Below are positions 1 to 64,000 of a stretch of DNA of 64,000 nucleotides, one piece after another. The notes under the pieces are model-generated. The model worked only from the letters and a program-made list of their open reading frames with translations, had not been told where the DNA came from and did not search any database. Location of the stretch: assembly GCA_964651475.1 (NCBI GenBank), contig CAZYXV010000018.1, positions 11,474 through 75,473 on the forward strand. The letters run 5' to 3'. This DNA is from an uncultured Anaerolineae bacterium. Lineage in GTDB: Bacteria; Chloroflexota; Anaerolineae; Fen-1058. Each line of letters starts with the position of its first letter. Position 1 is the first letter of the stretch. Made by a program: the position numbers and the translations under genes.

Positions 1-346
1 ATTCGGCGCAGCGCCGGCGCGCCAACTCTTCGAGCATGTCCACATACTCGACGCCCATGTAGTAACGCGGGCTGCCGCCGCGGCGATAGTAGGCCAGCGC
101 CTCGTCATAGTTCAGAATCGTCTCGACGCTTCGCCCGCGCCGGCGCGGGTCAGGGTAGCCTTCAGCATAGATATTTTGAAACACGCTGCCCTCCGCTTCC
201 AGCACCGCCTCGGCGGCGTCGGATTCTGAGGGGATCATGATGAGCTTGCGCGTCTGCCGTTCGGCTTCGCAAGCAATCAACTCGGCAACATCTGGGTCCA
301 TCTGGACCAGATCGCCGTGGAACAAGAAATCATCACAAGTTGCCAT
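1..346 (-). CDS. glyA: Serine hydroxymethyltransferase-like protein, N-terminal part (runs off the left edge); paralogue of the SHMT domain at 2498..5737
   Basis: Not in the ORF track; hand translation from ATG at 346 (RBS CAGGAGAAAG) gives MATCDDFLFHGDLVQMDPDVAELIACEAERQTRKLIMIPSESDAAEAVLEAEGSVFQNIYAEGYP...YYRRGGSPRYYMGVEYVDMLEELARRRCAE, which aligns end to end with the N-terminus of the 1079-aa protein. Confidence 0.85.
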   Translation of the reverse strand, partial: MATCDDFLFHGDLVQMDPDVAELIACEAERQTRKLIMIPSESDAAEAVLEAEGSVFQNIYAEGYPDPRRRGRSVETILNYDEALAYYRRGGSPRYYMGVEYVDMLEELARRRCAE

Positions 347-436
347 CACACTTTCTCCTGATATCCAATGGTACACATCCTTATCAACCCACAAATCATC
401 GGCGTAGAATTTGCGCCAACGAGTAGAGTTGTCCAC

Positions 437-477
437 AAAAAGACGCCGCCCCCAAATTGAATGGTGGGAGCAGCGCC
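437..477 (-). terminator. Intrinsic terminator-like hairpin in the leader of the glyA paralogue
   Basis: Minus strand GGCGCTGCTCCC-loop-GGGGGCGGCGTC followed by TTTTT. Confidence 0.7.
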
Positions 478-494
478 ATCTACAAGCCAGAGAA

Positions 495-523
495 AGTATA
501 AATCAGATTTTACATCGCGTCAA
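495..523 (-). promoter_or_regulatory. Sigma70-type promoter
   Basis: Minus strand TTGACG-N17-TATACT. Confidence 0.7.
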
Positions 524-559
524 GTAAGCATCTCATCCCCCATCCAACACGACCCGCCC

Positions 560-1720
560 TCATCGTTGCCGCGCGGGTGAGACCTGCAATTCCACCAGGT
601 TCATCCCCTCCATCGCCTGAATAATGTGCGCCGTCGTCAGCGGATCAAAGGTCTTGTCGGCAGAAGAGAAATAGTACCCACCCGTGCGGCGATCCCACAA
701 CATCATCAAAGCGCCGGGCGTATCTACCAGCCCCGGTGTCCAATCCGATAGCGTTTCGCGCAGAGCGTAAAGCGCCTGGAGCGCTCGCGCCGTCGGGCTG
801 CCAGTGGTGACAATGGTTCGGGTTTCCTGGTCAGGAAAGCCGCCATACTTGTTCTGCGCCCGGCGCAGATAGGGCAGCGCCGCGCGCGCGCTGTCAATTT
901 CGCCTGCCGCCGCCAACGCCTGCACAACCAGGGCAGTGGTATACACGTCTGCCCCGCCCGACGCCAGGCTGCCATCTCGCGCCCAGGCGTCATTGCCATT
1001 TTTCTTGGCCGCAAGCAATTCCACCGCGCTGGTGGGGATCGGTTCCGCCGCGCTGTGGAGGGCCAGCATCGCGTAAGCGTGAACGTCCAGGGCCGCGCCG
1101 AACTGGCCGCTCTGGCGGTTTTGCCGGGCCTCGAGCGCGGTCACCAGGTTTCGACCGGCAAAAGCGCGCGGGTTTTGCCCGGAGGCGACGGCCGCCATGA
1201 TGACGCAGCTCAACCGTTCAGCATCCGCAACGCGCCCGGCCCGCACCTGCGCCGCCAGGTAATCTAACGGTGATTGCCTGGCCTTGTTCACCCACAACGC
1301 CGGATCCGCGCCGCCGGCCACAGCCGCCAAAATCACCTCGGCGGTCAGGCATACTTCGCTCACACGAGCAGACGGAGAGCGCCTGTCATCCTTGTTGCGA
1401 ACGTCAAGCCGCCTGCTCGTAATACTGCCGGCCAGAAAGCGTTCGTACAAGCGCGCGGTAGCCAATGCATCCGTCGGCCACATCCAATGACCTGAATCGG
1501 GCAGCCTGGGCACGTCAACGTGCGGAATGTCCATAGGGGGCAGATTGGGGTTTGCAATGGGAGGCATATCGGGATTGCTGGGAGTGGGGTCAGGGCGCTT
1601 CACGGGCGAAATGGGCGATACAAACATTCCGTTACCTGATGGCGCCGCGTACAACTGCATCGCCAACACATTGCCTATCACAAGAACCAAAACAAACAAG
1701 GGTAAAGCCTTGGCCTTCAT
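560..1720 (-). CDS. Secreted prenyltransferase/squalene-oxidase-repeat (alpha/alpha toroid) protein
   Basis: RBS CAGGAGG before MKAKALPLFVLVLVIGNVLAMQLYAA (signal peptide); Pro-rich linker; QW-like repeats QNRQSGQF, AQNKYGGF, WDRRTGGY; ADVYTTALVVQAL. Confidence 0.65.
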   Translation of the reverse strand: MKAKALPLFVLVLVIGNVLAMQLYAAPSGNGMFVSPISPVKRPDPTPSNPDMPPIANPNLPPMDIPHVDVPRLPDSGHWMWPTDALATARLYERFLAGSITSRRLDVRNKDDRRSPSARVSEVCLTAEVILAAVAGGADPALWVNKARQSPLDYLAAQVRAGRVADAERLSCVIMAAVASGQNPRAFAGRNLVTALEARQNRQSGQFGAALDVHAYAMLALHSAAEPIPTSAVELLAAKKNGNDAWARDGSLASGGADVYTTALVVQALAAAGEIDSARAALPYLRRAQNKYGGFPDQETRTIVTTGSPTARALQALYALRETLSDWTPGLVDTPGALMMLWDRRTGGYYFSSADKTFDPLTTAHIIQAMEGMNLVELQVSPARQR

Positions 1721-2064
1721 GGTTTCCTCCTGTAACATACCTGGCTCATCCAATGCTCAAAGGCTGACTTGAGCACTATGCAGCGCTTTTAGCAAAACGC
1801 GGCGCGCCTTGCCGCTTGCTCATATTTTATCATACTCCTGCGCGCCACACAATACCCAAAACTCTAGCAGCCTGCCGGCGTCCCTATGCCAGCCCCACTC
1901 AACGCGCCCGCTCTTGCAGATACGCGTTGATACGTCGCCAGATGCAACAGCGCCCGGCACAAGTTGTATCGGGCGCTGCTGTGAATGAGGGACAATATTG
2001 GGGTGAGAGAGCAATTGAACTATCAAGTTGCAGCCATGCTTCCCACACTCAGATTGCTTGATGG

Positions 2065-2277
2065 TCATGCATGTGTGGGCTTGCGCGTTGGAAAACTTTG
2101 CACAGGACTCCAAAACTTGTACCGGATCACCAGGTGTGCCATGTTGTCAATCTGGGTGTCCGATATATCCGCACCTTCCTGGAGTTCATGCAAGACCTCG
2201 TCACGCATGTCCCTCAAGACCTGGAACGTCAGCTCGTCGAGTGGAGCTGTCGTCTGTGTCGGCCGAGGGTTGCCCAT
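2065..2277 (-). CDS. Small hypothetical protein (70 aa) under riboswitch-like control
   Basis: Strong RBS GGGAGGTGAG before ATG (MGNPRPTQTTAPLDELTFQVLRDMRDEVLHELQEG...); lies directly downstream of a promoter, aptamer and terminator. Confidence 0.6.
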   Translation of the reverse strand: MGNPRPTQTTAPLDELTFQVLRDMRDEVLHELQEGADISDTQIDNMAHLVIRYKFWSPVQSFPTRKPTHA

Positions 2278-2326
2278 ATCTCTCACCTCCCTTCTTTGAA
2301 AATGAGAATTGACCTCGCCGTAGAGC

Positions 2327-2361
2327 AAAAAAGCTTCTACCCCTAACCTCAGGTAGAAGCT
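2327..2361 (-). terminator. Intrinsic terminator (riboswitch expression platform)
   Basis: Perfect 10-bp stem AGCTTCTACC / GGTAGAAGCT followed by a T tract; its 5' arm is the 3' strand of the aptamer. Confidence 0.85.
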
Positions 2362-2431
2362 ATCAGTCATCGGGATGGCGTTGGCGGGCACGGCGTGCCT
2401 GATGCCCGCTCACTGGCGAGCCTCACCACCT
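2353..2431 (-). ncRNA. Fluoride riboswitch (crcB motif)-like aptamer
   Basis: Minus strand AGGTGGTGAGGCTCGCCA...AACGCCATCCCGATGACTGATAGCTTCTAC. P1 is GGUG/CGCC; pseudoknot GAGGCU/AGCUUC; AAC-GC..AC-UGAU core; terminal CUAC; extra hairpin GCGGGCA/TGCCCGC in J1/2. Confidence 0.75.
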
Positions 2432-2437
2432 ACATAG

Positions 2438-2467
2438 ATTATAAACCCATTCTAGCTTGCAAGTCAA
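2438..2467 (-). promoter_or_regulatory. Sigma70 promoter of the riboswitch leader
   Basis: TTGACT-N18-TATAAT, ending about 7 nt before the aptamer's first nucleotides. Confidence 0.75.
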
Positions 2468-2497
2468 GAGCCAAATCAAGGCGTCAACAAGCCATGC

Positions 2498-5400
2498 CTA
2501 GTCGTGTGCGGGCGGCGGCGCAACGGCCCGCCTTCTTTCTGGAAAGCGCCGCAGCACAATCGCCTCGACGTGCAGCAGCACGCGATCCCCCATGCTCAAT
2601 TCGGGCTTGGGCTTTTCGGCCTGCGGCTTTTCAGGCAGCACGAAAATGCCGATGGGCGTTCCTTCTTTGTTGTATTTCATATCCACAATCGCCAACCCAA
2701 GCAGGTATCCTTCGGAATCTATCGAGCAGCTGGTCACATTGCCGATCACCTGGCCTTGCTTGTTAACCACAGGCGCGCCTGTGTTGGGGCGGCGGACGCC
2801 TTTTTGGTTCATGCGCCAGCGGACCACTTCCCGCTTGCGGTTCAGGTCGCGCGCCAGCAGCACATCGCGCCCGACGAAGAAGGGCTTGTGATACTTGACG
2901 TAACCCGGAAAGCCGGCCTCGGCCGGACTGATGTCGAACGGGCCGACCAATTCGTGCCCATACAGCGGCAAGCCGGCCTCGGTGCGCGTGCTGTCGCGCG
3001 CGGCCAATCCGCACGGCTTGAGTCCAAAGGGTTTGCCCTTTTCCAGCAGCATGGTCCAAAAAGCCACTTGCTGGTCAGGATGGACGAACAACTCGAATCC
3101 CACATCCTCGCCAGTGTAGCCGGTACGCGCGGCGATGACGGGGATATTGCCCAGCACCACCTCAATCAAGTCGGTGCGGCGCACGCGCGCCAATGCAAAG
3201 CGAGTAGCCGCGTCGTCCGTGCAGGCTTGCAAGATAGCAATCGAGGCCGGGCCTTGCAGCGCCACATCGCGCAACTGCCGCGAACCTTCTGCGGGGTTCT
3301 TGAGATTGCGCAAGACAGCCGGCGCTTCTACCCTGAGCCAGGGACGTTGGCGGTCAATGCTCACGCGCCCTTCGTTGACAGCGTTCAGCCAATCCCAGTC
3401 TTTATCTTCGTTGGAAGCGTTGACGACCACCAGGAAAAGATCCGCGCGGCGGCGGTAAATCATCAAGTCGTCAATCGGCTTGCCGTCGGGATCGAGCAGG
3501 TAAGCATAAGCCGACTGCCCATCGTCTAGCCAGTGAGCATAGTTGGAAATCACCGTATCGAGGAAAGTAATGGCGTTCGGGCCGGCGACCTCGAAGCAGC
3601 CCATGTGGCTCACGTCGAACAACCCCGCCGCCTGCCGCACGGCCGCGTGTTCCTCGCTCACACTGGTGTACCACACGGGCATCTCCCAGCCGGCAAAGGG
3701 AATGACCTTGCCGCCCAGTTGCTTGTGAATCTCGAACAGCGCCGTGCGTTTGAGCGGCGCATCGCCTGGCTCGGCCCAACTCCACTCCGGTAAAGTGACA
3801 GGTGGAAGGCCTAAAGTAGAAAGCGACAAGTGAGCCTGCCCAACGAAATAGGGCTTGGTCAGATCAAAACGGTCGGGATATTTGCGCAGCAGGTCGTTCC
3901 CGTCAGCGCCCGGCTCTGCGGCGTCGTCTAGCTTGATGTTGGATATTGGATGTTCGGTATTTTCATCAATCGTCACCGGGCCTTGAACTTTGCGGAACAC
4001 ATCCGCGTCGTCGAACAACACGTAACCATCCGCCAGGCCGCGCAGCCAGGCTTGCACCCGTTCGGCGGGCGCGCTCCCGACGTGCAACACGTAACGGTCG
4101 CGCTTGTGCTCGTCCGGCTCGATCCGCGCAAGCGCCACATCGGCCATCAACTTGCCCGCGCGGTCCAGCAAAAAGGTGCGGGTGGTTTGGCCCGCTTCGA
4201 GGCCGGCCAGGTTGCTCGTGCAGATTTCTTGCACGAATGGCCGCGCCCGCCAGCCCCTGATTTCTAACGTGACGAGTGACGAGTGACGAGTGACGAGTGA
4301 CGCTTCACGGTCAAAGTCAATGCCGGCCTTGTCCGCCAATGCAGCAACGTGCTTCTTGGCAGCTTCCAGAACGTCCACGTCAATCTTGCCGCGCGGCAAC
4401 TCGCCGGCCAGGCCCTGGTAGGCAAAAGGCTGAATGCCGGTGAGCACGTGATGAACCACGTCGGCAATCGCGCCCATATCCTCCGCCGCCAGGCCGCGTT
4501 GGCTGACCCACGGCGTGCCAAAGCGGATGCCGCTGGCCAGCGCCGTCTTGGTATCGCCCGGAATGGTATTTTTGTTGACCACGATGCCGGCCAGGTCGAG
4601 GAGGCGCGCCGCCATCTCGCCGCGCAACGGAAAGCCCGCGCGGCTCTTGACGGCGCTCACGTTCACCAGCACAATGTGCGTATCGGTGCCGCCGTAGACC
4701 AGCTTGAGCCCGCGCGCCTGGAACGCATCGGCCAGCGCCCTGGCGTTTTCCACCGTGCGCACCTGCAACTGCTTGAACTGCTCCGCCCGGGCCAACTTGC
4801 ACGCCACGGCGATGGCGGCGAATTTGTTGACGTGCGGCCCGCCCTGCGCGCCGGGGAACACCGCCATGTCAATCAGACTGGCCTTGTCTTCGTCGGTGGT
4901 GAGAATCACCGCGCCGCGCGGCCCGCCCAGGGTCTTGTGCGTGGTGAACACCACCACGTCGGCAATGCCAATCGGGGTGGGGTACACACCGCCAATGACC
5001 AATCCGGCAGTGTGGGCAATGTCGGCCATCAGCAGCGCGCCGGCGGCGTCGGCAATCTGGCGAAAGCGCGCCCAATCCGGCGCCCACGAGTACGACGTGT
5101 AGCCGGCGACGATGACGCGCGGGCGATATTTGAGCGCCAGTTCCATGATCTGGTCGTAATCCAGTTTTTCCGTCTTGGGGTCAACGCCGTAAGAAACAAC
5201 TTTGTAACGCTTGCCGGAGATGTTGAACTCGCTGCCGTGCGTCAGGTGGCCGCCCTGGAACAGGTCCAGCCCCATCAACGTATCGCCAGCCTGCATGAAC
5301 GTATCGTAAACCGCCAGATTGGCCGCCGACCCGGAAAGCGCCTGCACGTTGGCGCGAATCGCTTCGGCGGGGACAGACGGAGTGGCAAAACACTCGGCCA

Positions 5401-5737
5401 CGCGCCGGCCAGCCAATGCCTCGACAATATCCACGTAATCCACGCCCTTGTAAAAGCGGCGGTCGGAATAGCGGCGATAGTAGGCCAGTTGGTGCGCGTC
5501 GTCCGAAAGCAGCGCCTCGGATTCGCGCGTGGCGCGCAATGGCGGGTAGCCTTCGGCGTATACGTTTTGAAACACCGAACCGAGCGCCTGCCGCACGGCC
5601 AGCGGCGCGTAACTTTCGGAGGGAATCATGATGAGCTTGCGCGCCTGGCGATCAGCCTCGCCTTCGATCAAATGGGCGACGTAAGGATCAAGCTCCTCGA
5701 TATCGCCGCGGAAAAGAAAATCATCGTATTCGGACAT
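2498..5737 (-). CDS. glyA: Fusion: serine hydroxymethyltransferase + partial GcvT-like domain + complete glycine-cleavage aminomethyltransferase T
   Basis: SHMT motifs YAEGYP, GGHLTHG, TTHKTLGGPRG (PLP Lys), GAQGGP, VNKNTIPGD, SGIRFGT. Then LEIRG...FLLDRAGKLMADV (GcvT-N-like). Then KRTALF..H..LGGKVIPFAGWEMPVWY, GLFDVSHMG, ARTGYTGEDVGFE, GLAARDSTRTEAGLPLYGHE. Confidence 0.92.
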   Translation of the reverse strand: MSEYDDFLFRGDIEELDPYVAHLIEGEADRQARKLIMIPSESYAPLAVRQALGSVFQNVYAEGYPPLRATRESEALLSDDAHQLAYYRRYSDRRFYKGVDYVDIVEALAGRRVAECFATPSVPAEAIRANVQALSGSAANLAVYDTFMQAGDTLMGLDLFQGGHLTHGSEFNISGKRYKVVSYGVDPKTEKLDYDQIMELALKYRPRVIVAGYTSYSWAPDWARFRQIADAAGALLMADIAHTAGLVIGGVYPTPIGIADVVVFTTHKTLGGPRGAVILTTDEDKASLIDMAVFPGAQGGPHVNKFAAIAVACKLARAEQFKQLQVRTVENARALADAFQARGLKLVYGGTDTHIVLVNVSAVKSRAGFPLRGEMAARLLDLAGIVVNKNTIPGDTKTALASGIRFGTPWVSQRGLAAEDMGAIADVVHHVLTGIQPFAYQGLAGELPRGKIDVDVLEAAKKHVAALADKAGIDFDREASLVTRHSSLVTLEIRGWRARPFVQEICTSNLAGLEAGQTTRTFLLDRAGKLMADVALARIEPDEHKRDRYVLHVGSAPAERVQAWLRGLADGYVLFDDADVFRKVQGPVTIDENTEHPISNIKLDDAAEPGADGNDLLRKYPDRFDLTKPYFVGQAHLSLSTLGLPPVTLPEWSWAEPGDAPLKRTALFEIHKQLGGKVIPFAGWEMPVWYTSVSEEHAAVRQAAGLFDVSHMGCFEVAGPNAITFLDTVISNYAHWLDDGQSAYAYLLDPDGKPIDDLMIYRRRADLFLVVVNASNEDKDWDWLNAVNEGRVSIDRQRPWLRVEAPAVLRNLKNPAEGSRQLRDVALQGPASIAILQACTDDAATRFALARVRRTDLIEVVLGNIPVIAARTGYTGEDVGFELFVHPDQQVAFWTMLLEKGKPFGLKPCGLAARDSTRTEAGLPLYGHELVGPFDISPAEAGFPGYVKYHKPFFVGRDVLLARDLNRKREVVRWRMNQKGVRRPNTGAPVVNKQGQVIGNVTSCSIDSEGYLLGLAIVDMKYNKEGTPIGIFVLPEKPQAEKPKPELSMGDRVLLHVEAIVLRRFPERRRAVAPPPAHD
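3935..3962. repeat. Degenerate heptamer tandem repeat in the second linker of the SHMT-GcvT fusion
   Basis: GATGTTG GATATTG GATGTTC GGTATTT (encodes NTEHPISNI). Confidence 0.5.
4269..4302. repeat. Perfect heptamer tandem repeat (GTGACGA) x4.9 within the fusion linker
   Basis: GTGACGA repeated; encodes SLVTRHSSLVT at the SHMT/GcvT-like junction. Confidence 0.9.
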
Positions 5738-5765
5738 AGAGTGCTCCTTTTATTGCTCCTGCGTC

Positions 5766-6932
5766 CTACATCTTTGCCACAGCTTCCTTTATCCACCCCA
5801 GCGCCTTGTTGATATTTTCCAGCGAATTGGCATACGACAGGCGCAGGTAACCTTCGCCATAACTGCCAAAGGACGTGCCCGCCAGCGCCGCCACTCCGGC
5901 TTCGTACAGCAAATAATCGGCGATCTCTTTGGAGGTCTTGCCGAACTTTTTAATATTTGGAAAGACGTAAAACGCTCCCTTGGGTACAAGGCAGCTCATG
6001 CCGGGGATGTCGTTCAGTCCAGCCACGATAGCATCGCGGCGGCGGCGGAACTCGGCCACCATCTGCGCAGATTCACTCTGGTCGCCCGTGAGCGCCGCCT
6101 TGCCCGCCATCTGCGTAAAGGCCGCCGTGCAGGAGTTGGAATTAGTCATCAACTTGGTCATCCAGCCGGCCAGTTCGGGATTCGCCACGCCATAGCCCAG
6201 CCGCCAACCGGTCATGGCATAGGTCTTGCTAAAGCCATCCAGAATAATCGTGCGTTCTTGCATCCCCGGCAACTGCGTGATGCTGAAATGCTCACCTTCG
6301 TAAATCATACGCGAATAGATTTCGTCGGATAGCACATAGCAATCGTATTTCAGCGCCATCTCGGCCACAGCTTCCAGATCGGTCTTGCTCATCACGCCGC
6401 CGCAGGGATTGCCGGGCGAGTTGATGATGATAAGCTTGGTCTTGGGCGTGACCAGGCTCTTGAACTCGTCAATACTAAAGCTAAATTCATTCTCCTCGCG
6501 CAGAGGCAGCGGCACGGCCATACCGCCCATGAACTGAATCATGCTCTCATAAATGGGAAAGCCGGGATTGGGATAAATGACCTCTTCGCCCTCGTTGACC
6601 AGCGCCATGATGGCGTAAAACATGATGGGTTTGCCGCCCGGCACCACCACCACGTTTTCAGGCCTGACGGGGATGCCGCGCGTTTCGGCGATGTAATCCG
6701 CGATGGTCTCTCGCACCGGCATCAGGCCAGGCGAGGGTGTATAGTGCGTAAAGCCTTGATCTAGCGCGTCTTTGGCGGCCTGCTTGATGTAATTGGGCGT
6801 ATCAAAGTCCGGCTCGCCAATTTCCAGGTGAACTATCTCTTTGCCCTGCGCTTCCAGGGCCCTGGCGCGCGCCAGCACCTCAAAGGCCGTTTCGGTACCC
6901 AAACGTTGTAAGCGATCTGCAAACGGTTTCAT
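5766..6932 (-). CDS. aspC: Class I/II PLP-dependent aminotransferase (aspartate aminotransferase family)
   Basis: LEIGEPDFDTP, PNPGFPIY, INSPGNPCG, LSDEIY, LDGFSKTYAMTGWRLGY, GEGYLRLSYA; start taken at MKPFADRL after RBS AAGGAG. Confidence 0.85.
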   Translation of the reverse strand: MKPFADRLQRLGTETAFEVLARARALEAQGKEIVHLEIGEPDFDTPNYIKQAAKDALDQGFTHYTPSPGLMPVRETIADYIAETRGIPVRPENVVVVPGGKPIMFYAIMALVNEGEEVIYPNPGFPIYESMIQFMGGMAVPLPLREENEFSFSIDEFKSLVTPKTKLIIINSPGNPCGGVMSKTDLEAVAEMALKYDCYVLSDEIYSRMIYEGEHFSITQLPGMQERTIILDGFSKTYAMTGWRLGYGVANPELAGWMTKLMTNSNSCTAAFTQMAGKAALTGDQSESAQMVAEFRRRRDAIVAGLNDIPGMSCLVPKGAFYVFPNIKKFGKTSKEIADYLLYEAGVAALAGTSFGSYGEGYLRLSYANSLENINKALGWIKEAVAKM

Positions 6933-7004
6933 GTTTCTCTCCTTTTTAGATTTATGACAGGGTATGGGAAAGGGACACTTGTCCCTCACCTTGTCACGTT
7001 GTCA

Positions 7005-9362
7005 TTATTTCGCTGCATCAAGTTCCGCCTGCAACTGACTCAGGCGCTTGTCGCGGTCTGCCACAAAACGCTCAATGCCTTGCAAAATCCATTCGGGCGA
7101 AAGGCGCGCCTCTTCCAACACTTCGTCTACCGTGCCGCCCGTGCGCCAGCGATTGTCCCAATCGGCGGAAAGCGCGTATTCTTCGGCGACCTTGTTAAAC
7201 AGCCAGTCGTGCATCAACCAGCGCGCCTGCGTGGTGATGACGGTCGAATTGATGCGGTCGCCCGGTCCAAGCACCCGGCTGCGATAGTCCTCCGCTTGCA
7301 GCGCAAACAACTGCGGGCTGGTGGCGCACACGAGCTTGACATTCAATCCGCGTTTGTCCAACTCTGGCAGCAGCTTGATGACGTTCGCCACGGCGCTGGT
7401 GCCTTGCACGATGACGGCGCCGCCCCTGGGTTGGCCCGCAACGTAATCGCGCATCACGTAAGCGCCGCGCGCCGCTTCAAAGTGCGAAGGCATCCCCAGC
7501 TTGTCGCGGTCGGGAATCACTATCGGCGGGCGGGTGAGATGCAAGCCAATGATGGGCGCGGGCAACTTGAGCGCCGCGCCCAACAGCACCGGCACCTCGT
7601 TATATTCCCACGGGTGCAAGTTGACGATTTGCCCTTCGGGGAACAGTTGCGTCGCGCCGGGCGCAAAGATGCCAAAGTGCGTGCGGCTGTCTTCGGCGGT
7701 TTCAGGCCCCGAGTGGCCGGCGATCCAGATCACCTTGCCCACCTTCCACTGGCAATCTTGCGCCAGTTGGCTGAACAGGCGGAACATGCCATATTTGAGA
7801 TACGAGAACGAGCCATACGTGGAGCACGCGCCCCAAAAGCCATCAAATTCTTTTTCGGGGTCGGGCGCAAAATTGACGGTGGCCATGCCAGATAAAATGC
7901 CGGCGTTGGCGAACTCGGTGATCTCTTGCGGCAGCAGCACGCCGTCAGATGTCCCAAAGCGCTCGTACCAGCCATGGCCGGGGAAATCGCCATATTTTTC
8001 GGCAAAGCCGCTGATATTGGTTGAGCCGGCCAGATCCGCCGAGCAGACCACAAACAAGGGGCGGCCATATTCTTGCGCGCCAAACGCATTGACCCACGCG
8101 CCCCACCTGGCCAGCGCCGCGCGGTTGGCGATCGACGCGCCCGGCTTGACGTAAATGTCCGCCGGATAGTTGCGGTAATCGTACAGCCGCTCGTCGTGGA
8201 AGGGATTGCCCTTTTTGCCGATCTTGAGCGTGGGAATATCTTCAGGCACGCTGTCGCCCAACACTACCAGGCGCTCGGCCAAATAATCCACCAAAGCCTG
8301 GTCGCGATGCAGCACGTCTATCACGGCCTTTAGATTCGCCTCGAACTCGGCGCGCAGCTCGGCGGGGTCCTCGGGCGCGCAACCGCCAAAATTGGCAAAA
8401 GTCACGCCGTATTTTTCGGCAAAGGGGCGCTTGGTGTCCCAGAACATTTCACAGTTGAGCTTGTGAGGGACGCCGTGCACCACGTTATCGTACTTGAGGT
8501 AGCCGCGCCCCTTGCGCGTCTTGAGCCAGGCCACGCCCGGCGCGCGGGTGGGATTGTCGCCCATCACCATAGACAGAATGGCCTGCGTCACCGGCCCCCA
8601 CTCGTTGCCGAACTCGGCGCTGAACGCGCGCCAGCCATGCGATGCGAACCAATCTGTCGGCGTGCCGTACACCACGCTGCTGACGGGATGATTGTCAATG
8701 CCGAAATCGTTCCAATCTACCACGTAATACAGATTATCCAGCGCCAGCCCCCAGGCCGAGTTGAACGCTTCGTGATTTGCGCCCGGGGTGAGACCTGCCT
8801 CGCCTTCAAAGGCAAACACCTTCACGCCCTCGGCGCCGGCTCGCTTGAGCGCCAACGCCAGCCCCGCCGCCGCCGGGCTGCCGTGCCCGGATGGGCCGGT
8901 ATTGAACTTGAGAAACAAGGTCTTGCCTTCCATCTCGGCGTGGCCCGATAGCCCCTTGTTGTGCCTAAAGTTCAACAGGTCCTCCCAGGTCAACATGCGC
9001 TCTTGGGGGTTGGGAATGTAATAACGCTCGTCGCCCGTCTGCTGGTACTTGACGCGCATGGCTTCGTTGAACAGCGCCAGCGTGCAATAGACCAGCGGAA
9101 TAGTATGCCCGCCCACCAAGACAAAGCGGTCGCCAAAGCGTTTTTCAGGGTGGCGAATGTCCCAGCGCATCACGCCGCTGAGCAGCGTGACGACCAACGC
9201 GTGTACTTTAGAACGCGAACCGCCAGGGTGTCCACTCTGGCGGTAATTGAGAATCAGATCAATCAGTTGATCAATCAAATCTTTGGTCTTTTCCCAGTAA
9301 TCAAAATGCTGGGTCAATGTGTGGTATTGATGTGCTATACATTCTTCATTTGCACGATCCAT
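7005..9362 (-). CDS. tkt: Transketolase (single-chain N+C form)
   Basis: SGHPGGS, LSGHAE, NTGPSGHG, TPP motif FEGEAGLTPG..HEA..SA...ALDNL..VVDWND, KTRKGRG, SADLAGST, ITEFANAG, HSGPETAEDSRTH; start MDRANEE after RBS AAAGGAG. Confidence 0.85.
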   Translation of the reverse strand: MDRANEECIAHQYHTLTQHFDYWEKTKDLIDQLIDLILNYRQSGHPGGSRSKVHALVVTLLSGVMRWDIRHPEKRFGDRFVLVGGHTIPLVYCTLALFNEAMRVKYQQTGDERYYIPNPQERMLTWEDLLNFRHNKGLSGHAEMEGKTLFLKFNTGPSGHGSPAAAGLALALKRAGAEGVKVFAFEGEAGLTPGANHEAFNSAWGLALDNLYYVVDWNDFGIDNHPVSSVVYGTPTDWFASHGWRAFSAEFGNEWGPVTQAILSMVMGDNPTRAPGVAWLKTRKGRGYLKYDNVVHGVPHKLNCEMFWDTKRPFAEKYGVTFANFGGCAPEDPAELRAEFEANLKAVIDVLHRDQALVDYLAERLVVLGDSVPEDIPTLKIGKKGNPFHDERLYDYRNYPADIYVKPGASIANRAALARWGAWVNAFGAQEYGRPLFVVCSADLAGSTNISGFAEKYGDFPGHGWYERFGTSDGVLLPQEITEFANAGILSGMATVNFAPDPEKEFDGFWGACSTYGSFSYLKYGMFRLFSQLAQDCQWKVGKVIWIAGHSGPETAEDSRTHFGIFAPGATQLFPEGQIVNLHPWEYNEVPVLLGAALKLPAPIIGLHLTRPPIVIPDRDKLGMPSHFEAARGAYVMRDYVAGQPRGGAVIVQGTSAVANVIKLLPELDKRGLNVKLVCATSPQLFALQAEDYRSRVLGPGDRINSTVITTQARWLMHDWLFNKVAEEYALSADWDNRWRTGGTVDEVLEEARLSPEWILQGIERFVADRDKRLSQLQAELDAAK

Positions 9363-9563
9363 GCGCGGCTCCTTTTTGTGTGGATAGTTGGCGATGGCAG
9401 GCGAACAGGCGCTCCCTGCCCTGACTCTACTATTCATTATAGTATAACTTGATTGAATGGGACAACTGACAAGTTTCCTGCTTTTCAAAGATAATGTTTC
9501 ACCTTGCAATCTCGTCCCCAGTATGTGCAGGAATCCATTTTGAAGTATAATTACAGCAAGGTG

Positions 9564-10286
9564 ATGAACGTGCAAAATCGAACATCTGGCAAAGACGATA
9601 TTAACGAAACCACGCTCTTACGACAGATTCCGCTTTTTGCCGACTTGTCCCAAAGCACGCTGGCGGCGCTGGCGGGCTCGATGGAGCGGCGAACCTATCG
9701 CAAAGGACAGGTCATTCTCCGCCAGGGCGAGCCGGGGGAAAGCTTGTTCGTCATCGTTTCGGGCCAGGTGCGTATCTACACACTCAGCCTCGACGGACAC
9801 GAGCTTTCCATGTGTATTTGCTGCAAGGGCGACTTTTTCGGCGAGATGGCGCTGCTGACTGACCACCCTCGCTCGGCCAGCGCCGCAGCCATGCGGCGCA
9901 CAGAGGCGCTGGTGCTGCACCGCCAGGCCTTTCACAACCAACTGATGTCCAATCCGCAAGCGGCGGTCCGCATCATCGAGACCCTGAGCCAGCGTTTGCG
10001 CCGCACCACCGAAAGCATCGAAGAACTGGTCTCGTTGAACGTCAACCAGCGCATCGCCCGCAAGCTCCTGGAACTGGTCAAACTCTATGGCGTGGAACAA
10101 AAAGACGGCCGGATATTGATTGACCTCGACCTGTCCCAAGAAGCTATCGCCAGCCTGGTCGGCACAACGCGCGAAAGCGCCAACCGCGCCCTCAGCGCCC
10201 TGCGCGATCAGGGCATCGTCCAGATCGAGCGAGTCCACATCCTGGTCAATCGTCCCGCGGAACTGGAAAAAGTCTTGACGGGCTGA
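9564..10286 (+). CDS. Crp/Fnr family transcriptional regulator
   Basis: LRQIPLFADL, QGEPGESLFVIVSGQVRI, GDFFGEMALL..HPRSASA, SQEAIASLVGTTRESANRALSAL. Confidence 0.92.
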   Translation: MNVQNRTSGKDDINETTLLRQIPLFADLSQSTLAALAGSMERRTYRKGQVILRQGEPGESLFVIVSGQVRIYTLSLDGHELSMCICCKGDFFGEMALLTDHPRSASAAAMRRTEALVLHRQAFHNQLMSNPQAAVRIIETLSQRLRRTTESIEELVSLNVNQRIARKLLELVKLYGVEQKDGRILIDLDLSQEAIASLVGTTRESANRALSALRDQGIVQIERVHILVNRPAELEKVLTG

Positions 10287-10317
10287 CAATCGTGGAGCAG
10301 CTTGCCTAAGGAGATAA

Positions 10318-11190
10318 ATGACTGTCTATAAAATGACCATCTACAACGTTGACGGCCAACCCATCCACGTACACGAGGAAGGCCCCCCCACCGGCAAACT
10401 CGCCTTGCTTGTTCACGGTTGGTCAAGTTCGTGGTATGCCGTCTCGCCGCTGCTGCCCATGTTGAGCCAACGCTTCAAATGCCTGGCGGTGGATTTGCCC
10501 GGTTACGGCGAGTCGCCGCCCATGTCCAAGCGCGTGGTCATTCAAGATTACGTCGAACTGCTGGCCACGCTCATCCGCGAGCTTAGCCCCCAACCCATCG
10601 TCTTGATCGGCCATTCGATGGGCGGCATGATCAGCGCCGCCATGTCGCTGTGCTACCCCGAACTGATCGAACGCATGGTCTTGCTGTGTCCCACCATCAG
10701 CGGCAACCTGTCCATGTTCATCAACCTCTTCATGTCGCCCTTCGTGGTGATGGAGCGCTTTGCCGTCACCCGGAAAATGGTCGAGCTGCTCGAGCCGCAA
10801 ATGTTGAGATTGACCGATCGCTTGCTGCGCCCGGCGCTGTTTGCCGACCGCAGCGGCATCACGCTGGAAGAATACAAGCGCATCCGCGCCGACGCGCGCC
10901 GCCCCGGTCAGGGGCACACGCGCGCCGAGTGTTTCTGGGCCATGCGCCAGAACGATTTGCGCGGCAAGCTGAGCGCCATCAAAACGCCCGCGCTGGTGGT
11001 GTGGGGGATGGAAGACAACACCGTGCCGCTGCGCGACGCCAGCGCCGTCGCCCGCGAGTGGCCCGACGCCGACTTGCGCGTCATCCCCAACGCCGGCCAC
11101 TGGCCCCAGTTCGAAACGCCCGAGATCACGGAACGCTACGTGCGAGCCTTCCTCAGCACGCCGCTCAAGTTGCTCAAAGTCGAATTTTGA
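10318..11190 (+). CDS. Alpha/beta fold hydrolase
   Basis: LVHGWSSS, DLPGYGES, GHSMGG nucleophile elbow, WGMEDNTVP, AGHWPQFE. Confidence 0.9.
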   Translation: MTVYKMTIYNVDGQPIHVHEEGPPTGKLALLVHGWSSSWYAVSPLLPMLSQRFKCLAVDLPGYGESPPMSKRVVIQDYVELLATLIRELSPQPIVLIGHSMGGMISAAMSLCYPELIERMVLLCPTISGNLSMFINLFMSPFVVMERFAVTRKMVELLEPQMLRLTDRLLRPALFADRSGITLEEYKRIRADARRPGQGHTRAECFWAMRQNDLRGKLSAIKTPALVVWGMEDNTVPLRDASAVAREWPDADLRVIPNAGHWPQFETPEITERYVRAFLSTPLKLLKVEF

Positions 11191-11194
11191 CGGG

Positions 11195-11223
11195 TTGACA
11201 CTCCTGTCTATCAGAGGTAACAT
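11195..11223 (+). promoter_or_regulatory. Sigma70 promoter for the ino1 cluster
   Basis: TTGACA-N17-TAACAT upstream of RBS AAGGAG. Confidence 0.6.
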
Positions 11224-11261
11224 ACTGCATCACAAAATATCACCTGATCACAAGGAGACAA

Positions 11262-12344
11262 ATGGCAAAGAAACGCAAAGTTCGTGTGGCTATCATCGGC
11301 GTTGGGAACTGCGCCAGCTCGCTGGTACAGGGCGTGCACTATTACCGCAACGCTCAAGATGATGACCGCGTGCCCGGCTTGATGCACGTCCGGCTGGGCG
11401 GTTATCACATTAACGATATCGAGTTCACCGCCGGTTTCGACGTAGACATCAACAAGGTGGGCAAGGACCTGGCCGAAGCCATTTACGCGCCGCCTAACAA
11501 CACCTACAAATTTGCCGACGTGCCCACCCTGGGCGTCCAAGTCCATCGCGGGATGACGCACGACGGGCTGGGCAAGTATCTATCACACATCATCACCAAA
11601 GCGCCGGGCCCGACGGCCGACATTGTCAAAATTCTCAAAGACACCGGCACCGACGTGGTCGTCAATTATCTGCCCGTCGGCAGCGAGATGGCGACCAAGT
11701 GGTACGTGGAGCAGGTGTTGGAAGCCGGCTGCGCGTTTGTCAACTGCATCCCGGTCTTTATCGCGCGCGAGGCTTACTGGCAGCGCCGCTTCGAAGAGCG
11801 CGGCCTGCCCGTCATCGGCGACGACATCAAGAGCCAGGTGGGCGCCACTATCACGCACCGCGTGCTGACGCGGCTGTTTGTCGAGCGCGGCGTGCGGATT
11901 GATCGCACGTACCAGCTCAACTTTGGCGGCAATACCGACTTTTTGAACATGCTCGAGCGCGAACGGCTGGAAAGTAAAAAGATTTCCAAGACCAACGCCG
12001 TCACCAGCCAGATTCCATACCCGCTAGACCAGGACGACGTGCACGTCGGGCCCAGCGATTACGTGCCCTGGCTGCAAGATCGCAAGTGGTGCCACATCCG
12101 CATGGAAGGCACCACGTTCGGCGACGTGCCGCTGAACCTGGAGCTCAAGCTGGAAGTATGGGATAGCCCCAACAGCGCTGGCGTGGTCATTGACGCGGTG
12201 CGCTGCGCCAAGCTGGCATTAGAGCGCGGCTTGAAAGGGGCGTTGTTTGGACCTTCCTCTTACTTTATGAAAAGCCCACCGCAGCAATTCACCGACGAGG
12301 TGGCGCGGCAAAAGACCGAAGAATTTATCGCCAGCAAGGGGTAG
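11262..12344 (+). CDS. ino1: myo-inositol-1-phosphate synthase
   Basis: [70 protein letters not shown]. Confidence 0.96.
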
Positions 12345-12395
12345 AGAGTTGAGGGAAGAGACCGTGTAGATTCTCTGCGCTCTACACTCTACAAG

Positions 12396-13343
12396 ATGGG
12401 TGCTTATACGCTATTTCGCCTGGCCGCCGCGCTCTTTCCGCACATTCCTCCCAGACTAGCCTATCCATTGGCTGGATGGGCCGGAGAAATCAACTACCGG
12501 CTCAACAGGCGACTGGCCGACGCTGTGCGAGGCAACCTCTGGCACGTGATGAGGTGGCAAGTGTGCGGCGAGGGTATTGAAAACGCGCCCGATCTCGCGC
12601 CAGAGGTTGAGCGGGGCGCCCGTCAGGTATTTCAGGCCCTTGTCAAAAACTATTACGACCTTTTCCGCCTGGCAGCGGCAGGCACGCCGCAAATACTCGG
12701 CCTGCTCGACATAAACGGCGGAGAACATATCCAGGCGACGCAATCGTTGGAACGCGGGCTGATCCTGGCCTCGGCGCATTACGGCAACCCAGAGTTGCTT
12801 ATGCAGGCGGTGGCGGCGCTGCGGGTGCCCATTCTGGCCGTGGCCGAGCATCTCTACCCGGAACGGTTCCACCAGTACGTGGTCGAGTTGCGCAGCCGGC
12901 ACGGCTTGCGCTTGATCTCGGCCGATGGCCCTTTGATGGAGGTGTATCGCACCATACGGCGCGGGGAGGCCATCGCGCTGGCGCTCGACCGCGACACGAC
13001 TGATAGCGGCGTGGATACGCTCTTTCTGGGTGCGCCGGCGCACCTGCCTGATGGGTACGCCAGGCTGGCTGCGCGCACTCGCGCGCCGCTGCTGATCGGC
13101 TTTGCGCGGCGCTTGCCAGGCGAGCGGATTCGACTAGATATAGAGCCGCCTTACGTGCCCCCTGAAAACACCTCGCGCGAAGTGGTATACGCACAGGCGC
13201 TAGAGTTTGGGATGGATGCGCTCGCTCGCGCTGTAACCGCCCATCCCGACCAGTGGGTATTGACGACCAGACTATGGAAAAAAACAACGCATCTTGCGTC
13301 AAACGTAAGCCATACTTTTGACGCAGGACGATTGGAGTCTTGA
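12396..13343 (+). CDS. patA: Phosphatidylinositol-mannoside acyltransferase (PatA / LpxL-like family)
   Basis: SAHYGNPE catalytic His motif, ALALDRD, FLGAPAHLPDGYARLA, HPDQW; position between ino1 and pimA. Confidence 0.7.
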   Translation: MGAYTLFRLAAALFPHIPPRLAYPLAGWAGEINYRLNRRLADAVRGNLWHVMRWQVCGEGIENAPDLAPEVERGARQVFQALVKNYYDLFRLAAAGTPQILGLLDINGGEHIQATQSLERGLILASAHYGNPELLMQAVAALRVPILAVAEHLYPERFHQYVVELRSRHGLRLISADGPLMEVYRTIRRGEAIALALDRDTTDSGVDTLFLGAPAHLPDGYARLAARTRAPLLIGFARRLPGERIRLDIEPPYVPPENTSREVVYAQALEFGMDALARAVTAHPDQWVLTTRLWKKTTHLASNVSHTFDAGRLES

Positions 13344-14528
13344 TTGCACATCGCTCTTGTTTCACCTTACGATTACGGTGTGTCCGGCGGCGTCAACAAG
13401 CACATCGGCTGCCTGGCAACCGCGTTCACCAGCATGGGGCATACGGCGCGCATCATCGCGCCATGTTCGGATAAAGACTCTAATGGCAATCATCACCTGA
13501 TAACCGCATCGTCCCATATTGTCCGCGTGCCCTTTGCAGGCTCGGTGGCGCGCATCAGCCTGTCGCCGCGCTCGTACCAGCGCGTCAAAGGCATTTTGCA
13601 AGCTGGCAACTATGACGTGCTGCACCTGCACGAACCACTGATGCCCACACTGCCGCTGGCTGTGCTGCGCCATCGCGACCTGGTGCCGAAAGCCGTTTGC
13701 GTGGGCACCTTTCATGCCTACCGCGAGGCCAGCCAGGCCTATTACTATGGCCGGTCCATTTTCACGCGCTTTTTTAAAAGGCTGGATAGCATGATTGTAG
13801 TATCCGAGGCGGCCCGGCAGTACCACATGCGTTATTTTCAGGCAGAGTATGCCATCATTCCCAACGGCGTTGACGTGGCTCACTTTGCCGATCCTGCCGT
13901 CAGACCGGTTGAACGCTTTGCCGACGGGCGGCCCAACATCTTGTTCGTGGGCCGCCTGGAAAAACGCAAAGGCTTGCCTTACCTGCTTGAAGCGTTCGCG
14001 CACGTGCGGCAGGCCATTCCAGACGCGCGCCTGCTGGTAGTGGGCGCGTACGACAAGCTGGAAAAAATACCCTTTGTGCTCCAGGCGCGTCAACTGGGTC
14101 TATCGGGCGTGCACTTTATCGGGCGTGTAGACGAACTGGACCTGGCGCGTTATTACCGCACGGCCACCGTCTTTTGCGCGCCGTCTACCGGCATGGAAAG
14201 CTTTGGCCTCATTCTGCTAGAAGCCATGGCCGCCGGCGCGCCCATCGTATGTTCGGATATTGATGGCTATCGCGGCGTGGTGGCCGATGGCGTGGATGGC
14301 TGGCTGGTTCCGCCCGAAGACCCGGCGGCCCTGGCTGAGGCGCTCGTCGCGCTGCTGAACGATCCCGCGCGGCGCGCGGCGATGAGCGCGGCCGGCAGCC
14401 TCAAAGTGCACCGTTACGATTGGAATGTCGTCGCAGGCCAGGTGTTGGAGCATTACCAGGCTTTGCGAGAGCGCCTCCGCGCGCGCCCGGCGCGGGGCAA
14501 ATCATTGGCGCTGGAAGCCGATACATAA
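13344..14528 (+). CDS. pimA: GT4 glycosyltransferase, PimA-like phosphatidyl-myo-inositol mannosyltransferase
   Basis: IALVSPYDYGVSGGVNKHI, LHLHEP, GTFH, IIPNGVD, FVGRLEKRKG, ESFGLILLEAMAAG. Confidence 0.75.
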   Translation: MHIALVSPYDYGVSGGVNKHIGCLATAFTSMGHTARIIAPCSDKDSNGNHHLITASSHIVRVPFAGSVARISLSPRSYQRVKGILQAGNYDVLHLHEPLMPTLPLAVLRHRDLVPKAVCVGTFHAYREASQAYYYGRSIFTRFFKRLDSMIVVSEAARQYHMRYFQAEYAIIPNGVDVAHFADPAVRPVERFADGRPNILFVGRLEKRKGLPYLLEAFAHVRQAIPDARLLVVGAYDKLEKIPFVLQARQLGLSGVHFIGRVDELDLARYYRTATVFCAPSTGMESFGLILLEAMAAGAPIVCSDIDGYRGVVADGVDGWLVPPEDPAALAEALVALLNDPARRAAMSAAGSLKVHRYDWNVVAGQVLEHYQALRERLRARPARGKSLALEADT

Positions 14529-14564
14529 TGTCCATACGCTTTCCAGCCCACAATAGGACAAAAA

Positions 14565-15206
14565 ATGACAGAATCTTTAGAATCTAACTCGCCATCGTCC
14601 CCCACCTTCACCGATTGGGCCAGGCAATGGGGCGGCAAAATCCTGGCGCCGCTAGTCAACGTGCTGGCGCGCCTGGGATTTTCGCCCAACATGGTCACCA
14701 TCATCGGCCTGCTTTTGAACGCGAGCGCTGCCTTGCTGCTGGCAAGTGGGCGACTGGCCTGGGGCGGGGGCGTGATGTTGGCGGCCGGCATTTTCGACGC
14801 GCTGGATGGATCGCTGGCTCGCCTGACCGGGCGCCAGACACGTTTCGGCGCGTTCCTGGATTCGACGCTCGACCGCTACAGCGAAGCGTTTGTGTTTGCC
14901 GGGCTGGCGTGGTTTTATCTCAGCGCGGGGCAGCGCCTCCCCATCATGCTCATCATCGCCTCGCTGGTCGGCTCGATTATGGTCAGCTATGCGCGCGCTC
15001 GCGCGGAGGGATTGGGCATCGAATGTAAGGGTGGGTTGCTCACCCGCTTCGAACGGGTTCTCCTCATCGGCATCGCCCTCCTCGCCGGCCTGATCCAGCC
15101 CGCGCTCTGGCTGCTGGCGATCTTGACCAACTTGACCGCCGTTCAACGCATCATTTCCGTTTGGCGCGCCACGCGCGACGAACGGCAGACGCACAACAAG
15201 CCATAG
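14565..15206 (+). CDS. pgsA: CDP-alcohol phosphatidyltransferase (phosphatidylinositol-phosphate synthase-like)
   Basis: SPNMVTIIG, DALDGSLAR..G..T.FGAFLDSTLDRYSE, SYARARAEGLG, GLLTRFER. Confidence 0.85.
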   Translation: MTESLESNSPSSPTFTDWARQWGGKILAPLVNVLARLGFSPNMVTIIGLLLNASAALLLASGRLAWGGGVMLAAGIFDALDGSLARLTGRQTRFGAFLDSTLDRYSEAFVFAGLAWFYLSAGQRLPIMLIIASLVGSIMVSYARARAEGLGIECKGGLLTRFERVLLIGIALLAGLIQPALWLLAILTNLTAVQRIISVWRATRDERQTHNKP

Positions 15207-15213
15207 GGATGCC

Positions 15214-16155
15214 ATGATTGAGGCGATTGAACTGACCAAACAATTCTACAACAACGCTCAAGAGGCCGGCAAGCCTTTCACCGCCGTAGACGCGCTCTCG
15301 CTCTCCGTTCAAGCCGGCCAGGTGCTGGCGCTGTTGGGGCCAAACGGCGCGGGCAAGACGACGACGGTACGCATGCTCTCGGCGGTCCTGACTCCAACCA
15401 GCGGGCAGGCGCGGGTAGCCGACTACGACGTGGTCAAGTCGGCCGCCCAGGTCCGCCGGGCAGTGGGTGTGCTGACCGAAGCGCCCGGCCTCTACCTGCG
15501 CATGCGCGCCATCGAGTATCTCGACTTTTTCGGCCAACTGTACGGTTTGAGCGCAAGCGCGCGCCGGGCGCGCGCTCAACAGCTTTTGGAGCGCTTTGGC
15601 ATGGCCGGCACAACGGAACAACATCTGAGCGAATACTCTAAAGGCATGCGCCAAAAACTGGCCCTGATACGCGCCATGATGCACGACCCTGCCGTGCTGC
15701 TGCTCGACGAGCCGACCTCGGCCATGGACCCTCACAGCGCCAAGCTGGTGCGCGACGCCATCACCGAGTTGCGCCGCGACCAGCGCGCCATTATCTTGTG
15801 TACCCACAACCTGCCCGAGGCCGAACAACTGGCAGACCGCATCGCCATCATTCGACGCGGGCGGATAATTGCCCTGGGTACTCCGGGCGAACTCAAAGCG
15901 CGCTTGCTGGGAGCGCCCGTGATGGAAGTGCGCACCGCCACCCCTTTAGACAGCCTGATGCCAGGCCTGCTCCAACAAGTCGAGGTTTTAGAATACGGCA
16001 GCACGTGGCTGCGCTACCAATCCGACGACATCGAGCGCGACAATCCACGCGTGGTGCGGTGGCTGACCGAACAGGGCGCGGATATTCTCACCGTTAGCCC
16101 GGTCCCGCGCAGCCTGGAGACCGTCTATCTGAAAGTAGTAGAAGATGAGAAGTAG
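15214..16155 (+). CDS. ABC transporter ATP-binding subunit (ABC-2/export type)
   Basis: GPNGAGKTT, YSKGMRQK, LLLDEPT, CTHNL. Confidence 0.93.
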   Translation: MIEAIELTKQFYNNAQEAGKPFTAVDALSLSVQAGQVLALLGPNGAGKTTTVRMLSAVLTPTSGQARVADYDVVKSAAQVRRAVGVLTEAPGLYLRMRAIEYLDFFGQLYGLSASARRARAQQLLERFGMAGTTEQHLSEYSKGMRQKLALIRAMMHDPAVLLLDEPTSAMDPHSAKLVRDAITELRRDQRAIILCTHNLPEAEQLADRIAIIRRGRIIALGTPGELKARLLGAPVMEVRTATPLDSLMPGLLQQVEVLEYGSTWLRYQSDDIERDNPRVVRWLTEQGADILTVSPVPRSLETVYLKVVEDEK

Positions 16156-16158
16156 AAC

Positions 16159-17649
16159 ATGAACATGATCGGGATACTTGCTCGACCTGAACGCCGGGCG
16201 CAGGCGCGCCGCTGGCTCGACGAATCGCTCGTCCTCACCCGCCGCGAATTGCGCGACACGCTGCGCGATTGGCGCATCACCATCCCCATCGTACTGCTCA
16301 CCTTGATTTTTCCTGTCTTGATGCACGTCACCGCCGGGCTGGCGGTTGACTTTGTGCGCCGCTACGGCGGCTCGTCGCTCATCAGCGAGCGCACATTTCC
16401 ATTCCTGTTGATGGTGGTTGGGTTCTTTCCACTGTCGTTCTCATTGGTCATCGCCCTGGAAGCCTTTGTAGGCGAAAAAGAGCGCAAGAGTCTGGAACCG
16501 CTGCTGGCCACGCCGCTGACCGATGGGCAATTGTATTTTGCCAAAATGCTGGCCTCGCTCATCCCAACTGTGATGGGGAGCTATCTGGGCATTGTCGTCT
16601 ACCTGACCTTCATGTCTATCTTTAGAGGCTGGCGCCCTCCATTCGAGTTCATGACTATCGTTATCTCGCTGACCACGGCCAAGGCCATCGTGATGGTATC
16701 GGGCGCGGTCGTCGTCTCTTCTCAAACCACCAGCGTGCGCGCGGCCAACTTGTTGGCCAGTTTTATCATCATCCCCATGACGCTGCTGGTGCAAGCCGAA
16801 AGCATGATCATGTTTTGGGCCAATTACAGCGTGCTGTGGTGGATTGTTGTGCTGTTGATTGTGGTAGATGTGCTGCTGGTGCGCATGGGTATGCAGTTGT
16901 TTGATCGCGAGGAATTGCTGGGACGCGAGATTGACGAAATGAACCTCGGGATGCTGTGGCGCACGTTTGTCCGCTTTTGGACGCGCGTTGACGCGCACGG
17001 CCCGAGCGAGCCTGTGACGTTAGGACGCATGTATCGCCGGGACCTCCCCGTCATTTGGCGCCATCTGCGCCTGCCCACGGCGATTGTGACGTTCGCTTTG
17101 CTGGCGGCTATCATCGGCGGCGCGCTGGTCGCGCCCCGCTTCCCACTCCCCCACTCAATCTTTAATCCGTCCACCCTTTCCTTCGAGTCGCTTCAAAAAC
17201 TGCCCACCGGTTTCTTGCCCACCTTTACCGGGTGGATTCTTTTTCACAACCTGCGCGCGCTGTTGGCCGGCGCGCTCCTGGCCATCTTTTCATTTGGTTC
17301 AATCGCCGTCGTGCTCTTGATGGCGCCGATGGGCGTGATTGGCTTTGCCGCAGCCCAGTTCGCCGGTTGGGGCTATAGTCCGTGGATCTTTTTGGCGACC
17401 TTTATCTTGCCGCACGGCCTGTTTGAACTGCCCGCCGCCGTCCTCATCACGGCGGCCGCCTTGCGCCTGGGGGCCACCGTCATCAGCCCGCGCCAGGCCG
17501 GGATGACCATCGGCGAAAGTTGGCTGTCGGCGTTCGCAGACATGGTCAAAATTTTTATATTTGTCACACTGCCGATGTTGATCGTCGCCGCCATTATCGA
17601 GGCCAATGTAACCCCTCAAATTGTGATCTTGGCGTATGGGGTCAAATGA
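16159..17649 (+). CDS. ABC-2-type permease fused to a C-terminal SpoIIM (stage II sporulation protein M)-like domain
   Basis: N-half GEKERKSLEPLLATPL plus TM helices; C-half ILFHNLR...ILPHGLFELPA...IAAIIEANVT, typical of SpoIIM. Confidence 0.75.
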   Translation: MNMIGILARPERRAQARRWLDESLVLTRRELRDTLRDWRITIPIVLLTLIFPVLMHVTAGLAVDFVRRYGGSSLISERTFPFLLMVVGFFPLSFSLVIALEAFVGEKERKSLEPLLATPLTDGQLYFAKMLASLIPTVMGSYLGIVVYLTFMSIFRGWRPPFEFMTIVISLTTAKAIVMVSGAVVVSSQTTSVRAANLLASFIIIPMTLLVQAESMIMFWANYSVLWWIVVLLIVVDVLLVRMGMQLFDREELLGREIDEMNLGMLWRTFVRFWTRVDAHGPSEPVTLGRMYRRDLPVIWRHLRLPTAIVTFALLAAIIGGALVAPRFPLPHSIFNPSTLSFESLQKLPTGFLPTFTGWILFHNLRALLAGALLAIFSFGSIAVVLLMAPMGVIGFAAAQFAGWGYSPWIFLATFILPHGLFELPAAVLITAAALRLGATVISPRQAGMTIGESWLSAFADMVKIFIFVTLPMLIVAAIIEANVTPQIVILAYGVK

Positions 17650-18398
17650 CAAACCGGCTGATCCTCTTGGGTACCGCGGCCGCAGTGCCCGATCCCGCCC
17701 ACGAAACCGTCTACATGGCGATAGACAGCCCCGGCGGCGCCGTGCTGATTGACTGCGCCGGCAGCCCGCTGATTCGCCTGCAACAGGCTGGGATAGAACC
17801 GGCGCGGCTGCGCGCCGTCGTCATCACGCACTTCCACCCCGACCACGTCTACGGACTGCCGCTCTTGCTTCTGGACTTGTGGCTCACAGGGCGGCGCGAG
17901 AGATTGCCCATCATCGGCTTGCGCCACGCCCTCGAGCGCACCCGCGCCATGATGGAGCTGTACGAGTGGCAAACGTGGAATGGATTTTACCCTGTGGATT
18001 TCATCGAGGTAATGCCGGAGCAAGACGCCCCCATCCTGGAAACTGACGATCTAATCCTGTACGCCGCCCCGGTCCGGCACATCATCCCCTGCATCGCGGT
18101 CAAGATGGTGTCTCAACACACCGGCGCATCAATCGTCTATACCAGCGATACCGAACCCTGCCAATCTATCCCGCGCCTGGCGCAAAAAGCCGGCGTGCTC
18201 ATTCACGAGGCTACCGGCGCGTTTCCAGGACATTCCACCCCTACTATGGCAGGAGCGATGGCGCGCCAGGCTCAAGTTGACCGCCTCATCCTGATTCATT
18301 ACCCAAGTGACGCTCCCCCGGCGTGGCTGGCTCAGGCGCGCCAATCGTTCGATGGCCCAATCGAATTGGCCCAAGACTTTCAGGTCATCAAGTTTTAG
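17646..18398 (+). CDS. MBL-fold hydrolase, RNase Z/AtsA-like (short form)
   Basis: LLGTAAAVP, LIDCAG, THFHPDH (HxHxDH), YTSDT, IHEAT, HST, ILIH; start overlaps the upstream stop (ATGA). Confidence 0.8.
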   Translation: MTNRLILLGTAAAVPDPAHETVYMAIDSPGGAVLIDCAGSPLIRLQQAGIEPARLRAVVITHFHPDHVYGLPLLLLDLWLTGRRERLPIIGLRHALERTRAMMELYEWQTWNGFYPVDFIEVMPEQDAPILETDDLILYAAPVRHIIPCIAVKMVSQHTGASIVYTSDTEPCQSIPRLAQKAGVLIHEATGAFPGHSTPTMAGAMARQAQVDRLILIHYPSDAPPAWLAQARQSFDGPIELAQDFQVIKF

Positions 18399-18516
18399 AC
18401 GCTCACGGCAAAAGCCGCACTTCCACACCGGTCATACAACTGAAACGCATTTGTAACGGGGTTGTTGTTGCAACAGCCCAGAAACCAATGTACAATCAAA
18501 GCTAATATCGAAGGAA

Positions 18517-19326
18517 ATGTCTGGCAAAATGGATCGTGTCGTAATATCGTGCAAACAACTTGACGAGCTGCCTCCCATTCTGGCGCTGGCTAACTCGCAC
18601 AGCATTGGGCTGGAACTTCAGGAATTTAGCAATGTCCCCGATTTACTCGATGGAGAGTGGCGTGAACAAGTCAAACGCTATCGCCGCGTCATGGGGAGCT
18701 TTGCGGGCGAGTTGGCGATCCACGGGTCCTTTATGGACATGTTCCCCGGCAGCCCTGACCGGCGTGTAGCCGCGCTGGCGCGCGAACGCTTTCACACCAA
18801 CTTGTTGATCGCCGCCGAGTTAGGCGCCGGCATCGCCAATTTCCACGTCAATTACATGCCGCAGATTGACGACCCCGCTTACTTGCCCGGCTGGATTGAA
18901 CGCCAAATCGCGTTCTGGCGCAGCATGGCCACAGAAGCCGAACCATTGGGAGTGAGGATGGTGCTGGAAAACATGTGGGAACCTGACCCCGCCCTCATTG
19001 AACGCATCGTAAAAGCCGTAGATTCTCCCTTTGTGCGTTCTTGCATTGACGTAGGGCACGCACAGTTATACTCCACACTCCCCCTGGCCGAGTGGATTGC
19101 GGCGCTTCAGCCATATCTGACCTACGTGCACCTGCACAACACGGATGGGCAAAAAGATAATCACCTGCCTTTTGATACTGGCGTGCTAGACATGCACCAC
19201 GTGCTCAATCAACTGCGCGCCCTGCCCCATCCCCCCATCTTTTGTATGGAATTGCCCGCCCTGGCAGATATCGAGGCCAGCCTGCCATTCCTCAATCTCA
19301 ATTCAGCGCGACAGAGCGCGCCCTGA
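18517..19326 (+). CDS. Sugar-phosphate isomerase/epimerase family TIM-barrel protein
   Basis: IHGSF, VLENMW, CIDVGH, YVHLHNTDG..DNHLP. Confidence 0.8.
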   Translation: MSGKMDRVVISCKQLDELPPILALANSHSIGLELQEFSNVPDLLDGEWREQVKRYRRVMGSFAGELAIHGSFMDMFPGSPDRRVAALARERFHTNLLIAAELGAGIANFHVNYMPQIDDPAYLPGWIERQIAFWRSMATEAEPLGVRMVLENMWEPDPALIERIVKAVDSPFVRSCIDVGHAQLYSTLPLAEWIAALQPYLTYVHLHNTDGQKDNHLPFDTGVLDMHHVLNQLRALPHPPIFCMELPALADIEASLPFLNLNSARQSAP

Positions 19327-19353
19327 CCTGGCAGGTCATTTCCCCAACGCTTT

Positions 19354-20025
19354 CTAACTTGGCCTGCCGTTGAGTATGTCCGATAGGCGGGGCTGTTGGC
19401 CGCTGCGGATGACAGCCAGCACTTCGTCGCCAGCCTGCAATTGCGTATCACCGCGCGGTACGACGACCTCGTCGCCGCGGATAATGGCGGCCAAAGTGCA
19501 ATCGGCTGGCAAATCCAACTCGCGCAAAGTCTTGCCAATCACGGGCGAAGTGAGTGGAATCTTTTCCTCGACCAACGCCACTTCACCCCGGCGCAGTTTG
19601 AGCACCGTCATCATGTCGCCCAAAGACATTTCTTCCTGGATCAGCCGTGCCATTAGCTCAGCCTGATTGATGGCCACATCCACCCCCATGGCAGATGTAA
19701 ACAGCCAGGCATTCTTGGGGCTGTTGACGCGAGCAATCGTGCGCGGCACCTGGAACCGGAAACGCGCCAGGTTGCAAATAGCCAGGTTCACCTCGTCGTC
19801 CCCTGTGACGGCTGCCACTACGTCGGCCGCCACAATGCCGGCATCAATCAACACCAGGGTATTGGTGCCATCACCCTGAATAATGGCTTCTGTAGCCAGT
19901 TCCTTGTGCAGCTTGGCAAGCACCGCAGGGCGGGCTTCGACGACTTTGACGCCCAACCCTTGTTGTAACAATAGTTGCGCCAGGTGCGCCCCGACCTTGC
20001 CCCCACCGACGATTAAAACAAACAT
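19354..20025 (-). CDS. trkA: TrkA/CeoC-like K+ uptake regulatory subunit (RCK_N + RCK_C)
   Basis: LIVGGGKVG, QGDGT, VTGDDEVN, IARVNSP, IGKTLRELDLP..IIRG. Confidence 0.9.
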   Translation of the reverse strand: MFVLIVGGGKVGAHLAQLLLQQGLGVKVVEARPAVLAKLHKELATEAIIQGDGTNTLVLIDAGIVAADVVAAVTGDDEVNLAICNLARFRFQVPRTIARVNSPKNAWLFTSAMGVDVAINQAELMARLIQEEMSLGDMMTVLKLRRGEVALVEEKIPLTSPVIGKTLRELDLPADCTLAAIIRGDEVVVPRGDTQLQAGDEVLAVIRSGQQPRLSDILNGRPS

Positions 20026-20026
20026 C

Positions 20027-20680
20027 CTACCCTCCCTGCCTCATCATCATCTCCAGCCGCCCCATAGCCGTCGTGGTCGCGCTCAGGCACAACAAATCAC
20101 CTTCTTCTAAACTGGTGTCGAGCGATGGAATGCAGGTGCGGCCTCCCCGCGTCAGGCCGACGACCGCCACCTCGCCCGTCACGAGCAAGCTGCTGATAGG
20201 ACGTGATGCCATGTGCGCCGCAATGTGCATTTCCAGCACGTGCACCTCGCCATTGCCCAGGCTGGCCAAATGGTTCAGTTTCCGAGAAGTGATTATTTGT
20301 TCGAGGCGAGACACTGTCCATATCGTGCTCGAAACCGTCTGGAATCCAGAATGTTCGTACAAGTCGGCTTTACGCGGATCGTATAGACGCGCTACCACGA
20401 GCGGCACTTTGAAATGGTCGTGCGCGGCGCGCGCCACGATCAGGTTAGCCGCGTCGTTGGGCAACACGACCGCCACGGCATCGGCAGTGTCAATCCCGGC
20501 CCGAGACAATACGTCGTGGTCAAAGCCAACGCCGGTGATCATCCGCCCCTGGAAAGTAAGCGCCAGGCGCTGGAAATTCTCGCTGTTTTGATCAATGATG
20601 ACGACCTGCTGCCCCTCCGCGTCGAGCCGCTCGGCCAATTCGGATCCCACTCTTCCACAACCTACAATAATAATCTTCAT
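20027..20680 (-). CDS. trkA: TrkA/CeoB-like K+ uptake regulatory subunit
   Basis: IIIVGCGRVG, GVGFDHDVL..AGI..ADA, VARLYDPRKA. Confidence 0.88.
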   Translation of the reverse strand: MKIIIVGCGRVGSELAERLDAEGQQVVIIDQNSENFQRLALTFQGRMITGVGFDHDVLSRAGIDTADAVAVVLPNDAANLIVARAAHDHFKVPLVVARLYDPRKADLYEHSGFQTVSSTIWTVSRLEQIITSRKLNHLASLGNGEVHVLEMHIAAHMASRPISSLLVTGEVAVVGLTRGGRTCIPSLDTSLEEGDLLCLSATTTAMGRLEMMMRQGG

Positions 20681-20692
20681 CGAACCCCACTC

Positions 20693-22531
20693 CTATTCTT
20701 GTAAGCGGTACGGTACATCAACGACAACGGTATTGCTGCGAAACAAAAACGCAACGTGGATCAAGAGCGCCGTCTGGTTATGGAGAAAGTTGTGCCACAT
20801 ACGCGCTGGCAAAAACTGGGGCAGCACAATCGTCACCACCTCGTCCAGGCGGCAGATGTCATCTATCTGGTTGACATATTCAATTAACGGCCCGATGGTC
20901 GAACGATAGGGCGAGGGCAGGACCTTGAGGCGCATACCGTCACTCCACTGTTCCCAGCGGGCCATCAACTGCGCCGTTTCGTTGGGGTCTACCTCTACAT
21001 ACACCGCCGTGACATCGTCAGAAATGGAACGGGCGTATTCCAACGCATGCAACACACCGCGGTGCAGTCCCCCCACCGGCACGATGACCCGGTGGCGGTG
21101 CACACGCGGCTGTGGGGACGCCACCTCCAACGAAAGCTGCCGGCCCACAGCGCTATAGTGGCGATAAATGGATTGGAACATGCCCACAAAAAGAGGGATG
21201 AGCAAAATAACAGCCCACGCCCCGTAAATGAACTTGGTTGCTGCGATGACGAGCAATACAACACCGGTGGCAACTGCCCCCAGACCGTTAATGGCCGCTT
21301 TAATCTGCCAGTGATCGCCTCGCTTTCGCCACCAACGCGCAACCATACCCATTTGCGATAGGGTGAACGATAAAAAGACGCCTACAGCATACAACGGGAT
21401 CAGGCGGGTGGTACTGCCGCCAAACGCGATCACCAGCGCCGACGACAACAGGCCCAACAAAATGATGCCGTTTGAATAGACCAGCCGGTCGCCCAGATTG
21501 AGAAACTGGCGCGGCATGTACCGGTCGCGCGCCAGGATAGAAGATAGCCTCGGGAAATCGGCAAAAGACGTATTCGCTGCCAGCGACAGGATGAGAGCCG
21601 TAGCGGCTTGCGCCAAGAAATATAATGGCGTGTCGCTGCCGAAAATTCGGCGCGCCAGGAGCGACACCACCGTCTCGTGCGTCGCTTCATCCGGCACAAT
21701 GCCATACTGGTGCGATAAAAACGTAATGCCCAAAAACATGGTGATGAGCAGCGTTGCCATAGCAATCAGTGTCTTGCCGGCGTTGACAGGCTCGGGCGGC
21801 TTGAAGGCTGGAATGCCATTGCTGATCGCCTCCACGCCCGTCAAGGCCGTGCAGCCGGACGAAAACGCACGCAAAATCAAAAACAAGCTCAAGCTCTGAA
21901 GCGGAACGGATCCTACGTGCGGCTCAACCGCCGACGGCATGCCAGCCATAACCCACTTGAACAAGCCAACCCCAATCATGGATAAAAAGGTCAAGACAAA
22001 CAAATAAGTCGGCACGGCAAAGATTGAGCCGGACTCGCGCACGCCGCGCAGATTGGCTATGGTGATAAACGCAATAAATGCCAATGCAATGAGCACTGTG
22101 TATGAGTGCAAAATCGGAAAGGCAGACGTAATCGCCGCCACGCCCGCCGAGATGCTCACCGCCACCGTTAGCACGTAATCCGTCAGCAAAGCGGCCGCCG
22201 CCACCAAACCCGGCAATACCCCCAGGTTATCGTGCGAAACAATGTACGACCCGCCGCCGGACGGGTAAGCGTGGATCGTCTGGTAGTACGACGTGGCGAC
22301 AATCGCCAGCAGTGTGGCAATAACGAGCGCGATAGGCCACGCCAGCCCCACCGCTCCACTCCCCGCCAGGATCAAGATCAGCAAAATTTCTTCGGTGGCG
22401 TATGCCACCGAAGAAAGTGCATCCGACGAAAACACCGCTAACGCCTTGACCTTGGTCAGGCGTTCGTGGATCGCCTGAGACGTTGCCAGCGGATTGCCCA
22501 ACAAGATGCGCCGCAAACCCGATGTGTTCAC
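20693..22531 (-). CDS. APC-superfamily transporter, KimA/Rv2690c-like (probable K+ importer)
   Basis: AVFSSDALSSVAYA, AYPSGGGSY, GCTALTGVEAISNG, AANTSFADFP, LYAVGVF, C-terminal USP-like cytoplasmic domain ending LHNQTA...VDVPY; GTG start after GAAGGAG. Confidence 0.85.
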   Translation of the reverse strand: MNTSGLRRILLGNPLATSQAIHERLTKVKALAVFSSDALSSVAYATEEILLILILAGSGAVGLAWPIALVIATLLAIVATSYYQTIHAYPSGGGSYIVSHDNLGVLPGLVAAAALLTDYVLTVAVSISAGVAAITSAFPILHSYTVLIALAFIAFITIANLRGVRESGSIFAVPTYLFVLTFLSMIGVGLFKWVMAGMPSAVEPHVGSVPLQSLSLFLILRAFSSGCTALTGVEAISNGIPAFKPPEPVNAGKTLIAMATLLITMFLGITFLSHQYGIVPDEATHETVVSLLARRIFGSDTPLYFLAQAATALILSLAANTSFADFPRLSSILARDRYMPRQFLNLGDRLVYSNGIILLGLLSSALVIAFGGSTTRLIPLYAVGVFLSFTLSQMGMVARWWRKRGDHWQIKAAINGLGAVATGVVLLVIAATKFIYGAWAVILLIPLFVGMFQSIYRHYSAVGRQLSLEVASPQPRVHRHRVIVPVGGLHRGVLHALEYARSISDDVTAVYVEVDPNETAQLMARWEQWSDGMRLKVLPSPYRSTIGPLIEYVNQIDDICRLDEVVTIVLPQFLPARMWHNFLHNQTALLIHVAFLFRSNTVVVDVPYRLQE

Positions 22532-22619
22532 ACTTTCTCCTTCAAGTTTACTTTCTCCAGGCTGCAAGCCGGCAGGAAAGTAAATGATAACGCCGATAAC
22601 CTTGGCTCGACTGCAAATG

Positions 22620-22675
22620 AAAAGCCCACCCTCGCGAGGGCAGGCTAAGATACAACGCGCCGGCCAAACTAGCCT
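22620..22675 (-). promoter_or_regulatory. Leader attenuator: terminator with a competing 5' helix
   Basis: Terminator GCCTGCCCT-CGCG-AGGGTGGGC-TTTT; upstream AGGCTAG can pair with TTAGCCT, which overlaps the terminator's 5' arm. Confidence 0.6.
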
Positions 22676-22676
22676 C

Positions 22677-22705
22677 ATTTTAGCCGCGCATGGCCTGGCT
22701 GTCAA
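22677..22705 (-). promoter_or_regulatory. Sigma70 promoter of the K+ transport operon
   Basis: TTGACA-N17-TAAAAT. Confidence 0.75.
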
Positions 22706-22894
22706 GCAGGGGTGCCTACCCCTTCGCTACGGCTCCAGGGTGCTATGCAAAGCCATCGGGCTAATCGTGCACTAGGGTGGAACGCCTTCGGCTTATCCGC
22801 CCTGGAGCAGCCCGCCTTGGCGGGCTTGGCACTCTCAATCGCCCGGCGAGAGCCGCCCAAGCGCGAAAACGTGAACCGCACCCGTCAAGCTGGG

Positions 22895-24103
22895 TTATTT
22901 CTGCGCTTTGCCTTCCAGGTAACGCAAGATCGCCTCGGTTAAAATAGCCGCTCCAATTGGCAACGCGCGCTCGTCAATATCAAAGTGAGGCGAATGGCCG
23001 GGATATTGCGTGCTCTCGCCGCCCACCACGCCCAGCCCGAACATCGTCCCCCCTTCGCGCGCCTGGAGCGCCAGGATACCAAAATCCTCCGCCCCCATGC
23101 CAATTCGAGGCGGGTGCAAATTATCCGCGCCCAACACATCGCTTGCCACACCTCGTATCAACTCGGCCAGCGCCGGCGCGTCGTGCGCGACCGGATAACC
23201 GGGATCAATCCTCAACGCATAATCGCCACCCAAAGGCCGCGTGATAGCCAATGCCCGCTCCAATTCCTCCCGCAACCTGGCGCGCGTCGCCTCGTCGTGG
23301 CTGCGAATTGTGCCGCTCAACTCGACGCGCTCCGGGATCACGTTATCGGCCATGCCGCCGTGGATGCTGCCTACCGAAATCACCCCCGGTTTGAGCGGGT
23401 CAATCCGGCGGCTGATGATGGCATATAGAGCCGTGAGCACTTGCGCCGTGAGGTAAACCGGGTCCACTGTGCGATGAGGATACGCGCCGTGGCCGCCGTC
23501 GCCTTTGATGGCAGCGTAAAACGTATCCACCGAAGCCGAGATCAGGGCAGGGCCAACCTCAACTTCGCCTACCTTGCGGGCTGAATTGACGTGCAGAGAA
23601 AAAATGGCTTCCACGCCTTCCATGGCGCCATCTTCAATCATGCGGGTTGCGCCGCTCTTGTTCTCTTTATCGCTCACCTCCTCAGCCGGTTGAAACAAAA
23701 AACGCGCCTGGCCGGGCAAAGGCGCGCGCGCGTGTTCCTCGGCCAGCAAACGCGCCACACCCAGCAAGATGGCCGTATGCGCATCGTGGCCGCAAGCGTG
23801 CATCACGCCCGGCGTTTGCGATTTGTAGGGGACGTCGTTTTCTTCTTGCAACGGCAGCGCGTCCATGTCGGCGCGCAAGGCCACCACCACCTGACCGCTG
23901 CCCAAGCGTCCCACCACGCCTGTCTTGCCAACACCGCTCTGGGCAGCGATGCCCAGCCGCTGCAACGTGTCGGCCACCAGGGCCCCGGTGCGCACCTCTT
24001 GAAATCCCAACTCGGGATGCTGGTGAATCTCCCGGCGCGTGCGGGAGAGTTCGTCTTGTAAAGCCTGCGCGCGTTGATAAATGATGGTATGACGTGTGTT
24101 CAT
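22895..24103 (-). CDS. M20D family amidohydrolase
   Basis: HQHPELGFQE, LRADMDALP, MHACGHDAH, FQPAEE, GGHGAYPH, GAEDF, HSPHFDIDE. Confidence 0.92.
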   Translation of the reverse strand: MNTRHTIIYQRAQALQDELSRTRREIHQHPELGFQEVRTGALVADTLQRLGIAAQSGVGKTGVVGRLGSGQVVVALRADMDALPLQEENDVPYKSQTPGVMHACGHDAHTAILLGVARLLAEEHARAPLPGQARFLFQPAEEVSDKENKSGATRMIEDGAMEGVEAIFSLHVNSARKVGEVEVGPALISASVDTFYAAIKGDGGHGAYPHRTVDPVYLTAQVLTALYAIISRRIDPLKPGVISVGSIHGGMADNVIPERVELSGTIRSHDEATRARLREELERALAITRPLGGDYALRIDPGYPVAHDAPALAELIRGVASDVLGADNLHPPRIGMGAEDFGILALQAREGGTMFGLGVVGGESTQYPGHSPHFDIDERALPIGAAILTEAILRYLEGKAQK

Positions 24104-24203
24104 AGAGTCCTTTCTGGTTAATTTCTGCCAGAGTCATTGTAGCATGTTTTTGCCAGCGGCGTAAGCGGCGATTTGTGTTACAATAACGGCACAATACCTG
24201 GTT

Positions 24204-24300
24204 CTAGCAGGCTGTCGGAGAACCCCGCTCAGGCCGCCGTCCTCGGCGGCCCGCACGCGCCGGGGACGGCGCGTAGAGCGCCCCTCCGACAAGCTCCTAG
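24204..24300. mobile_element. MITE-like palindromic element (family A), CTAG-flanked
   Basis: CTAG-CAGGCTGTCGGAG...CTCCGACAAGCTC-CTAG with internal hairpins CCGCCGTCCTCGGCGG and GCGCCGGGGACGGCGC; near-identical copy at 35335..35424. Confidence 0.7.
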
Positions 24301-24309
24301 GGAGATTAG

Positions 24310-26469
24310 ATGGATTTACTCGAAGGACTCAATGATCAACAACGGGAAGCAGTAAAAGCGCAGGACGGACCTATATTGGTCCTGGCCGGGCCTGGCTCGG
24401 GCAAAACGCGCGTGCTCACCCAACGCGCGGCTTTTCTCATCCAGGAGCGCGGCATTGCGCCGTATCACATTGTGGCCGTCACGTTTACGAATAAAGCCGC
24501 GCGAGAAATGCGCGAGCGATTGGCGACGTTGTTGGGCGAGCCGCGCGTGGCCGATCTGACGCTGGGAACGTTTCACGCTACGTGCGCCCGCTGGCTGCGG
24601 CGCGACGGGCCGCACGTTGGCCTGGAGCGCGATTTCGTAATTTACGATACGTCGGACCAGGAATCGCTCGTAAAACAAGCCATTCGAGATTTGGACCTGG
24701 ACGACAAGAAATACAAGCCGTCCGCTCAGTTGGGCAAAATCAGCAATGCCAAGAATGAACTGATCGGCCCCGAAAGCTACCCGCCCGCCAGCTATGCCGA
24801 AGAGATCACGCGCCGCGTGTACACGCGCTACCAACAACTCTTGGTAGATAACAATGCAGTAGATTTTGACGATTTGCTCACGCTGGCGGTGCGCTTGCTC
24901 AACGAAAATCCAGCCTTGTTGCGGCGTTACCAGGAACGCTACACACACGTCCTGGTGGACGAATTTCAAGATACGAACACCGCACAGTACACGCTGGTGA
25001 AACTGCTGGCGGGCCAACACGCCAACGTGTTTTGCGTGGGCGACGAGGATCAATCCATTTACAAATGGCGCGGGGCGGATTCTCGCAACGTGCAGCGATT
25101 TTGCCAGGATTTTCCCGGCGCCGTCAAGATTCTGCTGGAACAAAATTACCGCTCGACGCAAACGATCCTGGAGGCGGCGCGGCGTGTGATTGATCACAAC
25201 AGCCGACGCACGCCCAAGCAATTATTCACGCGCCTGGAGCAAGGCACACCGATTGTCGTCCACGAGGCGTACAACGAAGACGACGAGGCGCTGTATGTAA
25301 TAGATACGATTACGGAACTGGTGAGCAAACGGCTGGCGCGCGCCGGAGACATTGCCGTGATGTATCGCACCAACGCCCAGTCGCGCGCGTTAGAAGACGC
25401 CTTTATCCGCGCCGGCATGCCGTATCGCCTGGTGGGCGCCACGCGCTTTTACGCCCGCAAAGAGATTAAAGACGCGCTGGCTTTTCTGCACCTGATTCAC
25501 AATCCCAACGATTCAGTGTCTCTGAGCCGCATCATCAACGTGCCGCCGCGCGGCATTGGCGCCAAGACGTTAGCAGATGTGATGGAACAGGCGCGCCAAG
25601 CAGAAGCTTCGGCGTACCAGGTACTGCGTTCAATCAAAGAGGCACAAGGACAAACCAGTGTGTTCGGGCGCTCTACCAAGGCGCTGCTTGGTTTTGTAGC
25701 CATGCTCGACGGTTGGATCACGCGCAAAGCCCAGTTGGGCGCGGGTGAACTGCTCGACCTGATTCTCAAAGAGACGGGCTATGGCCGTTACGTCAACGAT
25801 GGCACCGAAGAAGGTCAGGAGCGATGGGAAAACGTCCAAGAGCTGCGCGGCGTAGCCGCCGATTACACGCACGCCGTGAGCGACGATCCCCTGGCCGATT
25901 TTTTAAGCGACGTGTCGTTGGTTTCCGACCTCGATACGCTCTCCGACACGGCAGACGCACCCACGTTGATGACGCTGCACAGCGCCAAGGGCCTCGAATT
26001 CCCCGTGGTCTTTATCGCCGGGATGGAAGAGGGCACGCTGCCGCACAGCCGCTCGTTGGAGGATCGCGAAGAGTTGGAAGAAGAACGCCGCTTGTGCTAC
26101 GTGGGCATGACGCGCGCCAAGCAACGCCTGTACCTGTCGTATGCCTTCCGGCGCACGGTGTGGGGCGAGAATAACGCGCGCCAGCCCAGCCGCTTTCTGG
26201 GCGAGATTCCACCCGAATTGATGGCGGGCAATTTCCTCAAGCCGCGCGCCAGCCGGCCAAGCGAGGCTGTCCCCCCTCCCCGCCAGGAAAAGAAACGCGC
26301 GCCCGAGTTCGCCCTCGGCCAGCGCGTGCGGCACGCCAAATTTGGCGAAGGGATGGTGGTGGCAAGCAAAATGCAAGGGGGTGACGAGGAGATCACCGTG
26401 GCATTCAAAAAAGCCGGCATCAAGCGACTGCTGGTCAGCTTTGCCGGCCTGGAAAAGCTGCCGGGGTAA
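24310..26469 (+). CDS. pcrA: ATP-dependent DNA helicase PcrA/UvrD
   Basis: AGPGSGKT, TFTNKAA, VDEFQDTN, VGDEDQSIY, LEQNYRS, YRTNAQSR, MTLHSAKGLEF, EERRLCYVGMTRA, C-terminal Tudor-like GQRVRHAKFGEG. Confidence 0.97.
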   Translation: MDLLEGLNDQQREAVKAQDGPILVLAGPGSGKTRVLTQRAAFLIQERGIAPYHIVAVTFTNKAAREMRERLATLLGEPRVADLTLGTFHATCARWLRRDGPHVGLERDFVIYDTSDQESLVKQAIRDLDLDDKKYKPSAQLGKISNAKNELIGPESYPPASYAEEITRRVYTRYQQLLVDNNAVDFDDLLTLAVRLLNENPALLRRYQERYTHVLVDEFQDTNTAQYTLVKLLAGQHANVFCVGDEDQSIYKWRGADSRNVQRFCQDFPGAVKILLEQNYRSTQTILEAARRVIDHNSRRTPKQLFTRLEQGTPIVVHEAYNEDDEALYVIDTITELVSKRLARAGDIAVMYRTNAQSRALEDAFIRAGMPYRLVGATRFYARKEIKDALAFLHLIHNPNDSVSLSRIINVPPRGIGAKTLADVMEQARQAEASAYQVLRSIKEAQGQTSVFGRSTKALLGFVAMLDGWITRKAQLGAGELLDLILKETGYGRYVNDGTEEGQERWENVQELRGVAADYTHAVSDDPLADFLSDVSLVSDLDTLSDTADAPTLMTLHSAKGLEFPVVFIAGMEEGTLPHSRSLEDREELEEERRLCYVGMTRAKQRLYLSYAFRRTVWGENNARQPSRFLGEIPPELMAGNFLKPRASRPSEAVPPPRQEKKRAPEFALGQRVRHAKFGEGMVVASKMQGGDEEITVAFKKAGIKRLLVSFAGLEKLPG

Positions 26470-26492
26470 GATGAGGAACGGGGTATGTTGCA

Positions 26493-26972
26493 TTGCCTGT
26501 TTTAATTGATGGCCACAACCTGATCGCGCACATGCCCGATATGCGGCTGGACGACCCAGACGACGAGGCCAAGCTCGTCCTGCGGCTGCGGGCCTACAAT
26601 GCCCGCACGCGCAAAAAGATCGTCGTCATCTTTGATCACGGCGTGCCCGGCGGCTGGTCACGCGAGCTTTCGACCGGACCGGTCAAGGTGGTGTTTGCCG
26701 GATCGCACACCGACGCCGATCGCATTATGATTGAACGCATTCGGGCTGAAAAAAACGCGCGGGGGTGGACAGTCATATCTTCGGATCAACAAGTGCAGCG
26801 CGCGGCCCAGGCGCTGGGGGCGCGCGTGATAAGCGCAGACGAGTTCGCCGCCGACTTGCTCGCGCCACCTCCCCCGCGTGAAGCCTCTCGTGATGTGCGC
26901 CTCAGCCCCAGCGAAGTCAACGAATGGATGAAGCTGTTCAAAGAGGCGCGCAAGAAACGCCGCCGACCCTAA
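26493..26972 (+). CDS. NYN/PIN-domain protein (YacP-like)
   Basis: LIDGHNLI, IVVIFD, DADRIM, VISSD..V. Confidence 0.8.
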   Translation: MPVLIDGHNLIAHMPDMRLDDPDDEAKLVLRLRAYNARTRKKIVVIFDHGVPGGWSRELSTGPVKVVFAGSHTDADRIMIERIRAEKNARGWTVISSDQQVQRAAQALGARVISADEFAADLLAPPPPREASRDVRLSPSEVNEWMKLFKEARKKRRRP

Positions 26973-27024
26973 AGGTTTTAGGACCTGGGTGGTCACATCG
27001 TTGCTTTTTCGGCAAAGAAAATTC

Positions 27025-27076
27025 ACCACTAAGGACACCAAGGGCACAAAGTAAAAACCTTGGTGTCCTTTATGGT
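27025..27076. repeat. Palindromic repeat/hairpin between convergent NYN gene and tRNA
   Basis: Perfect 13-bp inverted repeat AAGGACACCAAGG (27031-43) / CCTTGGTGTCCTT (27058-70). Confidence 0.65.
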
Positions 27077-27130
27077 TTTGGTTCTGGCTCAGCCAGGCGA
27101 AGGGTTGTCAAAAGAGGTGTTGTGGGGATA

Positions 27131-27202
27131 TGGGCCCGGATGGGCTCGAACCATCAGCCAACGCTTTATGAGAGCGCTGCTCTGCCATTGAGCTACGGGC
27201 CC
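27131..27202 (-). tRNA. tRNA with CAT anticodon, probably tRNA-Ile2 (lysidine); CCA not encoded
   Basis: GGGCCCG TA GCTC AATGGCA GAGC A GCGCT CTCATAA AGCGT TGGCT GATGG TTCGAGC CCATC CGGGCCC A folds as a cloverleaf; G1-C72 excludes an initiator tRNA; upstream TTGACC-N16-TATACT. Confidence 0.92.
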
Positions 27203-27252
27203 GCACTCCAAGTATAATCATTTTCGGTTAGAGGTCAAGCCACTTGTCGCCA

Positions 27253-28182
27253 TCAGTCTGTGGCGCGGCGGCACACCAATCCCACCCAATCATTTTCCTG
27301 CAAGCGATGGACAACCTCCAATCCATCGCGAGCGAGCGCCTGGCGAACCTGGTCTTCTTGTGTATCAATCAATCCCGCAAATACGCCCCATCCGCCCGGC
27401 TCAATCACTTGGGACAATCCCTGATTACACAATTCGACAATGATTTTGGCCAGGATATTGACCAGGATAAATTTGAAATCTCGAATCTCGAATCTCGAAT
27501 TGAGCACGTCAGTCAATGATCCGCAATCAACTGTAACCACTGGGCTGACGTGATTAGCGCGTATATTGGCCTCTGCGGCATGAACGGCAACCGGGTCAAT
27601 ATCCACGGCCAACACGCGCGCCGCGCCCAGCTTGGCGGCCGCAATCGCCAGAATGCCAGAGCCTGTGCCCAGATCGAGCACCGTATCGCCCGGCTGCACA
27701 TGCTCTTCGAGCGCCGCCAGGCACATGCGCGTGGTTGGGTGCAGGCCCGTGCCAAAAGCCTGCCCTGGGTCAAGCTCTATAATCACATCTTCTGGTTGAG
27801 GGACATAGTCGCGCCACGAAGGCTTGATGACAAAACGCTGGCCGATGCGTGTGACGTGAAAGTGCTCTTTCCAGGCGTTGGCCCATTCTTCTTCAGCAAT
27901 GGCGCGAAACTGTGGCGCGGGCAGGGGGCGAATTTGCCCCAGGTGCCACAGCGCCTCCTCAATGCGCTGGCGCTTGCCGTCAGCCTCGGCATCCAGGGGC
28001 AAATAAGCCAATACGGTCACCATCGGTTCCAGGGGACCATCGGGTCGCCAGTCTTGGCCATGAACGATATCTAGCGCATTTTGCTGGCAAGCCACGCCGC
28101 CGGGGGCATAGCGGCTGAGAACATCCGATACCGCCTCGGCCAATTCAGGATCAACTTGAATCGAGATTTCAAGCCAGTTCAT
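27253..28182 (-). CDS. prmA: Ribosomal protein L11 methyltransferase
   Basis: WANAWK.HF, LDPGQAFGTG.HPTT, LDLGTGSGILAI, DIDPVAV, VNILA; follows dnaJ. Confidence 0.95.
   Translation of the reverse strand: MNWLEISIQVDPELAEAVSDVLSRYAPGGVACQQNALDIVHGQDWRPDGPLEPMVTVLAYLPLDAEADGKRQRIEEALWHLGQIRPLPAPQFRAIAEEEWANAWKEHFHVTRIGQRFVIKPSWRDYVPQPEDVIIELDPGQAFGTGLHPTTRMCLAALEEHVQPGDTVLDLGTGSGILAIAAAKLGAARVLAVDIDPVAVHAAEANIRANHVSPVVTVDCGSLTDVLNSRFEIRDFKFILVNILAKIIVELCNQGLSQVIEPGGWGVFAGLIDTQEDQVRQALARDGLEVVHRLQENDWVGLVCRRATD
27470..27500. repeat. Heptamer repeat (AATCTCG) x3+ inside prmA
   Basis: AATTTGA AATCTCG AATCTCG AATCTCG AAT; encodes NSRFEIRDFKF. Confidence 0.75.
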
Positions 28183-28239
28183 AATGGTTGATCACAGCTC
28201 TTTTGTAACGAGTATCGCGTGTGGCCGATGGGCAAATCC

Positions 28240-29376
28240 TCAAGTAGAAAAAATGTCTTTGAGCTTGTCCATAAAGCTCTTTTCCCGCTGCGGCGTCACC
28301 TCGTGTCCCATCGTCTTGCTGAACTCGACCATCAAGCGGCGCTGTTCTGCGTTGAGGGTAGTGGGAACCTTGACATTGATGACAACAAACTGGTCGCCCC
28401 GCCCGTTGCGGCGCAGGTGCGGCACGCCCTTGTTGCGCAGGCGCACCACTTCACCGCTTTGCGTGCCGGCCGTAATGGTGATCTTTTCCTCGCCATCGAG
28501 TGTGGGAATCGTGACCTCATCGCCCAAAGCGGCCTGAGCAATGTTGATGCCCACTTCCAGCACAATATCGTCTCCCTTGCGGCGAAAGTACTCGTGCGGC
28601 CTGACGTTCAACACAATATAGAGATTGCCACGCGGCCCGCCGTACAACCCTGGTTCGCCTTCGCCGGCCAGGCGAATTTGCGTGCCGTCGTCCACCCCGG
28701 CTGGAATATCCACACTCAACTTGCGCGGCGTGCGCACGCGCCCCGTTCCCCGGCAATGCGTGCACGGGATAGCAATCGTTTCTCCTTCCCCTTTGCACGT
28801 GGGGCAGGTGGCCACGTTAACAAATGAGCCAAGAATGGATTGCTGAACGCGGCGCACCTCGCCGGTGCCATTACAGGCCGTGCAGCGCAGCGGGGTCGTG
28901 CCCGGCTCAGCGCCGTTGCCGCCGCATTTGCTGCACATCTCCATGCGGTTGATTTCAATTTCATGGTGGCAACCGAACACGGCTTCTTCAAAGCTGACCG
29001 GCAAATCGTAGCGCAGGTCGGCGCCGCGGCGCGGGGCGCGGCGTTGCGCGGCGCGCCCGCCAAAGCCAGCGCCAAAAAATTCCTCAAAGATATCGGCAAA
29101 CCCGCCAAAGCCAAAATCGGATCCGCCCGCGGCGCCGCCTGTTACGCCCGCATGTCCATAGCGGTCGTACGCGCTGCGCTTTTGCGCGTCCGAAAGAACT
29201 TCGTAGGCCTCGTTAATTTCCTTAAAGCGCGCTTCGGCGCCCGACTCTTTGTTGACGTCTGGGTGGTATTGTCGCGCCAGCTTGCGGTAGGCTTTTTTAA
29301 TCTCCTCAGGAGTGGCGGTGCGCGCCACCCCCAGGAGCTCGTAATAATCTTGTTTGGTCGTTGTCGTCATGGGCAC
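28240..29376 (-). CDS. dnaJ: Chaperone DnaJ
   Basis: J domain HPD, G/F region, four CxxCxGxG repeats. Confidence 0.98.
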
Positions 29377-29430
29377 CTGATAGGTGAAACATCAAGCGCC
29401 AACCGTGTGCTGCGCCTGACGTTCGACAAG

Positions 29431-31323
29431 CTAGCCCTGCGTAAACTCGCCATCCACCACATTCTCATCAGCGCCAGGCGCGCCGCCCGGCGGGGGCGCC
29501 TGGCCAGCTGCCCCGGGCTGTTCGTACATGGCCGCGCCAGCTTGCTGCAGCACCTGGGCCAGCTCTTGGGTCTTGCGCTGCAAGTCGCTTACCGCCGCGC
29601 TATCCAACACTTGCTTCAGAGCGTTGATCTTGTCTTCGATCTCGGCTTTGAATTTGCTCAACTTGCCTTCCTGATCGTCGCGCACAAGCTTTTCAGCCTG
29701 ATAAATCAACGTGTCAGCCTGGTTGCGCGCCTCTACACGTTCACGCTGCTTGCGGTCTTGCTCGCGAAAGTGTTCCGCGTCTTTGACCATTCGCTCGATT
29801 TCCTGGTCAGATAAACCGCTCGACGGCTGGATGGTGATATGCTGGCTGCGCGCGGTGGCCTTGTCTTGCGCATTCACATTCAGAATGCCGTTGGCGTCAA
29901 TGTCGAACGTGACCTCGATTTGAGGGATGCCGCGCGGCGCGGGCGGGATACCGTCCAAAATAAAACGACCCAAACTCTTGTTGTCGGCCGCCATGGGACG
30001 TTCGCCTTGCGTCACGTGAATCTCTACGCTCGGCTGCATGTCGCTGGCGGTCGAAAACACCTGGCTCTTGCGGCACGGGATCGTCGTATTGCGCTCGATA
30101 AGAGGAGTCGCCACTCCGCCCAGCGTTTCGATAGATAACGTGAGCGGCGTCACGTCCAGCAGCAGCACGTCTTTCACGTCACCTCGCAGCACGCCGGCCT
30201 GGATGGCTGCGCCAACACCCACCACTTCGTCCGGGTTGACGCCGCGATGGGGTTCCTTGCCAAAGAACTTGCGAACCGCCTCTTGCACTGCCGGCATGCG
30301 CGTCATGCCGCCCACCAGGACTATTTCGTCAATGTTCGCGGGGGTCAACTTGGCGTCTTCCAAAGCGCGCTTGCACGGCTCGATAGAGCGCTGAATCAAG
30401 TCTGCGGTGAGTTGCTCCAACTTGGCGCGCGTCAACGTGATCTGCAGATGCTTGGGGCCAGACATGTCGGCAGTGATGAAAGGCAAATTGATTTCCGTCT
30501 GCATCATCGTCGAAAGTTCAATCTTGGCCTTTTCCGATGCTTCTTTCAAACGTTGCAGCGCCTGGCGGTCTGTGCGCAGGTCAATACCGTGCTCTTTTTT
30601 AAATTCGTCGGCCACGTAATCCAGAACGCGCTGATCAAAATCATCGCCCCCCAGAAAAGTATCGCCGTTGGTAGACTTGACCTCGAACACGCCCTCGCCC
30701 ACGTCCAGGATTGAAATATCGAACGTACCGCCGCCCAAATCGTACACCGCGATGGTTTCGTCCTTCTTCTTATCCAGTCCATACGCCAACGAACTGGCTG
30801 TTGGCTCGTTAATGATACGCAGCACATCCAAGCCGGCGATTTTGCCGGCGTCTTTGGTCGCCTGGCGCTGGCTATCGTTGAAATAAGCCGGCACCGTAAT
30901 TACCGCCTGCATCACTGGCTCGCCCAGATAAGCTTCGGCGTCTTGTTTGATCTTTTGCAAGATCATGGCGCTGATTTCGGGCGGGCTATATTCCTTGCCG
31001 CCCATAATCACCCAGCAGTCGCCGTTTGGCGCCTCGACGACTTTGTAAGGCAATCGTTGCAAAGCGCGCTGCACTTCGGGGTCACTGAACTTGCGTCCCA
31101 TCAAACGTTTGACGGAAAACACTGTATTTTCGGGATTGACGACAGCCTGCCGTCGCGCCACCTGCCCGACCACGCGCTCGTTGTTTTTGGGATTAATGGC
31201 CACCACAGATGGAAATAACCGCCCGCCTTCCGAGGACGAAATCACCACTGGCTCGCCGCCTTCCATCACAGCGGCTACCGAAAAAGTCGTCCCCAGATCA
31301 ATACCGATGATTTTGCCTGCCAT
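29431..31323 (-). CDS. dnaK: Chaperone DnaK
   Basis: [52 protein letters not shown]. Confidence 0.99.
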
Positions 31324-31408
31324 AATAGCTCCTGAAAAAATTAAGCTTTTCTCCCAACACCACGTACTCAGCGCCCAATGCGATATGTGAGATTTGATAT
31401 TGGGTATT

Positions 31409-31981
31409 TCATTTTGCCACGCGCACCAGGGTTGGGCGCAACACCGTTTCGCCCAGCCGATAGCCTTTTTGAAGTTCAGCGATGATGGTGTTGGGTGAGT
31501 GGTCTGGGGCCTCTTCGTGCGTCACGGCTTCGTGTATCGCCGGGTCAAACACATCGCCCTCGTGAACCTCGATGGGCTGCACGCCCGCCGATTCAAAGGC
31601 TCGCTGTAATTTGCGGTAAATCATCCCTATGCCTTCGACCCAAGGCAGATTGTCCAGCTCACCAGGGACAGCCGCCAGAGCGCGCTCAAAATCGTCGCTC
31701 ACCGGCAGCAACTTGAGGACGAGTTCAGCGTTGGCGTATTGCCCTGCCTCAGCGCGTTCTTTTTCAAAACGGCGCCGGGCGTTCGCCAGTTCCGCCCGCG
31801 CTCGCTGCCATCCATCCAGGTATTCCTGCGATTGCGCGTGCAGTTGTTCCAGTTCTTTTCGAAGCGATTCCAGTTCGCTTTCCGGGGCGGCCTCTTGAGC
31901 GCCAGCGTCTATCACATCGCTTGCAGGCTGGAGAATGTCATTCTCCACGTGTTCCACGTTATCTTGATTGTGTTCAGTCAC
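31409..31981 (-). CDS. grpE: Nucleotide exchange factor GrpE
   Basis: [41 protein letters not shown]. Confidence 0.97.
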
Positions 31982-33032
31982 GATGGGTTGACTCCTCGCC
32001 GCTCGAATACATATCGGAAACCAAAGTGCTCATCAGATCAGCCACGTAGCGCATGGTGCTGACTGTGCGTCCATACGGCATGCGCGTTGGTCCCAGCACA
32101 CCCAGGGCGCCTGTGGCATAATTATTCACGCCGTAACGCGCCAACACCAAGCTACAGTCACGCAATTCATTCCAATGGCCCTCGCCGCCAATGACCACTT
32201 GCACGTTGCCCACGTCTGGCGATAAAGCCTGCGCCAATATCTCTTCCAGCAAACTGCGCTCCTCAATCACACGCAGAACCGTCTCCACCTCGTGGCGGTT
32301 AACGAACTCGGGCTGGCGCAACACTTCAGACAGGCCGTCGTGATAAATTTGATCGGACACGCGCGCGCTCGACTGTTCCAGAACATCGGTCACGATTTCA
32401 AGAATCTCGGCTTCAAACTTGGATAGCGTGAAGGTGCTTTTACGAGCTTTGATAACATCAGCCGAAATATCTTTGCAAAGCGCATTCAGACGAGTGGAAG
32501 CCTCAGTCAATGCCTCTTGCGCCAGCGGTTCGGCCAGCGTGAGCATTTCTTGCTTAACCGCACCATCCTGGAAAACTACAATTAGTAATACCAAGCGGCC
32601 TTGCGTCGCAATGAGTTGCATGTGTTTAAAGCGCGCCACGCTGGCTTGCGGCGCAGTCACCACTGCCGCGCTTCGCGAGGCGCGCACCAGCACCGCCGCC
32701 GCCAGCCGCATCCATTGTTCCAGATTGAGGCGAGCCTGGTGAAATTGGTGCGTAATCATACGCCGCTCTTCAGGCGGCAACTCGGTCTCGTCCAAATTCT
32801 CGACAAAATAACGATACCCCCGGTCAGTCGGCAGCCGCCCGGCCGACGTGTGAGGATGCGTGAGATAGCCCATCTCTTCCAGATTAGCCAACTCGTTGCG
32901 GATCGTGGCCGTGCTGATTCCAAGGTCATAGCGTTCGGCCAGCGTCTTCGACCCGACCGGTGATGCGTTTGCCACATACTCACGCACAATTAGTTTTAGA
33001 ATTACTTGCTGTCTTGGGCTTAGTTCTTCCAT
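31974..33032 (-). CDS. hrcA: Heat-inducible transcription repressor HrcA
   Basis: PVGSKTL, STATIRNELA.LE..GYL.HPHTSAGR.PTDRGYRYFV, LGVLGPTRM.Y. Confidence 0.97.
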   Translation of the reverse strand: MEELSPRQQVILKLIVREYVANASPVGSKTLAERYDLGISTATIRNELANLEEMGYLTHPHTSAGRLPTDRGYRYFVENLDETELPPEERRMITHQFHQARLNLEQWMRLAAAVLVRASRSAAVVTAPQASVARFKHMQLIATQGRLVLLIVVFQDGAVKQEMLTLAEPLAQEALTEASTRLNALCKDISADVIKARKSTFTLSKFEAEILEIVTDVLEQSSARVSDQIYHDGLSEVLRQPEFVNRHEVETVLRVIEERSLLEEILAQALSPDVGNVQVVIGGEGHWNELRDCSLVLARYGVNNYATGALGVLGPTRMPYGRTVSTMRYVADLMSTLVSDMYSSGEESTHRD

Positions 33033-33051
33033 TAGCACCCCTGCTAACCTA

Positions 33052-33078
33052 TTAGCACTCTCGAAACGAGAGTGCTAA
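33052..33078. promoter_or_regulatory. CIRCE operator (HrcA site)
   Basis: Exact TTAGCACTC-N9-GAGTGCTAA. Confidence 0.98.
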
Positions 33079-33091
33079 TACTGCGTACAAT

Positions 33092-33120
33092 ATAATACCA
33101 TGAAGCGCATGACGTGTCAA
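33092..33120 (-). promoter_or_regulatory. Sigma70 promoter of the hrcA operon
   Basis: TTGACA-N17-TATTAT immediately upstream of CIRCE. Confidence 0.8.
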
Positions 33121-33145
33121 GGAGCATAGAGTATTTCTGCTTGCT

Positions 33146-33293
33146 CTAGCAGCCTGTCGGAGAGGGTGCCGGGCGCTCCACTTGATGGCGTCGGAGTCTC
33201 GAACTTGTTCAGGGTTGCCCCACTTGATGGGTCAAAACTGCCTCAACAAGTTGGTGACTCCCTACAACCCAAGGCTCTCCGACAGGCTGCCAG
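33146..33293. mobile_element. MITE-like element with 15-bp perfect TIRs (same ends as family A, different interior)
   Basis: CTAG-CAGCCTGTCGGAGAG...CTCTCCGACAGGCTG-CCAG; internal inverted repeat AACTTGTT/AACAAGTT and direct repeat CCACTTGATGG x2. Confidence 0.65.
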
Positions 33294-33326
33294 GTACATT
33301 GGAAAACAGGAATATGTAAAAAAAGC

Positions 33327-33413
33327 GTAACTGCTCAGCCCGCCGTCCTCGGCGGGCGTTACTGGCCGCACATAGCCGCGCCAGGGACGGCGCGGCGAGC
33401 GAGGCTGAGTTAC
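33327..33413. repeat. Palindromic element with family-A interior but GTAAC(TGC)TCAGCC/GGCTGAGTTAC ends
   Basis: Contains CCGCCGTCCTCGGCGG and GCGCCAGGGACGGCGC hairpins, as at 24204 and 35335. Confidence 0.6.
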
Positions 33414-33475
33414 AAAAAAGCCAGGTTTCAACGACCCGGCAAGTCTATCGTGATTTGGTTTGCAGCAGGATTTGG

Positions 33476-35143
33476 CTATTTGCTCAGAAACTTGACCGCG
33501 TCAAAGCCGATACTACGCGAGCCAGCCGCCTCCTCAGTGACGCCGTCCAGGTGAGCAAACTCGGTTCCATTGGCGTTAAAGTTATACTCTCCCAGGCTAA
33601 CCCACCGCCCCACATTTTTGCGCTGGTCAATCGTTACCGTCGTAACGTCACCCTCGTGCTTGATGTAATAGATGGCATGTTCTGTGGGGTTGCGCATCCA
33701 CGGAATGTAGGCCAACACCTCGTAGCGCCCCGGCTTGGGCAATGCCGGCGTCCAACGCGCCCACCACCCTGCCTGGTTGCTCGCCTGCCAAAAACGCTTG
33801 CCATAGCCAGATCGAATCAGGCTCCAGCCTGCCTCGTCGCCGCCGCGCACAAAGCCGGCATCGGTATCATCCACCAAAGCCTGGGTCGAGGTGGTATTAG
33901 CGCGTTGCCAGGTCACAGAAATGCGAGCGGGGCCATTCTGATCATAATATTCAACCTTGAGTGCATACGTGCCCGCTGTCAAGTAAACATCGGCCAAATA
34001 GGTTTGCGAGTCGGCGGGGTGCCACTCGTCCACCGCCAGGCGATCCCCCACCCACAGACGTACGCCATCATCGGCCAGTACAATAAAACGATAATACCCT
34101 GCCGGAGAAAGAGCAATGCTACGCGTCCACCGCGCTGAAAAGAAATCCGAGGGCAGGCCGGTGATTGGAGCGCCGTCGCCCCACGCAAAATCAATCGCCT
34201 TGTCGTCGCGTACCAGCACCGCGCCGCCGCTCAGGTCCGGCGTTGTGTAATATTCGCCGCGCCATCCTGTGATGTTGGGCGGCGGCGGTTGAGCCGGCTG
34301 CCAGAGCAAACTCAGGCTGGCATTGCGATAGCTCTCATAGTATTCAACCTGAACGTGATGATTGCCGGCTTTGACGGCTGCCGTGCCAGAATAGGTGGTC
34401 TTGGCCGTCTCGTGCCATTGGTCAATCACCAGACCGCCATCTACCCACAAACGAACGCCGCCTTCGGTAGTAAGATTAAATTGGTACACTCCTGCGGCCA
34501 TAAACACATCGCGGGTAAAACGCGCCGAAAACCAGTTATGATGGAACCACTTGCCAGGCGAGCCGCTGCCCCAATCTATGGTCAGGGTGTCCAAATAATC
34601 TGTCATGCCGGGTGTGCCGTCCAACTCGATATTGGTAAAATATTCCGCTTTCCAGGGAAGAGTGGCCTCAGGTTGGTAGACCAGTTTGGCCATGGCAGCA
34701 CCCTCGTGCTCATAGTATTCCACTTTCAGGCGGTGCTCACCCGCCGCCAGAGACACATCAGCCGTCACCCAGGCATCTTGCCGATCTAGCCATTGATCAA
34801 TCACCAACAAATCATCCACCCACACGCGCAGACCGTCGTCTGAGTTGGCGTAAAAGCGATAGTTGCCCGTCCATTCCAGGTTGACCGTGCGCGTCCAGCG
34901 CGCCGAAAAATTGTCGGCGCTCACGCCGGCCCCGGGCGCATGGAGGCCCCACTCGAAGCGGAGCACGCTATCGTACCGCACCAATACGGGCGAACCGGAT
35001 AGCGTGGTATTGTTGAAATATTCGCCGCGCCACGCATCATCGGCCCGCACGGGCGCAGCAAACACTGAGACCAAGGGGGCCGCTATGACCGCCAACGCCC
35101 CCAAAATAGCCAACAACCTAGTTTGCATAGTCTCGTTCCTCAC
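33476..35143 (-). CDS. Secreted protein with three PA14 domains and a C-terminal golvesin/CBM-like domain
   Basis: Signal peptide; three repeats of W.GEY......G.P...R.D..I.F.WG...P......D.FSARW...DDG.R.W......LD.W; C-terminal DDTDAGF...WTPALPKPGRYEVLAYIP. Confidence 0.8.
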   Translation of the reverse strand: MRNETMQTRLLAILGALAVIAAPLVSVFAAPVRADDAWRGEYFNNTTLSGSPVLVRYDSVLRFEWGLHAPGAGVSADNFSARWTRTVNLEWTGNYRFYANSDDGLRVWVDDLLVIDQWLDRQDAWVTADVSLAAGEHRLKVEYYEHEGAAMAKLVYQPEATLPWKAEYFTNIELDGTPGMTDYLDTLTIDWGSGSPGKWFHHNWFSARFTRDVFMAAGVYQFNLTTEGGVRLWVDGGLVIDQWHETAKTTYSGTAAVKAGNHHVQVEYYESYRNASLSLLWQPAQPPPPNITGWRGEYYTTPDLSGGAVLVRDDKAIDFAWGDGAPITGLPSDFFSARWTRSIALSPAGYYRFIVLADDGVRLWVGDRLAVDEWHPADSQTYLADVYLTAGTYALKVEYYDQNGPARISVTWQRANTTSTQALVDDTDAGFVRGGDEAGWSLIRSGYGKRFWQASNQAGWWARWTPALPKPGRYEVLAYIPWMRNPTEHAIYYIKHEGDVTTVTIDQRKNVGRWVSLGEYNFNANGTEFAHLDGVTEEAAGSRSIGFDAVKFLSK

Positions 35144-35176
35144 ACTTGCTCAATTTGTATCTTCTCAGTAATGGAG

Positions 35177-35232
35177 GTAGGGGTAGGGCTTGCCCCTACC
35201 CACATACAGGCGACCGCAAGGCTTGCCCCTAC
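35177..35232. repeat. REP-like GTAGGGG...CCCCTAC palindrome
   Basis: GTAGGGGTAGGGCTTGCCCCTACCC...GGCGACCGCAAGGCTTGCCCCTAC, resembling RAYT-associated REPs. Confidence 0.55.
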
Positions 35233-35334
35233 ATTTTGGGATGATACCTCAATTTGCCCGAATAGCATGCAATAAGACGTTCCAGGCTAGTCAAAAGTTC
35301 CCCTTGCGCGCTTTCTATCCACAAGCGCGCGGGC

Positions 35335-35424
35335 CAGCAGGCTGTCGGAGAACTCCGCTCAGGCCGTCGTCCTCGGCGGCCCGCCGGAGACGGCGCGTGG
35401 AGCGCCTCTCCGACAAGCTCCTAG
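35335..35424. mobile_element. MITE-like palindromic element (family A, copy 2); supplies the stop codon of the ygeY-like gene
   Basis: CCAG-CAGGCTGTCGGAGAACTCCGCTCAGGCCGTCGTCCTCGGCGGCCCG...CTCTCCGACAAGCTC-CTAG; the minus-strand TAG stop at 35421-23 lies in the terminal CTAG. Confidence 0.7.
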
Positions 35425-36620
35425 ACTTTGCGCGTTCCACCTAACATGAGGGCCGCCAGTCGAGCATAAGCACGGGCGGCGGCAGAAACCTGATCCAGAG
35501 TAATATGCTCGTCGGCAGTGTGCGCCAGCCGGTCATCGCCTGGGCCAAGTCCCACGGTGGGAATGCCTGCCACGCCAGCCGTGTACACGCCATCGGTGGA
35601 AAATGCCCATTTACCAATCTTGGGACGGACCCCCAATTCATCGCGCACGGCCTGTACTGCGGCCTGTACCAGTGGATGAGACTCTTCCGTCACCCAGGCA
35701 GGAAAGACATTGCGCACGCGGCTCACATAGCCATTATAACTGGTTGCTTCGTAATATGTCACTCCTACCTCGGCGCGCACACCCTCGCGGGCGATAATGC
35801 TTTGCAACTCGGTTATGGCGCGGCCTTCCGTCTCACCTAACGTCAGGCGTCGGTCTACGATAAAACGGCATATATCCGGCACGGCATTGCGCGACCCGGC
35901 CTGGCTTTCTATGTGCGTAATGGCCAGGGTGCCGCTGCCCAGAAAACGGTCGTGGGCCAGATTGCCAGCGAGCAGTTCTACCCCAAAAATCACCCGCACA
36001 GCATTGTAAATCGCATTGTCTCCCGCTTCAGGTTGGCTGGCGTGGCAGGTGCGTCCGTGAGTGCTCACCTCCAGTTCTATCCGGCCCCGCTGGCCGCGCG
36101 TCACGTGTAAATTGCTTGGCTCACACAACACCACCCAGTCTGGCGAGATGCCTTCTTCTTCAATCATCACACGCGCGCCCAGACCTTCGCATGGCTCTTC
36201 CTGAACAACACAAGCCAGGAGCACATCGCCGTACAATGGAACACGCCTGTCTATCAAAAGCTTGGCGGCGTACACCATCGCCGCCAGGGAACCTTTCATG
36301 TCGCACGCCCCCAGGCCATACAATTTACCATCTTCCACTTCTGCGCCCAGCGGGTCGTGCGTCCAGGTGGAAGGATCTGATATTCCGACTGTATCCATAT
36401 GTCCGTCGAACAGCAATGTCGGCCCTCGCCCAGCCCCACGAATACGAGCGATGACATTGCCGATACGATCAATGGCAACATCTTGTATACCCACCGCTCT
36501 CATCTCGTCTGCAATGCGCGCCGCCACCGCTTGCTCGTGGCAAGATACACTGGGCGTGCGCACCAAGTCACGCAGGAACTGGGTCAAGTTAACCTGATCA
36601 GTTGCAGATATATCAAACAT
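35421..36620 (-). CDS. M20A/ArgE-DapE family hydrolase, YgeY-like
   Basis: LLFDGHMDTV, GLGACDMKG, VQEEPCEG, CEPS, GRTCHASQP..GDNAI, FSTDG, AHTADE. Confidence 0.8.
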   Translation of the reverse strand: MFDISATDQVNLTQFLRDLVRTPSVSCHEQAVAARIADEMRAVGIQDVAIDRIGNVIARIRGAGRGPTLLFDGHMDTVGISDPSTWTHDPLGAEVEDGKLYGLGACDMKGSLAAMVYAAKLLIDRRVPLYGDVLLACVVQEEPCEGLGARVMIEEEGISPDWVVLCEPSNLHVTRGQRGRIELEVSTHGRTCHASQPEAGDNAIYNAVRVIFGVELLAGNLAHDRFLGSGTLAITHIESQAGSRNAVPDICRFIVDRRLTLGETEGRAITELQSIIAREGVRAEVGVTYYEATSYNGYVSRVRNVFPAWVTEESHPLVQAAVQAVRDELGVRPKIGKWAFSTDGVYTAGVAGIPTVGLGPGDDRLAHTADEHITLDQVSAAARAYARLAALMLGGTRKV

Positions 36621-36630
36621 GTCGCCATCC

Positions 36631-38121
36631 CTAATACGCCCCCCGGCACAACAAAACTACCGGGATTGTTTTTAGCAGAATTTTGATGTCCAGTCCAACA
36701 CTCCAATTTTCGGCATACCAGATATCTAACAACGCCATCTCATCGAACGATACGTCACTGCGGCCTGAAATCTGCCACATTCCAGTAAGGCCAGGTGTCA
36801 CCGATAATTTTTGACGGTGCCAGGGCTGATATTGTTCGACTTCGGATGGCAACGGAGGGCGGGGACCGACCCAGCTCATCTCGCCGCGAAATATGTTTAC
36901 CAGTTGCGGCAACTCGTCTATGCTGGTACGGCGCAAAAAGCGCCCCACCCGTGTGCAGCGAGGGTCGTCGCGAATCTTAAATAGAGGGCCATCCGCTTCG
37001 TTCAGATGGTGCAGGGCGTGCTGCTCTTCTTCGGCGTTTTGCCGCATGGAGCGGAATTTGTAACACGTGAACAGCTTCCCCCCCTGGCCCACCCGCGTCT
37101 GCCTGAAAATAACCGGACCGGGGCTATCGAGCTTGATAGCCAACGCCGCAATGCCCATCACCGGCAAAGCCAGGATAGAAAACACCGCGCTTAGAATCAA
37201 ATCCATGGCGCGCTTGACCAACAAGCTGCCGCCACGAATCGCCGCCGGGCGCATACCAATGAGCGGAATACCCAGGCTATCGTCCACCTCGACGCGGCTT
37301 AGCGTGAGCTGAAACAAATCCGGCACCAATCTCGCGCGCACGCCCCTCCGCTCGGCCTGATCCACCAGGCTCGTAATCTTGTGATGATACATCCACGGCA
37401 ACGTGATAATCACTTCTGAAACATTTTCGGATTTCAACACGGCGGGCAGGTTATCCAGTCCACCCAATGCCTTGAACCGCCCGAGGTCAGTCGTGCCCCT
37501 TTGCTCGTCATCATCCAGGAACCCCACCACCTGGTAGCCCAATTCAGGGCGAGCGGCAATCGTGCGCATCACCGTGCGCCCCACTTCGCCGGCACCCACC
37601 ACCACCACCCGATCAACTCCCAAGCCGCGCGCCCGCATACGCGCCGTGACCAGATCCAACGACAAGCGAGATACACCCATCAAGAAAATGACCAGGATAC
37701 CATCATACAAAAAAATCAGGCGAGAGTAGAACACTGGCGTGTACACGTACGCAATGGTAACCATGACGACGATGGCCGTCGTGGAGCCATTCACCACAGC
37801 GTACATCGTGTCGAGCCACGAGCGCCCGCGCCGCGCGTCGTACACACCGCACAAGCGAAACGAGATGAGCAGTAACCCCGTCAACACTGCCATGTAAGGC
37901 AAATAATCGGCTAATGGCGTGTTAGAGGATGGGTCAAGCACAGGCCGAAACCACTGCAAGTTATAACGGACAATATAGGCCAGCACAAAGGCCAGGTTGA
38001 CCAATATCGCATCGCCAAGAACCAACGCAGCCTTGCGCCAGACGTGCGCCACCTGGCGCCCGCCGTTCTGCGCTATGCTGTGGTTGTTCGAGACTGTTTT
38101 CTCGTCGCGCGAATCTTTCAC
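36631..38121 (-). CDS. Polyprenyl-phosphate glycosylphosphotransferase (WcaJ/CpsE-type priming transferase)
   Basis: N-terminal TMs, CoA-binding-like VVVGAGEVG, KRAMD, FRQTRVG..G..F..YKFRSM, DPRCTRVG.FLRRTSIDELPQL, GPRP, PGLTG.WQISGRS. Confidence 0.92.
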   Translation of the reverse strand: MKDSRDEKTVSNNHSIAQNGGRQVAHVWRKAALVLGDAILVNLAFVLAYIVRYNLQWFRPVLDPSSNTPLADYLPYMAVLTGLLLISFRLCGVYDARRGRSWLDTMYAVVNGSTTAIVVMVTIAYVYTPVFYSRLIFLYDGILVIFLMGVSRLSLDLVTARMRARGLGVDRVVVVGAGEVGRTVMRTIAARPELGYQVVGFLDDDEQRGTTDLGRFKALGGLDNLPAVLKSENVSEVIITLPWMYHHKITSLVDQAERRGVRARLVPDLFQLTLSRVEVDDSLGIPLIGMRPAAIRGGSLLVKRAMDLILSAVFSILALPVMGIAALAIKLDSPGPVIFRQTRVGQGGKLFTCYKFRSMRQNAEEEQHALHHLNEADGPLFKIRDDPRCTRVGRFLRRTSIDELPQLVNIFRGEMSWVGPRPPLPSEVEQYQPWHRQKLSVTPGLTGMWQISGRSDVSFDEMALLDIWYAENWSVGLDIKILLKTIPVVLLCRGAY

Positions 38122-39269
38122 GGGATGCTCTTCAAAACGTTGCGATACGCAGACATAGTTTGCTGCGCCGTGCGTTCCCACCTGAATTCGGCCGCGTGCG
38201 CTTTGCCGGCCTCGCTCAATTGACGGCGCAAATCCACATTGGCTAAAAGTTGCCGCATGGCCGCAGCCAATTCATCCGTGCTCTCTGGCGAAACAAGTAG
38301 TCCGGCATCGCCCGCCGCCTGGGGCAAAGACGATACATTCGACGTAATCACAGGCGCGCCGCAAGCCATCGCCTCCAGCACTGGCATTCCAAAGCCTTCG
38401 TACAGGCTGGGATAAACAAACAATGCAGCCGCATTGTACCACAACGGCAACTCGTGCGCTGGGGTGTAACCGGCAAACGTCACACGCTCTTGTAAATTCA
38501 ATCGCTCGACGGCAGCGTAAATCTCGTCGTAAAGCCAGCCGTTGCCGCCCACACAGACAAGTTGCAAGGTTGGACATGGAAGGTCAAAAGCTAAAAGTTG
38601 AGCAAACGCTTTTAACAATGCCAGGTGATTTTTGCGCGGCTCGAGCGTGCCGACGTGCAAGATAAAGGTGTCGGGCAAGTTACGCTCGCGACGAAATGCC
38701 TCCACCTGATCTTGCGGCAATGTGCAAAAAGCAGCATCCACACCAGGCAACGCCACGTCAACGCGCTCCGCCGGCACGCCGTACAAACGCATCACGGCGC
38801 GGCGCGTGCTTTCCGAAATGGCAATCACCCGGCTGGCGGTCTGGCACGAAAGGCGAGTGAACAATCGCAGATAGGCAGCATTGGCACCCTGGAACCAGGC
38901 CGGGAAATACGCAAAACTCAAATCATAAACAGTGACAACAGTAGGACATTGACGAATCACTGGTAAAACAAATGCCAGGCCGTGCAACAACTCTAAATCT
39001 TCCAGCCTGGCCCATAGAGGCTGGGCTAACTGTTCCCACACAATACGCGCCAGCGGGCGATGGGTGGGCCAGGCTGTAACGCGGACTCGCGCTTTTTCAG
39101 CCGGGAGCCGCGCCTGCCGATTGGCAAAAATTATAAATTCTACTTGGTCGCTAAACGCCGGCAGGTAGTGTACAAGACGATCAATATACTGATGAATGCC
39201 AGCACTGCGATACGAGGCCGCACCAGATAGCAATTGCGCATTGAGGCCAACAAGCGGGCGAGCGTTCAT
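38118..39269 (-). CDS. Glycosyltransferase family 4 (mannosyltransferase-like)
   Basis: [40 protein letters not shown]. Confidence 0.92.
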
Positions 39270-39289
39270 ACCGCGATTATACCAGGATT

Positions 39290-40402
39290 TTACGGTTTGG
39301 ACATTATCTCTCGATAGACTTGAACCGTGTCGGTGGCAATTTTGGCCTGGCTGTAGAAGCTTTTCACGCGCTGTCGCCCACGCCGGGATAGATCGGCCCA
39401 CAAGTCTTGGTCACACTGCAGGCGAACCAAGCAATCCCTTAACGTCTCTATGTTATCTTCTGGGAAAATTAGCCCCGACTGGTTAATCACGTGCGGGATC
39501 TCGCCGCACGTCGAGCCGACGACGGGCACGCCGCACGCCATCGCTTCGACGAGCACGCGCCCGAATTGCTCTTTCCAATTTTCACGGGTTCGAGAAGGCA
39601 ACACAAGCACGTCCAGGCCAGAATAATACGCCGGCATCTGCGTAGACGGAATTGGCGCATCAAAAATCACATGCCCGGCAATCCCCAGCTCTTGCGCCAG
39701 ACGCGCCAACGCTCCACGCTCCGGCCCACTGCCCAGAATATACAGCCGCCAAAGACCTGGCAGCCCGGCCACCGCACGCAGCAGCACATCCACGCCCTTT
39801 TCTCGAACCAGCCGTCCGACGTAGCCGATGGATATTCCCTGCCCGGCGTCTCTTGCGCCGCGCCTGGGCTGAAAGATATCCGGGTCAACCCCGAATTGCG
39901 GAACGATTTTGAGCGGCCCTCTATAACCTTTGGCGCGCCACACGTGCATTGCCTCCCGGTTGCCCAGCAGGGCATACGCCGCCCGGCCCAACACATATCG
40001 TTCCATCCAGTTAAATGGAAAAGGATACTGCCGTTCGAGATTCTGCCAGGTAAAGAACAAGACGCGCGCTCCTGCCCGGCGCGCCAACCACGTAGCCTGA
40101 AACGTCGCCAGGTTGTATGGCTCCTCATCCACGTGGACGATATCCGGGCGAGCCTGGTTGATCTCGGCCCCCAGCGTGGGGTAAAAGTGAAGATGAAAAT
40201 GCCCATTCAGCCCCATAGGAATAGTTCGCAGCGTGTAACCGTGCACGTGAGCGCGTTCCAACTCTAGCGTTCCGCGCTCGTCCCGCCAGGCAGGTGGAAC
40301 CAAAACGGTCAATTCGACGTCACAGTGCAGGGCCATTTCTTCCAGTTTGCGCTGGTAGGCGCCAACCAAACAAGCTTTGGAGATCATTAACACCTTGATC
40401 AA
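39290..40402 (-). CDS. Glycosyltransferase family 4
   Basis: HVDEEP, PQFGVD, YVGRLVREKG, WKEQFGRVLVEAMACG. Confidence 0.92.
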   Translation of the reverse strand: MIKVLMISKACLVGAYQRKLEEMALHCDVELTVLVPPAWRDERGTLELERAHVHGYTLRTIPMGLNGHFHLHFYPTLGAEINQARPDIVHVDEEPYNLATFQATWLARRAGARVLFFTWQNLERQYPFPFNWMERYVLGRAAYALLGNREAMHVWRAKGYRGPLKIVPQFGVDPDIFQPRRGARDAGQGISIGYVGRLVREKGVDVLLRAVAGLPGLWRLYILGSGPERGALARLAQELGIAGHVIFDAPIPSTQMPAYYSGLDVLVLPSRTRENWKEQFGRVLVEAMACGVPVVGSTCGEIPHVINQSGLIFPEDNIETLRDCLVRLQCDQDLWADLSRRGRQRVKSFYSQAKIATDTVQVYREIMSKP

Positions 40403-40472
40403 GCGCCCTCCTGTTTTAGCATAATTCTAGGCAATTCAGGCCGCATTCGCACCAACGGGTTACCAGACTTGT

Positions 40473-40500
40473 TTGACAGTCAATTCCATTGTGGTATAAT
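40473..40500 (+). promoter_or_regulatory. Sigma70 promoter (extended -10) with ~190-nt leader to the LysM gene pair
   Basis: TTGACA-N16-TATAAT with TG-n upstream of the -10. Confidence 0.6.
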
Positions 40501-40696
40501 TTGCCAAGTTACGCAAGTTAAGAATTTTGCACACATACACTACCCGGTTGCCTGATGGCTTACTATGGGCATCGCATGGTCCCCTTTTACCCAGTCGGCG
40601 ATGTTTCTCTGCCAGCAGTATTTCCCTAACCCCTGCCTACTTATGTGTTGTGTGTACGCTTAAACAAGAAAAAGCTCGTGCTTTATCAGGAGGATT

Positions 40697-42313
40697 ATGA
40701 TGCGTTTGCAAACCTGGTTGGGACTGGCAATTGTTGCCGCGATTATAACCGGGCTGTTACCAGCCTGGGCGTTTGCCGCCCCTCCCGCCCAAGAAGAAAT
40801 CGGACCAAATTTGCTGGTGGACGGCAACTTTGAGTCTCCCCCTGTGATACAAGATGGCGTCGGGGAGGTACAGGTCGCGCCTGGTTGGAGGGCGTGGTAC
40901 CTTGACGTGCCGCCCTCTTACGTCGTTCCTCCTCCGTCGTGCTATAACGCCAACGGCGGAAAAAGAGATAATGGCTGTTACTGGATGCGGCCCGAGTTCC
41001 GTGATACTATCAGACAATCGCACAGCAACCGAGTACACGGCGGGGATCGCTCCCAGAAATATTTTTCCTTCGGACGCATGCACGAGGGCGGATTGTATCA
41101 ACAAGTTAACAACGTCCCCGCCGGCGCCAAACTCCGCTTTTCCATTTACATCCAGGCGTGGATGTGTAGCGATGCTTCATCTGGCAAATGCAACGACGGG
41201 CGAATTTCGGATGCACCCGCAGACATGCACCTGCGTGTTGGCATTGATCCAACTGGGGGAACTAACCCCTTCGGGCCCAACATCGTATGGTCGGGTGAAG
41301 TGGCTGCCTGGGATCAATGGGTACGCTTCCAGGTAGAAGCGATTGCCCAATCCTCCACTGTGACAGTATTCACCCATTCGCGCCCCGAGTGGGATTGGGC
41401 GCGTATGAACAATGATGTTTACCTAGACGATGCCGAACTTGTCACGGTGGGACCCATTCCCACCCCGACCCCCGAAGCCGCGGCCGTGCAGCCTGCGGCT
41501 GACAACCAACCCCAGGTCCAACCCCAAGCGCAGGTACAACCTATCACCAAGGCCAACGGCACGACGGTGCACCAGGTTAGTTCTGGCGATACGTTGCTGG
41601 GCATTGCGCTGGCGTATGGGGTCACGGTGGATGAAGTCGTGGCATGGAATCGCCTCAATCCGGGCGATTTTTTGCAAATCGACCAGGAGCTTGTCGTCAA
41701 AGCGCCTGCGGGGTGGGTCGCCCCTGTTCAGGCCGCCGCCAATCCACCTGCCGCAGCAGCGCAGTCCACGCCGGCCGCCCCAGCAGCGCCCACGCCCGCG
41801 CCGCAGCCTCAAGCTGTAGCCAATGCTCCAACCTCGCCGGCTGGCTTGTGCGTGGTGGCGTTTGACGACCAGAACATGAACTCGCTCTACGAAGACAAAG
41901 AAGGCCTGGTGGCCCAGACTCAATTTGATGTGTTGAGCAGCGACGCTGTCATCAAATCGTATACCACCGATGGCAGCAGTGAACCTTATTGCTTCTTTGA
42001 TTTGAACCCCGGCACCTACATAGTTTCGGCCAGGCTTGCCAGCGGGTATAAAGCCACATCCGTAGAAAAGACCGGTGTATCGCTTGCTGCGGGACAGACC
42101 GTTAACGTCGCTTTCGGCAGCATCAGCACCGGCAAACAGCCGGCCAGCAAAGCCGGAGATAAGGCGGCCGCACCCGTGTCAGCCGCTAGCCAGGCTCAAC
42201 AATCCTCACCCAACATATTTACGCGCATGGGAGGGTTCCTGGTGGGCGCAAGCGGCATCATCGTACTTGGGTTGGCAATTGTGGTCGGCCTGGCAATGTC
42301 TCGCCGCCGCTAA
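40697..42313 (+). CDS. Surface protein: signal peptide, beta-sandwich (CBM-like) domain, LysM, SdrD-B-like domain, C-terminal TM anchor
   Basis: NLLVDGNFE..., GIDPTGGTNP; HQVSSGDTLLGIALAYGVTVDEV...GDFLQIDQEL (LysM); AFDDQNMNS..E...G; hydrophobic tail + RRR. Confidence 0.75.
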   Translation: MMRLQTWLGLAIVAAIITGLLPAWAFAAPPAQEEIGPNLLVDGNFESPPVIQDGVGEVQVAPGWRAWYLDVPPSYVVPPPSCYNANGGKRDNGCYWMRPEFRDTIRQSHSNRVHGGDRSQKYFSFGRMHEGGLYQQVNNVPAGAKLRFSIYIQAWMCSDASSGKCNDGRISDAPADMHLRVGIDPTGGTNPFGPNIVWSGEVAAWDQWVRFQVEAIAQSSTVTVFTHSRPEWDWARMNNDVYLDDAELVTVGPIPTPTPEAAAVQPAADNQPQVQPQAQVQPITKANGTTVHQVSSGDTLLGIALAYGVTVDEVVAWNRLNPGDFLQIDQELVVKAPAGWVAPVQAAANPPAAAAQSTPAAPAAPTPAPQPQAVANAPTSPAGLCVVAFDDQNMNSLYEDKEGLVAQTQFDVLSSDAVIKSYTTDGSSEPYCFFDLNPGTYIVSARLASGYKATSVEKTGVSLAAGQTVNVAFGSISTGKQPASKAGDKAAAPVSAASQAQQSSPNIFTRMGGFLVGASGIIVLGLAIVVGLAMSRRR

Positions 42314-42328
42314 GAGAGGTTTGAACCG

Positions 42329-43732
42329 ATGCGCAAGTATGTAAGCCTGATCATAGCCAGTACATTGCTCGCCATCGCGCTCGTTCCGGGGCAAATCGCT
42401 CAGGCCACGCCCTCTTTCCAGGGCAGCATTTCTTTGCAAAACGCCGGTTTCGAGGGAGGCACCACCTCTGGGTGGTCGTGGTGGTCCAAGGCTGAAGAAA
42501 TTGTCAGGATTGGCAAAGATATTGACCTGAACAACTCTTGGTATACCCCACAATATGTTCCTAACAATCAAGGGATTCGCGTCCACGGCGGCGGTCAGTC
42601 CATTGAGATTAACAACGAGTACCGCAAGTGGCGAGGTGGGGTGTACCAAACGGTGAGCGCCGCGCCGGGCACTAGAATCGTCTTTAAAGTTTGGGCGCAG
42701 GGCTATACCAGCTCGGGCGAACTGATGCGGGTGCGCGCCGGCATTGACCCCAATGGAGGCACGAGCAACGGCGCAGTGACCTGGTCAGGCACCGCGTCGG
42801 TAGGCGAATCGTATATCCAACTCGTCTCACCCGAAGTCACAGTTGGCAGCGGCGGCAAGGCCACCGTCTTTACGTGGGCCGAAACGCCCAGCCCAGCCAA
42901 TAAAACAGCGGTTTTTTTCGACGACGCGGCGGTCGAGATTACAGGGCAGGCGCAAGCTCAAGCCACCACACCAGCGCAGCCCGTCCAACCCACATCGCCG
43001 CCAGTGGTGGCGCAGCCTATCAAAACGGCTCAACCACAGCCCGATGGCTCGCTTGTCTACACCGTTCAATCCGGCGATACGCTGGGCGCAATTGCGATGG
43101 CCTACGGCACTACCGTTGACAGTATTATGCAGCTCAACGGCCTGTCGAGCACCATCATCTCGGTTGGACAACGCCTGACCATCCGGGGAGCAACGGTGCC
43201 GCCTACAGCCACCACTCCGCCCACCCTGGCCGCGCCACCCACGCTGGAGGCAACACCGGTTCCGCCCACTGGCCAGATTTGCATCAAAGCCTATAACGAT
43301 CGGGACGGCAATGGATTACCGGGCGGCGTTGGAGAGGACTTGTTGCCAGGCGTCGTGTTTGCCCTATCGAACAGTCAGGGCACGTTGAAGAACTATACCA
43401 CCGACGGCCTCAACGAACCTTACTGTTTCCTGGATTTGTTGCCAGACACGTACACAGTCAAGATTGTATCACCCACAGGCTACAGCGCGACTACCCCAGA
43501 GGTTTGGAGCCTGGGGGTAGCAGGTGGGCAAAAGATTGACGTGAGTTTTGGCGCCAGACGCGGCGGTGCAGCGCCTACCGACGCCCCCACGGCCTCCCCA
43601 TCGAGCAGTGGTGGGGGGGGAGGCTCTTCGTTTCTGGGCAGTGTCGGACGCATCATCCTGGGCGGCCTGGCCGTGATTGTGCTGATTGGCCTGGGCGCGG
43701 CCGGGATGTATTTTGTCGCAATGCGGCGCTGA
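42329..43732 (+). CDS. Paralogous surface LysM protein with the same architecture
   Basis: LQNAGFEGG, GIDPNGGTS; YTVQSGDTLGAIAMAYGTTVDSIMQLNGL...ISVGQRL; AYNDRDGNG; TM + MRR. Confidence 0.78.
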   Translation: MRKYVSLIIASTLLAIALVPGQIAQATPSFQGSISLQNAGFEGGTTSGWSWWSKAEEIVRIGKDIDLNNSWYTPQYVPNNQGIRVHGGGQSIEINNEYRKWRGGVYQTVSAAPGTRIVFKVWAQGYTSSGELMRVRAGIDPNGGTSNGAVTWSGTASVGESYIQLVSPEVTVGSGGKATVFTWAETPSPANKTAVFFDDAAVEITGQAQAQATTPAQPVQPTSPPVVAQPIKTAQPQPDGSLVYTVQSGDTLGAIAMAYGTTVDSIMQLNGLSSTIISVGQRLTIRGATVPPTATTPPTLAAPPTLEATPVPPTGQICIKAYNDRDGNGLPGGVGEDLLPGVVFALSNSQGTLKNYTTDGLNEPYCFLDLLPDTYTVKIVSPTGYSATTPEVWSLGVAGGQKIDVSFGARRGGAAPTDAPTASPSSSGGGGGSSFLGSVGRIILGGLAVIVLIGLGAAGMYFVAMRR

Positions 43733-43822
43733 GTTGCACGCCATTCAAATCTGATAGAAACCCGTTTTCTGCTCACCCCTGCGGGGTGCACAGCAAGAAA
43801 ACGGGTTTCTGCGTAATGACCG

Positions 43823-45760
43823 ATGAAGTTCTTGTCTCGTACCTGGTCCACACCACGCTGGATGATTCTGGCTGTATGTTTGCTTGGCCTGGCCTACACG
43901 CTTCGAGTCTACGGGCTGGGGAGGCAAGACCTGTGGGGCGATGAAGCTGTAAGCGCGCTGGTTCTCAAACACGATGTGGTTCAAATACTGAATGGCCAGG
44001 TTGATCCGCTCCTTCCCCCGCTTTATTTTTTACTGCTTCGTTTTTGCACCTGCCTGGCTGGCCGAACCGAATTTGCGATTCGCTATCTTTCTCTTGTCGG
44101 CGCAATGGTCGGGGTCGCGTTCACTGGCCGCGCTGCCCGTGAATCGCTGGGGCGCCCGGCAGGAGCATTGGCGCTGGCGCTGGCGACCATCGCACCATTC
44201 CAGGTATATTACGCTCAGGAAGCGCGTATGTACGGAGTGGCGCTCGCGTTTAACGCGGGGGCTTTGTGGGCCGCCATAGCCGCGCTGCGCCAGCGCAGGC
44301 TGGCCAGGCAAAAGAGTTTTTGGCAGGCTTGGATTGCATTTGCCGTGCTGGCTCTGGGCGCGGTCTATGCGCACTATATTTCATTTCTACACTTGCTGGG
44401 CATCGCCGCCAGCCTAGCGATAGCCTGGCGGCGTCAAGCCCGCCAGTTGGCGCTGGCGGGCTTGACCGCTGTGATGATGGGATTGGTCTATTTGCCGTGG
44501 GCTTGGGGACAGGTAAATCGCCTCGGCGGCCAATTTCCTTTCCGTCCTCACGTATGGACGCTGACCAAACTCCTGGATATCACACGAGATACCCTCCAGG
44601 CGTTCAGCGTAGGCCAAACGCTCCATCAAAATTGGGGGTGGGGCATCGTAGCGCTGATGGCGCTTGCCGCCGGGATTGGATGCGCAGCGGCGATACGCCC
44701 CCGGCGACCTGAACGATGGCTGCCGGGCGTCGTTGTCGTCACTGTCTTGGTAGGGGGTTGGGCTTTTAACGCGTATCTCTTTATCTTTGAGTCGCGCTAT
44801 TTGATGGTGGGCATGCCGGCGTACCTTTTGCTGGTAGCGGGGGGTATTTATTGGGTTGGCCGGCGCTGGCCGGCGCTGGCCGCGTTATCATTAGCCGCTA
44901 TTCTTGCGGCAGCCAGTTTTGCCAATGCCACCTACTACACAAGTTATACCAAAGGCAATTATGGCAAATTGATGCGAACTGTGATTTCCGGCGCCCAACC
45001 TGGCGATTTGCTGATGCTCAACAACCCATTGCAGAGAGCCATCTTTGAATATTATCGCCCCACCAACGTGGACTATGCCTACATATCGCGCGATGCCATT
45101 ATTGACCCGGCCCGGCTGGACGCTGAAATGACCCGGTTGGCTGCAGGACGCGGGCGCGTCTGGCTGGTGATGTTTGGCGACCCAAACGAATACGACCCCG
45201 AATTTCAGGTGGAGCATTGGCTGGCCACACACGGCGCTAAAAGCCATTACGAGGGATTTGGCGATTCGACTCTGGCGCTCTATGTCATGTCAAGCGCGGC
45301 CGGCGTCACGGTCCCCGTATCGGCTACGTTCGACGGTCAGATGGCACTGACCGGTTATCTCTTGAGCGCTGGCGTGCTGAGGCCAGGCGACACCCTCATC
45401 GTGGAATTGGATTGGAAGGCTATTGCCGATCCAGGCAGAGATTATACAATCTTTGTGCAACTGATCGGACCTGACGGCACGCTAGTGGCCCAGGTAGACA
45501 CCCCCCCCGTAGGCGGCACACGTCCGACCAGCGCGTGGGCTGCCGGTGAATCCGTCTCCGACCGCTATGCCTTGCGCATCCCCACCACCGCGCCGGCTGG
45601 CGAAGGACAATTGATTGTGGGGCTTTACCCCTGGCCCGACCTGACTCGCCTGCCGCTCACAGAAACAGGCGGGCTGCCCGCCGCCAATGATGCTTTGCGG
45701 CTGGCAACGATTACGATTACGACGACGAGTACAACGACGAGTACAATCACTTTGGACTAA
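43823..45760 (+). CDS. GT-C/family 39 (PMT-like) membrane glycosyltransferase with extracellular C-terminal domain
   Basis: LW.DEA, PPLYF.LL, R..S, YAQEARMY, multiple TMs, ESRYL; C-terminal DYTIFVQL.GPDG..VAQ.D..P.......W..GE.V.DRY. Confidence 0.8.
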   Translation: MKFLSRTWSTPRWMILAVCLLGLAYTLRVYGLGRQDLWGDEAVSALVLKHDVVQILNGQVDPLLPPLYFLLLRFCTCLAGRTEFAIRYLSLVGAMVGVAFTGRAARESLGRPAGALALALATIAPFQVYYAQEARMYGVALAFNAGALWAAIAALRQRRLARQKSFWQAWIAFAVLALGAVYAHYISFLHLLGIAASLAIAWRRQARQLALAGLTAVMMGLVYLPWAWGQVNRLGGQFPFRPHVWTLTKLLDITRDTLQAFSVGQTLHQNWGWGIVALMALAAGIGCAAAIRPRRPERWLPGVVVVTVLVGGWAFNAYLFIFESRYLMVGMPAYLLLVAGGIYWVGRRWPALAALSLAAILAAASFANATYYTSYTKGNYGKLMRTVISGAQPGDLLMLNNPLQRAIFEYYRPTNVDYAYISRDAIIDPARLDAEMTRLAAGRGRVWLVMFGDPNEYDPEFQVEHWLATHGAKSHYEGFGDSTLALYVMSSAAGVTVPVSATFDGQMALTGYLLSAGVLRPGDTLIVELDWKAIADPGRDYTIFVQLIGPDGTLVAQVDTPPVGGTRPTSAWAAGESVSDRYALRIPTTAPAGEGQLIVGLYPWPDLTRLPLTETGGLPAANDALRLATITITTTSTTTSTITLD

Positions 45761-45946
45761 TGAGCCAGGACGATTGTGGCTTCACACTCAACCGCCTTGC
45801 CTGCCCTGGCAAGACAACGCGCAGACCGTGAAACATTAAAAGCGTTGCCGGCGTCTTGTTTTTAAGCGGTCAAGACTAGAACTTGCCACACGCTTGTCAA
45901 CGGGTGTATAATTGCCTGCGTCATTGCACATGGCGCATGCGTTCAG

Positions 45947-47641
45947 ATGCAAAAGTGTAAAAGATCAAATAAAATGGGACAAGCCAATCCAAACAACAAG
46001 CCTGCCTCTACAAAGGCCGCTTCACCGCACAACTCGCGTCAGAGCACACCGCCGGCAAGGTCGCGCTCTCTGATAACGGATCTATTGAACATCGGGCTGG
46101 CGCTTGTCGCCATTATGCTGCTCGTCTCAATCCTCAGATTCTTGTGGCAAGATGTATCTTCAAGCCTGCCTGCCATTGCAGCGCACAATGGCAAAACGGC
46201 AACGCCGGATGTGTCTACACCGACCCATACCAACACGCCCCCACCCACGGCCACGTTAACTTGCACGCCTACGCGCCGGCCCACAAACACACGCCTGCCC
46301 ACGCTCACGCCGCGCCCCACTGCCACACCGACCAGCATCCCCACGGACACACCTGTCTCGCCGCGCGGCGCATATCCCCCTACCGTAACGCCCGACGCCA
46401 GCTTTGTCATCAGCAGCACGCCCGTTCCCGAAGCAGCGCCGCTGGTCGAGTTTCCGCAGGGAACCATCAACATTGTCCTGCTCGGCAGCGACAAGCGCCC
46501 CAACGAAGGAGGGTGGCGAACTGATACCATCATCGTCGCCAGCGTCAATCCCAATGCGCCCTCTGTGACCATGCTCTCCATCCCGCGCGATTTGTGGCTC
46601 TACGTCCCCGGCTGGATGTTTCAACGCGTCAACCTGGCCGACCAACACGGCGCCAGCGTAAACTTTCCCGGCGGCGGGCCGGGCCTGCTCAAGCAAACCA
46701 TCCAATACAACCTCGGCGTCCACGTAGACTATTACGCCCGCGTGGACTTTGCCGGCTTTATGAATATCATTGACGCCCTGGGCGGCATTGACGTCGTCGC
46801 CGATTGTCCCCTCGTGGACGTCTTCCCCGATGACCCCATCACCGAAGACCCCACCATCACCGGCACCATCTCCATCCAAACCCCTGGCGTCTATCACCTG
46901 GACGGCAAACACGCCTTGTGGTACGCTCGCAGCCGCTACACCTCCCCCGGCGGCGACCTCGACCGCAGCCGTCGTCAACATCGCGTCTTGCGCGGCCTCT
47001 GGAACAAGGCCACCGAACTCGACGCCGTCGCTCGCCTCCCCCAACTGTGGAGCCAACTCTCCTCCTCAATCGAAACCGATCTCACCTGGAACGACATCGT
47101 CTGGCTCGCTTCTCTCACCCCTCGCCTCGACAACTCTCACATCCGCAGCGGCTTTATTGACGGCGACGCCCTCCAGCCCTGGACCACTCCCTCTGGCGCC
47201 TCTGTCTACCTCCCCAACACCGAGCGTATGCTAGAACAAGTCCAGGATACCTTCAACCCTCCCTCCAACATCGCCGCACAAGCCCCCACCCAGATCGAAG
47301 TCTGGAACGGCACCCCCTTCACCGATTGGGACGTCCTCGCCACCGACCGCCTCCAGTGGGCAGGCTTTTGGGTCACTTCCCTCCGCTCCGCCGACCGCCT
47401 GGACTATGCACGCTCTCAAATCATTGATTTCTCCACCACCCCCAAGGGCAGCCGCCTCCCCTCTCTCTTGCGCCTCTTCCAACTCACCCAGGCCGACGTC
47501 GTCGCCCAGCCCGACCCAAACAGCCCCGTCCCCTATCGCCTCATCGTCGGCGCCAATTACAACCCTTGCGTGCGCCCCGCTTTGCCCCATCGCCCCACCC
47601 CTACACCGACACCCGCGCCTACAGACACCCCCACTCCCTGA
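45947..47641 (+). CDS. LCP (LytR-CpsA-Psr) family protein with Pro/Thr stalk and LytR_C domain (copy 1)
   Basis: TM, PT-rich stalk, NIVLLGSD, RTDTII, MLSIPRD, VDYYARVDF.GF, LDGKHALWYARSR, DLDRSRRQ, IEVWNGT. Confidence 0.92.
   Translation: MQKCKRSNKMGQANPNNKPASTKAASPHNSRQSTPPARSRSLITDLLNIGLALVAIMLLVSILRFLWQDVSSSLPAIAAHNGKTATPDVSTPTHTNTPPPTATLTCTPTRRPTNTRLPTLTPRPTATPTSIPTDTPVSPRGAYPPTVTPDASFVISSTPVPEAAPLVEFPQGTINIVLLGSDKRPNEGGWRTDTIIVASVNPNAPSVTMLSIPRDLWLYVPGWMFQRVNLADQHGASVNFPGGGPGLLKQTIQYNLGVHVDYYARVDFAGFMNIIDALGGIDVVADCPLVDVFPDDPITEDPTITGTISIQTPGVYHLDGKHALWYARSRYTSPGGDLDRSRRQHRVLRGLWNKATELDAVARLPQLWSQLSSSIETDLTWNDIVWLASLTPRLDNSHIRSGFIDGDALQPWTTPSGASVYLPNTERMLEQVQDTFNPPSNIAAQAPTQIEVWNGTPFTDWDVLATDRLQWAGFWVTSLRSADRLDYARSQIIDFSTTPKGSRLPSLLRLFQLTQADVVAQPDPNSPVPYRLIVGANYNPCVRPALPHRPTPTPTPAPTDTPTP
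46661..47612 (+). repeat. 952-bp direct repeat, copy 1 (identical by eye to 48480..49431)
   Basis: Offset 1819; alternative-frame ORFs 46770/48589, 46857/48676 and 46918/48737 translate identically. Confidence 0.9.
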
Positions 47642-47831
47642 CTTGTCCGCACTCGCTATCCACCACAATCCCAATGCTGCTTGTCCAGTAACCAGCCTGT
47701 AACCTGATTGACACGCCACGTTCAAGAAACCTGGCCTATAATCAAATATACCCCTGGTTTAGGGGTGTGCGGCATCCTTAGCGCGGCAAGAATGCCGAAT
47801 TTGATCACACTATTCCCGGACGTAGCGGTCG

Positions 47832-49454
47832 GTGAAAATGGAGCGCCAACTTTATCGAAAAGACAGGCAACACACCCAGCCCCAGCTTGCCCCACGTCGC
47901 CTACTCATTCCCAATCTCAACGCGCCGCGGCTGAACTCGCACACTCTGTTCGTCAAGCTATTGAACATTGATTTGGCGCTCATTAGCGTCCTACTGTTTG
48001 CCTCAATCCTTGGCAGTCCATCACCAGACCTGTCATCTGCCAAAGTGGCCGCGGCGCAAAGTGTGTATTTGGACACAGCGGCGCCAACTCTAACCTCTAC
48101 ACCCACTTCCACACCTACTCCCACACCTACCGCTACTTCTACACCCACCTCTACCCCCCGGCCAACAACAACGCCTACCAGAACGCCTCTCCCAGCGCCA
48201 TCCGGCGAGTATCCTCCCACAGTTACGCCCAACGCGGCGGCAGTACCCAAACCGGCGCCGCTGGTCGAGTTTCCGCAAGGAACCATCAATATTGTCCTGC
48301 TCGGCAGCGACAAACGCCCCAAGGATGGCGAGTGGCGAACCGATACTGTCATCGTCGCCAGCGTCAACCCCAACGTTCCCTCTGTGACCATGCTCTCCAT
48401 CCCGCGCGACCTGTGGCTCTACATCCCCGGCTGGATGTTCCAACGCGTCAACCTGGCCGATGTGCATGGCGCCAGCGTGAACTTTCCCGGCGGCGGGCCG
48501 GGCCTGCTCAAGCAAACCATCCAATACAACCTCGGCGTCCACGTAGACTATTACGCCCGCGTGGACTTTGCCGGCTTTATGAATATCATTGACGCCCTGG
48601 GCGGCATTGACGTCGTCGCCGATTGTCCCCTCGTGGACGTCTTCCCCGATGACCCCATCACCGAAGACCCCACCATCACCGGCACCATCTCCATCCAAAC
48701 CCCTGGCGTCTATCACCTGGACGGCAAACACGCCTTGTGGTACGCTCGCAGCCGCTACACCTCCCCCGGCGGCGACCTCGACCGCAGCCGTCGTCAACAT
48801 CGCGTCTTGCGCGGCCTCTGGAACAAGGCCACCGAACTCGACGCCGTCGCTCGCCTCCCCCAACTGTGGAGCCAACTCTCCTCCTCAATCGAAACCGATC
48901 TCACCTGGAACGACATCGTCTGGCTCGCTTCTCTCACCCCTCGCCTCGACAACTCTCACATCCGCAGCGGCTTTATTGACGGCGACGCCCTCCAGCCCTG
49001 GACCACTCCCTCTGGCGCCTCTGTCTACCTCCCCAACACCGAGCGTATGCTAGAACAAGTCCAGGATACCTTCAACCCTCCCTCCAACATCGCCGCACAA
49101 GCCCCCACCCAGATCGAAGTCTGGAACGGCACCCCCTTCACCGATTGGGACGTCCTCGCCACCGACCGCCTCCAGTGGGCAGGCTTTTGGGTCACTTCCC
49201 TCCGCTCCGCCGACCGCCTGGACTATGCACGCTCTCAAATCATTGATTTCTCCACCACCCCCAAGGGCAGCCGCCTCCCCTCTCTCTTGCGCCTCTTCCA
49301 ACTCACCCAGGCCGACGTCGTCGCCCAGCCCGACCCAAACAGCCCCGTCCCCTATCGCCTCATCGTCGGCGCCAATTACAACCCTTGCGTGCGCCCCGCT
49401 TTGCCCCATCGCCCCACCCCTACACCGACACTAACACCTACCGCCCCTCCATAA
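47832..49454 (+). CDS. LCP family protein (copy 2)
   Basis: Same motifs as copy 1; divergent N-terminus and stalk. Confidence 0.92.
   Translation: MKMERQLYRKDRQHTQPQLAPRRLLIPNLNAPRLNSHTLFVKLLNIDLALISVLLFASILGSPSPDLSSAKVAAAQSVYLDTAAPTLTSTPTSTPTPTPTATSTPTSTPRPTTTPTRTPLPAPSGEYPPTVTPNAAAVPKPAPLVEFPQGTINIVLLGSDKRPKDGEWRTDTVIVASVNPNVPSVTMLSIPRDLWLYIPGWMFQRVNLADVHGASVNFPGGGPGLLKQTIQYNLGVHVDYYARVDFAGFMNIIDALGGIDVVADCPLVDVFPDDPITEDPTITGTISIQTPGVYHLDGKHALWYARSRYTSPGGDLDRSRRQHRVLRGLWNKATELDAVARLPQLWSQLSSSIETDLTWNDIVWLASLTPRLDNSHIRSGFIDGDALQPWTTPSGASVYLPNTERMLEQVQDTFNPPSNIAAQAPTQIEVWNGTPFTDWDVLATDRLQWAGFWVTSLRSADRLDYARSQIIDFSTTPKGSRLPSLLRLFQLTQADVVAQPDPNSPVPYRLIVGANYNPCVRPALPHRPTPTPTLTPTAPP
48480..49431 (+). 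repeat. 952-bp direct repeat, copy 2
   Basis: Starts AACTTTCCCGGCGGCGGG and ends CTACACCGACAC, as in copy 1. Confidence 0.9.
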
Positions 49455-49559
49455 AACAGTGATCAGCGTGACCCTGCCGCAACCGTACCTTTAATCCGCG
49501 AATCTGCGCGAATAACACGATGTAAAATCACATAGAGTGATTGGCCGCCTGAGCTGTAC

Positions 49560-49588
49560 TTGACGCTTCTTCTTCCCATCAGTATAAT
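49560..49588 (+). promoter_or_regulatory. Sigma70 promoter of the histidine kinase gene
   Basis: TTGACG-N17-TATAAT. Confidence 0.7.
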
Positions 49589-49633
49589 GAATTCGCGTCT
49601 GCGTCTTGCGAGATAAAACACATGGAGTAAACT

Positions 49634-50377
49634 ATGGCTAACGAAGCTGAATTGATCGAGCAGGTTGAGAACCTCAAAACGGCCCTGGCGGCGGCTCAAG
49701 CCGAATCATGGAAACTCGTTCGCTCGGTCTGCCACGAATTGCGCCTGCCGCTTAGCTCGATCAAAGGTTATAATGATTTGATACCGTTGATGGGGCCGGT
49801 CAGCGACCAACAAAAGGATTTTGTTACGCGCATCAAGAAAAACGTGGCGCGCATGAGCGGCATGATTGCCAACCTGCACGACCTGGCGTTTATGGGTGAA
49901 GGTCATTTTATCCTCAAGCCTGTAGCATTGTCTCTGAAAGAGGCCATTGAAAAAATGTGCGACGAAATGCAACCCGCGGCAGGTGAACGTAGCCACACAC
50001 TCAACTATAGTTTGCCTCCCTCGCTGCCCGCTGTACAGGCTGATCGCGAACGCACAGAGCAAATCTTGCGCATCCTGATCGAAAATGCCTGCTGGTATAC
50101 TCCGCCCGGTGGGCAAATCACCGTTGCCGCGCAGCAAACCGACGGCGACCAAATTCAAATCAGCGTCACCGATACCGGCATCGGCGTGCCCGAAGAGGAA
50201 CGCGAGAAACTCTTTACGCTGTTTTTCCGCAGCGATACCCCGCTGGTGCGTGAGCAACCCGGCGCTGGCATGAACCTTTATATGGTGCGGCGCTTGATCG
50301 AATTGATGGGCGGCGCGTACGGCGCCGAGTTTGAGGCCGGCTCTCGTTTTTGGGTCAGCCTGCCGATAGCCGGCTAA
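49634..50377 (+). CDS. Sensor-less histidine kinase (HisKA + HATPase_c)
   Basis: HELRLPLSSIKGY, QILRILIENACWYT, VTDTGIG, FFR, GAGMNL. Confidence 0.9.
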   Translation: MANEAELIEQVENLKTALAAAQAESWKLVRSVCHELRLPLSSIKGYNDLIPLMGPVSDQQKDFVTRIKKNVARMSGMIANLHDLAFMGEGHFILKPVALSLKEAIEKMCDEMQPAAGERSHTLNYSLPPSLPAVQADRERTEQILRILIENACWYTPPGGQITVAAQQTDGDQIQISVTDTGIGVPEEEREKLFTLFFRSDTPLVREQPGAGMNLYMVRRLIELMGGAYGAEFEAGSRFWVSLPIAG

Positions 50378-50490
50378 TATCACAGCGTGCTACCAGCCCA
50401 CGACCCTAGCCGCGATGCGCCAAACAGCGTGTTGACCCGGCTGGCGCGGCGTGATAAGATAAAGCAAGATTTGCGTAAAGGAGACAAGTA

Positions 50491-50697
50491 ATGGAAAACA
50501 AAACGTTTATTGCACCCAACATTTCGTGCATGCACTGCGTTCACACAATCAAGACCGAATTGGGCGAGTTGCCCGGCGTGACCTCGGTAGAAGCCCAGGC
50601 AGACACAAAGCAAGTCACGGTCAGTTGGCAGGCGCCCGCCACCTGGGATCAAATCAAGGCGGCACTGGTCGAAATCGGCTATCCGGCCGCAGAATAA
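50491..50697 (+). CDS. Heavy-metal-associated (CopZ-like) chaperone
   Basis: ISCMHC, GV..VE, IGY; 68 aa with RBS AAGGAG. Confidence 0.9.
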   Translation: MENKTFIAPNISCMHCVHTIKTELGELPGVTSVEAQADTKQVTVSWQAPATWDQIKAALVEIGYPAAE

Positions 50698-50718
50698 CAA
50701 CGAACGACAATCAACGCG

Positions 50719-50758
50719 CGACCAATGACTGACGGCGACAATCGTTTGTCATTGGTCG
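50719..50758. repeat. Hairpin / possible terminator after copZ
   Basis: CGACCAATGAC / GTCATTGGTCG. Confidence 0.55.
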
Positions 50759-50910
50759 TTTGCCGTTAAAGGCACTCGCGCACCCGCACGGGCGGCAATA
50801 TCCAAGCTATCGGGCAAAGTGCAAGGGCGTGGCGATGTGGTACAATAAAGGCACAAAACGCCTTGGGCAAAACCGCGCTCGAGCGCGGTTCCGGAGTGGT
50901 TGGAGGGAAC

Positions 50911-52152
50911 TTGAAAATAAAGTGCCCGTCGTGTCTTGGGCTGGCCGAAGAGACAGAGCTAAAAGATAACAACTATGTCTGCCCCATACCAGGCTGTCAA
51001 AAACCCATCCCGCCTTCGTATGTGGCCGACTATGACTTGCACAAGCCTGTCATCATCAGCGCGGTGGGGCTGCGCGGCCATGGGAAAACGGTATATTTTG
51101 CCTCGGTCTTTCGGGCCTTGTACTTTTTGACCGAGTGTTGGCCCGAGTTTTATCACACGCCGCTCGACGACACGGCGCTCAGAAAAGTCAAAGAAGAAGC
51201 CGCGCGGCTGGATCGCGGCGAGTTGCCCGCGCCCACACCGTTCAATCCCAACAACCCCCCCGAACCCGTGTTGATTCGGGTGACTGGCATCCCGATGTAC
51301 CCCAAGTGCACTTTGCTTTTTTACGACGTGAGCGGAGAAAGCTTTACGGCCGAAATGGAAAAAGTGGGCAGCTATGTGCCTTTTTTGCAACAGGCGCAGA
51401 CGGTCCTGTTTTTGATCAGCGTGCCCGACCTTTCGTCCCGGCCTGCGCTGGATATGGAGGAATTGCTCAGCCGCTACATCGGCGGCATGCGGTATCAACG
51501 CATCAATATCAAAAAACAACATCTGGTTGTGGTCTATACCAAGGCGGACCAAATGGAGTTAGGCTCTGGCTGGCGAGACCTGGACGCCTATCTGCGTAGA
51601 GGGCTGGGAGACGGCATGGAAGACCCGGAAGCCTACCGGAAAAAATTAGTTTGGACGTCTGACCGGCTGCGCGACTATACGCGGAACGAACTCAAGGCGC
51701 ATCAATTCCTGGCCAAAGCCAGCGGCAACTTTGAAAGCGTCACCTTTTCCATCGTCTCTGCCCTGGGCGCAAGCCCTGAAACAGGCGCCAATGGCAAGCA
51801 GCGCGTGATGCAGGTCGCACCCATCTCCTGCCGGATCATGGATCCGCTGTTGTGGGCGGTCGAAAACTCGCAGCCTCGCTGGAAACAGGCACTGTGGTGG
51901 AAAAGAAACGGGAGGAAAATTCTCTTTCTCACCCTCCTGTTTGAAATCAGCAGCGTCTTGTGCAGCATTATGGGGGTGCTGCTGAGCTTGCAGCTCAGCA
52001 CGAATTTGTTCACATGGAGTGAAAGGGGGCAGTGGATGCCCACGCGAACCATTTTGGAAATATCTGGGGAAATTGGATTTGCGCTTGGAACAGTGGGGGT
52101 GTTGTTGGCGTTTCCGCTGCTGCTCAAAATGGTCAAAGAGTGGCTGAGTTGA
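50911..52152 (+). CDS. Zn-ribbon + TRAFAC-class GTPase (DO-GTPase-like) with C-terminal TM helices
   Basis: CPSC...CPIPGC; G1 GLRGHGKT, G3 FYDVSGE, G4 YTKAD, G5 VSALG; two hydrophobic C-terminal segments; TTG start after GGAGGG. Confidence 0.8.
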   Translation: MKIKCPSCLGLAEETELKDNNYVCPIPGCQKPIPPSYVADYDLHKPVIISAVGLRGHGKTVYFASVFRALYFLTECWPEFYHTPLDDTALRKVKEEAARLDRGELPAPTPFNPNNPPEPVLIRVTGIPMYPKCTLLFYDVSGESFTAEMEKVGSYVPFLQQAQTVLFLISVPDLSSRPALDMEELLSRYIGGMRYQRINIKKQHLVVVYTKADQMELGSGWRDLDAYLRRGLGDGMEDPEAYRKKLVWTSDRLRDYTRNELKAHQFLAKASGNFESVTFSIVSALGASPETGANGKQRVMQVAPISCRIMDPLLWAVENSQPRWKQALWWKRNGRKILFLTLLFEISSVLCSIMGVLLSLQLSTNLFTWSERGQWMPTRTILEISGEIGFALGTVGVLLAFPLLLKMVKEWLS

Positions 52153-52161
52153 GAGGTGACC

Positions 52162-54393
52162 ATGTCATTCTGCTTTGACCGAACGGGCTTTCCTCTTTTT
52201 TTTATACCCGATCTGGCAATTGAAGTGCATCTTTTGCCGGTGACCTGGGCGCAATTAAAAAGCTACACGGCGCAAGCCGGCGTTTCCCAGGCAGATCAAT
52301 GGTGGCAAGACGCCCCTACCACCATTCAAGGCATAGCCGCAGGCGAACTAGAAAAGCTGTTCGTAACCGGGATTTTGCCGGAAGAATCGCTGGCGTTCGC
52401 CAGGTGGATGGGAGAAGGGTTCGACCTGCCAACGCTCGACGAGTGGCGCGCCATCTATCGCGCTCTTGACTGTGAGCCTATCTCTGTATGCCAATCTATG
52501 CTCCAATCTGTCGACAATCCCGCTCGCGCGGTTTTGGAAGCGTTACTGGCGCAAACTCAAGCCCAATCATTGCTGGACCTCTCTTTGATGCGGGGGGGAC
52601 TCCTGGAATGGGTCAGCCAAGATACGGAATGGCTTGGCCGGGGGCAGCCGCGCCAGGCATTTTTCCCCAATCTGTTCGACCCACTTTCGGACAAAGACGA
52701 CCAAATCAGGCCCATTCAAATAAAACGCTCGCGCTACTTTGGCTTTCGACTGGTGAGACGCAACGTCAGGCCAGTCACAGAGGCGGCCGTGAATGTGCCC
52801 GCCGGCCAGCACGTTTTCACGAGCGTGGAAAAAGAACAATCGCCCCAGGGCAAAGAAGGCTTTCAAACGCTCTTTTACACCCGCTCCGTTTTGTCAAAGA
52901 GCGAGGCCGAAGATATTGAAACACGCCTGGTCTACTCCTTGTCCGAAATTGAGCCGACGGATCGAATTTTTTTCACCCTATCGAGCGGCAAGGCAGTGAC
53001 GACCCAAATCGTACCCCTGGCCGAACCGGATCGTTTTGGACGCAGAGGGCGCTACCTGGCCCACAGCCTGATATTTGCTCCGGGGGCTTTTGCCCAATCC
53101 GGCGCCGACCCGTTTTACATTTTCAGGCACTTTCCCTTTATCGCGGATGTGGGCGAGGCGCTCAAGAGCGGCAATTACAAAACGGGCGACATGGGCATCG
53201 TCGTCCGCGAGGCTTGCGCCGAGCCAGCGCACACCGTCCAGGCCGCCACTGGCTGGCCAACGGCAGATTTAAAGCAACTGGCCCTGCTGGCTTTGCAAGC
53301 GGAACATCTGGCTCGCGAGCGCTCGGCTGTGGCCTTTGTGGGTGAACCCGCGTCGGTCGAAACTGCCCTCGAAGCCGCCTTTCTGGCCGTGCCCACTCCC
53401 CTCCGCCCGCATTGCACATTCGACACATACTTTTATCATTGTAACCTGGCGAACACGTATTTCTGGGGCGTGGGCTTGCTAGAGCCGCCAAACGACCCCC
53501 GCTTCATTGCGGTTGACACACGGTCGCGCCAGGTCTTGAACGTGGCGTTAAATCCACAGACAGCTTATGAACAGTGGGTTGTAGATCAGCTTGAGCCAGG
53601 GAACCTGAACCTTATTGCCCACTGGAAAGATTATGCTTTTGCCTTGTGTGAATGGTTAGATGGCCGCAGCGCGTGCGATACCTCCCTGGTGGAAGAATCG
53701 CCCCAGGACATTATCGAGTCCACTTTTCAAGCCAATGCTCGCCAGGTGCAAGAGCTGCTTCACAACAAGCTGCTCAAGGATGAGCAATTGCCGCCCCGGC
53801 TGGTCAACCGCATCTCTGAGCAAGTTTACAGACAAATGCGGGCCATCGAGCACTATAGACGATTGCGGCAAGGGTTCGAACTACCCCAGCTTTTAAAGAT
53901 ATTGTACGAGGTTTACAAGGCCAGAGAATTTCGGCCCCCTCAGCGCGAAGAAATCCAAGATTTGGGAGTGCTGGCTGGGAAAATCGAGCATCGCCCCCTG
54001 CGCGCGCTCCACGCCTGCTGGAGCGACCTGCGCCAAAAACTGCGCCGGGAACTGGAGCATCTGAGCCAAGACGACTATCGCGAGTTTGTACGCACCGCGC
54101 TGCGCGCCGGCCTTTTGGATGATCCCCTGGCATTCCTCGCGCCAGTGCGCGGAGCCGTGTTCCTCGATCTCTACCTGGAGGTTTGCCAGGAACACGAGTG
54201 GAGCGCCCTGGTCAAGGCGCTGTTAGCATCCAGAGAAACCGATAGCCTGGCCCGGCTGGCGCCGCGCGTCTCTGGATGGCCGGCCAGGGAACTGCGATCT
54301 CTGCACAAGATGATTGAAAAACGTCCCGACGTCCCTGAATTATTCCGGCAGGCCGTTAGCGAAGCCGTAGCCAGCCTGCCGCCCGATCAATAG
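52162..54393 (+). CDS. Fusion of a degenerate FGE-sulfatase/SUMF1-like domain, a GAP1-N2-like domain and a helical tail
   Basis: PVTWAQ, FARWMG..FDLPTLDEW, GGLLEWV, YFGFRLVR (FGE-like); then FTSVEKEQSPQGKEGFQTLFYT...D.FGRRGRYLAHSLI (GAP1-N2-like), RPHCTFDTY. Confidence 0.65.
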   Translation: MSFCFDRTGFPLFFIPDLAIEVHLLPVTWAQLKSYTAQAGVSQADQWWQDAPTTIQGIAAGELEKLFVTGILPEESLAFARWMGEGFDLPTLDEWRAIYRALDCEPISVCQSMLQSVDNPARAVLEALLAQTQAQSLLDLSLMRGGLLEWVSQDTEWLGRGQPRQAFFPNLFDPLSDKDDQIRPIQIKRSRYFGFRLVRRNVRPVTEAAVNVPAGQHVFTSVEKEQSPQGKEGFQTLFYTRSVLSKSEAEDIETRLVYSLSEIEPTDRIFFTLSSGKAVTTQIVPLAEPDRFGRRGRYLAHSLIFAPGAFAQSGADPFYIFRHFPFIADVGEALKSGNYKTGDMGIVVREACAEPAHTVQAATGWPTADLKQLALLALQAEHLARERSAVAFVGEPASVETALEAAFLAVPTPLRPHCTFDTYFYHCNLANTYFWGVGLLEPPNDPRFIAVDTRSRQVLNVALNPQTAYEQWVVDQLEPGNLNLIAHWKDYAFALCEWLDGRSACDTSLVEESPQDIIESTFQANARQVQELLHNKLLKDEQLPPRLVNRISEQVYRQMRAIEHYRRLRQGFELPQLLKILYEVYKAREFRPPQREEIQDLGVLAGKIEHRPLRALHACWSDLRQKLRRELEHLSQDDYREFVRTALRAGLLDDPLAFLAPVRGAVFLDLYLEVCQEHEWSALVKALLASRETDSLARLAPRVSGWPARELRSLHKMIEKRPDVPELFRQAVSEAVASLPPDQ

Positions 54394-54430
54394 CTGCAGG
54401 AGATACATTGTTGGCGCGAAAGGAAATGAC

Positions 54431-54910
54431 ATGCCGAGGCGAGTGATTGCAAACCTGGCTGCCTTTGGAATCGCCTATATTGCTTTGCTGACGGGTTGCA
54501 GCTTGATGGTCGGGCTGACCCTGGGCATGATGATGCGGCCAGCGCCCTCTGCGCCTTTGCCACAACCAACCCCGGTTGAGCAGACCGCCACAGACGCTAT
54601 CCCCTCGCCGCGCGCCACCTCCACGCCGGGGTCCATTCTCATTTTTACATTTACGCCCAGGCCGTCTCTCACGCCGCGACTGAGCACACCCACACCTACG
54701 CCTCCCCCCACCCTGCCCCCGGCATCCGACGGAGAGTGTTCGGTCATTCACGTGGTCGAAGCAGGGGATACAGTGCTCGGCATTGCCCAGCGGTACAACG
54801 TAGCGGTGGATGACATTATGCGCGCAAACGAACTCGAGACAGCCTCGTCCCTGAGAATCGGCCAAAAGCTCGTCATTCCAATCTGCGGAACGGCAACGCC
54901 AGCACCGTGA
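54431..54910 (+). CDS. Membrane-anchored LysM protein with Pro/Thr stalk
   Basis: N-terminal TM; HVVEAGDTVLGIAQRYNVAVDDIMRANEL...LRIGQKLVIP. Confidence 0.85.
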   Translation: MPRRVIANLAAFGIAYIALLTGCSLMVGLTLGMMMRPAPSAPLPQPTPVEQTATDAIPSPRATSTPGSILIFTFTPRPSLTPRLSTPTPTPPPTLPPASDGECSVIHVVEAGDTVLGIAQRYNVAVDDIMRANELETASSLRIGQKLVIPICGTATPAP

Positions 54911-55155
54911 ACACAGAAGAGATCTTCAGACACGCACTTCTGAGCGCACCTACAAGCGCCCCACCGCAAACGTTGCTGGAAAGGGTTGGCCTGGGCATTG
55001 GCTTTCCAGGGAGTGCTCCTCGCGCTCTTGCGCCGCTTTGACCAGGTGATGCGCTGCTGAAACCTATCACAATACTTTTACGTATAACACTACGGTAGGG
55101 AAAAGCGCAGAGCGCCGACGTCCCAAGGCGCATCGAAAAGCAAAAGGAGAGTATA

Positions 55156-55926
55156 ATGGAAGTGCCAATCGTGTCGGCTATCCAGGCGCGGCTTTTTAAC
55201 GGCCGCGCGACCAGTCCGTCAAACGGGCACGCGCTGATTGATCTACGCGGCGTGTTCAAGAGCTACGAAAGCGGCGCGGGAGAGGTGCCCGTATTAAAAG
55301 ACATTAACCTCCAGGTATCGGAGGGCGAATTTATCAGCGTGATAGGACCTTCAGGCTCCGGCAAATCCACCATGCTGAACATGATCACCGGCATTGACCG
55401 CCCCACCAGCGGCGAGGTGTACGTCGGCGGCGAGGCCATACACAAGCTGGGCGAAAACCCGATGGCTCGCTGGCGCGGGCGCAACATCGGCGTCATCTTT
55501 CAATTCTTTCAACTGCTGCCCACGCTGAGCGTTTTGGAAAATGTGGTGTTGCCCATGGATTTCTGCAATCTCTACAAGCGGCGCGAGCGCCGGGAGCGCG
55601 CCATGCACCTGCTGGAGCAGGTGGATATCGCCGATCACGCGCACAAGCTGCCCAGTGGTCTCAGCGGCGGCCAGCAACAGCGAGCCGCCATCGCCCGGGC
55701 CATGGCCAACGACCCGCCGGTGCTGGTGGGCGACGAGCCGACGGGCAACCTGGACACCGCCACCGCCAACGAGGTGTTTGCGCTATTCGACCAACTGGTG
55801 GAGCAGGGCAAAACACTGATCATTGTCACTCACGACCGGCAACTCAGCGGGCGCACCGGGCGGGTGCTCCACCTGGTTGACGGGCGGCTCTACAGCGACA
55901 AACATAACGGCAATGGGAGACACTAG
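55156..55926 (+). CDS. ABC ATP-binding protein, LolD/MacB-type
   Basis: [39 protein letters not shown]. Confidence 0.95.
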
Positions 55927-55928
55927 AT

Positions 55929-58301
55929 ATGGACGTAGCGTGGCGCAAGGTCTGGCGCGACCTGTGGCAGAATAAACTCCGCACATCCCTCGTCATCCTG
56001 GCGACCGCGGTGGGCATCTTTGCGCTCGGCATGGTCTTTGGATTGTCTGGCGTCATGCGCGCCCAGATGACGGCCAGCCACGAAGCCAGCATCTCGCCGC
56101 ACATCGAGATGTACACCAGCCGCATCAACCAGGACGTCGTAGACGCTGTGCTGCACGAGCCTGGCGTAATCGACACGGAAGGCGAAGTCCGCGCCAGCAT
56201 TCGCTGGAAGTTTGAGGGCGAAACCGAGTGGCGCGATGGAATTGTCATCGCCCGGCGTGACTACCTGGCGCAGCACATGTACCCCATCCAATTGCTGAAA
56301 GGCAACTGGCCGGGCCGGCACGTGCTTGCCGTAGAACGCATGTCGTCTGATTACTTTGGCCTCCCTCTCGGCAGCGCCATCCTGGTCCAGATGGGAGAGT
56401 ACGAGCGCCGCCTGCCTATCGAGGGTGTGGTGCGCCATCCCTACACGCCCCCTCCACAAATTGGCATGGGCGACGCGACCTTTTGCGGCACCATGGAAAC
56501 AGTCGCCTGGCTGACGGGGGGAGAAGAAGGGTTCGATACCATCAACATTCGCCTGGAAGCTTTTAGCCAGGAGGCGGCTCAAGACGCCACCGAACGCATC
56601 CAGGACCGGCTGGAACGCATAGGAGTGAGCGTGGGCTATTCAGACATCGTTGACCCCAAGGTCCATTGGGGGCAATCCATGATAGACACCATATTCCTCA
56701 TCCTGGGCGTGCTGGGCGGATTGTCGCTGGCGCTCAGCGGCTTTTTGATCGTTAACGTGATGAACGCGACCATCGTGCAGCAAGTGTGGCAGATTGGCGT
56801 GATGAAAGTGATCGGCGCGACGTTTGGAAGCGTGGTGCGCGTGTACCTGACCACAGCCCTGATTTATGGCCTGATTTCACTGTTGATAGCCGTGCCATTG
56901 GGAGCGGTGGTGGCCCACCTGATGGCGATCTGGCTGCTGGACATGTTTAATATTACCTTTAACAATTTTTCCCTGGTGCCGGCGGCCGTGGCGGCGCAAA
57001 TTGCAATGGGCCTGGCCGTGCCGGTGGCGGCCGCGCTGGTGCCGGTGATTGGCGGCGCGCGCACCACGCCGCACAAAGCGATCAGCACCCACGGCCTGGG
57101 GGGCAGGTTTGGCGGAAGCTGGCTCGATCGCGTGCTGGGGAAGGTGCACTTTTTGCCGCGCCCGCTGGCGCTCAGCCTGCGCAACACCTTTCGCCGCAAA
57201 ACGCGCGTCGCGTTGACGCTGATCACGCTCACCATCGGCGGCGTGATGTTCATCATGGTGTTGAGCGTCTCGAGCTCGTTCCGCAACACGCTGGATGTCC
57301 TGCTCAGCGATTTTGGCTTTGATTCGCTGCTCGTGTTCAATCGCCAATACCGCGCGACGCGCCTGATCGAGATCGCCGAGCAAACGCCCGGCGTGAGCAA
57401 CGCCGAAGTGTGGAGCCGCTGGGGGGGACAACTGGCGCTGCCCGACCACGAAGATTTGCAGGTTGGCGTCTGGGGAGTGCCCCTCGATTCCAAGATATTC
57501 AACCCACGCATCGTCAGCGGGCGCACCTTGCTGCCGGATGACGAGCGCGCTATCCTGCTCAACAACAAAATCGCCGCCGACGAAGGATTCCAGGTTGGCG
57601 ACGAAATCGAACTGACCATCAATGGCAAAGAATCAACCTGGACAGTCGTGGGGCTGATACTCAACATCAACAACAACTTTCAAGATAACTTTGTCCCCTT
57701 TGACGCCTTGGCCGAATTAACCAGCAGCGTTGGCCGGGGGGGAATGATTATGGCCACCTTTGACGATCCATCGCCCCAGGCTCAAAAAAAGCTGTCCAAG
57801 TCATTGCGCGACGTCTACGCGCCGTATCACATGAAAGTAGCCTACGATCAAAGCGCGGCTGAAATGCGAGAAGAGCAAGGCTCGTCATTCGACGTCATCA
57901 CGTACCTCATGTTATCCATGGCGATTCTGGCGGCGGTGGTGGGCAGCGCCGGCTTGATGAGCACAATGTCCATCAACGTGGTCGAGCGCGGGCGAGAGAT
58001 TGGCGTGATGCGCTCGCTCGGCGCGACCTCGCTATCCATAGCGGGTATTTTCGTCGCCGAGGGAGTGCTGATTGGCGTCTTGAGTTGGCTGATGGCCGTG
58101 CCACTCAGCTATCCTGGCGCGCGCGTGTTCAGCGACGTGGTGGGGCTTGAATTGGTGGAACTGCCGCTCGATTTCAGTTACCCCATCCATGGCATGCTGC
58201 TGTGGCTGCTCATCATCGTAGTGCTATCGGCGCTGGCCAGCCTGTGGCCCGCGCTGCGCGCGACACAGGTCAGCGTGAGAGAAGCGCTGGCGTACGAGTG
58301 A
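55929..58301 (+). CDS. FtsX/MacB-like double permease
   Basis: Two FtsX-type repeats (QQVWQIGVMKVIGA; ERGREIGVMRSLGA), ending SVREALAYE. Confidence 0.92.
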   Translation: MDVAWRKVWRDLWQNKLRTSLVILATAVGIFALGMVFGLSGVMRAQMTASHEASISPHIEMYTSRINQDVVDAVLHEPGVIDTEGEVRASIRWKFEGETEWRDGIVIARRDYLAQHMYPIQLLKGNWPGRHVLAVERMSSDYFGLPLGSAILVQMGEYERRLPIEGVVRHPYTPPPQIGMGDATFCGTMETVAWLTGGEEGFDTINIRLEAFSQEAAQDATERIQDRLERIGVSVGYSDIVDPKVHWGQSMIDTIFLILGVLGGLSLALSGFLIVNVMNATIVQQVWQIGVMKVIGATFGSVVRVYLTTALIYGLISLLIAVPLGAVVAHLMAIWLLDMFNITFNNFSLVPAAVAAQIAMGLAVPVAAALVPVIGGARTTPHKAISTHGLGGRFGGSWLDRVLGKVHFLPRPLALSLRNTFRRKTRVALTLITLTIGGVMFIMVLSVSSSFRNTLDVLLSDFGFDSLLVFNRQYRATRLIEIAEQTPGVSNAEVWSRWGGQLALPDHEDLQVGVWGVPLDSKIFNPRIVSGRTLLPDDERAILLNNKIAADEGFQVGDEIELTINGKESTWTVVGLILNINNNFQDNFVPFDALAELTSSVGRGGMIMATFDDPSPQAQKKLSKSLRDVYAPYHMKVAYDQSAAEMREEQGSSFDVITYLMLSMAILAAVVGSAGLMSTMSINVVERGREIGVMRSLGATSLSIAGIFVAEGVLIGVLSWLMAVPLSYPGARVFSDVVGLELVELPLDFSYPIHGMLLWLLIIVVLSALASLWPALRATQVSVREALAYE

Positions 58302-58966
58302 AAATGTTCATGCTAAAAACAGAGCAGGCGCCCAACACACTCACCGCCTTCCTGGTATTTCAAACCGGCCCCAGCGCCGGCCAACACTATTTGCTCGACA
58401 AAGCCACGCTGATTATCGGCCGGCTCGAAACCAACGACATCGTCATCAACGATACGCGCGTCTCTCGCCGCCACGCTCAACTCTGCCGGGATGACTTTAG
58501 ATACCTGATCGAGGACCTGGGCAGCACGAACGGCACATGGCTCAACGGCGCCAGGCTCGCCGCTCCCGCCCATCTGCGCCACGGCGATCACATCCAAATC
58601 GCCGACATCGTCATGGCCTTTAACGATCCCAATACGACCGCCCAGACGGAAGCCTTCCAAACGTTGGCGCTGGACGAAGCGCACGGCCAGGTCGTCGTGG
58701 CGGGGCAGCCCGTCAAATTGACGGCCAAAGAACTGGCGCTGATGCGACTGCTCTACGAACACGCCGGCAAATTGTGCGCCAAAGACGCCATCGCCGGGGC
58801 CGTCTGGCCTGAGTATCAAGGCAATGTCACCGATTATAATATTGAAGGATTGATCAGTCGGCTGCGGCGCAAGATCGAACCCGACCCCGACGCGCCGATT
58901 TATCTCCACACTCACCGCGGGCTGGGATACATGCTCACGCCCGGCGCGACCGCCCAACCTGACTAG
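58298..58966 (+). CDS. FHA domain + OmpR/PhoB-type winged-helix regulator
   Basis: IIGR...NDIVI.D..VSRRHA, DLGSTNGT (FHA); LTAKEL.LM, ISRLRRKIE.DP..P.YL.T.RG.GY (wHTH). Confidence 0.9.
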   Translation: MKMFMLKTEQAPNTLTAFLVFQTGPSAGQHYLLDKATLIIGRLETNDIVINDTRVSRRHAQLCRDDFRYLIEDLGSTNGTWLNGARLAAPAHLRHGDHIQIADIVMAFNDPNTTAQTEAFQTLALDEAHGQVVVAGQPVKLTAKELALMRLLYEHAGKLCAKDAIAGAVWPEYQGNVTDYNIEGLISRLRRKIEPDPDAPIYLHTHRGLGYMLTPGATAQPD

Positions 58967-59000
58967 TTTGCTCCAGGCAGCTTGTTGACCAGGTGAAAGA

Positions 59001-60674
<1,674 letters not shown>

Positions 60675-60680
60675 CCGGCT

Positions 60681-61109
60681 TTACCGTTCCAACAGGTCGC
60701 GGCGCGCCAGGACCGCCACGATTTTATGGGTGGCGCGCTTGAGCGTGTGCAGCACAATGCCCATCTTGACATCCTTGTCCACCAGCGCCGCCAGCGCCGC
60801 TTCGCTGCCGGCCGGCACCACCACCAGCGCGCCGCTCTCGCCCTCGATGAGCAAGCGATCTATTTCACCGCGCGCCAGGCGCAGCAACACCTTTTCGCTG
60901 ATGGCGACCAGCGTAGCCGCCATAGCCGCCACCTGCGGGCTATCGGTGGGATTGCCATCCATAGCCTGGTGCTCTTCGCCGGGCGGATATGCCGCGATGA
61001 CCAGCCCTTCAATGCTGACGATGACCAGGCCTTGCACGCCATCCAGTTCTTCATACAATTTTTTCAATTCGCGCTCAAGCAAGTCTACTCGATAGATTAC
61101 GCGTGGCAT
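60681..61109 (-). CDS. Roadblock/LC7 (MglB-like) protein
   Basis: GVQGLVIVSIEGLVIA, AAMAA.L, G.IDRLLIEGESG. Confidence 0.88.
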   Translation of the reverse strand: MPRVIYRVDLLERELKKLYEELDGVQGLVIVSIEGLVIAAYPPGEEHQAMDGNPTDSPQVAAMAATLVAISEKVLLRLARGEIDRLLIEGESGALVVVPAGSEAALAALVDKDVKMGIVLHTLKRATHKIVAVLARRDLLER

Positions 61110-61121
61110 GGTACGCTCCGA

Positions 61122-61493
61122 TCAGCCAATCATCTCGGCAATGCGCGGCACAGCGCGGGCCACCAACTGCAAGATCAGGCCCAACTTGGCGTCTTTGTTC
61201 ACAATGGCCGTCAGGGATACGTGCGGGCTGATAGGGAAAATGACGATGGTGCCTTGCTGGGCGTCAATGACGACTCGATCCACGTCGCCCTGTTCCAGGC
61301 GTTGGCTGGCTTTGCGTGAAAGGTCAAACAAGTTGGCGGCAATCGCGCCAAACTGATCGGCGTCCTCCATCACCGACGCCACCACCAATCCATTTTCGGT
61401 GACCAGCAACGCGCCCCGCGTGCCCTCGGCCTGCCCCATCAGCTCTTCGAGCACCCGCTGCAGCCGCTCCGCGCGGCTTAGTTGTACTGCCAT
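61122..61493 (-). CDS. Roadblock/LC7 (MglB-like) protein
   Basis: GTRGALLVTENGLVVAS, GAIAANL, GDVDRVVIDAQQG, AKLGLI. Confidence 0.88.
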   Translation of the reverse strand: MAVQLSRAERLQRVLEELMGQAEGTRGALLVTENGLVVASVMEDADQFGAIAANLFDLSRKASQRLEQGDVDRVVIDAQQGTIVIFPISPHVSLTAIVNKDAKLGLILQLVARAVPRIAEMIG

Positions 61494-61590
61494 GCGTATC
61501 TCTCCTTACTTTCAGTTGAGCAGTTGAGCCGCGTTTCAGGAAACGAGTGGCAAGCAACAAGCTATTCTACTGCCTGCCACTCGTCGCTTG

Positions 61591-63237
61591 TCACTTGAGC
61601 ATTGGAATCTTGACGCCGTGCTCTCTGGCGAACTCGATTGCCTCTGGATAGCCCGCGTCCACGTGCCGGGCCACGCCCATGCCGGGGTCGGTCGTCAGCA
61701 CGCGCCTCAGGCGTGCGGCGGCCTGAGGCGTGCCGTCGGCCACGATGACCTGGCCGGCGTGCTGGCTGTAACCGATGCCCACCCCGCCGCCGTGATGAAA
61801 GCTGACCCACGTCGCGCCGCCCACGGCATTAATCAGCGCGTTCAAGATAGGCCAATCGCTAATCGCATCCGAGCCATCGCGCATGCCCTCCGTCTCGCGG
61901 CGCGGCGAGGCCACGCTGCCGCTATCCAGGTGGTCGCGCCCGATGACGATGGGCGCGGATACCTCGCCGCGCGCCACCAAATCGTTAAACGCCAGCCCGG
62001 CCCGATCGCGCTCGCCATAGCCCAGCCAGCATATCCGCGAAGGCAAGCCCTGAAAGTGAACGCGCTTTTGCGCCATCCTGATCCAGCGTTCCAGCTTTTT
62101 ATCTTGCGGGAACAGTTCCAAAATCACCTCGTCGGTGCGGAACAAGTCTTTTTCGTCGCCGCTGAGCGTCACCCAGCGGAACGGGCCTTTGCCTCCGCAA
62201 AACAGCGGACGGATATAGGCCGGCACAAAGCCAGGGTAATCAAACGCATTTTTCACGCCGGCGTCGTAGGCGCGCTGGCGCAGGTTGTTGCCATAGTCAA
62301 ACACCACGCTGCCGCGCTTCCGAAGGTCCAGCATGGCCTGGCAGTGCGCGGCCATGGCTTTGTAAGATAAGCGGTTGTATTCTTGCGGGTCGCGCTGCCG
62401 AAGCTCGTTGGCCTGTTCCAAAGACATGCCATTCGGCACATACATCAACGGATCGTGGGCGGGCGTTTGATCGGTCACAACATCGGGCACGACGCCGCGC
62501 AACACCAGTTCGGGGAACACGTCGGCGGCGTTGGCAATGAGCGCGATGGATTTGGGTTCGCCTTTGTCCTTGCACTCTTCGACCAGCGTCATGGCTTCTT
62601 CCAACGTATCCACGATCACATCAATGTAGCCCGTCTCCAGGCGGCGCCGGGCGCGGTGTGGGTCAACTTCCACGCACAGGCCCACGCCCTCGTTCATCGT
62701 GATCGCCAACGGCTGCGCGCCGCCCATGCCGCCCAATCCAGCGGTGAGCGTAAACTTGCCGCGCAGCGAGCCCCAGCCATTCAACTCGGCCAGGCTGGCC
62801 AGCGTCTCGAACGTGCCCTGCAGTATCCCCTGCGTCCCGATGTAAATCCAGCTTCCCGCCGTCATCTGGCCGTACATGATCAGGCCTTCTTTTTCCCACT
62901 TGTCAAAGTTATCTTGTGTGGCCCAGTGCGGCACAATGTTCGAGTTGGCAATCAACACGCGCGGCGCGTCGAGATGTGTCTTGAACACCGCCACCGGCTT
63001 GCCCGATTGCACCAGCAGCGTCTCGTCGTCCTCGAGCTGCTTGAGCGATTCGACGATGGCGTCGAAACAATCCCAGCTACGCGCCGCCCTCCCCCGCCCG
63101 CCGTACACGACCAGCTCGTCGGGGTTTTCGGCCACATCGGGATCGAGATTGTTCATCAACATGCGCATGGCCGCCTCTTGCAGCCAGCCTTTGCACACAA
63201 GATGTGTGCCGCGTGGGGCGCGAATGATACGAGACAT
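61591..63237 (-). CDS. hutU: Urocanate hydratase
   Basis: [76 protein letters not shown]. Confidence 0.98.
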
Positions 63238-63320
63238 GGATATCTCCTTTGTTGTTTTATGCGTACACTGCTACCCTGAATATACTGCACGCGGTCATAA
63301 ATTGCAATTTTTCACAATCC

Positions 63321-63418
63321 TGTCATGGCGAGCCGCTCCGCCTGCGGCGAGCGGCGAAGCAATCTGTACGCTTGCAGATCAGAGATTGCTTCGGGTGCTT
63401 CGCACCCTCGCAATGACA
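63321..63418. repeat. Palindromic TGTCAT(T)GCGAG...GAAGCAATC/GATTGCTTC...CTCGCAATGACA repeat
   Basis: Nested inverted repeats matching a widespread REP/RPE-like element. Confidence 0.7.
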
Positions 63419-63453
63419 ACAAAATTGCAGATTGTGCCCGCGCCCAGTATACA

Positions 63454-64000
63454 TCAGGGTTGGGCAGTTGAGGATAATACAGCGATTGTCTGCTCCATGT
63501 TGCGCAATTTTGTGAGGGATTTCAAGCCAAGATAAAGCCAATACAGTATTAACAAATGAAACCCGATGCTTGGCAAATCCGGTCCTATCAAGAATACAAG
63601 ACTATCCAAAGCATACAAAACCATTCCAATGACAAAGGCCCACTTGTGTCTTCTGGCAAGGAATCCCAAGATGACAAAAATTCCCGCTATTCCAACGTCC
63701 ACACCGAAGGTAATATACTTGATCAAGATAGCTACATTTGCACTAGCTTCGCTTGCAATGGCGATAGAAATACCATCTATAAGCCGAGTTATCCCCAAGC
63801 CAATAAAAAAGCTCCAGCCACTATTTAGCAACAAGCTAATCGAATTGACCAAAGACAGCCCCGCAATCCAGAAAAAGTTATCTGCGCCTCCTTTGACTAA
63901 ATTTCCAATCTTGATCTTTTCTTCAGCAAGAGCAACCTGCTGGCGAATAACCGAATCCTGAACAGCAGACTGTTCCGATGCTGACAAATGTTTGAGCTGG
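63454..64000 (-). CDS. Hypothetical membrane protein (frame open to the right edge; probably 5'-truncated)
   Basis: About 4 TM segments (GADNFFWIAGLSLVNS...); visibly more AT-rich than its neighbours; no stop upstream of the TTG within the window. Confidence 0.65.
   Translation of the reverse strand, partial: QLKHLSASEQSAVQDSVIRQQVALAEEKIKIGNLVKGGADNFFWIAGLSLVNSISLLLNSGWSFFIGLGITRLIDGISIAIASEASANVAILIKYITFGVDVGIAGIFVILGFLARRHKWAFVIGMVLYALDSLVFLIGPDLPSIGFHLLILYWLYLGLKSLTKLRNMEQTIAVLSSTAQP

Follow-up and report, generated by a model that had tools for sequence, protein, structure and literature searches.

Fluoride riboswitches are the main guide to anti-fluoride genes, and several of the genes which they control are still unexplained. 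A compact unit on the minus strand of the window (the whole 64-kb stretch of DNA analysed here), at positions 2467-2065, raises the question of whether a switch with departures in its aptamer still belongs to this class, and what the small protein encoded beneath it might do. The initial annotation, made from the sequence, had suggested either a new fluoride-response protein or an aptamer of altered specificity. We consider it likely that the unit is a fluoride (crcB-motif) transcriptional ON-riboswitch, driving a monocistronic 70-aa gene that belongs to the fluoride regulon of its lineage. What the analysis shows is the anatomy of the unit, its homology to the fluoride family, the covariation, a conserved ORF and the association with other genes.

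Anatomy of the riboswitch unit

The features of the unit and its downstream flank, in order of transcription, are as follows.

2438-2467, minus strand: sigma-70-type promoter (TTGACT 2467-2462, 18-nt spacer, TATAAT 2443-2438)
2351-2432, minus strand: fluoride-riboswitch-like aptamer (crcB-motif homologue), assigned on Rfam RF01734, a leave-window-out model and covariation
2430-2427 (GGUG) with 2418-2415 (CGCC), minus strand: P1, with one U.G pair
2424-2419 (GAGGCU) with 2361-2356 (AGCUUC), minus strand: pseudoknot, 6 bp possible, one G.U
2384-2414, minus strand: J1/2 expansion segment, 31 nt, hairpin of -16.7 kcal/mol
2409-2402 (G-U) with 2391-2384 (G-C), minus strand: J1/2 hairpin, 8 bp, 10-nt loop
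2379-2375 (GCCAU) with 2370-2366 (AUGAC), minus strand: P2, C2378.A2367 mismatched
2365-2362, minus strand: UGAU segment, by sequence
A2363 and U2355, minus strand: equivalents of the A40/U48 linchpin, both intact
2326-2361, minus strand: intrinsic terminator (5' arm 2361-2351, loop 2350-2343, 3' arm 2342-2332)
2313-2326, minus strand: mini-hairpin just past the terminator, family consensus GCYC-UCAGGC-GRGC
2284-2291, minus strand: Shine-Dalgarno GGGAGGUG, with the ATG 6 nt further on
2065-2277, minus strand: small ORF, 70 aa (MGNPRPTQ...THA), ATG 2277, TGA 2067-2065
1945-1981, minus strand: conserved 3' hairpin, core GCCCGAU...CGGGC, -26.9 kcal/mol, z -5.9
1799-1815, minus strand: second terminator-like site GCGGCAAGGCGCGCCGC, then GUUUUG, preceding the next gene

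The promoter shares 11 of 12 positions with the sigma-70 consensus and is the sole such site in 1500-2800; the predicted +1 lies close to A2431, and P1 begins 7-8 nt past the -10 box. Thus the consensus-like promoter and the placement of the aptamer at the predicted transcription start, both claimed initially, are borne out, as is the strong ribosome-binding site (GGGAGGUG at 2291-2284), and GGAGGUG is kept in 15 of 15 aligned leaders. A helix sequestering the Shine-Dalgarno, which is predicted for the window alone, was rejected, as it is not conserved in the 15-leader alignment. A search for RNA-seq runs containing the window locus found no run.

Within the aptamer, P1 closes an 8-nt loop (GUGAGGCU), and the core nucleotides U7, G8, U38, G39, A40, U41 and U48 are present as U2425, G2424, U2365, G2364, A2363, U2362 and U2355, respectively, the linchpin role being taken from PMC8752731. 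The core set of a fluoride riboswitch is incomplete at A6, which is G2426 here, and four of the five P2 pairs form. Every feature in the anatomy first described for this locus is present, but the P2 C.A mismatch had been overlooked.

The terminator comprises 11 pairs (-17.5 kcal/mol, z = -3.85) and a six-T run at 2332-2327, the first T of which lies inside the stem, followed by G2326; it is conserved with covariation in 15 leaders. Its 5' arm (2361-2351) contains the 3' strand of the pseudoknot, as the initial annotation had recognised, together with linchpin U2355, and ligand binding should therefore turn expression on. In the window the mini-hairpin that follows has three pairs only (C2325-G2314, U2324-A2315 and C2323-G2316), and pair 45-54 of this element alternates between U-A (8 sequences) and C-G (6); covariation favours the local mini-hairpin over a long-range pairing of the post-terminator GGCGAG with the 3' strand of P1, which was rejected.

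Downstream, the conserved 3' hairpin lies ~85 nt past the stop codon without a U tract; it occurs once in the window, has counterparts 3' of the small ORF at 11 or more further loci, and is probably the 3' end or a stabiliser of the monocistronic transcript. The link between the second terminator-like site and the riboswitch unit is uncertain; the next gene after that site encodes a 397-aa secreted protein. An 82-aa ORF called by gene finders after the small ORF (2068-1820, ATGA overlap) was rejected, the conservation there being confined to palindromic hairpin DNA that matches on both strands.

Homology and covariation

Against the Rfam Fluoride model RF01734, the window element scores 16.2 bits (E 0.087 on 701 nt), relative to a gathering score of 34, and a scan of the whole window at the gathering threshold returned tRNA only and no fluoride riboswitch. 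On 64 kb, the same Rfam score would carry an E-value of about 8. The low score is mainly due to a 29-nt insertion: relatives that share the P1, pseudoknot and 3' sequences of the window element range from 16 to 35 bits, and those with shorter inserts reach 33-35 bits, the best being L006:2662 (34.8 bits, above gathering), L007:8088 (33.6) and L046:481 (32.8). A lineage-specific covariance model (R2) built without the window gives the window 57.7 bits (E 1.2e-15), and the aptamer is the only significant match to this leave-window-out model in the 64 kb.

In total, 62 distinct related aptamers were found in Anaerolineae/Thermoflexales-type metagenome contigs. Most loci were retrieved by a pattern based on the 3' part of the aptamer and the terminator of the window itself, and invariance in that region is therefore by construction. 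Across the 62 sequences, 89.6% of cells are paired, a figure that falls to 30-50% on sliding the partners. Compensatory changes are seen in P1 (GC 34, AU 10), in P2 at the pair that is mismatched in the window (UA 30, CG 27), and at pseudoknot pair 11-127 (AU 33, GC 13, GU 12), in a helix that is 97.8% paired in the family; covariation also links the terminator pairs to the pseudoknot strand. Identity to relatives is 78-93% for the aptamer core and 62-69% for the CDS.

By these sequence comparisons the window element is homologous to the fluoride (crcB-motif) riboswitch, despite failing the Rfam model alone. The crcB-like identity claimed initially is thereby upheld, by the leave-window-out score together with covariation in the 62 relatives. 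The annotation had also proposed an Rfam crcB search and had counted the lack of a significant score against its own claim; formally the search did go against it, whereas the comparative evidence shows the element to be real.

The 31-nt, hairpin-bearing J1/2 of the window is not the short unstructured linker by which fluoride riboswitches are recognised. Its hairpin, of seven Watson-Crick pairs and one G.U, had been described as a 7-bp insertion and listed among the deviations of this copy. Its presence stands, with 8 bp, but it is no peculiarity, given that J1/2 spans 6-66 nt across the 62 relatives, most of which carry homologous hairpins of about 14-60 nt. The CAA linker after the hairpin is conserved and retained in the window, where the outer stem of the ancestral hairpin has been remodelled. 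The alignments identify the hairpin as a size-variable, lineage-wide expansion segment that is not peculiar to the window copy, and an aptamer with such a hairpin between P1 and P2 appears typical of Anaerolineae/Thermoflexales-type Chloroflexota.

The 70-aa protein and its genomic associations

The product of the small ORF was claimed to be acidic and helical, in keeping with a core pI of 4.4 and an AlphaFold2 model in which two helices (residues 15-33 and 40-56) form a plain two-helix hairpin. Its family includes at least 128 clusters, with invariant M24, E27, H30 and G35 and the motif DE.T.Q.WEDMR.E[VI][LW]HELQEG..DVPD.L[VI]D, and nucleotide differences fall mainly at third codon positions (851, vs 384 and 217 at the others). 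The 70-aa protein is real, given these 128 matching clusters, invariant residues and dominance of third-position differences. The gene callers' 108-aa version (GTG 2391 start), which runs back through the aptamer and terminator, was rejected because it crosses the riboswitch, and because conservation starts at MG(R/N)P, with its own Shine-Dalgarno.

The earlier statement that the regulated gene is not a recognisable fluoride target holds. The protein matches 0 families in Pfam and has 0 matches in NCBIfam, and 0 matches to its sequence profile were found in the PDB at E up to 10; a Foldseek search of the AlphaFold2 model against the PDB gave no meaningful match (best E 9.5). All 128 database relatives are unnamed or 'hypothetical', except for one protease-like JGI label (P0058). 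In the open-access subset of the literature, no report of the 70-aa family or of J1/2-expanded fluoride aptamers was found.

The small ORF lies 65-74 nt downstream of the aptamer in 22 of the 62 distinct cases sampled here, and among loci retrieved independently by protein an upstream aptamer is present in five of six (L042, L046, L047, L049 and L051). Of the aptamer targets sampled, the 70-aa family is the most frequent; others are His_Phos_1, DUF6062 and a ~150-aa family. Its neighbours include CrcB with DUF190 (L042); enolase, His_Phos_1, two MutS_V genes and pyrophosphatase (L044); two MutS_V genes and enolase (L046); and enolase (L006). As these relatives adjoin classic fluoride-defence genes, the 70-aa product is probably a new fluoride-response protein, a reading which had been offered initially and which now has strong comparative support from the aptamers upstream and from the crcB, DUF190 and enolase neighbours.

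This association with fluoride-toxicity genes is seen for homologues of the small ORF and is absent in the window itself. Searches of the 64-kb window by tblastn detected no CrcB, DUF190/CBS, enolase, His_Phos_1, MutS_V or pyrophosphatase, and no PHO4, DUF6062, Lgt or 150-aa family; within these 64 kb of the window organism, the riboswitch-ORF unit stands alone.

The core substitution at position 6

The replacement of GAUG by GGUG, as first reported, is confirmed at G2426 (minus strand), which occupies the conserved A6 (T. petrophila numbering). G2426 is unique among the 62 distinct relatives, the other 61 with a residue there having A. A G at position 6 was otherwise found only in one ~95%-identical soil relative (run X6), in which P1 is canonical (GGCG) and every pair of P2 forms, including C-G at the pair that is mismatched in the window; a contig ~86% alike in run X7 has A. 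The identical sequence occurs in contigs of two or more further runs, and all sampled words are present in four runs. The unusual G is neither a read error nor a one-off.

A6 and U38 (U2365 in the window) form a reverse Watson-Crick pair that depends on fluoride, and the phosphate of A6 helps to hold the Mg2+ cluster (bioRxiv 10.1101/2022.05.19.492696; PMC10687018). The A-to-G change, together with the P2 C.A mismatch, may lower or retune the fluoride response of the window copy.

Proposed mechanism and alternative explanations

We infer fluoride binding by the window copy, read-through and the role of the protein. Transcription would start near 2431, and P1, the J1/2 hairpin and P2 would fold. 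With fluoride and Mg2+ bound, GAGGCU of the P1 loop would pair with AGCUUC (2361-2356), and the A2363-U2355 linchpin would then lock the pseudoknot, so that the 5' arm of the terminator is unavailable and RNA polymerase continues into the ORF. If fluoride is lacking, transcription would stop at the 11-bp terminator (2361-2332) with its T run.

As to what the protein does, we would guess that it binds metal or protects a fluoride-sensitive Mg2+ enzyme, on account of its invariant E-x-x-H-E face and the recurrence of enolase and His_Phos_1 among its neighbours. A more ambitious proposal, which we put forward tentatively and rate below even chances as a whole, is that the 70-aa family is a dedicated fluoride-stress effector, neither exporter nor replacement enzyme, and that the G6 aptamer of the window is a fluoride sensor which has been retuned in nature. 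Such an effector could buffer metal or metal-fluoride species, or shield enolase or phosphoglycerate-mutase-type enzymes; a retuned sensor would show the A6-U38 pair to be dispensable or replaceable.

The strongest competitor to a functional ON-switch is a decayed aptamer, in which ligand binding has been lost through the A6-to-G change and the P2 mismatch, leaving the terminator as a constitutive attenuator. Expression of the small gene would then come only from leaky read-through or from an upstream SHMT-GcvT transcript. G2426, unique among 62, does affect a ligand-dependent tertiary pair (PMC10687018), P2 does carry its C.A mismatch, and the window scores 57.7-66 bits in the lineage model, vs 70-82 for the other small-ORF aptamers. 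The family also tolerates loss of the aptamer 5' half (in L003, L030 and L034 the terminator and ORF are kept without it), distant small-ORF aptamers in L046, L047 and L049 have deviant cores too, and the fluoride regulon is absent nearby (64-kb window). However, two of the four paired or core changes preserve pairing (P1 C-to-U giving U.G, and pseudoknot A-to-G giving G.U), the pseudoknot, linchpin, UGAU, terminator, promoter and ORF are all intact, and the aptamer core is better conserved than the CDS. Moreover, the ~95%-identical X6 relative has the G with perfect P1 and P2, which is not the pattern expected of free decay. We therefore regard decay as unlikely, though it deserves to be kept in mind.

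Altered specificity, in which the G6 variant, with or without the expansion hairpin, senses a non-fluoride ligand and the small protein answers that signal, appears very improbable. Variant riboswitch classes have been recognised before by a near-invariant core change coupled with an unusual gene context, and the window copy indeed has no known fluoride genes around it. Yet ~19 of the 22 aptamers before the same small-ORF family have the canonical GAUG, amid crcB, enolase and pyrophosphatase genes; the hairpin is common to aptamers before typical fluoride-associated genes of the lineage; and the variant is limited to two near-identical sequences, the immediate clade of the window. Further, fluoride is held by backbone phosphates via Mg2+, not by base contacts (bioRxiv 10.1101/2022.05.19.492696), which makes it unlikely that substituting one base would create a preference for another ligand. 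Evidence for the altered specificity suggested initially is thus weak. Finally, chance resemblance, under which a commonplace promoter, a terminator and a small ORF would lie here with no riboswitch ancestry, accords with the sub-threshold Rfam match but has next to no probability, being already refuted by the lineage model (leave-window-out E 1.2e-15) and by covariation extending to the pseudoknot, a helix left out of the Rfam score, with relatives graded up to the Rfam gathering score and aptamer and ORF syntenic in many loci.

Comparison with known systems

In a whole Chloroflexota lineage, the J1/2 expansion hairpin causes the curated Rfam model to miss most fluoride aptamers, and riboswitch counts and regulon maps are therefore too low for these abundant sediment and digester bacteria. 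Gene callers compound the problem by extending the small ORF through the riboswitch (108- and 100-aa versions), so that both features are hidden in public annotation. The 70-aa family, His_Phos_1, DUF6062 and the ~150-aa family are concrete candidates for new fluoride-tolerance functions, and the natural A6-to-G variant is a ready-made test of the contribution of the A6-U38 pair to sensing.

The known fluoride riboswitches (crcB motif, RF01734) include the Bacillus cereus crcB transcriptional ON switch and the Thermotoga petrophila aptamer (PDB 4ENC). Like the RF01734 class, the window element has an 8-nt loop that is closed by P1 and joined to the 3' tail by a 6-bp pseudoknot, a P2 that is short (four of its five pairs form), UGAU and the A40-U48 linchpin nucleotides, and the 5' arm of its terminator is the 3' strand of the pseudoknot. 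Unlike that class, it has a J1/2 of 31 nt with an 8-bp hairpin (the Rfam consensus is about 6 nt), G for the conserved A of GAUG, a P2 interrupted by a C.A mismatch, and one G.U pair each in P1 and the pseudoknot; its gene encodes an unannotated 70-aa protein and not a Fluc or CLC-F exporter. With the aptamers of its lineage (such as L004:278-359, L007:5846-5927 and L006:2669-2736) it shares the P1/pseudoknot sequence GGCGAUGARGCUCGCC, the 3' strand CUGAYAGCUUCUACC, the terminator, a J1/2 hairpin based on GGUGAG/CUCACC, a small ORF 65-74 nt downstream, the post-terminator mini-hairpin and the 3' hairpin. It differs from them in GGUGGUGAGGCU, present in the window and the X6 relative alone, in the shifted register of its J1/2 hairpin (GCGGGCA/UGCCCGC), in its mismatched P2, and in a locus without the usual His_Phos_1, enolase and DUF6062 neighbours. 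As with DUF190 next to crcB, the sole functional clue to the 70-aa protein is control by a fluoride riboswitch together with fluoride-defence neighbours; unlike DUF190-type proteins, with which it has no relationship in sequence or fold, the family is much smaller, at ~70 aa and two helices. Taken together, the window element is a known switch class in variant form, controlling what is probably a new fluoride-response protein.

Organization of the unit

All of the features listed by the initial annotation were found when the minus strand was re-read, together with a C2378.A2367 mismatch inside P2 that was absent from that account. The promoter, the sole such match within 1500-2800, starts 31 nt past the stop codon of the SHMT-GcvT fusion gene, and a gene for a 397-aa secreted protein lies on the other side of the unit.

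Features of the unit and its neighbours
2498-5737, minus: 1079-aa fusion of serine hydroxymethyltransferase (SHMT, PF00464) and GcvT-type aminomethyltransferase (PF01571)
2467-2462 and 2443-2438, minus: promoter, TTGACT, 18-nt spacer, TATAAT (11/12 consensus matches)
2430-2427 with 2418-2415, minus: P1, GGUG with CGCC, beginning 7-8 nt past the -10 box; loop GUGAGGCU
2409-2402 with 2391-2384, minus: 8-bp hairpin of the 31-nt J1/2
2379-2375 with 2370-2366, minus: P2, GCCAU with AUGAC, after a CAAC linker
2365-2362, minus: UGAU, 3' of P2
2361-2356, minus: AGCUUC, complementary to P1-loop GAGGCU (pseudoknot, 6 bp, one G.U)
2361-2351 with 2342-2332, minus: terminator, 5' arm AGCUUCUACCU, 11 pairs
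2313-2326, minus: mini-hairpin, pairs within 2325-2314, 3/4 pairs kept
2291-2284, minus: Shine-Dalgarno sequence GGGAGGUG, ahead of ATG 2277
2277 to 2067-2065, minus: small ORF, ATG to TGA, 70 aa
1981-1945, minus: 3' hairpin, ~85 nt past the small-ORF stop (-26.9 kcal/mol, z -5.9)
560-1753, minus: next gene downstream, 397-aa protein with a signal-peptide-like N-terminus

The terminator 5' arm contains the pseudoknot 3' strand AGCUUC, its 3' arm runs into six T residues (2332-2327, the first within the stem), and the hairpin folds at -17.5 kcal/mol (z = -3.85). Directly 3' of the terminator, an alignment of 15 small-ORF leaders shares the mini-hairpin GCYC-UCAGGC-GRGC, with U-A/C-G covariation and a conserved loop. 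The 3' hairpin, which has no U tract, is probably where a monocistronic transcript ends; its core GCCCGAU...CGGGC (also written GCCCGAU...AUCGGGC) is found again past the stop of the small ORF at no fewer than 11 other comparison loci (among them L001:1139-1161, L002:2169-2191, L005:738-764, L006:6244-6270, L007:6283-6305, L012:4403-4425, L013:3971-3993 and L015:7251-7273, as locus:coordinates), and the hairpin may serve as transcript 3' end, stabiliser or protein-binding site. An 82-aa ORF called across this hairpin was rejected, as it is not conserved as protein.

Among the neighbours, a second SHMT-GcvT-type fusion (1051 aa) lies just outside the window start (locus L041, same organism). 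A terminator-like site (1815-1799) precedes the gene for the 397-aa protein, whose similarity to the A-macroglobulin TED domain is weak and sub-threshold.

Homology of the aptamer

The Rfam search proposed by the initial annotation is negative when the crcB model is used alone: the window element reaches 16.2 bits, short of the gathering score of 34 (E 0.087 in 701 nt), and no Fluoride match reaches the gathering threshold in the whole window. The low score is mostly due to a 29-nt insertion, and the pseudoknot lies outside the scoring scope of the model. Homologues of the small ORF (50-56% identity) lie on five contigs, and in four of these the ORF is immediately preceded by a sub-threshold Fluoride match that has an insert of this kind in J1/2. 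The protein is encoded in two GTDB genomes (one Thermoflexales MAG, one Anaerolineae MAG), with three fluoride-type aptamers per locus; among these, L006:2662 scores 34.8 bits, over the Rfam gathering score, and L007:8088 scores 33.6 bits. With 32 further loci from a metagenome scan using an aptamer-3'/terminator pattern, a covariance model made from the collected loci yielded 69 aptamers, of which 62 are distinct. In their alignment 89.6% of cells are paired, versus 30-50% with partners slid, and compensatory changes occur in P1 (GC 34, AU 10), the pseudoknot (AU 33, GC 13, GU 12) and P2 (UA 30, CG 27). Because the retrieval pattern for most loci was the window's own 3' sequence, 3' invariance among them is by construction; six loci fetched independently, by protein (L042, L044, L046, L047, L049 and L051), agree with them. 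With a second model, made without the window, the sole significant match in 64 kb is the window element (57.7 bits, E 1.2e-15). The comparative data overturn the Rfam-only negative: the element is more than a chance resemblance.

Deviations in J1/2 and the core

J1/2 ranges among the 62 aptamers from 6-7 nt (canonical, n=5) through unstructured stretches of 13-16 nt to hairpins of ~14-60 nt, some branched and most based on a conserved GGUGRG/CYCACC. The hairpin is therefore a lineage-wide expansion segment, placed after P1 and ahead of the conserved AA linker; this expansion appears undescribed in the open-access literature as searched. The hairpin reported initially is present, with a shifted pairing register (GCGGGCA/UGCCCGC), but is not a deviation peculiar to this copy.

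The other reported deviation, GGUG in place of GAUG, is special to the window, with G at this position in none of 61 other sequences. By homology the position is A6 of the T. petrophila aptamer, whose phosphate is one of five holding three Mg2+ ions round fluoride, and whose base makes, solely in the fluoride-bound state, a reverse Watson-Crick pair with U38 (bioRxiv 10.1101/2022.05.19.492696; PMC10687018), a pair numbered A10-U38 in B. cereus (PMC10687018). A2363 and U2355 preserve the linchpin of the fluoride aptamer, A40-U48 (PMC8752731). The G is genuine and no error: contigs of two other runs carry the identical sequence, and all sampled words of the locus are present in four runs (X1-X4). 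A soil contig ~95% alike (run X6) keeps the G, with canonical GGCG in P1 and an A2367-to-G change that closes the C.A mismatch, and a contig ~86% alike (X7) has the ancestral GGCGAUGAAGCU. Two of the four window changes at paired or core positions keep pairing (U.G in P1, G.U in the pseudoknot), and identity to relatives is 78-93% in the aptamer core, 62-69% in the CDS and 65-74% in the insert, a pattern that suits continued constraint better than free decay but is no proof of fluoride sensing by this copy.

The foremost alternative, unlikely but accorded some weight, is that the aptamer is disabled and the element attenuates constitutively. It is favoured by the unique G and the P2 mismatch, and by truncated or deviant aptamers ahead of the same protein family. 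In L003 (1382-1447), L030 and L034 the aptamer 5' half (P1 and pseudoknot 5' strand) is swapped for unrelated sequence, with 3' strand, terminator and intact small ORF retained, so that the terminator should be constitutive unless otherwise opened. In the distant aptamers L046:5862-5928, L047:5954-6020 and L049:5861-5927, GACG or GACC stands for GAUG, and UCGAC, UUGAA or UUUAA for CUGAU. Aptamer constraint may be relaxed, or different, ahead of this family. L051:1580-1635 is canonical, without a J1/2 hairpin, ~230 nt rather than ~70 nt upstream of its ORF (1863-2072), whose product belongs to the subfamily that comes nearest to the window in its C-terminal motif (VVRYDF / VIRYKF). Stronger deviation than in the window copy is seen ahead of lgt (TIGR00544, prolipoprotein diacylglyceryl transferase): these aptamers have either a ~27-nt hairpin in the P1 loop, separating the A from the U/C of GAUG, or, as the model alternatively reads it, a deletion of that A. 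They are better candidates for a variant of changed function than the window copy.

The small protein and its genomic associations

A profile search of 5.8 billion proteins returned 128 family clusters, all but one (P0058, with a protease-like JGI label) unnamed or 'hypothetical', and all lacking a Pfam domain; searched exhaustively with HMMER, 1.84 billion representatives gave only 43 clusters at 50% identity. NCBIfam, PDB and Foldseek searches gave no match, and the family appears undescribed in the open-access literature as searched. Its motif is DE.T.Q.WEDMR.E[VI][LW]HELQEG..DVPD.L[VI]D, with M24, E27, H30 and G35 invariant; the AlphaFold2 model has two helices (residues 15-33 and 40-56; mean pLDDT 77), and the core has a pI of 4.4. 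Codons of 11 close homologues differ chiefly in their third position (851 vs 384 and 217), and the small ORF is therefore a real coding gene. Gene callers frequently extend it upstream through the riboswitch (108- or 100-aa versions). Judged by conservation and the Shine-Dalgarno sequence, the start is at MG(R/N)P.

In this sample the small ORF lies 65-74 nt downstream of 22/62 distinct aptamers, ~19 of them with canonical GAUG. Other targets in the lineage include P-type-ATPase-like proteins, enolase, MutS_V and Lgt, besides those tabulated.

Aptamer targets and small-ORF neighbourhoods in comparison loci
L010:1012-1110, L031:333-432(-), L019:136-201, L029:518-584(-), L038:2602-2667(-), L027:702-784: aptamers upstream of lgt
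L025:2003-2677(-), L021:345-1160, L053:1174-3339: DUF6062, Cys-rich
L007:6491-7117: His_Phos_1 (phosphoglycerate-mutase-like)
L006:6654-7121, L007:7102-7554, L046:577-1044: ~150-aa family, 41-48% identity among the three, no Pfam or NCBIfam match
L042, small-ORF locus: CrcB with DUF190/CBS, His_Phos_1
L044, small-ORF locus: enolase, His_Phos_1, PHO4, two MutS_V, pyrophosphatase
L046, small-ORF locus: two MutS_V, enolase
L006, small-ORF locus: enolase

Enolase and crcB/eriC are on record as controlled by fluoride riboswitches, and mutS was among the earliest genes seen downstream of the motif (PMC8752731, PMC7266159, PMC2864571). The initial proposal of a new fluoride-response protein draws support from the aptamers and fluoride-defence genes of homologue loci, but not from the window neighbourhood, where the unit stands alone and none of those genes occurs within 64 kb. 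A candidate role, suggested by the invariant E-x-x-H-E face and by the recurrence of enolase and His_Phos_1 as neighbours, is to bind metal or to protect glycolytic enzymes that depend on Mg2+. In L001 (1237-1408) and L002 (2267-2437), an M-box (Mg2+) riboswitch (139-142 bits) lies directly downstream of the small-ORF unit, with a minus-strand ORF called over it.

Mechanism and relation to known riboswitches

We consider it probable that the unit is a Chloroflexota form of the crcB-class fluoride-activated anti-termination switch, driving a new small fluoride-regulon protein; fluoride would relieve termination and permit expression of that protein, and the two atypical changes may have shifted or lowered the response of this copy. 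Altered ligand specificity, also raised initially, is disfavoured and seems improbable, because canonical aptamers mostly precede the same ORF family and fluoride is held via backbone phosphates. Chance resemblance, with no riboswitch at all, is refuted by the comparative data and merits practically no credence. What the locus yields is a concrete fluoride-regulon candidate, a natural A6 variant and a blind spot of the Rfam model; the switch itself is a variant of the known crcB-class riboswitch.

Follow-up and report, generated by a model that had tools for sequence, protein, structure and literature searches.

What do three tightly packed genes, encoding a GTPase, a two-part fusion protein and a LysM protein, do together in an uncultured Anaerolineae bacterium? 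The window that we analyzed is a 64,000-nt stretch of this genome, in which the three co-oriented ORFs lie where a sequence-only reading had placed them (Table 1). Gene 1 scored 31.7-31.8 bits against Pfam DO-GTPase2 (curated cut-off 27), a profile matched by 60/60 of its aligned relatives, and gene 2 scored 30.2 bits against GAP1-N2 (curated cut-off 24), matched by 42/43 of its relatives; hundreds of homologs were found for each protein. Since both matches pass their cut-offs, the locus falls, judging from its sequence, among the DO-GTPase/GAP1-N2 systems that Kaur, Burroughs, Iyer & Aravind predicted (2020, eLife 9:e52696; Pfam PF19993, PF20013), and the family assignment of the sequence-only reading is borne out by these profiles and by an FGE/EgtB-type fold at the N-terminus of gene 2. 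A further point for this assignment is the order of the genes: as in the systems of Kaur et al., the GTPase gene precedes the GAP1 gene. The locus appears to be a rare compact variant of a predicted bacterial GTPase "conflict" system, and what is new here is its clade, a constant FGE-fold component, an N-terminal fusion and a limited LysM linkage. A literature search found no experimental study of any DO-GTPase/GAP1 system.

Table 1. Features of the three-gene locus and its 5' leader, in window coordinates.
Feature	Position	Strand	Basis
Promoter element, extended -10-like, TGGTACAAT	50838..50846	+	Sequence reading and upstream conservation; putative function
Perfect 20-nt palindrome, AACCGCGCTCGAGCGCGGTT	50871..50890	+	5' leader; candidate hairpin or operator
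Gene 1, DO-GTPase2-family GTPase (413 aa) with a Zn ribbon and, C-terminally, a two-helix membrane hairpin	50911..52152	+	Pfam, alignment of relatives
Gene 1 zinc ribbon, Cys4 (C5, C8, C24, C29)	50923..50997	+	Alignments
Gene 1 P-loop GTPase domain	51046..51870	+	Motifs G1, G3, G4, G5
Gene 1 membrane hairpin	51916..52137	+	Hydropathy scan: TM1 aa 336-362, TM2 aa 386-409
Gene 2, FGE-fold domain fused to GAP1 (GAP1-N2 type) protein, 743 aa	52162..54393	+	Profiles, models
Gene 2 aa 1-201, compact non-catalytic FGE/EgtB-fold (C-type-lectin-like) domain	52162..52764	+	AF2 model and fold search
Gene 2 GAP1-N2 segment	52789..53181	+	Pfam GAP1-N2, model
Gene 2 aa 345-478, alpha/beta middle domain (GAP1-M position; DENN-core-like in model)	53194..53595	+	AF2 model, fold search
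Gene 2 aa 482-740, all-helical C-terminal domain (GAP1-C position)	53605..54381	+	AF2 secondary structure, pLDDT >90
Gene 3, membrane or lipid-anchored LysM protein, 159 aa	54431..54910	+	Pfam LysM, orthologs
Gene 3 N-terminal hydrophobic anchor, aa 5-35, lipobox-like LLTGC	54443..54535	+	Hydropathy
Gene 3 LysM domain, aa 107-150, between invariant C103 and C152	54749..54880	+	Pfam, alignment

The ORF of gene 1 spans 50863-52152, and its true start is the TTG at 50911, which is preceded by GGAGG (50902-50906) and fixed by alignment with three relatives (P0096, P0097 and L043) that also open with MKIKCPSC. The Cys4 ribbon, GTPase motifs and two-TM tail claimed for this gene were all seen in the alignments and the hydropathy scan. 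The four ribbon cysteines are invariant in a 9-sequence alignment and near-invariant among 60 sequences, and the GTPase motifs read G53-x4-GKT60 (G1; GxxxxGKT, 53-60), D139-x-x-G142 followed by E143 (G3; DxxGE, 139-143), T210-K-A-D213 (G4) and S283-A-L (G5; SAL, 283-285), the glutamate after Walker B being a hallmark of the family (Kaur et al. 2020). An outside loop of ~23 aa separates the two TM helices, and the C-terminal tail is conserved in the same three relatives. The single GTPase gene, which had been taken for an unusual trait, is not one, as Kaur et al. give two GTPase copies in only 38% of systems.

Gene 2, whose ORF opens at GTG 52156, starts at ATG 52162, leaving 9 nt after the stop of gene 1, and 37 nt separate it from gene 3; in L001 and L043, the complete loci closest to this one, the matching gaps are 14-43 nt. 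We predict that the three genes form one co-transcribed operon. The extended -10 promoter string that had been assigned to it, TGTGGTACAAT, is present at 50836-50846, and its 9-mer TGGTACAAT recurs in L001 and L043, again just ahead of the orthologous GTPase gene; the element is missing from the list of a consensus promoter scan because no -35 hexamer matches. The leader palindrome AACCGCGCTCGAGCGCGGTT was not found in L001 or L043, the leader RNA folds no better than shuffled sequences (z = -1.1), and we could not detect an Rfam match for it.

Within gene 2, the GAP1-N2 segment was modeled with a pLDDT >87 and carries the conserved loops QH..VE...SP....GFQTLF and D..GR.GRYLAH; the two motifs that had been quoted as GAP1-N2-like, ..HVFTSVEKEQSPQGKEGFQTLFYT.. 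and ..PDRFGRRGRYLAHS.., sit on near-invariant columns of the family. Pfam did not detect GAP1-M or GAP1-C in the window protein, and weak GAP1-M matches occurred in 5/43 of its relatives and in P0402; the middle domain is marked by a conserved C..FDTYF..CN motif. AlphaFold modeled the GAP1 core with confidence (pLDDT >90), and the top, and only coherent, PDB matches of this model were DENND10, FLCN, FNIP2, DENND1A-Rab35, C9orf72-SMCR8 and TagF, the best of them with probabilities of 0.9-1.0 and weak Foldseek scores (best E 5e-3, TM 0.33-0.38). A viral structure library returned incoherent matches only (probability <= 0.38), and no sequence-level similarity between the GAP1 core and DENN proteins was detected. 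The secondary-structure order of longin domains (PMC3747258) is that of GAP1-N2 in the model, and TagF has been reported as longin-like. From the model, we predict that the GAP1-N2 part has a longin topology and that the core as a whole, with its longin-like, alpha/beta and helical domains, resembles a DENN module, a likeness that may reflect homology or convergence.

The N-terminal domain of gene 2 had been described as FGE/SUMF1-like with no catalytic Cys pair, and both halves of this description agree with our results. The domain was modeled with a pLDDT of 89.6, and its top 50 PDB fold matches were without exception (50/50) FGE, EgtB, SenA, PvdO, ToxD or DGR variable proteins, TvpA (2y3c) and TaqVP (5vf4) among them. 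Pfam FGE-sulfatase scores 17.7 bits on gene 2, which is sub-threshold, and is recorded for many of the domain's relatives, of which 154 reached E <= 0.001 and 120 were listed, almost all as stand-alone proteins of about 200-230 aa. Among 81 members of the family, neither Cys nor His occupies an invariant or near-invariant position, and conservation falls on Trp, Pro, Gly, Arg, Glu and Gln. An active enzyme of the formylglycine-generating or sulfoxide-synthase type, whose modification reaction the GTPase would regulate, is suggested by the fold matches to FGE and EgtB and by the NCBI name of the relatives ('SUMF1/EgtB/PvdO family nonheme iron enzyme'), but with a domain of only ~200 aa, no conserved Cys or His and a Pfam score below the cut-off we regard it as highly improbable. 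The EgtB metal site, moreover, relies on a DinB domain, which is absent here.

The FGE-like protein (~200 aa) is a constant, co-evolving third component of the clade, usually encoded by a separate gene (in about 30 related loci, where this gene is as well conserved), and stands in for the usual FNIII protein of the family; FGE-fold ("FGS") domains had earlier been reported alongside certain GAP1-N2 systems of planctomycetes. The proposal that the FGE fold is a built-in sensor peculiar to this locus is therefore right about the fold and wrong about the peculiarity, since the protein belongs to the core of the whole clade. The N-terminal fusion itself is rare (1 among 150 listed cluster representatives), and it implies that the FGE-like and GAP1 proteins contact each other.

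The clade of the window locus comprises about 30 species genomes from several phyla. We found 37 loci in 185,579 species genomes, patchily distributed over >8 phyla plus one archaeon, a Methanoperedens. In 25 species-level loci, all located with GAP1 patterns only, genes for the GTPase, the FGE-like protein and GAP1 occur together; mean pairwise identity is 0.52, 0.45 and 0.42, respectively, and the pairwise distances of the three components are correlated (r = 0.76-0.93). Components that are well conserved and not hypervariable are as compatible with a housekeeping switch as with a conflict system. Related loci differ in their accessory gene content, and a PIN-MazE pair or an IS element occurs within or beside some of them; this proximity and the sparse, patchy spread argue for an accessory rather than a core gene set. 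In extended relatives, a ClpB-like partner matches two PADLOC candidates, PDC-M37B and DolB, a further point for an accessory set.

Around the window locus we found ordinary cell-envelope genes rather than a defense island: two LysM-SdrD_B proteins, PMT_2, two LytR-CpsA-Psr paralogs and a MacB-type ABC transporter. This setting, together with a polysaccharide deacetylase upstream of the locus in L001, is what would be expected of a housekeeping switch for the envelope or morphogenesis, in which, by analogy with MglA-MglB, the GTPase, a longin/DENN-like regulator and the LysM protein would tune wall growth, septation or filament integrity. Conserved, co-evolving components, none of them hypervariable, point the same way, as does the finding of no recognizable (toxic) effector domain in the trio, no PADLOC model match among its proteins and no phage or plasmid record carrying the system. 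However, we consider such a switch rather unlikely, because its genes would hardly be so sparse across so many phyla, with variable accessory genes, inserted toxin-antitoxin pairs or IS elements, and flanks that differ between close relatives. The Methanoperedens archaeon, in addition, is not expected to have murein.

Gene 3 was correctly read as a membrane LysM protein: its LysM match is well above the cut-off (49.1 bits; cut-off 20.9), and its hydrophobic N-terminal segment with LLTGC is conserved as well as the LysM domain, AY.ALLTGCSL being invariant across three orthologs. The orthologs in L001 and L043 are 48-49% identical, anchor included, and have kept their position, with a spacing of 14-37 nt in these loci and the window though the upstream and downstream genes differ. 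The flanks of L001 and L043 are shared, which makes these two loci a single context, and the linkage, limited to the three closest genomes, represents two independent flank contexts. Synteny of the trio was confirmed in the two closest complete loci, and there is no LysM gene beside GAP1 in >30 related loci. Genes 1 and 2 might then be the whole system, the LysM gene being a downstream bystander kept by shared ancestry; LysM genes are frequent in this region (three within 15 kb), and compact GTPase-GAP1 pairs exist with no third gene (L009, L022 and L028). We hold this to be unlikely, given the position retained between differing flanks and the lack of any promoter-like site directly before gene 3 (the sole consensus site, 54314-54343, lies inside gene 2). 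In other relatives, moreover, a peptidoglycan-binding SH3_3 domain with a TM segment is fused to the GTPase (P0179) or to GAP1 (P0399).

Our most likely reading is therefore a cell-wall-coupled GTPase switch for surveillance, with a role in conflict that we infer. In its full form, as a minimal membrane-anchored GTPase-GAP1 operon in which LysM couples wall status to the switch and the output is envelope surveillance or defense, we regard it as an even call. The GTPase would be the switch, on which the GAP1 core would dock and set the nucleotide state as exchange factor or activator, with the invariant GRxGR loop as a candidate arginine finger. The FGE-fold domain, which has no conserved catalytic residues, would act as a module that binds some conserved ligand or partner. 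On the outer side of the membrane, peptidoglycan would be bound by the LysM ectodomain, and membrane contacts between the conserved gene 3 anchor and the GTPase hairpin could couple wall status to the switch. The output would be envelope surveillance or defense, as proposed for the family, possibly through sensing of envelope breach or invaders.

Among known systems, those of Kaur et al. (2020) are the closest. They share with the window locus a Zn-ribbon TRAFAC-type GTPase, with a Glu after Walker B, encoded just upstream of a GAP1-N2 protein, as well as membrane-associated components, peptidoglycan-binding links (there as fusions in DO-GTPase/GAP1 systems) and enrichment in filamentous lineages such as Chloroflexota. 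Unlike them, the window locus has neither an FNIII-repeat component nor a recognizable effector, its GTPase carries a single Zn ribbon where two are usual and ends in two TM helices, and its FGE fold is constant and fused to the N-terminus of GAP1, not to the C-terminus like the variable fusions known from the family; its LysM partner is a separate gene, and LysM is unmentioned in that paper.

Other systems resemble single parts of the locus. The FGS domains of MoxR-vWA ternary systems and the DGR variable proteins (Mtd, TvpA and TaqVP) likewise use the FGE C-type-lectin-like fold as a non-enzymatic binding module, but the FGE domain of gene 2 is much shorter (~200 aa) and, instead of being diversified, retains 41-50% identity across phyla, and the window showed no variable region, template repeat or reverse transcriptase. 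The predicted GAP1 core, itself genetically paired with a GTPase, has the order of a longin N domain, an alpha/beta and a helical domain in common with eukaryotic DENN-module regulators (DENND1 as Rab35 GEF, FLCN-FNIP2 as RagC GAP, and C9orf72-SMCR8) and bacterial TagF, its sole coherent PDB fold matches; it has no detectable similarity to them in sequence and only low TM scores, its helical C-terminal part is far longer than d-DENN, and its partner GTPase is not Ras- or Rab-like. In MglA-MglB of Myxococcus, a GTPase is similarly encoded beside a PAS-like, longin-related platform protein that controls its nucleotide state, but MglB, a Roadblock-domain GAP, has the Roadblock permutation and is a small single-domain dimer, and MglA is Ras-like and neither membrane-anchored nor Zn-ribbon-bearing.

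The three genes share one orientation, with gene 2 starting 9 nt after gene 1 (a gene order identical in the related loci L001, L043 and L044) and gene 3 following after a gap of 37 nt. This arrangement is operon-like, and agrees with the tight, co-oriented spacing described in an earlier, sequence-only reading. The extended -10 promoter which that reading assigned to the trio is supported: no -35 hexamer was found for the promoter-like string, but TGGTACAAT also occurs ahead of the orthologous GTPase genes in L001 and L043, and this recurrence supports a real -10 element despite the absent -35. We assigned the start of gene 1 to the TTG preceded by GGAGG rather than to the TTG at 50863, based on this GGAGG and on three related proteins (P0096, P0097 and the L043 GTPase) that all begin MKIKCPSC. 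The gene 1 leader also contains a perfect 20-nt palindrome, which may represent an operator that was inserted or a hairpin in the mRNA; the orthologous loci L001 and L043 lack it, their -10 element being ~17 nt ahead of the start codon. Folding of the leader hairpin was no better than that of shuffled sequences, and a riboswitch or other known RNA was rejected in the absence of any Rfam match at E <= 1 across 50300-55200.

Positions of genes and sequence features, in the window or in related loci of other genomes (L-numbers)
Feature	Location	Position	Details
GC-rich intergenic element, copy 1	window	24206-24300	ends 9 nt ahead of the ATG of ORF 24310-26469
GC-rich intergenic element, copy 2	window	35336-35424	90-93% identical to copy 1, one 6-nt indel
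Cell-envelope genes	window	40697-43732	two adjacent proteins, each LysM plus SdrD_B-like (538 and 467 aa), then PMT_2 glycosyltransferase and two LCP genes
Tandem LytR-CpsA-Psr paralogues	window	45947-47641, 47832-49454
Direct repeat within these paralogues	window	46419-46718, 48238-48537	300 nt, 90% identity
Promoter-like string	window	50836-50846	TGTGGTACAAT
Palindrome	window	50871-50890	AACCGCGCTCGAGCGCGGTT
GGAGG	window	50902-50906	ahead of gene 1
Whole trio	window	50911-54910	three ORFs
Gene 1	window	50911 (TTG start)	413 aa
Gene 2	window	52162 (ATG)-54393	743 aa
Gene 3	window	54431-54910	159 aa; N-terminal hydrophobic segment with LLTGC, Pro/Thr-rich linker, LysM domain
HEAT, receiver and GGDEF protein	L044	4113-5951	overlaps the GTPase start codon by 4 nt
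Extended block	L008	5036-13449	also in L018, L025, L029, L033, L035, L039
NDTD-motif domain	L015	4451-5347
NDTD-motif domain	L002	1191-2153
NDTD-motif domain	L004	4647-5684	and paralogues
PIN-MazE toxin-antitoxin pair	L005 (Caldilineaceae; contig shared with L032)	6439-7120	opposite strand, between GTPase and FGE-like genes
IS transposase genes	L004 (Armatimonadota)	9662-10964	immediately downstream of GAP1

Elsewhere in the window, a cell-envelope gene cluster lies just upstream of the trio, and the direct repeat within the LytR-CpsA-Psr paralogues suggests, from its sequence, that they recently underwent duplication or gene conversion. Also present are two intergenic, GC-rich copies of a ~90-nt element, for which a consensus fold of three helices is predicted (30 pairs, -51.4 kcal/mol); between the copies, one pair has changed in a compensatory way (C-G to U-A) and another from C-G to U-G, and no Rfam family exists for the element.

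Gene 1 encodes a predicted GTPase of the DO-GTPase2 family with a membrane hairpin. Its product scored 31.7-31.8 bits against the Pfam DO-GTPase2 profile (PF19993; cut-off 27) and only 18.9 bits against DO-GTPase1, so that the suspected DO-GTPase affiliation held at the profile level, and DO-GTPase2 was matched by all of the aligned GTPase relatives (60/60). The Cys4 zinc ribbon (C5, C8, C24 and C29), the G1, G3, G4 and G5 motifs (Walker A G53-x4-GKT60, D139-x-x-G-E143, TKAD 210-213 and SAL 283-285) and the two-TM tail previously attributed to this protein are all present; the GTPase motifs are invariant or near-invariant in the 60 relatives, and the tail comprises two hydrophobic helices (aa 336-362 and 386-409) with an intervening loop of ~23 residues. 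E143 corresponds to the conserved Glu in or after Walker B, the feature defined by Kaur et al. (2020; PMC7159879). The family alignment contains no second zinc ribbon in gene 1, and the whole 64-kb window holds one GTPase gene only, with no paralogous second copy. The ~300-aa gene that follows the GTPase gene in relatives was considered as a second GTPase and rejected, since it has no P-loop and instead combines HEAT-like and Zn-ribbon parts with a conserved 'ATDEDVERFAVQxGNDTD' C-terminal domain.

Gene 2 had been read as joining an FGE/SUMF1-like domain, with no catalytic Cys pair evident, to a segment resembling GAP1-N2, and each of these points was borne out. The gene 2 product lacks any hydrophobic segment. 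The FGE-sulfatase profile (PF03781) reached 17.7 bits over aa 25-96, under the cut-off of 23.3; it is recorded for many stand-alone relatives, and in relatives that are fused or HEAT-fused E reaches 4.2e-7 at best. For the first 204 aa, 154 relatives passed E <= 0.001, and among the 120 of these that were listed nearly all are stand-alone proteins of ~200-230 aa with 40-50% identity, many with a recorded FGE-sulfatase match. Elsewhere the domain is fused to HEAT repeats (protein P0091) or to a ClpA-like ATPase (P0092). Modelled on its own from an alignment of 81 sequences (A4), the domain gave a pLDDT of 89.6, and its best 50 PDB fold matches (50/50) were FGE, EgtB, SenA, OvsA, PvdO, ToxD, CalU17, CarF and DGR variable proteins (best match E 1.7e-3, probability 0.99, TM 0.4-0.5). 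The FGE hallmark motifs LPT..EW, VEW and GFRLVRR are found in it, and thirteen residues are invariant in the FGE-like family (P26, Q31, E64, E75, W82, W95, G146, W150, G161, P163, R164, G194 and R196). Across the 81 aligned members no Cys or His is invariant or near-invariant, as would be needed for the catalytic Cys pair of FGE or a metal-binding His. We read this domain, from its modelled fold, as a compact, non-catalytic binding domain. Diversification by a DGR was also considered and rejected: the FGS domains of DGR variable proteins come with a variable region, a template repeat and a reverse transcriptase, whereas the window contains no template/variable repeat pair and no DNA repeats involving gene 2, and the domain is conserved instead.

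Full-length fusions of this type were found among the relatives only in P0002 (a Thermoflexales MAG) and P0003 (a JGI metagenome), most gene 2 relatives being proteins of ~548 aa that span only its C-terminal 71%. Searching 1.84 billion cluster representatives with a profile of the GAP1 core (the GAP1-N2 part, the middle and the helical C-terminal part) returned 832 clusters at 50% identity (E <= 1e-3). In the best 150 of these 832, the window protein alone has a match starting ~210 residues in; in two further proteins the N-terminal offset is short (46 and 96 residues), and variable extensions are otherwise C-terminal. The fused clade comprises three complete loci and one partial locus, and a metagenome scan yielded no further fused locus, one 1.3-kb contig carrying the two genes separately. 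A GAP1-only pattern scan of 185,579 species genomes detected 37 loci, in Anaerolineae, Caldilineaceae, Chloroflexia, Dehalococcoidales, Armatimonadota, Thermodesulfobacteriota, Rhodothermales, Gemmatimonadota, Aminicenantes, Thermoguttaceae, Clostridia and one Methanoperedens archaeon. On the Candidatus Methanoperedens contig (L037) an FGE-like gene lies immediately upstream of the GAP1-core gene, a gene order that points to inter-domain transfer of the module.

In the loci surveyed with HMMs, the FGE-like gene is separate and almost always immediately upstream of GAP1. GTPase, FGE-like and GAP1 genes occur together in 25 non-redundant loci, with mean pairwise identities of 0.52, 0.45 and 0.42, respectively, and correlated pairwise distances (r = 0.76-0.93). 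This co-occurrence, together with the similar identities and correlated distances, argues that the FGE-fold protein is a constant, co-inherited core part rather than a variable effector; judged from these comparisons, a constant FGE-fold third component is a property of the entire clade. The domain had been proposed to be a built-in sensor or effector; it is built into gene 2 by fusion, but across the clade it is constant and normally a separate gene. As a Rosetta-stone clue, the fusion also hints at binding between GAP1 and the FGE-fold proteins that stand alone in ~30 related systems. Compact pairs of a GTPase (423 aa, TM tail) and GAP1 without an FGE-like gene occur in L009, L022 and L028.

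Relatives further carry variable C-terminal GAP1 extensions and accessory genes. The extra genes of extended relatives encode one to three HEAT-like/Zn-ribbon/"NDTD" proteins, a ClpB-like AAA+ protein, a ~370-aa protein, a Fer4_12/radical-SAM-like protein and UPF0047, and all of these components are absent from the 64-kb window. Within the extended blocks, the ClpB-like AAA_2 protein (~618 aa) and the ~370-aa protein are accompanied by HEAT-like proteins and a 202-aa Fer4_12/radical-SAM-like protein with weak pVip similarity; this gene content suggests a larger machine in extended relatives, of which the window would hold the core only. The NDTD-motif domain (ATDEDVERFAVQxGNDTDxxRxPRY), which is conserved, is preceded by a CPxC...GCRxC zinc ribbon and HEAT-like repeats and also forms the C-terminus of P0091, has no Pfam match; each extended locus has one to three paralogues that encode it.

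The GAP1-N2 profile (PF20013) matched gene 2 over aa 214-322 at 30.2 bits (cut-off 24), as it did 42 of the 43 GAP1 relatives. Pfam GAP1-M gave weak matches in 5/43 relatives (best E 0.0038) and none in the window protein, and GAP1-C gave none in gene 2 or its 43 relatives. An AF2 model of full gene 2, poor in the N-terminal domain owing to a shallow alignment there, had pLDDT mostly >90 over aa 210-740 and resolved the GAP1 core into three confident parts: aa 210-340, an alpha/beta part (345-478) and an all-helical part (482-740). The predicted GAP1-N2 elements (E210-222, E233-239, H246-254, E267-272, E278-286, E297-305, H307-323 and H330-336) follow the longin order rather than the Roadblock permutation (PMC3747258), in a predicted rather than a solved structure.

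The top Foldseek PDB matches of the core were DENND10 (8p0v_M; E 5.3e-3, probability 0.98), FLCN and FNIP2 (6nzd_H, 8dhb_J, 6ulg), DENND1A with Rab35 (6ekk_A; probability 1.00, TM 0.38), C9orf72-SMCR8 (7o2w) and TagF (6iz8, 9t0n, 2qnu), with probabilities up to 1.00, yet a best E of 5e-3 and TM of 0.33-0.38. PAS/LOV domains ranked after these; TagF is reported to be longin-like, and the fold of longin domains is PAS-like. Viral folds (BFVD) gave only heterogeneous weak matches (probability <= 0.38). At the sequence level, a threshold as loose as E <= 10 still gave no PDB match for the GAP1 profile, Pfam detected neither DENN nor longin in gene 2 or its 43 relatives, and the GTPase and FGE-like profiles found only weak P-loop and LPT-EW motif traces among solved structures. 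Literature searches found no TagF-DENN link. The modelled core is at present best read as DENN-module-like in architecture, on fold matches that are coherent but weak in score. This prediction is family-wide and constitutes the most interesting lead. If upheld, it would bear on the origin of eukaryotic longin/DENN GTPase regulators. We put forward only tentatively the stronger proposal that GAP1 proteins are true prokaryotic DENN-type modules (longin, DENN-like alpha/beta and helical parts) acting as exchange factor or arginine-finger activator of DO-GTPases, here wired to peptidoglycan sensing via LysM. On this proposal, GAP1 operons would be a prokaryotic counterpart or possible source of the DENN, folliculin and C9orf72 regulators, a class regarded as a eukaryotic invention: there are said to be "no longin domains in prokaryotes" (PMC3747258), and the DENN and d-DENN domains to be "only known in the DENN module" (PMC3521125).

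Gene 3 was correctly recognized as a membrane LysM protein: in addition to its hydrophobic N-terminus it matches LysM (PF01476) over aa 107-150 at 49.1 bits (cut-off 20.9). The order of GTPase (414-420 aa), fusion and LysM genes is kept in L001 and L043 (gaps of 14-43 nt), where the flanks are DnaN downstream and FTHFS/DUF166 further upstream; the window trio is flanked by HisKA and HMA upstream and a MacB-type ABC transporter downstream. In L044, the GTPase gene (75% identical) is followed 7 nt on by an ORF beginning MSFSFDKTGFPL, an FGE-like N-terminus, and then by the contig end. The GGDEF protein overlapping the start of this closest GTPase relative hints, by its domain content, at a c-di-GMP signalling input at L044.

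The three LysM orthologues share 48-49% identity, and both AY.ALLTGCSL in the anchor and C103/C152 flanking the LysM domain are invariant, making the anchor as conserved as the ectodomain. In the other related loci surveyed no LysM gene adjoins GAP1, L034 having one ~7 kb off, so that the three-gene synteny expected earlier holds for L001 and L043 but does not extend to the rest. Occurring in three genomes and two flank contexts, and absent beside GAP1 elsewhere, the LysM linkage is real yet lineage-specific. It fits a wider peptidoglycan theme that includes P0179 (GTPase, TM and SH3_3), P0399 (GAP1, TM and SH3_3) and the peptidoglycan-binding fusions of Kaur et al. (PMC7159879). We consider it unlikely that LysM is a bystander, which would be compatible with either a surveillance or a housekeeping role of the other two proteins.

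In the mechanism that we propose, the GTPase would act as the switch, and GAP1 would use its FDTYF motif together with the conserved loops of GAP1-N2 to dock on it, and would set its nucleotide state, by analogy with longin/DENN regulators. A candidate arginine finger would lie in the invariant D-x-x-G-R-x-G-R-Y-L-A-H loop between strands 4 and 5; arginine fingers occur in the longin domains of FLCN, SMCR8 and NPRL2. The FGE-fold domain would bind a conserved ligand or partner, and LysM would bind peptidoglycan outside the membrane and signal through it to the GTPase hairpin. That the trio is a surveillance switch with LysM as its partner seems to us an evenly balanced proposition. Four observations speak for a role in conflict or surveillance: the sparse, patchy distribution of the family, the variable accessory genes, the TA or IS insertions in or beside related loci, and a ClpB-like partner resembling the PADLOC candidates PDC-M37B and DolB. 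The cell-envelope gene neighbourhood and the high conservation of all parts would fit a housekeeping envelope switch, which we regard as rather improbable. Overall, the sequence-only interpretation of a GTPase-centred module is supported, with the corrections given here. DO-GTPase/GAP1 proteins form a large family predicted by computation only, the GAP1 core of this clade alone accounting for 832 clusters, and no self-contained version smaller than the window locus (three genes, 4 kb) was encountered in this analysis. Its small size, its LysM ligand domain and an FGE part already fused to GAP1 make the locus a practical entry point for biochemistry of the GTPase cycle, partner effects and peptidoglycan coupling.

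None of the three window proteins is matched by PADLOC-DB 2.0, and a known defence system was therefore rejected; the L008 GTPase, GAP1 and FGE-like proteins had no match there either, the ClpB-like accessory protein of relatives giving the only one (to PDC-M37B and DolB). Carriage by phages or plasmids was likewise rejected, with no relatives in IMG/VR contigs or PLSDB plasmids. NCBIfam has no models for genes 1-2, and literature searches found no experimental paper on any DO-GTPase/GAP1 system. The Pfam DO-GTPase2 and GAP1-N2 families derive from Kaur, Burroughs, Iyer and Aravind (2020; PMC7159879), who described GTPase-centric systems, enriched in multicellular lineages including chloroflexi, in which a TRAFAC GTPase with a Walker B Glu, and often with Zn ribbons and TM segments, is encoded upstream of a GAP1 protein made up of N, M and C domains. 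In that account, a paralogous GTPase pair occurs in 38% of systems, and those of GAP1-N2 type, which usually have two Zn ribbons, further comprise an FNIII-repeat protein and variable components, fusions to peptidoglycan-binding domains being frequent, with "FGS" (FGE-sulfatase-fold) effectors in some planctomycete systems; LysM, DENN and longin are never mentioned (PMC7159879). The third component of the GAP1-N2 system of Kaur et al. is thus the FNIII-repeat protein, whereas in this clade it is constantly an FGE-fold protein; no fn3 families occur among the neighbours in the window, L001-L005 or L043, and the trio has no effector-type domain in Pfam. The window locus is a member of this known, computationally defined kind, and its architecture is undescribed in four respects as compared with Kaur et al.: the N-terminal FGE::GAP1 fusion, the lack of FNIII, the two-TM hairpin of the GTPase and the separate LysM partner.
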